Shown here: positions 1 to 64,000 of the stretch, piece after piece
How positions within the stretch are numbered: position 1 is the first letter of the stretch
Layout: every line of letters begins with the position of its first letter
DNA from: Aplysia californica
Taxonomy: Eukaryota
Direction of reading: 5' to 3'
Length of the DNA stretch: 64,000 nucleotides
Assembly: GCF_000002075.1 (NCBI RefSeq)
Contig: NW_004797329.1
Coordinates: 92,457-156,456, forward strand
The notes under the pieces: model-generated
Told to the model about the DNA's origin: nothing
The model's database searches: none
The model's input: the letters and a program-made list of their open reading frames with translations, nothing else
Program-made: the position numbers and the translations under genes

Positions 1-13100: not shown

Positions 13101-16100
13101 TCTGTGTGTTTGTTTCTTTGTAGTATTCTAACAGAATGGCTATCAAACTTATAATGTGTTGTGGAAATGCATTCAAGAGTGAAAGATAAAAATGCTGAGT
13201 TAAAAGATGCAGTTATGAGCATTTATTTGTCTGGTTTATAGACTATGATTTTTTTTTTTTTTCAAAACATATAAAAGCCTTTCAGTCATCTGGGGTCATT
13301 GTGTTAACAAATTTGTACCATTTGGTTTAATTTCACTAAATGCATGTGTTCAGTTACACAAAATAAGAAAAGTTGTCACTAAAGCCTCACTAATGTGCTT
13401 TCACTGAATGTTATGTTATCAGTATCTTCGAAATTAGCTCTTTTCATATCTATTTTATGTTGCATTTACCTTGTACTTGGAAAAGAAGAGGTTGTGGGGG
13501 GGGTGTTCTAACACAAGTTTACAAAAGAGAAAAGTTTTTACTTAAGTTTCTTTTGTTGACACTGTACAGTGACGCATGACATAAGTTTGTTTCCAGGAAT
13601 TGATATTGATTGCACAAACTTGATATAACTACATATCTGCACACTTTTGAAAGAGATGGAACGTTTAAAGTAATTATTTATAGCCTGAATTTTTATACGG
13701 TACTCCTGAAAAAGACTGACATTTTACCTTGCTGGTGACTCCATCGACTGGCCAATTTATTCCTTTTTTACTATCTCATCCCCTTTGGGATATACCTGAT
13801 TGCTGTTTGAATGAAGCAAGTGCCTGGTGCATCTGAATGAACTTAGGAAAGTGGGGTAGGCTAAACTCACCAAAAGTATCTTTGGCGACAGTCTTACCAG
13901 ACATCATGAGGAATACAAATCTTTCTTTTTTGATGTTGAGCCTGACGCCTTTATATCAGACTAGGATTACCCCACGTAGGTCCCTACCAATGTTCTCCGT
14001 AGACAATGCGTTTACTTATGTCTCTTTTCACTGTCCATTTTTTTTCAATGGTTATGATCACCATTTTAAGTAAGCCTACTCTGGATAGTAGGTGAGCTCT
14101 TTGGTCTTTTTTTGAAAGCCCTTTTCTGAACTTTTGTTTTAATTTGTTTCTTGCTTATTATAGCCTTATAGTACCTCCCACCCTGCAACTGCAATAATTA
14201 CAACATGCGTGACTTCAAAAAATAAGAAAAAAATGAAGATATTTCAGTCCCAGCTCTGGTTTTTAAAAAATCTCCAGGAAGAGTCAGAGGTCCAGCTGAG
14301 CTCCCCCAGCTCTGACTCCCGAGATACGTCTACTCCCGTGAAGAGGCCTGTCTCGGCTGACATCGGCATTCAGTACGAGGAGAGTGAGGAAGAGGTGGAG
14401 GGCCAGGCAGGGGAGACTTTGCAGATCCGCAGCTTTGCCGAGGTTGTGAGGAGCCCCCCTCCTCTGTCTGACCAGGAGAGACGAGAAAATGAACTTAAAG
14501 TCCAACAGGCAAGTAGTAAATTAAAGGACTCTTTTAAAAGTTTAATTTTTTTTTATAGGCTGAAGAATTTAGTTTAAAAGGCTTTTTGTGTGGTGTCTGA
14601 TAGAAGAAGGATCACAGGACTCAACCAGAGTACACTTGTCTGACCTGTTTTTATGGAGGTTTTTGTTTTGTTTGTTTGCTCTTTTTTTTAAAGCTTCTGC
14701 TCGGTCATAAGAAAGAGTTGTGCTGCATTTCAGCCTTTACACAGCATAGACCACAATTGTTTCTATATCATGTCTCTCCCATTTCAAAGTTTCCATTCCT
14801 AATGGGTGAATTTGTGGAAAATGGGTAATGCACCTTTCACAATGATACTGCACCCTTCCAGTCAAAGCTAGGAAATAAAATAACCTTCTATCTTTTGATT
14901 ACAAGTCAACAGTTTGACCAGAACGTCTTTCCTCCAATGTTTCATCTAAATATCGCTGTTTCTTTTATATTCATAATTGGAAGGCATCAGTTTCATAGTT
15001 GGTGTAATTTTAAATTTATTCCTGATGTGTCTACATTTGGTTCAATTTCTAATTTATTATTGTTGTATCTATGTTTGGGTGGTTGGAGGGTGCTTTTGTT
15101 TGGTTCACATCTTCTTTCCTATCAAACATCTGACGTCCTTATCTCTCCTCCTTCTTTTCTTATGTAACTCTCTTGTAACACCTCTAATCGTTGGCACTTA
15201 TATGACCTATTTGTGTTACAATGCCCTAAAACTCTTACTAAAACAAAGAAAAAAAACTTAGAGAGACATGTCTAATCTTCAGCGCTTACATAACATATTA
15301 ATGTTGCAAGTGCTGTAAAACTCTTACTAAAACAGAAGCTAAAACTAAACAGTTGGTGTAATTTTAAATGTTTTACTGCTGTGTCTACAGTTGGTTGCCC
15401 AGATTGAACGACTGACCCAACAGTTGGCGGAGCGGCAGGGGGCCGAGTCAGTCTCTCCACATGGCTCGCCGCAACACTCGCCTCACAATGACACTCTCAG
15501 GGGAGATGACTCAGCCCTTGTGGCCATGCTGCAGTCGGACCTGGACCGCATCAGTGCAGAAAGGTAAAGAGGGCGGGGCGTCAGTCTTCCTGTGTTGTGG
15601 GCTGTACGAGATGGGGCCATGCCTCTGGTCAAATTGCACTGCATCTGTCTTTGTTTTTCAGTTTGTTTGGGTTGTTCTCAAGGGATTTTCTCTTCATTCA
15701 ATTTTGGCTTTTGTCTTTTGTTTGTAGTCATATGTGTTTAACACTCCCATTAACACTGTAAAGTTATGTGAGAGGCGGTTTGATTTATTTTATGGTTGAT
15801 TGTTTGTTTTGATTTAGAATTGGAAGGGGGGGGGGGACACGAAAGAGAGCCAGAGAAAGGAGGAAGATGAAGTCCAGGGGATTGCTGTAGTGTCTACCCA
15901 TGGGTCAATTGTTTATTGTAAATTTTGTGTGTCCCGAACAGGGCCTTGATGATATGGCATATCTCAAAAGTGTCCAAGCTTTCTGCTTTCTAAAGAAAAT
16001 TTTTGAGTCAAGGGTTTTCCCCACGTTTAAAACTGCATGATATCAGCTTGAGACAGGATGTATAATTTGATATGCACCTTAGCTGTAAATAGTTTTCCCC

Positions 16101-19100
16101 TTTTTGAAGGATAGATTACCATCTTATTTCATTTTTTGTAGCATTTTTACCTATCAAAATTTAGAATCCAGAGGAATCTTGGACTGTATTGTGTATATGG
16201 TCTTTAGATGGTGATGTTTATTTTAATTGGAAGGGCCTCATAAGTTCTTTTCTCAGTTGAAATATGCATGTCTACTTTTTTCTTTTACTAAAACAGGGCT
16301 GTTTTGATCATTGTGGAGCATATCTACCGTCCTCTTGCTTGTGTCCCAAGTCTTATAGAATTATAGAAGATGGATAGCCAAGCCATAAACGATTATATAG
16401 ATAAAAAGATCCTGTTTCAGTGTTTTTGCTCTTACTTTTACTTTATTGAGTTATTCCTGATACAGCTGAAAAATCATTGGTGGTAATTGCAGTTGCTCAC
16501 AATAGCTAAAAGTGCCCTTTGAGTATTGCTGAGCAATTGCTTGCACCAGTTATTGATTTATCCAAAGTACTTTGTTACAACTTGAAAATACCTCAGTCGC
16601 ACTCCCCTCTTTCCCCGCCCTGTTGCCCACAGAGAGAGTGTGCAGCGTACCAACGACCGCCTGCTGAGCTTGCTGTCGGATTCTGTAAAGACGTACGTGG
16701 GTGTGGAGGACACCATCAACCGTAAGCTCAGCCAGGTGGTCAGTGGGACCCCGAGGACTTCTGGAGCTCAGGCTGACTCGCCTCCGGTGAGGTCGCGACC
16801 CCCGAGTGTGGAGCCAGGGCTACGGTCTGACCCACAGGGGAGGATGGGCTCTCCAGCCCCCGAGAGATATGATAGGAAAGGAGGAGGTATGTATGAGTCA
16901 AAGTTTTTGATTTTGATCTTTTTTTTATGGAGGTTTTTTTTTGTTTTGGTTTTAGTCCAATTTTTTTTTTGGGGGGGAGGGTAGGTTGTGTGTGTGTTTG
17001 TGCTTGTGTATGTGTGTTTGTGGGTGTGTATGTATGTGTGTGTGTGCTCTCAAGAGTGGGGGAGAGGAGGGGGTGTGGGATGACTGATAGATCTTAAAGG
17101 AGAATAGGTCATGAGGTACTGCCTTTCTTTTTTTTTTTTTTATTGCAAGTGGTAGGCAGTATGGTCAGATTGTGTTGTCTGAGATAAGTTGTCCTTCACT
17201 ATTTTCTTAATCTGTCACTGGTGTAATGTGAACAACATGCCATTTCCACTCTTCCTGTCTGTCCCTCTTTTATTTTCATAAACTCTTCTTGTCTTTCTTC
17301 AGTATTTTAAAAGCATCTTAGTCTTAATTCAATAAAGCAGAAAATAGTTAAGTTTAATCAGCTGCTGAACATTTGTGGGTGGTTGGCGCATGCTCTGATG
17401 TGGTGAGCTCCTTTTTTCCTGTCAAACATCTATCGACCTTATCTCTTCTCATTCTTTTTGTGTGCTTGTTGCTCTCGTGTAACACCTCTAATCTTCAACA
17501 CTTATATGACCTAACTGTATTGCAAGTAAAACTCTTACTTAATTGAAACAAATAAAAAACAAGCAAAACATGTATGAAGACCTCTAAGAATAAACTGATA
17601 AGTAACCCCCCGGGGCGGTGCTACTGACTGAAGTGTGTTTAGGCTGTTCCCAAAAGGGGGAACGTTAACATCTTGAGTTCTTATGCGCAGTAGAGTTGTA
17701 ATTGTAAATGGGCTGATTCCTCAATGTCATGCTCATAACTGTGCCTGAACTGCAACAGGGAACTGCTGCTTTTACTTTCCTAATCCTTACTATCGTCATT
17801 TCTCCTCTACTTCTTTTGTATGTTTGTCACACTCTTGTGACCCGCTATTTCCGGGGTGCCTTGATAGTCAAAGCAGACTTTGTGCTGTTGAAGCTAGAGA
17901 GGTGAGCAGAGTGAGTGATTCCCTGTAAGGACTTCTCTGTTGACATCCACCCCTTGGCGCTCATTTGACTTTATGCAGTTGCGAGCACCATAAAACCTCT
18001 ACTAAAAACAAACAAAACTGATAAATCCAATGATGTGTCCTCTTCCAGCTGCAGCAGATGGAGACACAAGCCAAGACAGCCACACCCTAGAAGACACGAG
18101 TGTCTTGTCAAATGCCACAGATGAGGGTCTGGAAATCTCACACCGACTGGCAGAAAGTATATTTGTCGGACCTGATTTGGATGCCGAGGGAGAGGAAATC
18201 CTCACAGGTATGTCCTTACCTCTCTTACTTTTTTTTTTGCAGTTGTTACTCTATTGTACCACTTCTAATCTTCGCCTCTTATTGGACCTAATTGTGCTGC
18301 AAGTACTGTAACGCTTACTAAAATCTGACACCTCCCTCCCCCCCCCCAAAAAAAACAAACAAACCCCAAACAAAACAAAAGAGCAAACAAAACCAATCCA
18401 TGCACAATGTAATGATGTGCATATTAACTGCTACAGATGCCCGGGGTCGGCTCCACACTGCAGTGACACAGCTCCTAGAGCTGATGGAGCGCTCCACTTG
18501 TCAGCTGATCGAGGCAAAGTCCACCCAGCAGGAACTGCTAGACACCTTAGCCAGTCGCGCCCGCGAGGTAGAGACGAGCAGCACCCGATGCACCGAGCTG
18601 GACGCTCAACTCGCTGCTGAGATTGAGGCCAAGGAGTACCTGGGCCTGGAGCTGCACAAGGCTGAAGGTTAGTGCTGAGCATGGGTGCCTGGTTTTACGA
18701 CACACACACACACATTCTCTGTTCAGTCTGTTAATTTTCACACCAAGCATACATTCTGTTTAGTCTGTGTCTGGGATCTTCATACCATGCATACATTCTG
18801 TTTAGTCTGTGTCTGGGATCTTCATACCATGCATACATTCTGTTTAGTCTGTGTCTGGGATCTTCATACCATGCATACATTCTTTGCTCTGTCTGGGTTT
18901 TTTTCACATCACACATTCTTTTTAGTCTGTGTTCTTCATACCATGCGTACATTCTTTGCTCTGTCTGTGTTCTTCTTACCATGCATACATTTTTTGCTCT
19001 GTCTGTGTTCTTCGTACCATGCACACATTCTGTTTAGTCTGTGTTCTTCATACCATGCATAAAATCCTTGCTCTGTCTGTGTTTTTTTACACTATTCATA

Positions 19101-22100
19101 CATTCTCTTTGAGTGGTTGGTCGATGCTCTAGTGTGGTTTGCTCTTTCTTATCTATCAAATATCTATTGGGAGCATAACAGAAGAAGAACATCTTTCTTA
19201 ACATACATGATAACTTTTGTCTAGATAATTTACTTATTAATTTTGCACTTGAGGTCCATCGTTTTAAGAACTTGCATATTTTCTATCACATCTCTTTTCA
19301 GATTCTCTCACTAAATTGTCTTGCTTTGTTATTTCTATAACTTGTCTCTATATGAACTTGAATCTTAATGGGACTTTCACCTCTATTTGTACAGTAATAA
19401 AGCTATCAAGCTGTAGTGAGACTACTGTTACTTCTTACTACTCACAACTATTGGTGTGAGTGGTTGGAGGGTACTCTGGTGTGGCTTGTTCCTTCTTTCC
19501 CATCAAGCATCTTATCATCCTTATCACTCCTTCATTTCTTTGCATGTCACTCTCTAGAAGTAACACCTCTATTCTTCGGCACTTGTCCTTTGTGTTATAG
19601 GTGCTGTAAATGTCTTATTGAAATCAAATAATGCAACCATAGGTGTTTATGTGGTAAAGTCCTCTTGTGCTTCTTGTATGCTCTCTTGAAGTCCGCTCCT
19701 TCTATTTCTCTGTCGGTATTGCTATAATTCTTTTCCATTCTTGTCAACATTCAGAAATCGTGTTGGCTCGGTATAAGTCGACTGTCTTGTCTACATGTTT
19801 TATTCTGTCCGCCATCTTTTTTTATCTTTGGTAAATAACTCTATGAGTGGTCTGAGGATGCCTCTGATTGGCCTTACTTCTTTACTGTCCTTCTATTGTT
19901 TCTGTATATGGGTTGATAGAGGATGCCACTGAAAGATCCTTTTTAGCAGGTGGTTGGCAGGTGCTCTAGTTTCATTTACTCCTTCTTTCTTATCAAACAA
20001 CTATCGTCCTGATCTCTCCTCCTTTTTTGTGTTTGTTTCTCTCTTTCAACACCTATAATCTTGGGCACTTATATGACCTTATTAACAATACCTTCATCTC
20101 TAAAGGACCATGATTGTGTCCATGTACTTTCATTTACTTACGTATCATACTTCAAATCAGACTGTCCTAATTTGTTTCCTGGCTCTGTGAATCGTCTTGT
20201 CCTCACCTCACTTTGCTATGACTTGAGCCTTTTCTTAATCTCAATCCTTTAGAAACTGCTGCACCACAATCTCTCCGGAGGACAGGCCAAGGTTATTTAT
20301 AACTCAACAATATTCTATATTTTTATAGTAATTTTTTTTAAATGTCGATCTTTCTTAATTTCAAAGAATGGCTTTAAAAAGGAACATTTTACTGAACATT
20401 TTGGTGTTGGAGAGGATAATAGCCTCTTAGAGTGGTCAGGGCCTTACAACATTCATGTTTTTGGTTTAACTATTTAAAGGATATTAAGAAAGGAATAAAT
20501 GGTTTGATTATATCTTGACCATAAATTTGCCAATTTAATTCCATTTTCTTCTTAAGATGAAACTATTAAAGGAAGAAATCTTATAGTTTGACTGGAGATG
20601 AGGTATATACTGGTGGAGGACAGGGCAAAGTGTATTCCAATTAATCAACAATCTATTCATCAGCAACCATTGCTGTACTCTCACTGCATGCGTTCTGTGG
20701 AATGCTCTTCTTGTCTTTTCTGTCTGGTGTTAGTGTGCAGCTTTTTGGTCTTTACCTTTACACTACATATTTCATTTTTCAATTATAGATCAAGTAAGCT
20801 TTGTTTAAGAGTGAACTATTATAGCTGAATTTACATACTTGCTTCTCGTGTTGATTGATTATAATGGCTGAACAGTGGCTTTGATATAGTTAAGCTCCTT
20901 TTATTTTCTAAATATTTTTCTGCTGTTGGGTACTTCCCACCCGTATAATGCTCTTCAGTTTTTATACCTGGCTTAGAATGTTTACAATGTGTGACATTGT
21001 ATGTGTGTTCAAATGCCTTCCAAGGTTATTCTGTTAGTACAATTGATTTTTACTTAAGAGATACTGCATGGTGTAGCATGTTTGGCATGTATGTGAGGTT
21101 TATTTTGAAGAGTTTCCAACCAATGGCTGCACTGCCCCCCTGCCTTGCCAGGTCTCATCTCTGGCTATCGCTCCGAGCGAGAAGCGCTGGACACCCAGGT
21201 CCAGTCTCTGGAGGAACAACGCGAGGCTCTCATCATTCAACTGGACTCGACCCGCTCCAGACTCTCCGAGTTTGAGCGCTCGCAGTCGGAGATTGACTCC
21301 ATGCGGGAGGAAGTGGGACACCAGCAGGAGCTGCTGCGGGAGAACGCTGGACAGGAGATGCAAGGTTCCTGTCGCTCTCGGGCCCGCAGCCCGCCCAACC
21401 CCAATGTGTTGTCCTACCGTTTTGTGTTTGTGCCCCTCAGTGTTTTTATTGGGGCATACTTGCTCCGGCGATGGTGGCTGAACTCGGAATAGTACACACT
21501 CTTTCTTTTATTGCTATCAAAACCCAGGGTCTACAATAAAGGTGAAAGTAATTTCTTTCAAGTGAACATTGTAACAATAATATCATCTGCCAGAGACACC
21601 AAGGAATTTTGTCTTCGATGTCTTCTGTGGGTTTGATTCTCTAGTAGTAGTGCTTCTGACTGTAGGACATAAAGATGTAAATATCTGGGATAAAAACTTC
21701 TAAATTATATATGAAAATGTTTTTGCTTGGTCTAGTCAAGCCAGATTGTTGATAAATGTTGAAGTCAGATGGTCAAATTATTAATTTTAAATCACAAAAT
21801 TCAAAAGAGTGCTATTTTTCTGTTCAAGCCATCTTTGTCTTGGAATGTTGTTTTTTGCTTGTACATATGGCAGAGTTTATGTGGTTTTATTTAAATGTTT
21901 CAAGGTGTGTTAATTGTATTGAGTAGTACAATAGAACCTGTTCCGCATGACAACTAATCGTTTACTTCCTAAAAAAAACAAATTTTGCCTGTCCACTTTC
22001 AAGTGGTCAAGTCACTAAAGTTGTGTATAAAATGCAAAGTGGTTACTTTCTAAACTCTAAGAGAATATTTTTACTTTTCATGGTACTTTGACCTCTTTTT

Positions 22101-25100
22101 ACAGAGACATAGGTTAAAGTTGACATTTATTGCTTCAGAATGGGTTCAACTGTATTTGAAATTTAAGCAGTACGTTTGACTGTCCTCTGAATTATTATGT
22201 TAAATGTGATGTTATGTAAAGTTGTTTTTTGTTCTTCTTTTTGTTTTTTGTTAATTTTTTTTTTGCATCGAATACTTTTTTTGATTGTTTTGAGTTTGAT
22301 TTCTTTCCACGGTATGTTGGTAGCAAAGCATTTAACCAGGGTCTTGCACCAGCCTAATTCTCTCTAATTGTAAGCATTTTGTTTTAACTGAACTTTTATT
22401 TAATCTGAGAACAATCCATGTTTTCTTCTATTAGTAATTTTTTTTTTAAACTGCCTTCTGTGTGGGTTTTTTTTTTCTGTTATGTTGGCAGTAGTTTAAG
22501 TAATTGGTTTCAAACTTCAATGTAGTTGTTCCTGAATCAAGACTCTTATATTGTTGTCTTTCATGAAGATGAGAGCATTCTCAGCAGCTGTTATGATGGT
22601 AGCCAGAACTATTGTCAAGCGTTCTCTGAGCTACTTGATATATATACTTCTGTATGTATGCAACTCCATTGCAAAACCTCCACCTCACTTTTTCGGGGAT
22701 GATGAATAGAATTGACTCAGACAATTTTTGATCAATAAAATGAGATCTGGATTCATTTTTGAGTGGAACTTGTTTTTATTTTATCACCAAATATATTTTA
22801 GAACTTTCTTATGGGTTTAAGGGTAGACAAATTGCTAACTGCATGAGTACCTTTACGCGGGCTGGCTATGGTCACCATTGTAATACATGGTGTGACCTGT
22901 CAGCCTCTGGTTATTTTTCTTCTCTGTGGTGGTTTTACTTGGTGATTATGGGTTTCATAATAATTTTTTTTTTTGGATCATCAATGTTTTCTAAGCTGTT
23001 TCAGCACTAACAGTTTTCAAGCCTTGAAACTGTTGCTAAGGTAAGAAATCCTTCCCCCCCCCCCCCATTTCAATCTACAAGTGGGCTTCAACTTTCAGAG
23101 CAGTTTTCAACTCTTTTTTTTTTTTTTTTGCCATATGAGGGTTTTTCTCTTCCAATTTCTTCCCACAAGGTTCTTTTTATTTGCACAACCTTATAAAACT
23201 GCAATATTTTTTATGAAAAGGAGTACTATGGGGTTGGTTATTTTTTTTGTATGTAAATCAATGCTCTGTTTGAAGCTTTTGGGATACTGTAGTTCTTTTT
23301 TAAGGTTATAAGATCATGTCTGAGTCATAGCAGCTATTTATTGCCCTTTCCACTCTGTCCATTTTTATATCTATCATCCCGAATCCAACCCTAAATCTCG
23401 CCCAAAAGCACACGTATCATATGCTTTATCCTCCTGCAAAATATTTTACTACAACACTTGATATTGTGGCTTGTATCAAGGCGGAATACACATAAAGTAC
23501 GATGTTCCTGATAATTAGATGTGTAGCAGCCAGTCAAGATAGGGTTAGAATATGTCTAAAGAGAAAGGTTCAGTTTTTCAAAAAGTAGGGTGCCCATTAA
23601 TCTTCTTTTTTTTTTTAACTGTCAAAATTAGATGATTGAATTGAAGAACCAGCAGTGGACCACCTTTGAGATCTAGTTGGGGAACACAAAGAAGGAGACT
23701 TTGACAATTCTTACCGTTGCTGTTTTTAAAAATGATATATAAGTTAAACCTTTTCCGTCTTTTACTATATGATGCTACAACTTTTCTTTACAGACCATCT
23801 GAAGTTCATGTTTGTTTGCCATATGCTGAATAGTTTACTCATGATATCTGGTCAAGTCTTACAGCTAGTTCAGTTGACATAAATGATATTCACATTTTTT
23901 TAAAGTTCATATAACTGGCTAAATTATGTGGCTAGATTTGACATGTTACTTATTTTGGCTGGCTATTCTACATGTTATTTCCTTCCGTCTTGTCTAAAGT
24001 GATATGTTTAAGTTTTAGTTCAATGTTAAAGGTGAGTTCTTTCTTCAGATGTCAGGTCTTTTCTTAAATATGTGGAAAGGGCAAGTCATATACCTGTAGA
24101 TGCATTTGTAAATAGCTGATACTCATTTGGCATAATTCTGTCGTGGGATTTTTATTACTGATCAAAATATAGTTTGGGGGGTAATTGTAGTGTATTAAAG
24201 AGCTTTTTTTTTTTGGAGGAAGACGTCACAGGTGTCATCTTGATGCAAGTCACAAAGGTGGAGGTTTTGCTTTTCTCAAGTGGAGGAAAGTCATACAGAT
24301 TAGATCCTGGTTCAATGCTTTTTTTGTCCTTTGTATGATTTGTATTCTCACCACCACAAGCTTTTTTCCCCTAGTATGCATGCACCCCCTGCCCCACAAG
24401 TTTTGGAGTGGTAGAGTTTTACTACTGAAACGAATTATTAACAAATTGATGATCGAAATATTATGTTTGCATAAAAAAACAGCATGCAAGCAGCTTGTCA
24501 GTTTTGTTTCTTGCTTAAGAAAATAGTTAGAACATTTATTTACATTACTCAAAGCTCATGCAGGTTTTTGCTTTACTTTTACATGGTTGCTAACCAGAAT
24601 GCAGCATCTCCTGCCCCTTGCCCCCTTCACTCCTACCCCCCATCCCTTTATAAAAATTTCTTTTCTAATACCCTTTTTTTGAGATTTTCGTTTTCACAGT
24701 AAGAGGGACAATAATATATTTTTTTTTTTCTCAAATTGTAAAAGATTTCTGGACCCAGTTTTTCATACTAGGATCACTTAAAGTGCATGAAATATAGCAG
24801 GTTTGGATGAAACAGAAATGGAAAAAGTGCCGATAAGACAGAACATTTTACTTGGCTTTTTTTTATATTCAGCATTATGAAAGCATGTTCCCTGTTTCAT
24901 TGAATTTAATAGCTGTATGGGTAAAACATTTGCTCAAGGTGCACTCTAAAACAACATTAAATCAGGCATTCTGTTACCCCTTAATAATGTAAACAAATTA
25001 GAAAACTATGGTCTTTTTTCTGTAGATTCACCACTGAATAAGTGACCAGTATTTGCACGATAATAATTTAAATTAAAAGCAATTATAAAACATATGCTTT

Positions 25101-28100
25101 CAGGAGTGTGTGAGTATAGAATGAGGCTCAAGACCGAAAAGGGATCTTTGACTCTGACTTCAGAAGAATATAGATGTTGAATCATAAGTTGCAGGATTTT
25201 AAAATTTATATTTTCGGTTTTCCTTACGAATTTACTTTTTTCATTCTTGGCAACACTAAATCAGGTACCCAATTTACATGTCAATTTTTTGGTGTTTTTA
25301 GGACTTATAGCATTATTTAGTACAGTTTGCTTCTTAACTAATAAAAGACAAAACTCATTAAGACAGCTGCATGTTTGCCCCACCCTGAGTGATCCCCCCC
25401 TCCCCTGCCCTCCCCACTCACATTTGCTTGCTGTAGAGATTCTACCCCAGATCTGGTGTTGTTTATTGTAGCTATTGTGTCATCAGTGGTCACATTCGCC
25501 GCCGTTGAGCATGATGTCTGTTGTCTTTTGTGCACAGTTACTGGACAGCAAACTCCTCAGGCTACGACTTCAGAACAGCCAGGTTTGTGCCTAGCCTACC
25601 TACCACGTACCCTCTGTAAAGATATGTCAATCGTAGACCTGCCCTATAATGCTGTTTGCGTCAATCCTGGGTTCTTTTGCTTTACAGCGGAGATCCATCC
25701 CCTAGCCTTTAGTGGGCTACAAACAACCCGCAGCCTCTTCTTTTTGTTACAGCCCTTCCCTTTTATTTTTCTTACTCTCTGATTAAGGCTGAATATCAAC
25801 AACAAACTTCTGCCTTTTCTTGCCCCAATCCTTTTGAGTTACATTTGTTCAATGTTGTGGAGCTTTATGCCTCTGCCCGGCATATTTGCCTTGGTGTTTG
25901 ATGTTACTGTTACAGAAAAGAGTTTTGACACCCGTTCCTTTCTCCCTGAGTGGTTCTTGAAATGTTAATTTTTTATTCATAAGTGGGGGTCAGTCGAATT
26001 AAAAGAGTTTGATTATAGGAGGAGAATATTCACAATTGGCCTTTCCTTATTCTGTTCATCACTACATCATCATCATCATCAACATGGCTTTCCTTTTTTT
26101 TTTACATCAGCTTCTATGTTCTTTGATAAATTACGCATAGTGTGCATTGTTGTACACTATTTCATCATCTTCATTTTCATCATTTTGTGCTAAATCTTTA
26201 AATAGCTTTGGCTGTTTCAGCCCTTCATTTATCTTGAGCAGCTGTTCTGAAATTCCCAGGTCCACCATCCTTCATGTCTTTTTTTCTCTTATTTGATTTT
26301 GTTCATGGAAGGTATCCTCATCATTGCTCTACGCTATCTGCCGATTAGAGTTTTGCCCTCTCTGGTACTCCTTATTTTAGTTCTGCATTGACCTGACACG
26401 TACTAGCGTGTGTGATGTAATGGTTAGGCTCTTCATTTCAAATACAAGGTTAGTTTTATTTCTAAATTTGGAAGAGATTATTTTAGCTCTGTCTCTCTGC
26501 TGGGATGTGATCTGCACTATTTGGGAATCGCACTGATTGACAGGGCTTAAGCATCCCCACTTTCACCTATATTATCTAAATTTCTAAACTACTTCCCACA
26601 AAATTACCTTTTCTTGACTTTTTCTTTCACTGCTCCATTGTACAAGTATTAAAAATTCTCTTGAAAGTTCAGGCCAGTTGTGCAGTTGTCCGGGAACTTT
26701 GGAATTTTTTTTGGTCATTGTTTGTTGTGGTCTCTGCATAGCCTGAACAGTTATGTCAGTAGAATAGTGAGTCTGCATGTAGCACTGTAGACCTTGCCAG
26801 ATTGTGGTATCGTTGTGTTGCATGATTTCATGGGTGTTTCTTGATATAAGGTTCCGAACCTTTCTTTGTTTTGGCGTCTTCCTGACTGCGTACATGTGTG
26901 TGTTATTCATTGGTGTTTTATTTTGGTATGGAAATAACCAGACTGTATAAGTTTTGTATACAAGTCATGACCCTGCTTCTGTTTATCTCATAAAGTTTGG
27001 AATGATATTTACCAGCAAAGGAATGTGCAGAAAGGTAACAACAGAGGAGATTCATTGCTTTTGCAGTCATAGAAATGTTTCAACAAACCATAATGGTTTT
27101 CCTCAGATAATGTAAAATTCTGACTTTTTTCTTTGTGGGGATTTTCTTTTTTTTTCTGCACCATTACACATTGAGTGTAGTTTGCACATGTGTGGTTTGT
27201 TTTGATTTTTATCAAACAACTGGCTTTCATTTCACTTTAAGTCCTTTCTTTTTTTCAGTTTTCTTATTTTTTATTTTCTCACTTTACCTCTGTGCTTGAC
27301 GTAGTTCTGTACTTGACAGTTCTGCCTCTTTTCTTTGAGTTTTGCACTGTGTGCACGAGTGAAAATGAAAAATAACACGTAATTTACCCTAAACCGCTAC
27401 AGTCATGCAACTTCTCAGCTCTTTGATATCACCCTCTTTCAGTTTTCTTTTGATTACTTTAATAGTTTGAGATCCCTTAACTCCTTTCCCAGTGACTCTA
27501 ATGTGTGCAGTTTTTAAAAAGTATGTTACTTTTGTTGGTTTTCTACTTTTACTGCCTTGCAGTTTAAGCATTTTCCGTACTTCTATCTTTTTTTTTCTTT
27601 TTCATTTGTATTTTTTCTTCACTCTCTTGAATGCTCTTGTTTGTTTTTCTATAAAGTTTCTTTGTCTAATTTATCAATTTCTGAAAAGTTTTAGATTTTG
27701 TTTCATACTAAAGTACTGCTGAGATAGTCGCATTTCTTTTTGTTTCTCATATTTTTAGACAACAATTTCTTTAAAAATCATTGTGTTCATCTTTGCTTGT
27801 TTGATATTTCTGAAAAGTTTCACACTGTCTTTCTGTGAATTTTATTGTTTTTAACTTTTGCTGTAAGTGTGCTGTGAGCCTTGTATACATAATAGCTTCA
27901 TATTTTTTTGTGAAGGCAAAAGTCGTGTGCAGGAGTCATGTGTCTGTACTTATACATTGTAATAGATTCTGCCTTCAGAATGTTTTCTTCCATTGTAATG
28001 ACAAATGTCTGCTGCCCCCTCCCCCCGTGCCTACCTTGTGGCCACAACTCCCACCACCAACACCCAATCCCACAGCTCTGCTGCAAGAAGTGACCAGCCT

Positions 28101-28396
28101 GAACCAGGAGAAGCGGGAACTGTCCACGCAGCTACAGCACCAGCTGGACGCGTCGCGGCTGCGGCTGACGGAGCTGGAGACAGCCTCGGAGGAGGCGGAG
28201 CGACGCCACGAGGCCGCCCTAGAAGAGAGGAACCATGCCCTGGAGGACATGCGGCTGCAGCTGGAGAACATGGAGAGACAGCTCAAGGCTAGCCGGGCGT
28301 TTGTCGATGTGAGTGCCGTTGCTTTTGGTCAGACTTTATTACTCAGCTCTTATAATAATGATAATAATATAATAATAATTACTAATAATAATGATA

Positions 28397-28427
<31 letters not shown>

Positions 28428-31400
28428 TAGTAATAATAATAATAATTTAAAAAGCCCATCTGTAAATGTCTGACAATGACCAATACATGTGTAGAGAAAA
28501 ATATTTCTCCAGCGAAATAGAAGAATTTGAAGAACTAAAGGTGACGATGACTCTAATATGTTGGAAGTTGGATTGCTAAGGTGAAAACTGTTGCTCAAGT
28601 TCAACTACCGATTTCCTGAGAGACCAATGACTTTTCGTCAGTTAGTTTCTGGTTTCGTGGACACGCGGGTTAAAAAGAGCATATTATTGATGGAAAAGTG
28701 GTAACAGCTTCTGACAGTGCGTGCACAAACCATGATATATCTGATGCAACATATGTGTATTGAGGTATAGAAGAAGCAAAATGACCTAGGAGAAGAGAGA
28801 ACCAGCCATGCAGTGCAACAGCTGGTCAATTTCATCAAGATTTTGGGAATCTATCACTGTAACCCTTAACATGTTAAGTTTCATGAAACGGCTGAGTACA
28901 CAATTTCCTGTAACTGTACAGCCTTTAAAGACTGCTGAAAAGTCTGGTCAATTCGAGAAGTAGACTCTGAAATGTGAATCAGATTGTGAAAAATTGTACT
29001 GTTATTTGGGTGTAAATTATAACTCTTCAGATCAATAATTTGAAGTAGCCAAGTGCGTCAGGAGCAGTTTTTATTGATGATGAATGTTCTTGTTGGGGGG
29101 GGGGGGGGTGTTGTTGATTTTGAGAATAATCTGATAGGTCAATGCGATGTGTGTGTATGTGTGGCTTTTATCCTACGTGCGTGTGTGCTGCTTTTGGAAA
29201 TTGATAATTTGAAAGTAGTCAGCAACACATGTGTATAGCCGAGTGTTTTGTACACAGCAGTAGTATAGAAAGTTGTGTGTTGATCAGATTCAAGGAGGTA
29301 CTCACTTTTTGGACAGACGAAAAGTCATCAAGCTCTTTCAATGACTTATAAATTCTTGAATTTTCTTGTTGGCTACACCAGCTTCTGATTGTTTGTGATG
29401 GATATATTTTTTGTGTATATAAAGGTGATTGTTATGCTCTTAGTTCTTTACTCAGGAATTTTCTTTACAAGTTTTTTTTACTTTGATTGACAATGTTGTT
29501 TTAGAGGTCAATGTATGATCCCTCTTCTCACTAGCAAAAATAAAAGTGGTGGAATAATATAGTATTGCACTTTGGTTTTTTAGATGTTCTTTGTATCATT
29601 TTTTCTTTGATGTATGCTACAGGCCTTCTTTCCATTTTAAAAAAAAAAATTTTTTTTTTTAGAGGCTAAAACAGCACCTGGACATGGATGGCTGGTGCCA
29701 CTATAAATAAATCATTGATGGTCTGGTCTTTTTTTTTTTTTTTTATTACTGTTGCCCATGCCAAGTGCTCCACTTTCAAATTGACTTTCTTTGTTTTATT
29801 TTGTAGTTACACTCCTGTATCAAAAGAAACTAAGGTAGCAAAATTTGGTGAGGAATTTGTTGTCTGTAATGATAGTCAGGTTGTTTATATATTCTTCTAT
29901 TTTGTCAGGAACAAATGGCTGAGAGAGAGCAGGAGAGAGAGGAACATCAGAGAGAGATAGAAAGACTGCAGGAGACCATTGAGGGGAAGGACAAGAATGC
30001 AAATTCACAGCAGAGACTCCAGAGAGAGGTATTTAAAGCGAAGCGAACTCTTGTCTTTACATGTTGTTTTTGTTATTTCAGCTGTCTTTTGGCTCTAGCT
30101 CTTTGGCCAACCCGTAATCTGTTCTGAGCTGAAGTGTTCATTATCTATACTGTCCTTTTGGCAGGTGGTTGGAGATTTGCATTAGTGCATCCTTTTTCTT
30201 CTCATGGGCTCTCATATTTCTATCTCATGTTTCCCCTGCACTGAATAACCAAAATCATGTCTGTATGCTTCTCATTAGTCCGATTTCTATCCGTTCCTCT
30301 TATTGGTAAGATTCACAACCATGATATACATTATTTTGTTCAATTAATGATAATTTGTCCCCACTGACTATGTCAAAATTCATCCACAATTTTTCAGTCC
30401 AATTTTTCAATACTGCGGTGGATAATGGGTTCTCAGGTGTGGTTTGCTCCATCTTTCCTGTCAATATCTATCGTCTTTAACTCTCTTCCTATTCTTTGTA
30501 TGTTACTCTCAAGTAACACTTCTAATCTTTGGCACTTATATGACCTATATGTGTTGCATGTGCTGTAAAACTCTTACTAAAAATAAAAAAATAAAACAAT
30601 TTCAATTGCTCTCTTGTCCAGATTGCTGACCTGACAGAGCAGCTTCAGTCTCGCATCACCAGCCAGAGTGCCATGCATCAGAGAACACTGGAACTTCAGC
30701 AAGCTCTGGAGGACAAAGAACTCAGTGCTCATGACCTCAAGGTGGGACCTTTGGAATGAACTCTTGAATGTTTTATTCCTGTTGTTTTGTGTCTATCTTT
30801 CATTCTCATCTGTGGATGGTTTCGGTGAACTGTACCGTCAAACCTCTAATGGACCCCTGTCTAAGACAAGTCACCTGTACAAACAACCACTTCCCAACCA
30901 ACCTCCCTCCCACCCCCTACCCACTTGCATTTTTTAGAAATTATAATGACACTGTTTAAGATGTCCACCTGTCTAAGACGTTCACTTTTCTCCTCTAAAA
31001 ATGGATGGCAGTCTTGGACAATTTCAACTGTATATGAAAATGATAAAACCTTGCATTTTTTCTGTCCAATATCTACACTGTGTGGATTCTTTGCTGTCTG
31101 TTCTGTTTGTCAGGCCTGTGTCTACTCTCACTTGTTATGGGGAAATGTGTGTATCGTGACTTAGGTGTCTGTCAAAACATTTCATGTTCATATTTTCCTT
31201 TTTGAATTGTGACTGTGAATTACTGGATTTCTCTGTCTCTACAAACAAAACAATTATTTTATATTTCGGTAACTAATTTTTGCTTTCTTATATCTTTCTT
31301 TGGCATTAATCTACCGCGGCGTGTCCAGTTGCCTTCTTTCTTCAAAACAATCCTGTACGTCAATTTTTCACATGTATTTTTGCCTAGGGATGCTGCTGAG

Positions 31401-34400
31401 CAAGAGTGACACAGCAACCTGTTGGTTCTAAATAATCATATAAAATTAGTGATAATGAATGCTAAAGAGAGAGTTCATTTTTTTCATGTATCATGCCACA
31501 TTGAATTAGTATTATTATTATTACTGTTACTTTCACTATTATTTCAATTATGGAAACTATGAATATTATGGTTGGTGTTGTTATAAATGTTATTATTATT
31601 ACAAAAATCATCATATAGTTTTGCAAGCTATTGAAATGCACAAAGCCCAAAAAGCATAGTTCTTTTAAACAGCTGGACAGTGATATATGTGAGGCGTGTG
31701 CTGACAAAATGAGTTACTTCTCGCAATCCACAAATGGGGGTATTGGCCACAAATCGATCGACATTAGACTAAAATCTATAGATTTTCTATTGATGCCATA
31801 TTCTTTAACTATAACCTGTCTTTTATTATTTCATACTTATTAATTCTAAAAACTTCACCTATCTATTTACGTAAGGCTTGAATCTGAGAAGTAACTCATT
31901 TTATCAACACGCTTCACAAATGAGTAATGTATGTGACTCAAACTTAACAATGTGCACCCACTGTGGGTGGTTGGTGGATGCTCTGGTGTGGTTTGCCCCT
32001 TCTCAAACATCTATCGTCCTTATCTCCCCTTCTTCTTTTTTGTGTTTGTTCCTCTCTTGTAACACCTCTAATCTTCTGGCGCTCATGTGACCTAATGCAG
32101 TTGCGTGCGCTGTAAAACCTCTGCTGACCCCCCGGGGCAGTGCCACTGACTGTAGTGCCTTTAGGCCATTCCCAAAGAGGAGACATTTCTCGTTCAAGCA
32201 CAGTAGAATTGTAAATAGGCTAATTCATCATGCCACGCTCATAACTGTGCCTGATCTACAACAGGGAACTGCTGCTTTTTCTTTCCTAATCCTAACATAT
32301 GTTCTTTTTTCCTCTACTTCGTTTGTATGTTTGTCACACTCTTGTGACCCGCTATTTCCGGGGTTCCTTGATAGTCGAAGCACACCTTGTGCTGTTGAAG
32401 CTAGAGAGGTGAGCAGTCTAACTCTAAGTCTGATTCCCAGTAAAGACTTCTCTGTTGACACCCACCCCTTGGCGCTCATATGACCTTATGCAGTTGCGAG
32501 CGCCGTAAAACTCTCAACTAAAAAAAAATATATTTTTTAAACCAAAAAACTCTACTACAACTAAAACTGCTGACCTTTCCCCTCAGACGTGGGTGTCGCA
32601 GCTGGAGAGTGAGCTGGACGAGCGCGGGGACATCGAGGACCAGCTCAAACAAAGGATCACCAAGCTGGAACGGCAGCTCACCGAGCAGGAGGACGAGAAG
32701 GACCGGGACGAGACCGAGGATGACGAGTTGGCCAGGGCTGGACGTCCGACGGGTGACAGGACAGACCAGGACATCCCGACCCCGCTGTCGCCGGTCAGAG
32801 TGAGATCTCGGCCGAGTCATGTCTCCCTGGAGGATGAGCTACACACTTCGGAGCAGTCTGAGGAGGTAGGGGGTCTTTGTGTTGCTGTTGTAAAGTGCAG
32901 AGAGTTTTGCTTTCAAGTGGGGATATGNNNNNNNNNNNNNNNNNNNNNNNNNNNNNNNNNNNNNNNNNNNNNNNNNNNNNNNNNNNNNNNNNNNNNNNNN
33001 NNNNNNNNNNNNNNNNNNNNNNNNNNNNNNNNNNNNNNNNNNNNNNNNNNNNNNNNNNNNNNNNNNCACTGTAACCCTTTGTGATATTTTGCTCACTGCT
33101 TTCTCACCATGACACTTTTGTGACGCTTTGCTCACTGCTCTATATTCCTAGTAAAACAGTTACAAGAGATGTGAGTTATCAATAGGAAGCAGAATGTTAG
33201 AACATGATGTATTCAGCTTTTTAGATTGGAATTGATTCTTTCCCAATATTGGCGTGGGTCTGATTTGTCACTCCTGTCATGTAAATGTGCGGACTGTTTG
33301 ATATAATAGCTCTTAATTGTTATGATGTGATGACCATCAAACCAACAAATAAATTTTGGCCAATATTTTTGTGGGGATCATTAGAGAAAGCAGAATATTT
33401 GCATACTTTTTCCCTTGTGTTTTAAATTTCAGGAATTATTTCATGTTGATAAAGCCTTCAGTGTATGAGATCAGGGGTCATTCTAGCCACCCGTATCAGT
33501 TTCTGTTGGTAAAAGTTACTTAGTACTCTTCAGGCCAACATGTCAGAAGGAAAAGAAGTATTTAAAGCAATTTTCTGTTGATACAGAAAATAATGTTTGT
33601 GCTGTTTTTGTCAACAATTCATGTCTGAGATGGAACATGTATCTTGATAAGCCTATGCTCATCTGAAAGTGATGGATACGTGGACTTCTGGATATAAATA
33701 ATAACAACAGCAGGCTCTATGCGCTTTACACTATATTATTACCCCAGCAGACCATAGAACACTCCGAAACATTCTCAGCTTCCCGTGAAGCATACAGTGC
33801 AAGCAGCTGATTAAGCGCTCAAACACTAACAAACTGACAAGATCTTTCGCTGTCTATAGCCGGGTACCCATTCCACCTGAGTGAAGTGAGGAAAATTCGT
33901 GTAAAGTGCCTTTCCCAAGGACACAACGTCGGGCCCCTGACGGGATTCGAACCCAGGACCTTACGGTTGCGAGTCCGAGAGCCTTACCACTAGGCCACTG
34001 ACGCCACATATTATATATGACAGGTTGAAGATGGTGTGGGGAGAGGCCAGCTATCAGACTGACTTTTTTTCATCATGTAAAGCTATTTCAATTATTACTT
34101 GATTGTCCTTACTGCTTCATCTTTCTCTGTTGTCTTGATATTGGTGCAGTAAAAATGATTTGATTCGTCCTACCCAAGCTGTCGTTTTCAGGACTTTGAT
34201 ATTGGTACAGTAAAATAGATTGGTTTTCTCCAACCCGAACTCTCTGTTCCAGGACTTGATCCATGAGAACCGGGCCCTGAAGGAGCAGGTGCACCAGCAG
34301 CTACTGCAGATCTCCGCCCTGAAAAACCAGCTGGACCAGTTGCGCCACTACGGAGGGGATGATGAAGACAATGACGCCACACAGCTACGACTGCGGCTTC

Positions 34401-37400
34401 AGGCAGAGAGGAATACGGTGGAGAACAAAGATGCAGAGGTGAGAGTGTCAAATGAATTGAGGTTTTTCTTTTGTCTCTTTTTTTACTCAAATGAATTAAT
34501 ATTTTTCATGTCTGTTTTTTACTTTGAAGTATCAGCATTGGTGGTTATAAATAATATTATATCTTTGTTTTTTTATATCTGTATAGCTGCAGTATGGACA
34601 GTCTTATACTTTGGTGTAACAAAAAAAAAGACGTTCTGCTAGTTTCATCAGTCCTCAGTTTTACTGCATAAACTGTCATTGACTTTTTAGCTTTCTTTTA
34701 AACAGGCCATTCACTTGGTTTCTTCATACCTTGTTGTATTGTTAAAAACATTGAAGTTTTGACTGTTTTTAGGGAGAGGGTGAGGAAGGTGAGAAAATAG
34801 GCAGTTTTGTAAATACTCCTTGTTTAATGCTTTAAATTTTCTTTTTTTATCTTTTTCTTTTTGTCCTGTCAGATCTCTGATCTTCAGTCCAAGACAGAAG
34901 CGTTGGAGAATGAGTTGAGACGGAAAGCTGAGGAAGCTGAGGCTATCCACGCTAAAGTGTCTCGTGTCCTTGAGATGGGCGATGTCCAGGAAGAGAACCA
35001 GAGCCTGAAGGTTAGTCTTTGGTCTGGTTCAAGCTAATCTGAAAGGTTGGTCAGAGGCCCGTGTCAAGCATCTTTTTACAAAAGTTGGACAGCTGCAACC
35101 TTTTTATGTTAAAAACTTGTAAGATAAGATAAGATTATATTTTATTGTCCCAGTGGGACATTTTTTTGGGCCGTATAAGAATGGTAAACACATATATAGG
35201 TATACATAAATAGAATTTAAATTATACATTACTGTTATTAAGATTCAATATGAAGAGAAAAGTAAAGCAGACTATAATAATACACATTTCACGTAAGATG
35301 CATCTTTCAACCACATGCATGGATATTTAAAGAAAAGGAATTGATTTAATTGTTTATATATATGACCTTTTTTTGTGAAAAGTCGGAATGCTTTCCTCAT
35401 TGACTCTGTTCTATGATCACCGTGAAAAAATGGGTCATAAATCGCATTACTGTATTCATGGGCACCAGCTCTGGTAATGAAGTTTCCTTCAAGTGTTTAT
35501 GTCAATGTTGGTGTGACTTAAGCTGAAAAAGTATTGCAAGGTGCTAATCCCTTCTTCTGTCTTTTTTACAACTTTACCAAAAAAATTGCTTGTGCTTCGT
35601 CTCGATTTTCATTCCAACTTTGTCTTTATCGTTGTTCCATGACACATGTGGATCAGTGGTTGATGTGTTACATCTTTCCAGGACGTCTTTCTCGATACTT
35701 TTATTTTAATTTTGTTCTTCCTTATTTAGCTTTTTTCTTAATCATTTCCCTTCAGTCATTCTTTACTGAATTTTATTTCTGACCCTGCATCTCTTCCTTC
35801 GTGTAGGGTTGTTGGAAGACGCTACTGATTATTATGAGATCTCTTAGACAGCGAAAGATCTTGTCAGTATGTTAGTGTGTTAGCGCCTATAAATGGCAGC
35901 TTACACTGTATGCTTCCAGGAAGTTGAGATTGTTTGGGAATGCTATCAGGTCTGCTGGTTTAATCATGAAGATTGTAAAGTGCATAGAGCTTGCCGTGGA
36001 GCGAGAATTTGAGCTATACAAATGCTATGTATTATGATTATTAGATCCTACTTCTTTTCTTTCCTTCCGTTATTTTTATTGGTCTATTTTGCTTTTTGCC
36101 TGGACTGAATGGGTGATATCATTTGAGTGTACTTCTGTTTATTGAAACCATGAAACTCTTCCTTCCTACATCGGTGACACGCGGTTTTGGTGGCTGATCA
36201 CTTGGGTGTGTCCTTGAGCAAGACACAACAACTTTAGCTAAAAAAAACCCAGGACGCTGCACAGTGGTGACCAGCAATGGCATGTTTGTGAAATTCTTCT
36301 GTATTGGTGTAGTATATTTTGTATTTATGTATGTACTTGTGTATGTATTTATAATTATGTAATTATGTTAGGTATGTTTACCATGATAACCCAAACTGCC
36401 CTACAAGGATCAATAAAAATGTAATCTATAATACTTTTTTTTTTATGTCTCCCCCTCCCCAGAGCCAGTTGGAGGAGCTGCAGTCCCAGGTGTCCAACAT
36501 GTCCAGCCTGTCGTCACAGCACACTCTGCCGCCCGCTCTCCTGGAGGAGAAGAACCACGAGATAGAGGAGAAAGTGCAGGAGGTGGAGAAGCTGCAGGTG
36601 AGGACTCTTTAGGACAGTATAGTCGAACCTGCTCTAACAGTCACCTGTATAAGACTGACTTTGACTGAATACTTGTATTATACAATCTCGCGTATAAAGA
36701 GCCACTTCTCATTTTCCCCTCTTGCATTTTTTTTTTTACATTATAATGACACTGTGAAACATTCACCTTGTCTAAGATGGCTTGTCTAAATACTACGCAG
36801 GACTTTTTGTCTTTTCATGGTTTTTGACAAGATGTCATCTCTTTCCTTGAAAGTTCTCAAAAGAATTAAGTCTTTAAAAAGTGACACCTTTAATGTCTAA
36901 CTGTGGGTTAACTTAACTGCTGGGCAGATATATCCCTGGTTCAAATCTTTGATAAATCAACCTAGGCTCAATGTTGTAAAATTAGGATCGCTTGAGTTTT
37001 CATTGCTGCACACGCTTTTTCCCATGTTCATCTCTGATTATTTTGGCCTTTTTTTTTTACTATGACCTGATATAACCTGTCTCCTTGACCATGGGTGTTC
37101 ACAGGTCAATGTCCATTCCCTGAAGCAACAGCTGAAGGAAAAGGAGGAAGAGATCAGTGACCTTCAGGACAACATTGCCTGTTTGAGGCGAGGAGAGCCC
37201 TGCCTGGACGTGTCACTGCCACTCAACGAAGAGACCAACAACATGCTCAACATCTCCATGACGGGCCGAGTAAGTTCATGTCCCCATGTCTGTTTGTGCA
37301 AGTCAAAAATCGTTCTCAATGGTCCCTCCTAGTTGAGCTTTCCACCTTTGCATGTCATGATTATCTTGAAGAGATTTTCTTGATGTCTTATATTTTGCTA

Positions 37401-40400
37401 CAAGCGGTGAGGAGGAAATTCTTTTCCTTCACATTATCATCTTTTAACTCCTTCTGTATGTACCTTTATCTGTCTTGGTATACTGGGACACCCGTCATGA
37501 GACTGGGTTTGGCTGAATACCATAATCAGCTTGGGATAACGGGGACGAAAACTACATGGCACCGTGATTGGGTGGTGATGCAACCAAATGTTTCTTGGAA
37601 TGAGAATGTGTAATTTTGGGAAGGGGTTTTCACTTTGAGGGATGATTGTATCTGTTGATTTGAGACAAGCACAAATGTTTGTTTGCTTCTTGTGTTTCGT
37701 AGTCAGTGGTCAAGGTTGATGTTTGTTCTTATTCACTCATTTGTAAATGTATTTTTTTTAGGGGAGGAGGATTTCTGTTGGTCTTTGTTCTTATATGTCT
37801 CTTTCTCTATGTCTGCTTTTCCGTGGCTTTTGTTGTTATATGATTATATGTTGTGCCATGAACATACTGTGTGTGAATTGGAAAAGTGTATATTTTATTA
37901 TTGGAAAGGGTATAAAATGCTTTTAACAATTGCAGGAAAAATGTGCTTTCATTAGTTTCTATCAAGTAAAGGCTTTGATGCATTTGAATTGTAGTGAATT
38001 GTTTAACAAAAAGGTATTTGTGGATGTCACTCGATGCACTGGTTTGGTTTCAAGCCCAATGGTTTCACATTTTAGAATTGAGTATGTAGTGTCATATTAT
38101 ATCTACTCACCATTATGATATCACTGCACTTGAAGTATAGCGAGGTAATATAAGTGTACTATCGTGAAACTCACAGGTAAATAATCTTGTATTATGTGTA
38201 TGTACTGAATGTGGATTTGTACGTGTATCAGTATGGGAGCTTCTTTAACAAATTTGTATTTTGTTTTTGCTTGTTTTATTTGTGTTTTTCTCTCCCCGTT
38301 GTCATCACACAGACTAGTAGATCTGCCAGAGCGGTCACTCCGGTCAGTACCCTGTGCCAGGCTCTCTTAGCCACTCATTTGATTGTCTTGGTTAATGTTT
38401 CCAGTTTTGTTTTTTCTTTTGATTACTAATCTTTTATAACATAGCGTTGACGTCCCAATAAGTCTGGAGGAACATACATGGTTACAGCAGGGAGCCAGAA
38501 TGGTTGCAATTCCTTTTGCAGGATTGTAATCCAATTTTTCAGTTGTAGTGGGTAACACCAATTCACTGTGGAGGAAATAAGAGGGAATGGTCTTTATTAA
38601 GTGTGATCAATAATGACAATAGATGGGAGCAAAAGAGAGAGCCTTTGGTAACTTTAAAGTTTCTTCTGTCAGTGTAAATTGCTGAATTGTTTCCATTTGC
38701 TTCATTTCCTACGTATACACATACATATTTTCATATATCTCTTCTATATTCTTAGCTGACATATATTTAAATGTATCAAGCATACAATGAGCAATGAGTT
38801 ATAATCAGTATTCTGTAAAAGACCGGACAAATTGCATGTTTTGAGTGTTGCAGGAATACCAATTATTCAGCCTTATATATTATATTATGCTATCTCCGTA
38901 GGCTATATGAGTCGGCTTTTTACAATTTTCAAATGCATGAATTTATTTTTATAGGAAAAGGTGTTTTTTTGTGTTTCATAGCAGAGGGGAGGAGTTTTAG
39001 GTATTTAGAAAAACAAAATCTTGCTTTAAATTGTGAACTGATGTGGGAAAATCCTAGAGGTGGTGGAGAAGATTGTACTTTATGCAAGTCCATTTCCAGG
39101 CATAAAACCAAAAATTCTGTTGATAAGACATTGCATAATAATGTTTTAATGAACTTTTGTGTAAGTAAGAAAAAAATTGCGATTATTTACACACCTCCTA
39201 ATGTTTGTCAGTGACTTCTCTTGACGGAGTCCACAGTGTATACACACAACTGTGAATGTGTTTTGCACCCTCCACACAAATGACACTTGCGCTGACAGTT
39301 TACCTTTCTATACTGAGCTTGATTTTCTTATTTTTGTCTTCCTCATATACTTACACATAAAAATTTTCTATCAGAAATAATAGCACAGTATTTTGTATGC
39401 ATACTGTACCATACTTCATTTATGTTTAAAAAAAACATAACCTAAAAACATCAATCCTGCTCGTTTGAGATGAAATTATGATCTGACAAATTTTAGTGAA
39501 ATAAAATAGTTTTTCCCATTTTAACACATATTTGTTAGAGAGATTTGCGGAGTCATTTTGGAACAATATTGGGTTTTGTCTTAATGCTGCTTGAGTGTGT
39601 GGGCTTGGTAGTTGTGTTGGCTGGAACAGCTGAAAGTGTACAAATATGGAGGGGCTTGTGGTGTGGGGAGACTGAGATTGAGTAGCGGAAGTGTTTACTG
39701 TGTTTGTGTGTTTTATGTTGTTGGTGTTTTTGATCCAGAGATGCATGGGTTTTTTACCCTTTGATCCAGTGCAGTGAATAGCAGTTGCTGTCTCTCTTCC
39801 TCTGTTATGTAGGTTCTTAGAGTTTATTCTCTTAGTTCGGTCTCAGAGGGAGAAGGGTAGCTTTGGAAATTGTGATTACTAGGAAGTGACATCTGGATAT
39901 TAAAGCAGAGAGGCGAAGACATATTTTTTTGTATCTTTGGTTTGATTTATTCCATTTTTTTAAAACAGAAAAGAAAGATTAAAAATCACTTATGTTTGTA
40001 TATGTGCATGAGTGTGTGTTTATGTGTATGTGAGTTTGTATTCATGCACAAGTAAGTGATGGGTTGGATGGGGAAGAGTCATCTCTATTTTTTGCTGTTG
40101 CCTTTGCTGAATTGTTACCTTGCATTCTTTTACAGCAAAGATTTTGGAAATCCACTAAGGTTGCACCTGTGTGATCAATCTGAAGTTTTGTTTTGTGGTA
40201 GAGTTAACAACGAACTGTGTTGAGTAACGGAAAAACGGTTAACAACTTCTCCTGACTTTGAACTCTCTTTTAATTATCACCTGATGTGGCTGTTCAGAAG
40301 TCTTTTGACTTTGATAACAAGAAAAGAAGACATTTGTGCCGACTATTGTGTTTGTTTGAAATTTGTGGTGGTGTTAATAATTGGTGGTTATTTTGAAAAA

Positions 40401-43400
40401 AAAAATTTTTCTTTTTTTTTTTTCCATTTATGATCCCACAGACTAACACAAACTATTTTCTTTTCTGTTATGTTATCTCTTCTTGTCCTCTTCATTCGAA
40501 AGCAGTAAGAATAGAGCATTGTATTATTAGTTTTCTAATCCACTTTTTCTCTCAAAAGGTTTGTGAAATGGGATATTTGCAGCTGACATCAGTTGTATTT
40601 TTTTCCGTCTTGACAATACACGTGTATAAAATTTGCCTGAAGCAGTGACAGATGCCATAAGAATAAATAGTTAATTGTTGATTATTGTGAGTTGCACAGA
40701 GGCTTATGGATCACTCCTCAGAGAAATTTGTAGGTAGCATCATATAGCAATCTACTAGCAACTTCTGTGTCTAAATAGATGAAGACTGTAAGAAGCTGTC
40801 AAGTCGTAGACGTGTGTTGAATGTTCAAGCTGTAGCCACAAGTGGAATACTTTGAACTTTATTGTGATGCACATGGAATATACTGAGAGCCGACCATTTT
40901 AAGAAAATATTAACTTTTGTTCTTCTTGCTCAGGCAGAGGTACTCTGTTATCTCTCGAGATGTCACTTTACTGAAGGCATAAACCTTTTATTGCTAATTT
41001 TCTGTTATATGTACTTTTTTTTTCTGTCCAACAATCTTTTTAAAACTTTTTGTTTAATTTTAATTTTTTACAATATTTTAGAAGGGGTGACCTTTACTTA
41101 GTTTTAGAATTCTTTGGAAATTTTTCTTGCAAACTACAGTAAAACTTTTTTTTAAACAGCCTATTTTATTAAGATTATAATTTCACTGTACTGTAGTTTT
41201 CTCCCTAGATGCTGTTTTGGTTTAATGCTCGAGGGGAGAGAACAAAACCAAGAACTTTTAGCTTTACTGTTTTCAAATCCGCAAACTCGGTGAAGATGTT
41301 GCCGTGCCTCATAGAAATGGATATTGACGCATAGGATATGCATGTGTTTGTCTAAAGTATGTTTATAGAGTTTATTTAAGAATTATAGTTCATCAGTTGT
41401 GTTTGGTTCTTGCGTTTTCATTTAAGTGGTGTGTTGGTATGTTTTAGCTTATATTATTCAAATTGCTGGGTGTGGTGAATGGCAACGTGGGAAATTTTAA
41501 AACGTTGGACAGAAAGAGGTTGTAAGATATTCCCACTGAAATACTGTATTTAACAGGGCATTCTTGAGCAGTTCTTATTCTTAAAGCACTGAATTAGCCC
41601 GCATGGTACTAAAATCCAAACCTGATGCTGATATTTATTTGTCTGCTGTCCTCATCATATTTTAAATGGTTAGAGATATTTTAACATTCTTGTGTTCATA
41701 AACGGTTAGAGATATTTTAACATTCTTGTGTTCATAAACGGTTAGAGATATTTTAATATTCTTGTGTTCATAATGGATATTTAAGTTTACTTTTGTGGGT
41801 GGTTGGCGGGTGCTTTAGTGTGGTTTGCTCTTTCTTTCCTATCAAATATCTATTGTCCTTATCTCTCCTCCTTTTGTTGTGTTTGTTACTCTCTTGTAAC
41901 ACCTCAAATCTGTGACACTCATATTACCTAATTGGGTTGTAAGTGCCTTAAAAAACGTATTAAAACTAAAACAAACAAAATGTTTACTTTCTGTAAAAAA
42001 AAATACCAGAAAAGGATCATTTGTTTCCTTTATTAGTTAAGTTCTAGCATATTCATGTTGTACTGGCCAAAAACTTGCACAGAGTAAGGCGAGAGTATTA
42101 GATGTATTATCGGTAGTTTCCCCAACTGACATTATACAATGACCTTTTTTTTTTTCTTCTAGTCTGAAATGAATACCCTTTTATTTTTTACTCATTTCCC
42201 GAGGGTGTTGTTAGAGATGGGCTGTTATTGTGTGAGAATGATGTTCTGATTTATTGTTTCTTGTTTTATCCTTCCCATTACAAAAACGGGAACAGACCAG
42301 CATTCAGCAAGAACTTGAAGATACAATGGCTGAACGTGAAACAGAGCTAAATGGTGTCAGAGAGCAGCTGGAGCAGACACGGCAGGAGCTGGATGGACTG
42401 AAGGGGTCGTTGAGCTCTGCAGAGCAGGAGAGAGATGAGCTGAAACAGTCCTTAGGGCAGTTGGAAGAAGAGAAGGAGAAGTGGAGTGAGAAAGAAATGG
42501 TAAGGACATTCTATAAGTAATTGCTGTTCTTATTATTGTTAGGTTCAAGTGTGTGGCCAGAACGCAGTAGGCTACTCCATTAGCTTAGTTGTTATTGTGC
42601 TTGACTACGGAGTGGATGACTCTGGTTCGAATCCTACCTTGGGTGTTCTTGAACTCCAGTCGTTTTGTGGATTTTTCAAAGCTCTCTACGCTTTTGGCTT
42701 GGTTCTATCGCAGACAGACTTTGAATTTGGAGGTCCCGTTAATAATATTGATAGGGCGTTAAACCCATACACTTTACTAATTTGCAGGATAAAGGCCATA
42801 CTTCACCCTTTTTCATTCCTAATGTATATCTGTTGAATATGCTGTCAAAGACTTTGAGTGTATCTTTTTTGAAACATCCAATCAGTTCATTTTTCTTTTG
42901 GTTAAAGTTTGTGTTGTTTCTTTCTCTTTGTTTTTTTGTTTTTCTTATAGTTCTAATCTCGTTATACTATTTCCCTTATCTCTTAGCTGAAAGAAGCAGA
43001 GCTGGTCAAACTGACGCAGACCGCGGAAGAGTTGAAACAACAGCTGGAGGAGGGCACAAAGACCCGCCAACTTCTGGAGAAGCAGCTGCAAGACAGGGAG
43101 GCAGAGCTCCTTCAGGTACATCACGTTTTGAATGCGATTCATTTTGTATGTCATTTCCAGTGGGAGATGAAGTGATTCACACCCTGGTCTTTTTTAATTT
43201 CATTAGGCCAAAGGGCTAGAACTCATATGGCTGCTGGATCCAAAAAGTAAAGTTTCAATTTTATTTTTCTTATTATTAACGATCAACAATCGTAACTTTT
43301 TTTTAGCATCATGTCTTCTCTCTCCCCCCCCCCCACCTCGGTTCAAATGTCTTTTTTTTTTTTTTAAAGTCAATTTGAAAACTATTATATCTCAAAGTCA

Positions 43401-46400
43401 GAAAAATTGATTGTTTTTTGGGGGGTGATATTTGCAGGCCCAGGAGGAGAGAGACCGGCGACAGGAGCAAGTGCAGGAGAAGGAAGAGAAGCTGGACCAA
43501 GTCACGCTACAAGTGGACAGTCTACAGATGGAGATTGCTAGTCTCACAAACTTCCAGGTGAGCAGAAGAGAACATAACGTCGGCGAAATGTTAGAATCTT
43601 CTAAGCCCAAAATGTTAATTTTTTTTAAAATGGCAGTGTCTTAATCTTTGGTATTAGTTGCATGTGCTCCAGAAATATTTGGTTGAAATTCACATTCTAA
43701 ATGTTGAAAAAAAAAAGATGAAGAAAAAATTCATAATGTAGGCACATTCGATAAAAGAATGAAACAGTTGTTTTTCTCTCTCCTGTAAAAGTTTGCTTTC
43801 TAGACTTAATACATTTGAACAGCATACTGAGGATAAAGTGTATTCCCCCTCTGTCTATGTGTGTCTTTGTCAAGGTAGGTCTCTCTTTCCTTGTGTAGGG
43901 TGGGTGGGAGCTTTTGTATAATCAGCACCATTTACTTGTTTTCAGTGTCCTTTTATCTTTCTGGTAAAATGTTTGCTCCCTTACAAAATCTCACTCCTTC
44001 GCTGTTATTTTGGTCTATATGTGTCTTTTTGTCTCTTTCTCTTTCTCACTTTCTGTCAGTTAGTCTGTCTTCTGTCATAATAGATTTGAGATGAAATTTG
44101 AAGTTATGGAAGTTTTTTGTTTTTTTTCCTTTTTTCAATTTCAGTTTACCATATTGCATAGCAGTTGGTTATATTCTCTACTACCCCTCTGTTGTTTCTA
44201 GTTGTTTTGATTTTTCTGGTTTCTAAATCTAGTAAATCGCCCTTGTTGTGTCAGCTTTCTTCATTTTAACTCGAACAAGCAAATGACAATCACCCTGCAC
44301 TGCAGTTTTTATTATTATTTTTTTCTGTAGCAAATTCCCCCAGGTCCTGCTTCTGTTCTCTCTCCCTCTGTTGTTCCTGTCTGTCAATCTTACCGTTTGC
44401 ACCTTCTTTATGGCCAATATTCTGCCCGTGTACTTCTCCCTACTCAAACTCAAACTTCGTCTTGTGGGTGGTTGGCGGGTGCTCTGATGTGGTTTGCTTC
44501 ATCTTTCCTATCGAACATCTATCGTCCTTATCTCCCCTTCTTTTTTATGTTTGTTACTCTCTTGTAACACTTCTAATCTTCTGGCGCTCATATAACCTTT
44601 TGCAGTTGCGAGCACCATAAAACCTCTACTAACACTTTCAAAAACCTCATCTTGTTCCTGTGTGTCTGCGTCCACAGCAAGAGCTTCAGAAAGACTTTGA
44701 CACTGTTCAGGCTATGTTAGATGAGAAAGAAAAGGACATGGAGAGTCTGACCAAAGAGCTGACTGACAGCAAATCCCAGCAGGAAACTCTGGACACTGTG
44801 GTAGGTTTCTTACCTCCGATTGTTTTAATTGTACTTTTCTATTTGTCTAGGTGGTCACTCTGCTGTGGTCTGCTCGCTCTACAGAGTGACTTGTCTTACT
44901 TATTCTGTTTCTTATGAAATGGGAATGTTATCATCAACACTCACTACAGACTGTATACATCCTTGATGCATTTTGATATCTTTGGCCTGAAGTACAGAAC
45001 TGTGCGGGGTTGTTGGTTTTTTTTCTAAATGGAATTCTGTTATGGGCTGGGCCTCAATTTTAGCTCTGAAAGTGGTTTCAGTGTTGTGTAATCACCAAAA
45101 TTTAGAGGTTTGAATGTCTTGAGTAAGATAAGGGATTAAATTATCACTAAATGATAATTGGCCTGGCCTGTGTGCATTAATAGAGGGGTAATTTAGTTGT
45201 TATGAATTGCAGAAAATAAAGAGGACTGTGCATATGCACTTCCCTAATTGTAGAATCTTTCATTTGTGTCTAAAAGTAATATTTCCTGTAGCTGGAACTG
45301 CGATTCTTTTAATGTTATTACATAATGTAAATATGGCTCTAAGCAAGACATTTATCTTTTTTAAACGGCTATACTTACTTTGTGTAAGATGTTCCGTCAT
45401 CTTTACATAAAAGTAAAGAATTTTATGATCTTGTTGAGGAAAGAAAATATGTTGCTTTTTGTATACTTGCCTTCTTGCATGAACTTTAACAGTTTGTAGC
45501 TTTCACTGATGTTTATGGTGGGGTTTTCAGTAAAGGAACTTCTCCTGTGTTTGGTATTATCAGGGATAGTAAGGAGTTTTTGTATCTCTGCACATAAACC
45601 TGATGATACCTTGTTGTATCTCTAGGACTCATTGCGTCATTAAAAGAGATATACGTTACGTCATGAAAAGAGATATACCATACTCTTCTTGTTAGTCAGT
45701 AACATCTTTTGATGTACTTTTTTCTTATTAAACACAATCACACAGTGAAGATATACCTGCCACAAATGAACTTTTTTTTTTTTAAGGCAATTTTATATGT
45801 TTTAGTTACAGTTGAAATACTTGTTTTTGAAGAACCTGATACAGCTTTTTGAGACTGATTATGCGTACTGCTTCTCCTGTAGGACTACTTTATACGTGGT
45901 CTGAAGACAATTGTACCAGCATGTCATCGTTCCTCTTTACAAGTGATCGAAGACATGAAAACATGTTTAACTGTTGTTTTGATTTGTTTTATTATACGCA
46001 AATTACATTTTGATTCCTAGGATTAATCCATTTGGTGACGGGTTCACTCGCAACATCTGATGCTTTGCTTTCTGTTTCTGTTAGTCTCACCGTTAGATCA
46101 CATGGTGATATATTTGGTTTACAGGTCCCGGCTTTTCAGGTCCATCTGCCTTTAAAATATTTATGGCCATCATTGATTTGTGGCCAAGACCATAGGTTAT
46201 TCTGAGTGTATACTGGCTTGAATGTACACTTCATTTATGTACCATTTTCTTTGCTTATGATAAAGATTATTATTAGATACCTTTTAAGGTCAAATGTTTC
46301 TTTGCAGATGTTATCCTTGTTTCAGTATTAGTGAAAACAATTGGGAAGACCTTGTTTTTTCTTCACAGAATATTCTCTCTTTTTTTGTTATCCATAAAAC

Positions 46401-49400
46401 TTCTGAAAAAATATTGTATAAAAAGTTTATCTTACAGGTAGCCATATTTAATGCGGGGTAGAAAGCAGGTTTTCCTGAATATCCAAGTAAAGCAAGATAA
46501 GATGAGATTTAATTTTTTGATTTTTATCCGGAAGAATTTGTTTGCTAGATGAGGAACATAATCATTTCTAATATGGGGCCAGAGCCATCACAATTTCTTT
46601 TTATGAAAAATGCTTTCTGATGAAATACATCTCATCCAAACACTTGACCATGGTGCAGGAGAACACAAGAAATAGTACCACCACACACCAAATACTGAAA
46701 CCAGAATAAAAAATTGTTTTTGTTTTCTAGTGTAAAATCCTAGTTTTGTCTTCATGTTGACATTTTCAAAGATTGGATTGCAGTGTCTTTTTCATTTATC
46801 ATTCTCATACAAAATGTGTCTAACGTAATAATTATTATTCTGAAGTGTTCAATGTTCCCCTTACATTTGAAAGGGGTCAACTGAACTGACTCTATGCTAC
46901 CCTATATCTGTGACAAATGCTATTTGTGTTTTGAAATTTAAAGTGAATTATGCTTTTACAATTAAAAAAGATAAATAAATAAATAAATAAATAAATTACA
47001 CATTATGGATCCCATGAGGATATTTGAGTTACAATGGCAAATATACATATAATTATCTTCACAAATAAAAAAACATACAAAGCAAACCGAATACACAATA
47101 TTACATCAGTGCAGGACAATTGTACAAACATAACAACAACAAAAATTGAAGGAAATACAAACGTCAGGGACTGGAAGTTTTCTCACAATGAGATCCTTAT
47201 GACATCACCTCGTGGTGGTGGGTGGTTGGAGGGTGCCACTGGTAGGTCCTACTTCTTTTCTTTCCCTCTGCTATTTCTGTCTGTCCATCTTACTTTTTCT
47301 CAGCACTAAAAAAATGACCATTCTTGTGTCGTTGTGCTTCTCTTCACTCAAACAAACATCACCTCATGGTCTGATCCATCGTGTCTTTCCTCTGACATTC
47401 ACGCTTTGTACCCACACATCCCTGGAGCAGATTCAGCTAGAGGGGCTGGTTGCCTCACTGCGCAAAGAGCTGAAGGAGAAACAGAATGTGGTGGAGGAGA
47501 AAGAGGAGGAGCTTTATGAGCTCCAAGACAAGCTCGATGAAATGGTAGAGTCATCTGCTCTTGGCCATGCCGCTTTGTCTTTTGTGCATTTTGGTCGTGC
47601 CGTCCCACTCCTTTTGGCTATGATACGCTGTCGTGTGGTAACTTTAGCGTTGTATTCAATGGTAGAATGCAAACAACCAACTATGACCTTGGTCTAACAG
47701 TTTTGCTGTGAAGATTTTTGATTAATTGGTTTGTCATTCTTTTTAAAAAAACGTTTTTTCCACTTTAAACTCGAATAACTTTTGATAATTTTTGTTGTGT
47801 TTTCATTTACTGACAACCAGAACGTTTCATATTTCTACACTATTAACTCTTCTTTTCATTAAATATTTAAGAGAAAACATTTTAAATACACCTACAAGTC
47901 AAGCATGGGCATAGGCTACTGTATAAATGAAACAATGGTAATTATCATTATCGATGGTACATAATTTTAAGAGTTCTAATAACTGAATTGACCCCAAAGA
48001 TAAATGCAATATGTAAGGGGCTCATTTATTGAGTGGATGGCACAGCATGGCATTCAATGTACAAGCAAGATTCTCAAGTACTCCAGTAGTGGCACTGTGT
48101 ATTTTGTGCTGTGAAATCTGTCATAGCCCACGCTAGGCACAGCCTCCTTCTCTTACTATAAATCTGTTCCCTACATATTCCCGCTAGTCTTTACCTACAC
48201 AGTCCCTCCCAAAATGCAACCCTTCCCTGCCTTCTGTACAGTCCCACCTTTTATTCTCTCTGTAAGGAAAATATTCTGGAATTTTATCAGCAGCTGTGTT
48301 TTTAGCTTTTCCCAGTAAATGCGTCTCCTTTGGGATGCTATTATAAAGCTATTTCTTATTTTGAGTCAAGAAATTTCCTGCTTTTTATAGCATCTGTTTA
48401 TTTATGTCATCACAATAATTGTATGCAGACTTTTTTGTAGTTGTAATCAGTTAAAACTATTTCAAACAAAATGTACTGTGTTCACTGTTATTTTCAAATA
48501 AATGTTACCTTTTTAGATATTAAGACAATAATTCTAAAATTTCAAGTATGCTCACATGATTCCTTAATCTAGAACACTGGTAAATTATATTTTTTTCTCA
48601 TCCTTTACTTTCTAAGATTCTCTAGTCTGCTGAGTAGCCTTTTGATCTTAATCTCATGTAGGCCTACCGATGAATTGTCCTCATAGGAAGGTCTGAATTA
48701 TTTGCAACTGATTAGGAGAAGACATCCTGGTAGCTGGAAGCAGATTTTTATGATTAATTTGCCTATGGAACTTACTTCTCATCTGTCCATTATTTATTGG
48801 TGTATACAGTAGTCTCTGCCTAAGATCCTGGTGCTTTGGAGCAAGGAAAATGCATATCTTACCTGAGCAGGATTGCGCTCAAATCATCAAGGAGAAGAAT
48901 CCACAGTGACTCATGGTCAGACCCACAATCAGTCAAATGATCCCTCCTTACTTTGAAGTGAACTGAAGTGATCACAGGGTGGGCTTATAATTTTGCAGAG
49001 CAAAGAACAGTTAACCTTGACACAAATATGTCATCTTAAGTTGATGAGGCATGCCATTTTCACAAAGCCAATTGTGAGTCGCAAGGTGTAGGTCGATCCC
49101 ATTGCTCTTCCCTGCTCATGTCATAACGTACCATTGTGTTGTGACTGTACCAATTGAGATACAAAGAAAGGAAGGCAAGGTCAAGGCCAACAGATGACCA
49201 CATAAGGCCAAGTCAGTCAGACAGTCCCCTAGTATGTGTACCAGTCTGTCTACTAGATGTGGGTGCTGAGCTGAAAGGCACGTGTAATGGTCAGGGAAAC
49301 AAAGGCACCGACAAGTTCACAGTTCCATTTTATCCTGCCCGATATGGCCTTACCCATCAGCATGTGGTGTAAGTTCAGGCGGTAGGCGAGTGCGATGTTT

Positions 49401-52400
49401 GGGGGGGGAAAACATGTGTCATCAAGTTTACACCCTGGTGTGACCCTGTCTGGAGCAAACATTGGGGGCTTTTGTTCTGTAATTTATGATCAGAAATGTG
49501 GGATCTTTGCCAAATGTAGCCCTTCAGAGTGGGATGTTAGGGATAACTTTAGAGTTGTAGAAATCTTGTTTTCTTTAAACAGTGGGATCTTAAACAAACT
49601 GGTATCATAAGTGGTAGGATCTTAGGCAGAGACTACTGTATGTAATAATGTTCTCAGGGGCTACCCTTGTGCCAATGTCCTCTGTTTCCGCTTGCAGTGC
49701 ACAGAAATGTGAATGTGGCTGAATCTTGCTTTACCTTGCACTGTCTTTCCTCCAGCCAACCTATTAGAGTTCAGGAAGAGTGGTTGGAGAACACTTGGCT
49801 TAGGTTCTTTCTCTACCATCCCTCTGTTATGTCTGTCTGTATATCTTGCTTTTCCCTGTGATATAGTACTGTTAATGAGTCAGTGTGTTTCTTTGTAACT
49901 CCACAACAAGCGAATTCAAGATTATGATCATTAATCAAGAGATGAAAAATGTGATTGTTGAAGATATACTGTACATTTGTGCTTTCCCTCACTTGACTGG
50001 CACAGGAGAACTTGATAGTAGAAAATAGACTTTGTTTTCCCACCTTGAAAAGTTTTTCTTGCTATTCAGATGCAGTGTGCAACATGCATGATCAGGCTAT
50101 ACACTACAGTTATGTTTGTTAACACACTACAGTTATGTTTGTTTGTACTCGCTCATAACACCCGCCCTCACCACCCCTACCCCCTTCAAAAATAATTTTA
50201 AAAACAAAGAAGCGTGCACATGCCCATCCATCTATACAAACAGTAGCAGCATTTCATATTCAATTGCTTATGGTCGGAGAATATTTCTTCAGTGATTTCA
50301 TGACGAAATAATAAGTGTTTAAATGTTTACTTCAACCCCCTTCATCTCAGATAGTGCACAGTATAAGATCTGTCACATTCTGTAAGGCTTACTGAATGTT
50401 TTTTATGTCTCCCTTTTTATCTAATATTTATTCTGTTACTTTGTTTCGTGGCATAGCTCTTAACCTTAACATGCAAAACGTTTTTTTTCACTAAGGTATG
50501 AATTCAATTCCCTCAAAATTTTATTACAAGTATTTTCCGTGCTGTTGTATTTCCTGACTTCTTTCAGCTGGGTTTTTTTTTTTTTGTGTGTGTTTGTTTA
50601 AAAATATTTCTTCTTTTCTTTACTCCCTGAGTTAAAAATAGTATGATCTTTGCAACTGGTGAAACTTACAGAGTGGTTTGTGGTGAAATCATACTCATCA
50701 ACTTGATTAAAACACACAATTCCTTCTATATTCACAAGCTGTAAGATTGGTACAAAAATATTAAACCAGTATAAACTCTTAGATTTATAAAGTCACTGAA
50801 AGCTCTTTATTTTTATCCATGTGCCATAAGTACCAAAAAAGAAGTTGTTTTTCTTACCATCTAATTGGCACTGTTTTGTAAGTCTGTTCTAAATGGATAA
50901 TTTGGCAAAAGTTAACTTGTCATAAGTGGCAGAAGGTCACATCCAGCACCCCTTTTTGTCGATACTGTATGTGATTGGAGTTCTGCCTTATGAGTATTTT
51001 GCCTGTTATGAACTGTAACTTTAAAAAGAATTGTGAAAGCCTTTATTAAAGAGAATGCTTTTTACTACTACTCGTTGCTCCAAAGCATGGCACAAAAAGG
51101 TATTACCCCAAAGAATGTAGAGAAGGACTTAAGAGTCCTTTTCTGTGCAAAGAATGTTTTTGTCTAAGCCTTCCGCATGTTCTCATTTTATCACTACATC
51201 AATATAAATATATGAGTTGCTTTGGCTGATTCTCAAGTATATGGAGCTTATTTTATTTATAACCATGAGAGATGAATATTGCATGGGTCAATGTGGTTTT
51301 GTTGCAGGCCCATACATTTTGTTGTCCTTTATTCCGTCTTCATTTCGGGACATTTTGAAGTTAATTTTGCCACCCCCTCCCTTTCCCCCAGTTCACGCTC
51401 AGGGCATGTTTAACTCTGACAGAAAAGATTTAAAGATTGACACACACACACACCATAAACCCCCCTCCCCTTTTGATATTTGTCATCAGCTAATCAAAGG
51501 GTGATATTTAAGACTTTCAGGTTAAAAGTGGTGATGGTTGTCAGAAGTATGTGTTGCCTCTTTCCATCAATGAATCCTGTCCCTACTCCACTGCTATCTC
51601 TTCAGGGCGAGGCCAAAGGTGAGCTGGAGAAGATCAAATCCCAACTGTCTGAGCAGACACGCCTACTGGAGAAGGAGCAACAAATACGGAAAGAGTTGGA
51701 GGAAGCCTTGGCTGCAGAGAAAAGTTGTCGGGAAGAAAGTGAGAAGCAGAGAGAGGCAGAGGGGGAGGAAGTTGCAGAGAAGGTTCGAGTACTGGAGGGA
51801 GATGTGGAAGTAAAAGATAATAAGTTGAAAGAACAGGAAGAGAAGATAGAGGCCTTGTCGAATGAGCTGCAAGAAATACAGACACATTCGGAAAAACTTG
51901 AAAAAGTATTGAAGGAAAATAAAGAAAAGTCTGATTCTGAAATAACCCTTCTGCACGAGAAGCTGGAAGTTTCACAGAAGGAGTCAGGAACAAAGTTAAG
52001 TGAATTACAGGAGAAGTTGAAGGAGGAAGGTGCTCACACAGAGGGACAGAAGGTGCTGAATGAACAGCTCAGTAACTTGAAAGCTCAATTAGAAGATAAA
52101 GAACAGCTACAGAAACAGCTAGAAGAATTAGTCTCGGAGAAAGAAGGTGCAATCAGAGATCTTAATGTTCAGTTATCAGCAAAGGAAGAAAATCTTGATG
52201 AAATGAGATCAGTCCAGCTCCAGATGGAAGAAATGGAGTCCCAGTTATGTCTGCGGCAGACCTCTCTGCTTGATCTTCAGGCGGAGAAAGACAAGCTGAC
52301 CTCTGAGCTTGAGAAGATGAGCGATATGAAGAGTCTGCTGGAGGAGAAAGAGCAGACCATCACGGAGATCGAAGCTCAGTTGAGATTCCGACAGACAGCC

Positions 52401-55400
52401 CTTCTTGATCTGGAGGCAGAAAAGGAGAAACTGTTACAGGATCAGGCAGAGAGTGAGGCAAAGTTGAAAGATGATTTAAATGAGAGAGAGAAGGTGGTGG
52501 AAGAGCTGCAAAAGAAGTATGATGAGCTGAAGGAAGGAATGAGCGAAGAAGTGCTGCATATGGAGCAGGAGATGCAAAGGAGTAAACAAGCACGGGTGAT
52601 AAGAAGGTCGCCGGAGGAGGAAGAGAAGGAGGAGTTGGAAAAGGAGGAGATGAGAAACAGAGTACAGGAGTTAGAGACGAAACTGTTACAAGCGTCTGAT
52701 GAACTTGTGGATGTGTCCTCCCGGCTGAAGCTCAATGAGGAGAGATTGTCCCAAACCGCGCAGCAGCTATCAGAACGGGAGGAACAGCTGCAACAGCTTC
52801 AGATTGAGGTGCAACTTCAGCAACAGCAAGAGGCTGAGAACAACAGCGCTCAGCAGCAAAAGTCTGCCGAAGCTGGGGTAAAAGCTGAAGAACTTGAGAG
52901 GCTGCTGCGTGAGGCCGAGGACAGAGCAGAACAGGCGTCCATCAATGCTGCAGAGTTGAGTCAGTTAAAGGCTTCTTTAGAGCTAGACCTGGAGGAGGTG
53001 AGGAGAAAAGAGGCGGAGAAATCTTTCACTTCTGCAGAAGCTAGAAGCGATGAGAGTTTGTTGGCTGGCACAGAGTTGTCCCGCATGGCTCGGTGGGAGT
53101 CTGAGCCAGCAGGTCTCGCGTTGGGACACCGAGACAGTTTCTATCTGCGTTTCCGCATGACAGAAGTCGAGCGCATGTCGAGACAGCAGCAGCAGGAACT
53201 AGCGGCCAAGAATCAAGAACTGGACAGAGTGCGGTCAGACCTGGAGACCTGGCTCAAAGCTGGCAAAGGTCAAGATGCTCTCAAGGTCACCATCAAGGTG
53301 AGTGACGAATGAAACTTGTGTGCCGATTTATATTTTTTTATAAAAAGAAGACTGCAACTAGGAGTTCTGTGTTTTAGCTTTATCAATTGTTTGTTGTTTT
53401 TTTTGTGATGGACATAATTCTTCTGTATGGTCTTCTTTTAATTCATGTTTCTGGCTGGACTTTCTTGAATGTGGTTCTGGTTCACCCAACTCAGTGATTC
53501 CTGTAAGTTCCCCTCCAACGGGTCTGATGTGTGTCTTTGTTTCTAAATTCCTTTCTATTCTCTCTTTTTGTCTCAACAAGGATATTGTTCTTTGCAGTGG
53601 ATGATTTTCCCGTCTTTGTTCCATGTATATATGTCAAATTGTTGGGTGTGTTCTTTTCCATCTGTCATTTTTTAACATCGGTCTTTTCAATGTGAATCTG
53701 TAGTGTTGTGTTTATTATTTTTTTCCTCTTATCTTTGTCCACTTTTATTGTGACATTTTGTTTTTTACAAATTGGCAATTAATACACAACTCTGGTTTCT
53801 GTGTATCAGTTTTTCACAAACTTGTTTTATGGACAGCAGTACAAGTTCAGGTAGAGTATACATAGAATGCTCACATACAGTACTTAGACAATAGAAAGTA
53901 ATTTAAATACTAATTACTCACCATGTTTCGTATATCTCTCAAGTTAGACTTCTCTGCTGCATGAGAAATCGTTTAGAGTAATCAAACATGAGGTGTTGGG
54001 TCTAAGAATGTATATTTTTGTTTTCTAACATGCACTCATTTCTTCCTGGAAATCTAGCTGCTTGACTACCTTTTTCAGCTTAATACGATTTTTCATCATA
54101 GTACAAACGTTCTGTCTCACAGGAAAAAGAAACCATCATCGTATCCCTACAAACAGAAATAGAAACTCTGAAATCCCATGTCGAAGAAAAGAATCGTCAG
54201 ATCGATTTTATGAAAGACGAAATGAGCACCCTGACTCACTCAAGTCGTGTAGATCTGGCAGCAAAAGACCACACAATAACAGAGCTTCAGGAGCAAATCT
54301 ATGTGCTCAAAAACTTCTCATCCGTGACACCACCTTCATCACCACCAAGGTCGGGAGCGACAGCGCCAGGGCAAGCTTTGTCCCCAGAAACAAAGGGGCA
54401 GATCTCACAGCTCAAGTTGCAGCTGCGGAAGGCTCAGTCTGGTGAGTCTTTTTCTTTGTATTCCCATGCTTGATGTCAGGGGTAGTTGAGTGCTAAAGAA
54501 ACATATGTAACTGTTTTTACTACTTTAGCCACATTACGGTTTTGAAGGTAGGCTACTCTCTATATTTTTTTTAACTGTCAAGAGAATTTTGAGTTTTTGT
54601 AGGAATTAATTTTGAGTTTTGCCTGACCTACTCGTTGGACCACCACAGGATCTGATGAGCCACTATTTATTTAATCGAATGAAGTAGATTTTCTCAAACC
54701 ATTCATATATTTCATTTTAATGTCTTTTGTGTAGGCCTAATGAAATATTTCTTGAGTAGGTACTATATATTTTTTATATTACACAAAAATGATTAGCAAG
54801 TAAATTCAAATTGTGGGTATACCAGTTTAAGTGAAATGCAATTTTCATTTCAGTACAAAGGAAAAGGGATCCATATTTATGTGAAAGTTTTTTTAAGGAT
54901 ATTTTCCTGAGATTGTTTTTGGAACTAAAACTAAAAGCTTGAAATTGAAAAGAAAGGTCCTTAACACCTGATAAAGACTGAACTTGGGAAGTATTTTGTG
55001 CGAGTATCAACACTTGTCATTTTGGACATCTTCCTGTTTCCCACTGGCAAATAAACCGTATTGGGAGCAAATGTGTATATGCAAACATAAGCATATTTTA
55101 GTCATAGGAATGCCTTTTCTATACTGCTGCACAAGTATAATTTTTGCTCCTGTACTTAGTACATTTTTTGGGATTGATGGAATAGTGTTGAACTGACAAC
55201 TGTTAATTTTTCTCACCTTTATGCAAGCTCTGAAATGTTGCTAGGTTCCTTTTTATTTTGACAAAACTATTTCAAGTAAGGGTATCTTTCGCTGTTGCTT
55301 TTTAAAAAGTCTATTAATAAGGGGATGGGAAAAAGGTTTTCATATGAGCATTGCACCGAGGTGAGACTTTGTTTCTGCTGAGGCCATTTACTACCAGACT

Positions 55401-58400
55401 GAGATAGAGTATAGAATCTTTGTTTCCTTTGTATCTTTTTCAGCTCTTGAGGAGATGCAAGGCCGACAAGGCTCACGTCAAGAAACTGAGGACTTCGAAC
55501 AGGCGGAGCTGCAGAGGCAAAGGGAACTGGAAGAACAGTCGAAGTCACGTACTAGAGAGAACGATGTACAGGTAAATCCCATTTGTGTCCATGATGTTGT
55601 CTTAACTTTGAGTGTCTGAGATGGAACAGGAAGCGAGGAATGCATGAAAAAAGTTGATTCAAAGTATGGGGAGTGTGAAAATGATCATAGTGTTTTGTAC
55701 TCCCCCATCAATAGACCATGTAGGAGATAGACTTCTTCCACTCTACCTGTCTGAACCAACCCAAGCTGACCAGTGACATCATGTCCCAGCCGAAGAAAAG
55801 AAAAATGTGAAAATCAGTCTTCTCCCAATAATTTGTCGACATTTGAACATGGTAGATCATTCATTCAGCTTGCTTTGGTCTACAGTTTCTTTATTAATCC
55901 TGCTGCTTCCTAAACTATGTTCCTGTGCTCTTTGTTGCTCATTCAGTCTGTGAGGGAAGAACTGCAGGAAGAACACGAGCGACAAATGTCACAGCTCAGG
56001 TCTCAGCTCCAGCAGGAAGTGGACAGTAAAGTGGAGGAGTTGCAGGCTCAGCATGATCAAGATCTCCGGGAGTTGAGACAACTTCAGGTAAGTAACAGTC
56101 ACACACGCATATGTATGGAGAGAGAGAGAGAGAGAGAGAGGGAGGGAGGGAGGGACGGATGGACGGACGGACAGTTATGGTTGTGAGTCGTTCATCAGGT
56201 CAGTGCAGATGAATAGAAAGATCTACACACAGAGGCTGCAAAGGACTAATTACTTTACCTTTGTTTAGCCAACTGTTTTGCAGAATATTGCAAAGATTTA
56301 AATATGACTTTTGAAGCCAGAATCACTCGCACATAAAAATCTAGGAACACTCTCCCTCTCCCAACAATTTTGGACCTACCAAATATCTCTGTCCCATAAT
56401 TTCTTTAGCAGCATGTTTCAAGCACAATAGTTTGGTTGCAAAGTTACAATTCGTAAACCTATTTGCTTCTTAGTCATGATAATTGTTATTTGAAACATGT
56501 GCATAATAGCCTTTTCAGCATAAAAGTAGAAAGGTTTCAAGCCACAAGCATGTATTTCCCAAAAAAAAATTTTAAGAAAAGAAAAAATATTTGATATTCG
56601 AGTACACAATTGTAATGCAGGCAAGTAGCTATTTATGATGAATGTGGAGAAAAAAACAACAACAATAATGCAGCATCTACTCAGTGGACATGCTGTCCAA
56701 TAACAGTTAAGAAAGGATAAAAAAGCAGTCTGAATGCAGTGATGTTGTCTTGTGCAACATACAGGATTACAGGTTCTAGATATTGATATCTGTGTAGTAA
56801 GTATTTTGGCCCCGCCTTGGGATGATACTTGCAAACAATTTGTTTCAAAGATTGCATACAACACTGATTAACTTAACAAGACCTCCACTTAAAAATCTTA
56901 TTTAATACCGCACATCTTTCCTCAGTTTTGTAATCAAAGTGGGTACTGTGGTGTGGTCTGCCCCTTCTGCTTCTTTTCAATGTTTCTTTTGTCCTAATGT
57001 GTTTCTTGTGAAATGTGTCTGTTGTGTTTGCTGACTAGCAGTATTCTGTGGTCCAGAAATGACTAGGCAACTGATGTATGGAAGGCAGTATTTCAGAATG
57101 TCATGAAGGTTTTCATTCCATGAGGCCTCTCATAAGATAACAGAAAGGAGAATACAGAATCAGAAGCATTACATCACCTACTCCAGCCAACTGACCCTTG
57201 ACTCAACGAGTGTAACTTATATGTCTTTATCACGCAACTGGCTGTTCTGACCGATGGTGGTCCATTTCATGTCGTGACTGGTCACTGGTCATCAATGAAG
57301 AGTGGACTTATCTCTTATCTCTTATGACAAACTTTACTCTTGAGGTGTGAGAGTTCACACTAGTGATATTGATTGACTGAAGCTTCACAGATTCAGATTA
57401 AACAGTTCTAATGTAGCAAGTGTGGTGAGTTTTGGTTGTATCTTTATTATCTTCAGTGAAAAAAATATGCAGCAGTGATGGTTGATGGTGTGGCTTTTTG
57501 TTTCTATTTTATTTGTGTAACCCATCTATTTACCCGCCTAACTTGTATTTCATAAACCTACTTTTAGGTATAGTACTTATGAGGGCTTTTGTGTGCTGAA
57601 GTATTGTACGTTTTGAAATGTAATTAGTTCAAATAATAATTTTTAACCCTATCCTTCTTCCTCCTAACTCTCCCCTTTAATGTGCTGGTAGTCTTGGGTA
57701 AATGTTTGCATTCAGCAAAATAATAATGACAATTATTCCGTAATTATTAAACAGCGCGTGATTGGCATCTATCGTCCTTATCTCTCCTCCTCCTCTTGTT
57801 TGCATGTTACACTCTGGTAACAACTCCCCTAATCTTCGGCAGTTATATGACCTGTTTGTGCTGCAAGTGAAGGCGATAAAACTCTTATAAAAAACTAAAA
57901 TGCTAAAAATCCTTTATAAAAATTTGACTGACAGGAGCGAAAACTGGAACAAGCACTGGAGGAACAGAAAGAAAATCTGCAACAGGAGCGACAGACAGAG
58001 TTACACGCCTTGGGGCTTGACCATCAGGAAGAGTTGGATCGCCTCAGGGACAGAGAGTTTGGTCAGTTGAGATTTTTAGGTTGCAAGGTTTAGCTATTAA
58101 TAATAATGTTGTACTGTCAATAGAGTTTTTTTTACATATGAAACTGCTGGCCAATTCTTTAACCAGAAGAGGAAAGCCACGAAAATGATTGATAGTAAGA
58201 GTTTACAATACCCGGGAAGTATTGCATGTACTGCCCTCGAATAGTTCTGATAACAATGATTTGAATGTGATTTAGTTTTTTTGCCGTTTGAATTATGTAT
58301 GTTTTGAGTGTTTGAATGTGAATTGTACAGTGTGAGTGATGTTAAGTGAGAGAGGCCAGATATTCCAAGGTAATGCCAGGTTGTTTTTTTTACAATTTTC

Positions 58401-61400
58401 TTCTCTGCAGTTGTTTTATATATCTTAATTACCCATGTTCATAATTAGGTGTCCAGTCTCTCTTAATACATTAATGTCTTTTGACATCTTTTTAGTGGAA
58501 AGACTTTGGGGTATATTTTTAACTTTACCATTGGGTGATTTGCAGATTATTCTTTTTTCCTTTTTCTTATTTTGATTCTTGCTGTCTTTTATATTCCTTA
58601 CTCCACATGACTGCTGTGGCACATTTTTTTTATCCACTTAACATTTATGTCAATATTTTAGATTGTAATTTAAGTTGGATTGGAATTTGTTTCATGCAAT
58701 GTTTTCCTCTAGGCTCAGTGATCTAATTGAGGAAATTTGTTCCCAAGCTTTTAAATGTCCTATATTATGTTAACAGGAGTAGGAATTTTCAGTTTTAAAA
58801 AGTGCATTTATTCAAGAACTTTTATGTTGTTACTATATTTTGTTTGGATTCCAACAAAAACGACTTAAAGATATAAACAAATGAATATTTTGCTTTTAAA
58901 TTCAGCCAGGTTTTATGATGGTTGAACTGTTCATTGTGCTGGATTTCTCTTACTTATTCTTTTCATTAATGAATGTTCCACACTGGATTTTTTCAACACT
59001 GCACAGCATAAAAATAAACATTGCAAGGGTGTTTTTGTTGTTTTTTTCTAACAGAGAAACTGAACTTTGGGAACCAGTCTGAAAGTCAAGACGCATCAGC
59101 TCGGTCATCGGTGAGTGGGGACGCTGCCATGCCAGAGCGCTTACAGGTAACATGGGCCTGGGATGTCCACGTTACAGTTGTTCTCTAATTTTAGATTTTT
59201 ATGCCCTTTGTGTTGTTAAAAAAATTTTTTTTAGGAACAAACAGCAAAAAGATAGAGAGGGCAGGAAATCAATAAAAATGAAAATTGTTGCAGTTGCATT
59301 AGGTTTTCAGATTATTTTTTGTTTTTGTTTTTGAGTGCCCAAGGGTATTCTTGTTGGGCTTTTTGTGTGAGGTTAGCTGAAGGGAGGGGGGGGGAGGAGT
59401 CCTTGAACCCCAGAGGGAGGAAACATTGATTTGTGTTAATGACAACTTGTGATGAAAGCATGGATTTTGCTGCATGTGTTATATGAGTGTGAAAAAGGAT
59501 GGCCTGGGGCTTGGGGGGGGGGGGGGGGGGATGGGTATATATGTCTTTCCTGCCAAACATCTGTTGCCCTTATCTCTCCTTATTTTATTCCCTTTACTCC
59601 TTTATAACATCGAATCTCTCATTACCTAATAGTGTTGAAAGGACGATAAAACTGTTACAAAAAAAATTTTTAAGCAACAATTTGAATAAGTGTTCATTGC
59701 GGGCAGTATTGCATACAGACGTAAGTCATTCTTGACAACTTTTGAGATAGGTCTGTATTCAATACTTCCAGCGCAATGTATTTCTCATTATTATTGTTAC
59801 TGTTATTATTACTATTTCTCATTGTCTTCCCATCCTAGGCTCTTCTCACTCGATTGAATCAGGTTGGAGAGCAGCTGCTGAGCGTGTCCGACCTGAGGTA
59901 CCTCCAGCAGTACCTGTCACCGGCCAGCCAGTCCACACGCTCCCCCGACACACTGGTCTGGAGCGAGGAGCGCCGCGGGCTGATGGACACCATAGATGCG
60001 CTGAAAGACTTGCATGAGCTGGCGGACAGGCTCGTCAGGGTGAGTTGGTGTGGTGTCGATATGTGGATTTTTGGTTTATATTCTTTTTGTGTGGTGCAGT
60101 AGTTATGGTGTTGGAGCCTCTGTGGAATGTCTGTCTCTAATTGGACTGAGTGAAGTATGTTGATGGAGAACGGTACATATATATTTATATGTGCGTATGT
60201 GTGCACACACATGGACACACACGCATGCAGTGCACGCACGCTTGCTTGCATGCATATAGACACACATGTGCATGGGCGCACGCACACACACACACACACA
60301 TATATACGTACAAACACTTACTTGCACACACAGACACAGAACACATACATGTGCGAACACAGACACATACTGGCACATAAAGACATACTTGAACACACTC
60401 ACACACACACACACACTCACACACACAAACACACTTGTGCACACATGTTTATTAATTGGCACATCAGGATGTACATGTATACACAGATACATGCTTCATC
60501 ACCAATGTACGTTCTCCCATTCATACATTCAGACCTGCCCCGACATGCAGATATTCGTACATCAGTTCAGGTAAACCTACGCATGTACCAACAAACACTC
60601 ACANNNNNNNNNNNNNNNNNNNNNNNNNNNNNNNNNNNNNNNNNNNNNNNNNNNNNNNNNNNNNNNNNNNNNNNNNNNNNNNNNNNNNNNNNNNNNNNNN
60701 NNNNNNNNNNNNNNNNNNNNNNNNNNNNNNNNNNNNNNNNNNNNNNNNNNNNNNNNNNNNNNNNNNNNNNNNNNNNNNNNNNNNNNNNNNNNNNNNNNNN
60801 NNNNNNNNNNNNNNNNNNNNNNNNNNNNNNNNNNNNNNNNNNNNNNNNNNNNNNNNNNNNNNNNNNNNNNNNNNNNNNNNNNNNNNNNACTACCCAATCT
60901 GATCACCTGTACACCTGTTTGTCATCAGGACAATGAAGAGACAGATGACTGGAGGTCCGATCTGGTCCAAGCTATGGTCATGGTCTATGATAAAGAGAAG
61001 CGGGTTCTGTCTGCGGAGGTCAACACTTCTGACGTGCTCTTCCCAGAAATGGACATTGTTTCTCAGCTTGAGTCCAGAATTCATGACCTGGTAGGTGACA
61101 GAAAGCAGTGTGGTCTTTCATGTTTTAGTAAGAGTTTTACAGTACTTGCAACACAATTGGGTCATATAAGTGCCAAAGATTAGAGGTAATAGGAGAGAGT
61201 AACAAACAAAAACAAAAAAAGAGGAGGAGAGATATGGATAATAGATGTTTGATAGGAAAGAAGGAGCAAACCACACCACAGCTCCCGCCATTCACTCATT
61301 GGTCTTTCTTTAAAAATTTTATAAGAAACATTCCTCAAACCTGTCTTTTAGATGTATTTAAGGAGACTGAATTAAGGGTGGGAGGGGGAGAAAGAGGGCT

Positions 61401-62627
61401 TGTTACCTTAGAAGTAAGGCATTCATCTCTTGCACTAAATCACCTAGTTTAATTCCTGGTTCATGTTGGCGTGGTTCCTGGATTATGTGAGTTTCATTTC
61501 GCTTCCATCTCCTATAAAAAGATGAAATTGGGTCAACAGGGGTGTAAGAAAAGGTGTTTTCAGTATGTAATTGTTTTAGCGCCTGTAAAATGGCTATATG
61601 CTTCACAGGAAGTTGAGACTGTTTCTGAATGTTTTCAAGTCTACTAGAGAATTAATATAGTTTGTAAAGTACCAAAGTGCATAGAGCTGTTGATTGTGAA
61701 TTTGCACTATACAAATGCTATTTGTGGTTAGTAAGATATGTACAAAAACAACTAAATTATATGGCATGAATCATTTTTTAAATCATTGTCTGTTCTTGAA
61801 TTGTCCCAGGAACAAGTGCACCAGGCAGGACTGGACGACATGCTGCGAGCTGACCGGCAGTCTTTGATCGATGAGGTGGACAGTCTGCACAACAGACTGC
61901 TGGAGGCCAAGCAGCACCTGCAGGACTCGCGGGACCAGCTCACGCAGCGCATCAACGATCTGGAGGCCGCCAAGGCAACGGCTGAGTGGAAGTTGCAGAG
62001 ACAGAGTGAGTGAATGTGTGTGTGTGTGTGTGTGAAAGGCAACCATTGAGTGGAAGCTGCAGAGACAAGCTTCTCAGAGAGAAGGAATATGTGTGTGTGT
62101 ATGTGTGAGTGTTTGTGGGCGTATGTTTATATTAAAAGCAACCAACCACTGCATGGAAGCTGCGGAGACAGAGTAAGTGAATGTGTGTGTGTGTGTTGTG
62201 TGTATTTTTGTATGTGTTTTTGATTGGGGGAGGGAGGCAGAGAGTATGTGTGTGTGCGTATGTTTATGTTTGTGGGTATTGTTTCTGGTTGGATATAGTA
62301 TGGGTTATTGTTTGTGTAGTTGGATGGGAAGTGTGAAAGTGAGCGTGTATATATTTGTGTGCCTGAGTGAACATGCTCTTTTTTCTGCACTGTGATTTCC
62401 TCAGTTCAACTCCTAGAGTACAAGCTGCAGCAGGAGGGTGTCATCCAGGAGGATCTCAAGAAGTCACTGCGTCTGGAACGGAACAGAGTCTCAGAGTTGT
62501 CCGCCCAGTCAGGCCAGGAGCGAACCCGAACCCTGGAGCTCCAGTCTGAGCTGTCGTCCACTCAGATACAGCTGTCCAAATTCCGAGATGCTCTGGAACG
62601 AGAGCAGCACCGTTTTTCTTCCGTCAC
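1041..62627 (+). CDS. AKAP9: AKAP9/pericentrin-like giant coiled-coil scaffold protein, partial (39 exons; 5' and 3' ends outside window)
   Basis: E/Q/K/L-rich heptad exons with AG/GT boundaries and compatible phases throughout. Motifs match my recollection of AKAP9/pericentrin blocks: [38 protein letters not shown]; [20 protein letters not shown]; [52 protein letters not shown]9 versus PCNT orthology is not resolvable (probably a single invertebrate co-ortholog). Confidence 0.88.
1429..1569 (+). mobile_element. family A short retroposon (internally deleted) with 13-bp TSD
   Basis: GGGTGGTTGGCGGGTGCTCTGG head, hairpin plus (AAAC) tail; CAAGATTTTCTGT at 1416-1428 and 1569-1581. Confidence 0.85.
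1869..1916. repeat. 24-bp tandem duplication
   Basis: TCTCCTATGAAAATACCCTTGTTG x2. Confidence 0.9.
2464..2650 (+). CDS. AKAP9: exon 2 (HDVSVEML...GADT)
   Basis: ctcag|CAT ... CTG|gtcagt, phase 0/1; an alternative in-frame donor at 2638 is possible. Confidence 0.8.
3212..3364. mobile_element. MITE, same family as 30835-31030
   Basis: taCAGCTGAACCTGCTCTAAC ... CACCTGTCTAAG ... ACAATTTCGACTa. Confidence 0.65.
3889..3944 (+). CDS. AKAP9: exon 3 ([19 protein letters not shown])
   Basis: strong polypyrimidine ctcag| and GAG|gtgagt, 56 nt, phase 1/0; not in the ORF track. Confidence 0.8.
4069..4125 (-). mobile_element. tail-only family A/B insertion with 10-bp TSD
   Basis: reverse complement of the hairpin and tail; AATATGTCTG at 4059-4068 and 4126-4135. 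Confidence 0.8.
4384..4486 (+). CDS. AKAP9: exon 4 ([10 protein letters not shown]...PSE)
   Basis: cacag| ... G|gtaagt, phase 0/1, open frame. Confidence 0.8.
4908..5120 (+). CDS. AKAP9: exon 5 ([10 protein letters not shown]...QEKE)
   Basis: tacag| ... G|gtgagc, phase 1/1. Confidence 0.85.
5493..6547 (+). CDS. AKAP9: exon 6 (1055 nt; coiled coil plus Ser/Asp-rich linker and poly-Asn)
   Basis: ttgcag| ... GAG|gtaagc, phase 1/0; contains the 325-aa ORF. Confidence 0.9.
7140..7425 (+). mobile_element. two tandem family A copies
   Basis: two (G/A)TGGTTGGCGGATG heads (about 7140 and 7271); tail ends about 88 nt before exon 7. Confidence 0.8.
7513..8224 (+). CDS. AKAP9: exon 7 ([14 protein letters not shown]...RLME)
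   Basis: cccag| ... G|gtatgt, phase 0/1. Confidence 0.9.
9146..9203 (-). mobile_element. tail-only family A/B insertion with 11-bp TSD
   Basis: CAAATTTTTCT at 9133-9143 and 9204-9214. Confidence 0.75.
9302..9423 (+). CDS. AKAP9: exon 8 (GVENGEHP...KEEK)
   Basis: accag| ... AAG|gtaatg, phase 1/0. Confidence 0.85.
9933..10097 (+). mobile_element. family A retroposon
   Basis: similar to the other copies; ends about 60 nt before exon 9. Confidence 0.8.
10158..10313 (+). CDS. AKAP9: exon 9 (KKFVERHRK...REYE)
   Basis: aacag| ... GAG|gtaaga, phase 0/0. Confidence 0.85.
10701..10884. mobile_element. Tc1/mariner-pogo type MITE, 184 bp
   Basis: perfect 15-bp TIR CAGTATAACACGGAT/ATCCGTGTTATACTG flanked by TA on both sides. 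Confidence 0.9.
11841..12153 (+). mobile_element. diverged family C SINE
   Basis: GGCCTAGTGATTAGG head, AATGGATACCCGGC, (TTA)n tail; colinear with 33697-34007. Confidence 0.75.
12956..13084 (+). CDS. AKAP9: exon 10, symmetric and possibly cassette ([13 protein letters not shown]...LSFQ)
   Basis: gacag| ... CAG|gtgtgc, 129 nt open frame, GC-rich coding-like, phase 0/0. Confidence 0.72.
14278..14508 (+). CDS. AKAP9: exon 11 ([10 protein letters not shown]...LKVQQ), ends at a GC donor
   Basis: tccag| ... CAG|gcaagt, phase 0/0. Confidence 0.8.
15077..15350 (+). mobile_element. family A copy plus a second 3' fragment
   Basis: full copy 15077-15257, tail fragment 15271-15350; ends 40 nt before exon 12. 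Confidence 0.8.
15391..15563 (+). CDS. AKAP9: exon 12 ([12 protein letters not shown]...RISAE)
   Basis: tacag| ... AG|gtaaag, phase 0/2. Confidence 0.85.
16633..16886 (+). CDS. AKAP9: exon 13 ([11 protein letters not shown]...RKGG)
   Basis: cacag| ... G|gtatgt, phase 2/1. Confidence 0.85.
17377..17570 (+). mobile_element. family A retroposon
   Basis: similar to the consensus of the other copies. Confidence 0.8.
17606..18014 (+). mobile_element. family B ~410-bp retroposon sharing the family A tail
   Basis: highly similar to 32128-32566; TSD AAACTGATAA at 17592 and 18015. Confidence 0.85.
18049..18207 (+). CDS. AKAP9: exon 14 (AADGDTSQ...GEEILT)
   Basis: ttccag| ... G|gtatgt, phase 1/1; in-frame alternative acceptors at 18055 and 18058. 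Confidence 0.85.
18210..18323 (+). mobile_element. 5'-truncated family A copy abutting the exon 14 donor
   Basis: gtccttacctctc...tgttactctattgtacc...gcttactaaaa. Confidence 0.65.
18437..18667 (+). CDS. AKAP9: exon 15 ([10 protein letters not shown]...LHKAE)
   Basis: tacag| ... G|gttagt, phase 1/1; AKAP9/PCNT-like conserved block. Confidence 0.9.
18748..19105. repeat. ~42-bp minisatellite, about 9 decaying units
   Basis: ATACATTCTGTTTAGTCTGTGTCTGGGATCTTCATACCATGC x3 nearly perfect, then shorter diverged units. Confidence 0.92.
19111..20083 (+). mobile_element. cluster of three diverged family A copies (19111-19168, 19457-19630, 19949-20083)
   Basis: each starts with a GTGGTTGG head and follows the family A body. 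Confidence 0.7.
21152..21364 (+). CDS. AKAP9: exon 16 (GLISGYRSE...GQEMQ)
   Basis: gccag| ... G|gttcct (weak donor), phase 1/1 joins exon 17 ALLQEV. Confidence 0.82.
21365..21492 (+). CDS. candidate alternative terminal extension of exon 16 ending in a hydrophobic tail and stop
   Basis: open read-through [44 protein letters not shown]-rich like the exon, followed by AATAAA. Confidence 0.45.
21535..21540 (+). promoter_or_regulatory. candidate intronic polyadenylation signal AATAAA
   Basis: about 43 nt after the TAG at 21490-21492; U/GU-rich tract near 21607-21635. Confidence 0.4.
21929..22152. mobile_element. decayed TA-flanked MITE
   Basis: ta|CAATAGAACC ... GGTTCAACTG|ta imperfect TIRs. 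Confidence 0.5.
25538..25582 (+). CDS. candidate 45-nt cassette microexon ([15 protein letters not shown])
   Basis: gcacag| ... CAG|gtttgt, phase 1/1 matches the host intron, no stop. Confidence 0.5.
28076..28308 (+). CDS. AKAP9: exon 17 (ALLQEVTSL...RAFVD)
   Basis: cacag| ... GAT|gtgagt, phase 1/0. Confidence 0.9.
28352..28447. repeat. (AAT)n microsatellite
   Basis: seen directly. Confidence 0.95.
29909..30028 (+). CDS. AKAP9: exon 18 ([11 protein letters not shown]...LQRE)
   Basis: gtcag| ... GAG|gtattt, phase 0/0. Confidence 0.88.
30417..30598 (+). mobile_element. family A retroposon
   Basis: ends about 23 nt before the exon 19 acceptor. Confidence 0.8.
30622..30741 (+). CDS. AKAP9: exon 19 (IADLTEQLQ...HDLK)
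   Basis: tccag| ... AAG|gtggga, phase 0/0. Confidence 0.85.
30835..31030. mobile_element. TA-flanked MITE (CAGTCGAACC-type ends)
   Basis: ta|CCGTCAAACC ... TTTCAACTG|ta, with internal CACCTGTCTAAGAC-like repeats shared with 3212-3364 and 36620-36790. Confidence 0.7.
31965..32120 (+). mobile_element. family A retroposon
   Basis: immediately followed by a family B copy. Confidence 0.82.
32128..32566 (+). mobile_element. family B retroposon
   Basis: TSD CTGCTGACC at 32121-32129 and 32567-32575; perfect GGCGCTC/GAGCGCC stem. Confidence 0.85.
32587..32865 (+). CDS. AKAP9: exon 20 (TWVSQLESE...QSEE)
   Basis: ctcag| ... GAG|gtaggg, phase 0/0. Confidence 0.85.
32928..33066. other. assembly gap (N run)
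   Basis: N bases. Confidence 1.
33697..34007 (-). mobile_element. tRNA-derived CORE-like SINE (family C)
   Basis: minus strand has A box TGGCCTAGTGG, B box GGTTCGAATCC, then TTGTGTCCTTGGGAAAGGCACTT...AATGGGTACCCGG and a TAT-type tail. Confidence 0.85.
34253..34438 (+). CDS. AKAP9: exon 21 (DLIHENRAL...KDAE)
   Basis: tccag| ... GAG|gtgaga, phase 0/0. Confidence 0.85.
34873..35010 (+). CDS. AKAP9: exon 22 (ISDLQSKTE...QSLK)
   Basis: gtcag| ... AAG|gttagt, phase 0/0. Confidence 0.85.
35855..36043 (+). mobile_element. family C SINE 3' half
   Basis: aagatcttgtcagt...gtaaagtgcatagagc...tattatgattatta. Confidence 0.7.
36463..36597 (+). CDS. AKAP9: exon 23 (SQLEELQ...[11 protein letters not shown]...KLQ)
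   Basis: cccag| ... CAG|gtgagg, phase 0/0. Confidence 0.85.
36620..36790. mobile_element. MITE fragment, same family as 30835-31030
   Basis: taTAGTCGAACCTGCTCTAACAGTCACCTGT...ATTATAATGACACTG. Confidence 0.65.
37105..37269 (+). CDS. AKAP9: exon 24 (VNVHSLKQQ...MTGR)
   Basis: cacag| ... CGA|gtaagt, phase 0/0. Confidence 0.85.
38313..38342 (+). CDS. candidate 30-nt microexon ([10 protein letters not shown])
   Basis: long pyrimidine tract, cacag| ... CCG|gtcagt, phase 0/0. Confidence 0.55.
41668..41773. repeat. 36-bp tandem repeat x3
   Basis: GGTTAGAGATATTTTAACATTCTTGTGTTCATAAAC. Confidence 0.92.
41797..41980 (+). mobile_element. family A retroposon
   Basis: TSD GTTTACTTT at 41785 and 41982. 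Confidence 0.82.
42296..42499 (+). CDS. AKAP9: exon 25 (TSIQQELED...EKEM)
   Basis: aacag| ... ATG|gtaagg, phase 0/0; exact acceptor less certain. Confidence 0.8.
42577..42778 (+). mobile_element. second tRNA-derived SINE family
   Basis: TAGCTTAGTTG A box, GGTTCGAATCC B box, non-tRNA body ending GGGCGTTAAACCC. Confidence 0.65.
42987..43115 (+). CDS. AKAP9: exon 26 (LKEAELVKL...ELLQ)
   Basis: cttag| ... CAG|gtacat, phase 0/0. Confidence 0.85.
43438..43557 (+). CDS. AKAP9: exon 27 (AQEERDRRQ...TNFQ)
   Basis: tgcag| ... CAG|gtgagc, phase 0/0. Confidence 0.85.
44466..44640 (+). mobile_element. family A retroposon
   Basis: imperfect 14-bp TSD AAACTTCGTCTTGT/AAACCTCATCTTGT; TACTAAC at 44627-44633. 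Confidence 0.85.
44678..44800 (+). CDS. AKAP9: exon 28 (QELQKDFD...LDTV)
   Basis: cacag| ... GTG|gtaggt, phase 0/0. Confidence 0.85.
47431..47544 (+). CDS. AKAP9: exon 29 (IQLEGLVAS...LDEM)
   Basis: gagcag| ... ATG|gtagag, phase 0/0. Confidence 0.8.
51606..53297 (+). CDS. AKAP9: exon 30 (1692-nt coiled-coil exon, GEAKGELE...KVTIK)
   Basis: ttcag| ... AAG|gtgagt, phase 0/0; within the 610-aa ORF. Confidence 0.92.
54123..54441 (+). CDS. AKAP9: exon 31 (EKETIIVSL...KAQS)
   Basis: cacag| ... G|gtgagt, phase 0/1. Confidence 0.87.
55444..55571 (+). CDS. AKAP9: exon 32 (ALEEMQGRQ...NDVQ)
   Basis: ttcag| ... CAG|gtaaat, phase 1/0. Confidence 0.85.
55947..56087 (+). CDS. AKAP9: exon 33 (SVREELQEE...RQLQ)
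   Basis: ttcag| ... CAG|gtaagt, phase 0/0. Confidence 0.87.
57766..57907 (+). mobile_element. 5'-truncated family A retroposon
   Basis: catctatcgtccttatctctcc... tail ends about 30 nt before exon 34. Confidence 0.75.
57935..58061 (+). CDS. AKAP9: exon 34 (ERKLEQALE...DREF)
   Basis: gacag| ... G|gtcagt, phase 0/1. Confidence 0.85.
59055..59110 (+). CDS. AKAP9: exon 35 ([19 protein letters not shown])
   Basis: aacag| ... TCG|gtgagt, 56 nt, phase 1/0, required to restore frame. Confidence 0.8.
59543..59666 (+). mobile_element. decayed family A copy
   Basis: tctttcctgccaaacatctgttgcccttatctctcc...ataaaactgttac. Confidence 0.55.
59839..60039 (+). CDS. AKAP9: exon 36 (ALLTRLNQ...WSEERRGL...RLVR)
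   Basis: cctag| ... AGG|gtgagt, phase 0/0. Confidence 0.88.
60175..60603. repeat. degenerate (CA)/(CATG)-rich low-complexity tract running into a gap
   Basis: seen directly. Confidence 0.85.
60604..60888. other. assembly gap (N run)
   Basis: N bases. Confidence 1.
60929..61090 (+). CDS. AKAP9: exon 37 ([12 protein letters not shown]...IHDL)
   Basis: atcag| ... CTG|gtaggt, phase 0/0. Confidence 0.88.
61121..61298 (-). mobile_element. full-length antisense family A retroposon
   Basis: reverse complement of family A; TSD TGGTCTTTC at 61111 and 61300. Confidence 0.82.
61525..61725 (+). mobile_element. family C SINE 3' half
   Basis: similar to 35855-36043 (ttagcgcct...tatgctt..caggaagttgaga...aaagtgcatagagc). 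Confidence 0.65.
61810..62005 (+). CDS. AKAP9: exon 38 (EQVHQAGL...KLQRQ)
   Basis: cccag| ... A|gtgagt, phase 0/1. Confidence 0.88.
62405..62627 (+). CDS. AKAP9: exon 39 ([10 protein letters not shown]...FSSV); gene continues past the window
   Basis: ctcag| ... AC|gtgagt, phase 1/2. Confidence 0.88.
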
Positions 62628-64000
62628 GTGAGTTGGGTTGTTTTTTCCCCCCTCTTTCTTTGTAGTTATGAGCATTCAACTTTCCTTATAAATCATTTTT
62701 TCTTTCAATCATTTGATTTTTGTTTGTTTGTTTTTTTTGTCCCTTTATTTATATCCCTTTTGTTCTGTGTTCTCTAGAATTAATTCGTTCAATCCAATTT
62801 TTATTTGCTTGTCGTACTTGTCTTTTCTCCCTGTTTCTTTCTCTGCTTCTTTCTTGTTCATTAGTCTTGTGCATTCAGGTTCTCCATCTTCCAACATTCT
62901 ATCTTCCACTCCCTTTTTGTCTTTCTCTTTGTGAACTTTTTGTCTTGGTCTCAGCATTTAAGTCTGATTTTTTTAAAGAAACAAGTGCACTCCACTGAAT
63001 GAACTGTCTTATTTTATTCCTTTTCTTTTGTTTTAACCGTTGAAAATGGTGCAAGAGAATTTTAGTGCCTATGTTTTTCTTACAATGGACACCAGCACTA
63101 TTGTTTTTATTCCAAAAGAAAAAAACTTCATACCGGAAACTGTACTTGTTTTTTGTTGTTCCCATCAAGGGCAGATGAGAGGTAGGAAAGCATAATAGTC
63201 TGCTCAGTGTTGAGGCAAACATTCAGGGGATATGGTATTTTTTTGTTGCTTTACACTCGCTGTTTTTGTTACGTTTCAATGCAAAATGCTTTGAAAGTGC
63301 AAGATCTATATATTTGCCTAAATTTGCCTCTCAACGAGATATGTCTTTCATTAGTGGAAAATATTATGTCAAATAGAATTTGATTTGTATCATGAGAGTT
63401 CCAAATATTTACTTGATTTTTATCAATTGTCTTCGTGGATTATAGTCTTTCGTTGCTCATCAGAAGGTAACCTAGCTGTTGCACTGCATTTCCTTCACAA
63501 CTGCATTCCATACATATATGCCACAGTCTTCATGCATCATCACATATCTGTTTAACCTTGCATCATCACCTATTTTTAAAAATGTCACCATGTCTGTAAG
63601 AAATGTCTGTGTGCAAGTTTGATATCAGGAGTCTCGTTCACATTTGATCACCATTTGACCACACATCGATTGCTTAGTGTAAGAAAAACTCTGTCATACT
63701 TCATTTTGAAAAGTGGCTTATGACAGAGTCTTACACTGTGCAGTCAATGTATGTTGAAGTCATCTCTCATATGGTCACTCTGAAGGAAGAAATTCTCTTG
63801 AAGTAGACTTTTTTAAATATCAGAAAAGAGAAAAGAAAAGCTGTCAGTGTAAAAGGGGAGTGCCGAAGAAGATATTCTACTGTTTCAGTAACATTTGCAC
63901 AGAAGAAAAGAATTTCATAACAAAGAAACAGGTTCTTGGTCTTGTCCTTGCCTATGTGCATGTAACTTCTCACTGTCAGCGTAACAATGAAGTATCTGCT

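Follow-up and report, generated by a model that had tools for sequence, protein, structure and literature searches.

In a 64,000-nucleotide stretch of Aplysia californica DNA (the window), exon 16 of an AKAP9/pericentrin-like gene is probably a composite terminal exon, at a probability of roughly 0.7; when spliced, it would lead to a centrosomal form of the protein, and when read through, to a membrane-tethered form. The features of such an exon, namely donor read-through, a stop in the same frame and a poly(A) signal beyond it, are present. In the mechanism that we propose, use of the donor at position 21365 would splice out a 6.7-kb intron and join the transcript to the C-terminal half of the gene, which by orthology would encode ~2400 residues, with AKAP9_coil_N and the centrosome-targeting PACT domain among them. 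Skipping of the donor would add 42 more codons, specifying a flexible linker, a hydrophobic helix of 15-17 residues and a short basic/aromatic end, and the mRNA would presumably be cleaved past the AATAAA that follows; the poly(A) site and the use of the isoforms in A. californica are given here as we infer them. The tail product would be a giant coiled coil lacking PACT and bearing a tail-anchor-like C-terminal segment, with a length that, purely by analogy with Lymnaea, would be roughly 3500 aa. Post-translational insertion of the segment would leave the entire coiled coil in the cytosol.

A farther-reaching version, which we hold tentatively and at somewhat less than even odds, is that the locus has been bifunctional at least since the gastropod-bivalve split. 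Its ~3400-residue N-terminal rod could either be directed to the centrosome via PACT or be built into the endomembrane, as a giantin-like tether or a membrane-bound microtubule-organising/PKA scaffold, with competition between the weak donor and the poly(A) site deciding between the two.

The gene belongs to a molluscan AKAP9/pericentrin-like family

The first-pass annotation had assigned the locus to AKAP9/pericentrin, and this identity was borne out: the exons of the window are collinear with residues about 2100-5217 of a 5928-aa Lymnaea stagnalis protein (P0006), in which a PACT domain (PF10495) is recognised at E 1e-21. The PACT exon lies outside the window, the membership of PACT in the gene being assigned by orthology, and the tail isoform is without PACT by construction. 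The N-terminus is encoded further upstream than the window reaches (giant open frame G000:C59, about 22-30 kb). Relatives in Haliotis and Saccostrea are named A-kinase anchor protein 9-like, and precomputed matches to PF27598 AKAP9_coil_N lie on the exon 17 orthologues of L001 and of the Pinctada and Pecten models. No vertebrate protein matched exon 16 at E <= 0.001; Pfam searches with the exon plus tail and with the other exons returned generic coiled-coil noise only; a PDB sequence search gave no match, and a search of the ESM Atlas with the 42-residue tail gave no usable one. Judged from its sequence, the gene is a molluscan AKAP9/pericentrin-like giant. An SLMAP- or CCDC136-like identity was considered and dropped; the named matches are molluscan.

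The features of the locus are listed in Table 1. The exons of the window were searched singly. Runs of N occupy positions 32928-33066 and 60604-60888 of the window.

Table 1. Features of the composite terminal exon and its neighbourhood (window coordinates).
Feature	Position	Strand	Evidence or remark
Upstream constitutive exon ("exon 15")	18437..18667	+	tblastn of Lymnaea (P0006) and Elysia (P0078) proteins against the window; alignment A3
"Exon 16", 71 coiled-coil codons, common to both isoforms	21152..21364	+	70% identity to Lymnaea residues 3399-3469
Weak 5′ splice site GTTCCT; spliced in the long isoform, read through in the proposed tail isoform	21365..21370	+	
Intron 16 of the long isoform, 6711 nt	21365..28075	+	Junction ..QEMQ/A-LLQEV.. 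seen in orthologue proteins
"Exon 17", first long-isoform-specific exon	28076..28308	+	tblastn against the window; alignment A3
Tail linker, Ser/Arg/Pro-rich, length species-dependent	21365..21420	+	In-frame indels; low AlphaFold pLDDT
Conserved hydrophobic segment, candidate transmembrane helix (core F20-L34 of the tail)	21421..21465	+	Pro and small-xxx-small (GxxxG-like) motif, then Tyr
Basic/aromatic C-terminal end RRWW.. (21466-21489, 8 residues) and TAG	21466..21492	+	
Putative short 3′ UTR with AATAAA	21493..21575	+	Predicted cleavage zone ~21550-21575

A weak donor and two alternative 3′ ends

The donor of exon 16 had been singled out at the outset as unusually weak, and the sequence at 21364/21365 (AAG/GTTCCT) is as described. 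It agrees with the consensus CAG/GTRAGT at five of nine positions and at none of the positions +3 to +5, while most of the neighbouring donors scored in register agree at 6-8 of nine; the exon ending at 18667 closes with ..AAG/GTTAGT in phase 1, and exon 17 has a strong donor, GTGAGT. On its 5′ side, exon 16 is preceded by the acceptor ...ccttgccag. Orthologous donors likewise consist of G/GT followed by non-consensus letters (GTGCTA, GTTCTC, GTTTTT, GTTGCC, GTTTCC, GTTCAC and GTTTTA). Positions +3 to +5 are non-consensus in 8/8 species examined, and the GT itself is invariant across all species compared.

The same donor is used by the long PACT-bearing isoform of relatives. A Haliotis rubra RefSeq protein reproduces the exon 16-17 junction (..QEMQ/A-LLQEV..), and proteins of Lymnaea, Bulinus and Elysia, together with the 8.4-kb transcript contig P0020, contain this junction with an extra 15-17 residues. 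These sequences uphold the earlier proposal of one gene with two ends, and the locus therefore has two alternative 3′ ends. Alternatively, there could be two genes, a giant coiled-coil gene lying upstream, with the tail as its normal end, and a downstream AKAP9/PACT gene with a promoter of its own, in which case the exon 16-17 junction would be a conjoined read-through. Such a division is what the annotation of Pinctada imbricata might suggest, in which the locus is split into three models, of 1285+ aa, of 345 aa ending in the tail, and of 2485+ aa carrying AKAP9_coil_N and PACT; the Pfam name of the first downstream exon, AKAP9_coil_N, also suggests an N-terminal coil. However, the junction is in frame, joining phase 1 to phase 1, it recurs in the Haliotis, Lymnaea, Bulinus and Elysia proteins and in the transcript contig, and the donor GT on which it depends has been kept in every species, so that we regard two genes as quite improbable. 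The two-gene arrangement and the composite terminal exon differ mostly in which product dominates.

The read-through end is likewise represented among relatives. L011/P0067, a 1742-nt Logan contig from a bivalve-like species that carries an ORF of 520 aa, reads straight across the donor into the tail and 100 nt of UTR, where it stops with no poly(A) tail. Its alignments fall in at least seven blocks spread across 11.6 kb of Pinctada genomic sequence and in at least four blocks in the window, and it therefore represents a spliced mRNA. Furthermore, the Saccostrea cucullata RefSeq models "A-kinase anchor protein 9-like isoform X1/X2", which sit on a scaffold truncated at its 5′ end, terminate in the tail, as does the Pinctada imbricata model KAK3109089.1.

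The read-through tail is conserved as coding sequence

Past the donor, the frame stays open for 42 residues, from the Gly codon at 21364-21366 to the Glu codon at 21487-21489, and closes with TAG at 21490-21492; an AATAAA follows at 21535-21540, about 42-45 nt past the stop. The extension is GC-rich, at 0.576 compared with 0.60 in exon 16, and the GC content drops exactly at the stop, to 0.35, the flanking intron being at 0.32-0.38. The open frame, the poly(A) signal and the base composition thus agree with what the first-pass annotation had reported. Exon 16 and the tail are single-copy in the genome.

More than 20 ORFs or gene models match through the tail to its C-terminus, as found by a word search, an exhaustive phmmer search with the exon plus tail, and a profile search. 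The tail-bearing set covers heterobranch gastropods and bivalves (alignments A1, A2, A6 and A8), and in both groups the exon 16 orthologue is followed by this read-through tail. The linker has indels of as many as ~40 residues, which keep the frame (alignments A1, A2 and A6), and among 22 sequences Pro95 is invariant, with V98 and G101 nearly so. Codon analysis of five genomic loci gave, for the tail core, pN of 0.07-0.34 compared with pS of 0.47-0.79, and dN/dS of 0.06-0.41 in the eight pairs with computable dS, synonymous sites being near or at saturation; in all five loci the frames are open and every indel is a multiple of three. In tail-bearing sequences, 1-17 codons, and most commonly 5-8, separate the hydrophobic segment from the stop. 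Conservation at the codon level and of the stop had been set beforehand as the test of the tail, and these dN/dS values and stop positions supply both.

Nucleotide similarity to five other loci starts exactly at the exon 16 acceptor, and in L002-L009 it runs on through the donor and the tail. The contigs are accordingly genomic, and conservation takes in the extension but not the upstream intron, in which no similarity was found among the loci whose tails align. A fortuitous open frame in T-rich intron sequence, visible only as intron-retention noise, is a very improbable explanation of the tail. Taken alone, an open frame of 42 codons is not rare, being expected at (61/64)^42, or ~0.13 per intron (~1 in 8 introns), and intron sequence favours F, V and L codons, a caveat raised at the outset that cross-species conservation answers; the frame is raised above chance because it is conserved in other species. 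A chance frame is contradicted by an open frame under purifying selection from gastropods to bivalves at such synonymous divergence, and by the lack of similarity in the upstream intron of the same loci; the step down in GC at the stop also speaks against it. On this evidence, the read-through tail is not a chance intronic ORF.

The sequence beyond the stop is less uniform. The first 30 nt still align to L002/L003. An AATAAA is found ~40 nt past the stop in L010, 130 nt past it in L001 and 279 nt past it in L004, and Saccostrea has an ATTAAA at 267 nt; the position of the poly(A) signal is thus variable, from about 40 to 279 nt. No poly(A) signal was found within 600 nt past the stop in Pinctada or in the 100 nt of UTR of L011.

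The tail has the layout of a membrane anchor

Tail-anchored proteins have one hydrophobic segment, placed no more than about 40 residues from the C-terminus, and a short tail after it, and the extension shows this layout. The segment spans 15-17 residues; between its end and the stop there are 8 residues in the window and 1-17 in relatives, with no PPPX, and in this it departs from the layout of KASH-domain proteins, in which the transmembrane helix precedes a luminal peptide that has about 30 residues and terminates in PPPX. Among the Pfam matches of the exon plus tail at E <= 1, there was no Golgin_A5 or CASP_C. AlphaFold2 modelled the exon plus tail as a coiled-coil helix at residues 3-72, a disordered stretch at 73-84 (with pLDDT < 50 at residues 74-80) and a separate helix at 85-112.

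The hydrophobicity of the segment is moderate. Kyte-Doolittle means over 17-mers are 1.3-2.2, and the Hessa-scale sum, a crude and position-independent figure, is +1 to +6 kcal/mol, a marginal value for a membrane-spanning helix, of the kind known from anchors of low hydrophobicity. The tail could accordingly be a real conserved alternative C-terminus that is not a membrane anchor, acting as an interaction or oligomerisation motif, as an in-plane or amphipathic membrane binder, or as a regulated degron of the truncated isoform. We consider this unlikely. In its favour, the segment, besides being marginally hydrophobic, is short and has Pro, Gly and Tyr conserved within it, and the positive charges that flank it in the window are not conserved in bivalves. 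Nevertheless, every species has the linker, 15-17 mostly apolar residues, an aromatic/basic "belt" (R/H-x-W) and a stop mostly 5-8 residues on, and a degron would not require such positional conservation. Moreover, small-xxx-small motifs are typical of transmembrane helix packing in dimers, and the presence of one in the tail therefore fits an anchor carried by a dimeric coiled coil. Read as a membrane anchor, a segment this short and moderately hydrophobic would fit the membranes of the ER, Golgi or nuclear envelope, or the mitochondrial outer membrane.

Discussion

Pericentrin/AKAP450 proteins are the main scaffolds of centrosomal and of Golgi/nuclear-envelope microtubule organisation and of local PKA signalling, and to our knowledge the family reaches membranes via partner proteins wherever it has been studied. 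Our literature search found no tail-anchored or transmembrane isoform of AKAP9, Yotiao or pericentrin. If the proposal is correct, the mollusc product would be the first integral membrane protein in the pericentrin/AKAP450 family, and a conserved isoform that exchanges the centrosome-targeting half for an anchor of its own would represent a new mode of placing the scaffold. It might also show how non-centrosomal microtubule-organising centres are built in cells that lack nesprin-1alpha- or GM130-type adaptors for the scaffold, and it would provide a clean natural example of a switch between a splice site and a poly(A) site that controls localisation. Aplysia is a model organism that offers large neurons and plentiful RNA data. 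For annotation, the locus points to a systematic gap: several molluscan genomes miss the tail or have the gene split into separate models.

The proposed mechanism resembles that of the immunoglobulin mu heavy chain, in which a suboptimal donor lies close to a stop and a poly(A) signal, and the outcome of splicing versus cleavage decides whether a membrane anchor is included. There, a weak 5′ splice site competes with an intronic poly(A) site, as would be the case here; the polarity is reversed, however, in that read-through would supply the anchor here and splicing would remove it. In architecture, the predicted product resembles giantin (GOLGB1) and golgin-84, sharing with them a rod (of >3000 residues here) that is followed by a flexible linker, one hydrophobic helix at the C-terminus and a luminal end of very few residues, as well as a Tyr within the tail helix followed by His/Arg and Trp. 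Golgin transmembrane domains have Tyr and His in common, with a spacing that differs from that of the mollusc tail, and the tail has no sequence-family match. The orthologue of the cephalopod Argonauta is automatically named "golgin subfamily B member 1-like", a label probably driven by the coiled coil.

A single locus with two fates of this kind is known from CASP/CUX1, where a common N-terminal part is joined through alternative 3′ exons to either a tail-anchored golgin or a non-membrane protein (PMC4707255, PMC6611411), an arrangement also described in C. elegans (PMC11789633). The likeness is that the choice of the 3′ end decides between a C-terminally anchored coiled coil and a differently targeted protein, and the difference is that CASP has its anchor in separate exons further downstream, with a transcription factor as the other product, whereas here donor read-through would supply the anchor and the other product would be a centrosomal scaffold. 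Within the AKAP9 family, Yotiao, the shortest vertebrate AKAP9 splice variant, operates in channel and receptor complexes at membranes (PMC7770493). Like the predicted tail product, it is an N-terminal isoform without PACT that has an alternative 3′ end and acts at membranes, but it is described as a binder of membrane proteins and not as an integral membrane protein. AKAP450 and pericentrin are recruited to endomembranes by nesprin-1alpha at the nuclear envelope and by GM130 at the Golgi, where they organise microtubules (PMC5640514). In vertebrates, the link is thus a membrane-bound partner protein, whereas the mollusc scaffold would carry its own anchor.

A conserved coding extension beyond the exon 16 donor

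Along the forward strand of the window, GC-rich coiled-coil exons follow one another in a long series within AT-rich introns. Past the donor of exon 16, the first-pass annotation had described a GC-rich open frame followed by a poly(A) signal, and its description proved exact, since the donor, frame, AATAAA and GC-richness all agree with the window sequence. The donor has no consensus match at positions +3 to +5. Of the neighbouring donors scored in register, most agree with the consensus at 6-8 of 9 positions. GC content was 0.60 in exon 16, 0.576 in the extension and 0.35 directly past the stop. The exon and its tail are present as a single copy in the genome (927,310,431 bases, 4332 contigs).

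Features of exon 16 and its read-through tail
Feature	Position	Strand	Description
Exon 16	21152-21364	+	good acceptor before it; ends AAG|GTTCCT
Tail reading frame	Gly codon 21364-21366 to 21489	+	42 residues
Tail linker	upstream of 21421	+	Ser/Arg/Pro-rich
Tail apolar stretch	21421-21465	+	15 residues
Tail C-terminal end	after apolar stretch, up to 21489	+	eight residues, basic/aromatic
Tail stop TAG	starts 21490	+	
AATAAA poly(A) signal	21535-21540	+	

A word search with the 113 residues of exon plus tail matched four short ORFs, all running on through the tail, on metagenome or Logan contigs, and exhaustive and profile searches brought the tail-bearing sequences to more than 20. In a 22-sequence alignment, the hydrophobic segment follows the pattern apolar, Pro, apolar, Gly/Ser, Val, x, apolar, Gly, small, Tyr, apolar, Leu, then Arg/His, x, Trp, with the Pro invariant and the Val and Gly nearly so. 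Among relatives the linker is anything from a few to about 50 residues long and is in frame every time, and the stop lies 1-17 codons past the segment (mostly 5-8); in P0002, a called protein that translates TGA as Trp, that TGA is the real stop. When the window is compared with the other loci at the nucleotide level, similarity starts at the exon 16 acceptor and, in L002-L009, continues through the donor and tail; the upstream intron could not be aligned in this comparison. Nei-Gojobori counts across five loci gave pS of 0.47-0.79 versus pN of 0.07-0.34 for the tail core, whose dN/dS was 0.06-0.41 among the eight pairs with computable dS; for the constitutive exon dN/dS was 0.06-0.27. The codon-level conservation proposed as a check in the first pass was thus found. 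Collectively, these results provide good support for the tail as a conserved alternative coding 3' end.

Two non-coiled-coil stretches just upstream of the tail (16625-16882 and 18048-18155) show strong conservation between gastropods and bivalves, the first of the type ..TN(D/E)(R/Q)LL.LLSD.VKTY..VED.INKKL. and the second of the type ..LSN.TDEGL..S.R..ESIF.GP.LD..GEE.L. No Pfam family describes either stretch, and they may be binding sites relevant to the tail isoform.

Gene identity and the long isoform

An exhaustive phmmer search with exon plus tail, followed by cluster look-ups, returned only molluscan named relatives: Lymnaea stagnalis CAL1542040.1 (5928 aa, 'Pericentrin/AKAP-450 centrosomal targeting domain-containing protein'), a Haliotis rubra 'A-kinase anchor protein 9-like' of about 6900 aa, and proteins of Bulinus truncatus, Nucella lapillus, Pecten, Sinanodonta and Argonauta. 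The AKAP9/pericentrin assignment is upheld by the Lymnaea protein, which carries a PACT domain near its C-terminus (E 1e-21) and whose residues about 2100-5217 are collinear with the window's exons. Coiled-coil matches alone cannot name the gene because the rod is repetitive, as seen in the very large exon 51609-53282 (about 1.7 kb), which matches the Lymnaea protein at 20-23% identity in many places and at 35% at its true counterpart. Upstream of the window, the same contig holds the N-terminal part of the gene, including an open frame of 2809 codons (same strand, about 22,000-30,400 of G000:C59). This frame has a weak match to the first 1200 residues of the Lymnaea protein and probably represents a giant 5' exon of the gene.

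The long isoform is spliced from the exon 16 donor. Exon 16 ends in phase 1, and the exon from 28076 completes an Ala codon and maintains the frame. This junction was found exactly in a Haliotis RefSeq protein, and also, with 15-17 added residues, in Lymnaea, Bulinus and Elysia proteins; the same junction occurs in P0020, a transcript-like Logan contig of 8.4 kb whose ORF spans 2656 aa. A precomputed AKAP9_coil_N match lies on the exon 17 orthologue in three species. The added residues (P0006:3470-3484, P0008, P0078:594-609 and P0020; none in Haliotis) may represent a lineage-specific micro-exon or an alternative acceptor. Within the window's intron 21365-28075, no AG occurs from about 27990 to the acceptor at 28074-28075, hence no obvious upstream acceptor.

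AAT/AAC-type microsatellites lie just past the exon 17 donor (28330-28470; poly-Asn in frame) and inside a coding exon at about 6094-6561, where one encodes a run of about eight Asn. Runs of N occupy 32928-33066 and 60604-60888, the first starting about 60 nt past an exon that ends near 32865.

The tail in transcripts and annotations of relatives

L011, a 1742-nt Logan contig from run SRR13891783, encodes a 520-aa ORF (P0067) whose matches form at least seven separate blocks across 11.6 kb of the Pinctada genome and at least four in the window, indicating that L011 is spliced. Its last block continues unspliced across CAAG|GTTTTA, through the tail and its stop, to 100 nt of UTR. At its 5' end (L011:1-79), some 44 nt delimited by GTAAG...CAG resemble a mini-intron left in place, or a junction with pre-mRNA, and the TTG start at position 80 is an ORF-calling artefact, not a genuine N-terminus.

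The tail CDS is already present, uncommented, in automatic annotations of two oysters. The Saccostrea NCBI models 'A-kinase anchor protein 9-like isoform X1/X2', truncated on their 5' side by the edge of the scaffold, terminate in the tail despite 10 kb of retrieved downstream sequence and about 25 kb present on the scaffold. At the Pinctada imbricata locus (VSWD01000001.1, 12.44-12.47 Mb), the middle of three consecutive gene models ends in the tail; these models correspond to one locus in other molluscs, the annotation breaking at the tail exon and again about 6.4 kb farther downstream.

The survey of the tail covered heterobranch gastropods and pteriomorph bivalves. The named tail bearers are the bivalves Pinctada imbricata and Saccostrea cucullata. 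L001 is sacoglossan, being about 90% identical to an Elysia chlorotica protein as read from alignments, and L002 and L003, from marine metagenomes, are closest to the window (79% identity). Its presence in both groups indicates that the tail is older than their split.

A candidate membrane anchor and a possible isoform switch

AlphaFold2, run on the alignment, predicted one long helix at 3-72 and a second, separate one at 85-112, joined by a low-confidence linker (73-84), with block-mean pLDDT of 78 and 87 across residues 91-110. Hydropathy was moderate (best 17-residue Kyte-Doolittle means 1.3-2.2), and a crude Hessa-scale sum was positive. This layout and a small-xxx-small motif would fit a dimerising transmembrane helix ending a dimeric coiled coil. 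The positive charges flanking the segment in the window are not conserved in bivalves; given this and the marginal hydrophobicity, membrane insertion and target organelle are what we infer, and the tail is a plausible candidate anchor judged by its sequence.

The proposed switch rests on a weak conserved donor that adjoins an in-frame stop and poly(A) signal, ahead of a 6.7-kb intron. Such an arrangement is the classical setting for competition between splicing and cleavage/polyadenylation, the textbook case being the immunoglobulin mu switch. Splicing at the donor would yield the centrosomal scaffold with PACT; reading through it would yield a PACT-less rod, of about 3500 residues by analogy with Lymnaea, with the candidate anchor at its end.

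Comparison with known systems

In a full-text literature search, no paper was retrieved that describes a pericentrin/AKAP450-family isoform with a tail anchor or transmembrane segment. The tail has no match to the golgin/CASP Pfam families and departs from the KASH layout. The nearest analogues are the CUX1/CASP locus (PMC4707255, PMC11789633) and the tail-anchored golgins (PMC4707255), together with Yotiao, a PACT-less AKAP9 isoform (PMC7770493), and AKAP450, which is brought to the nuclear envelope and Golgi by partners (PMC5640514).
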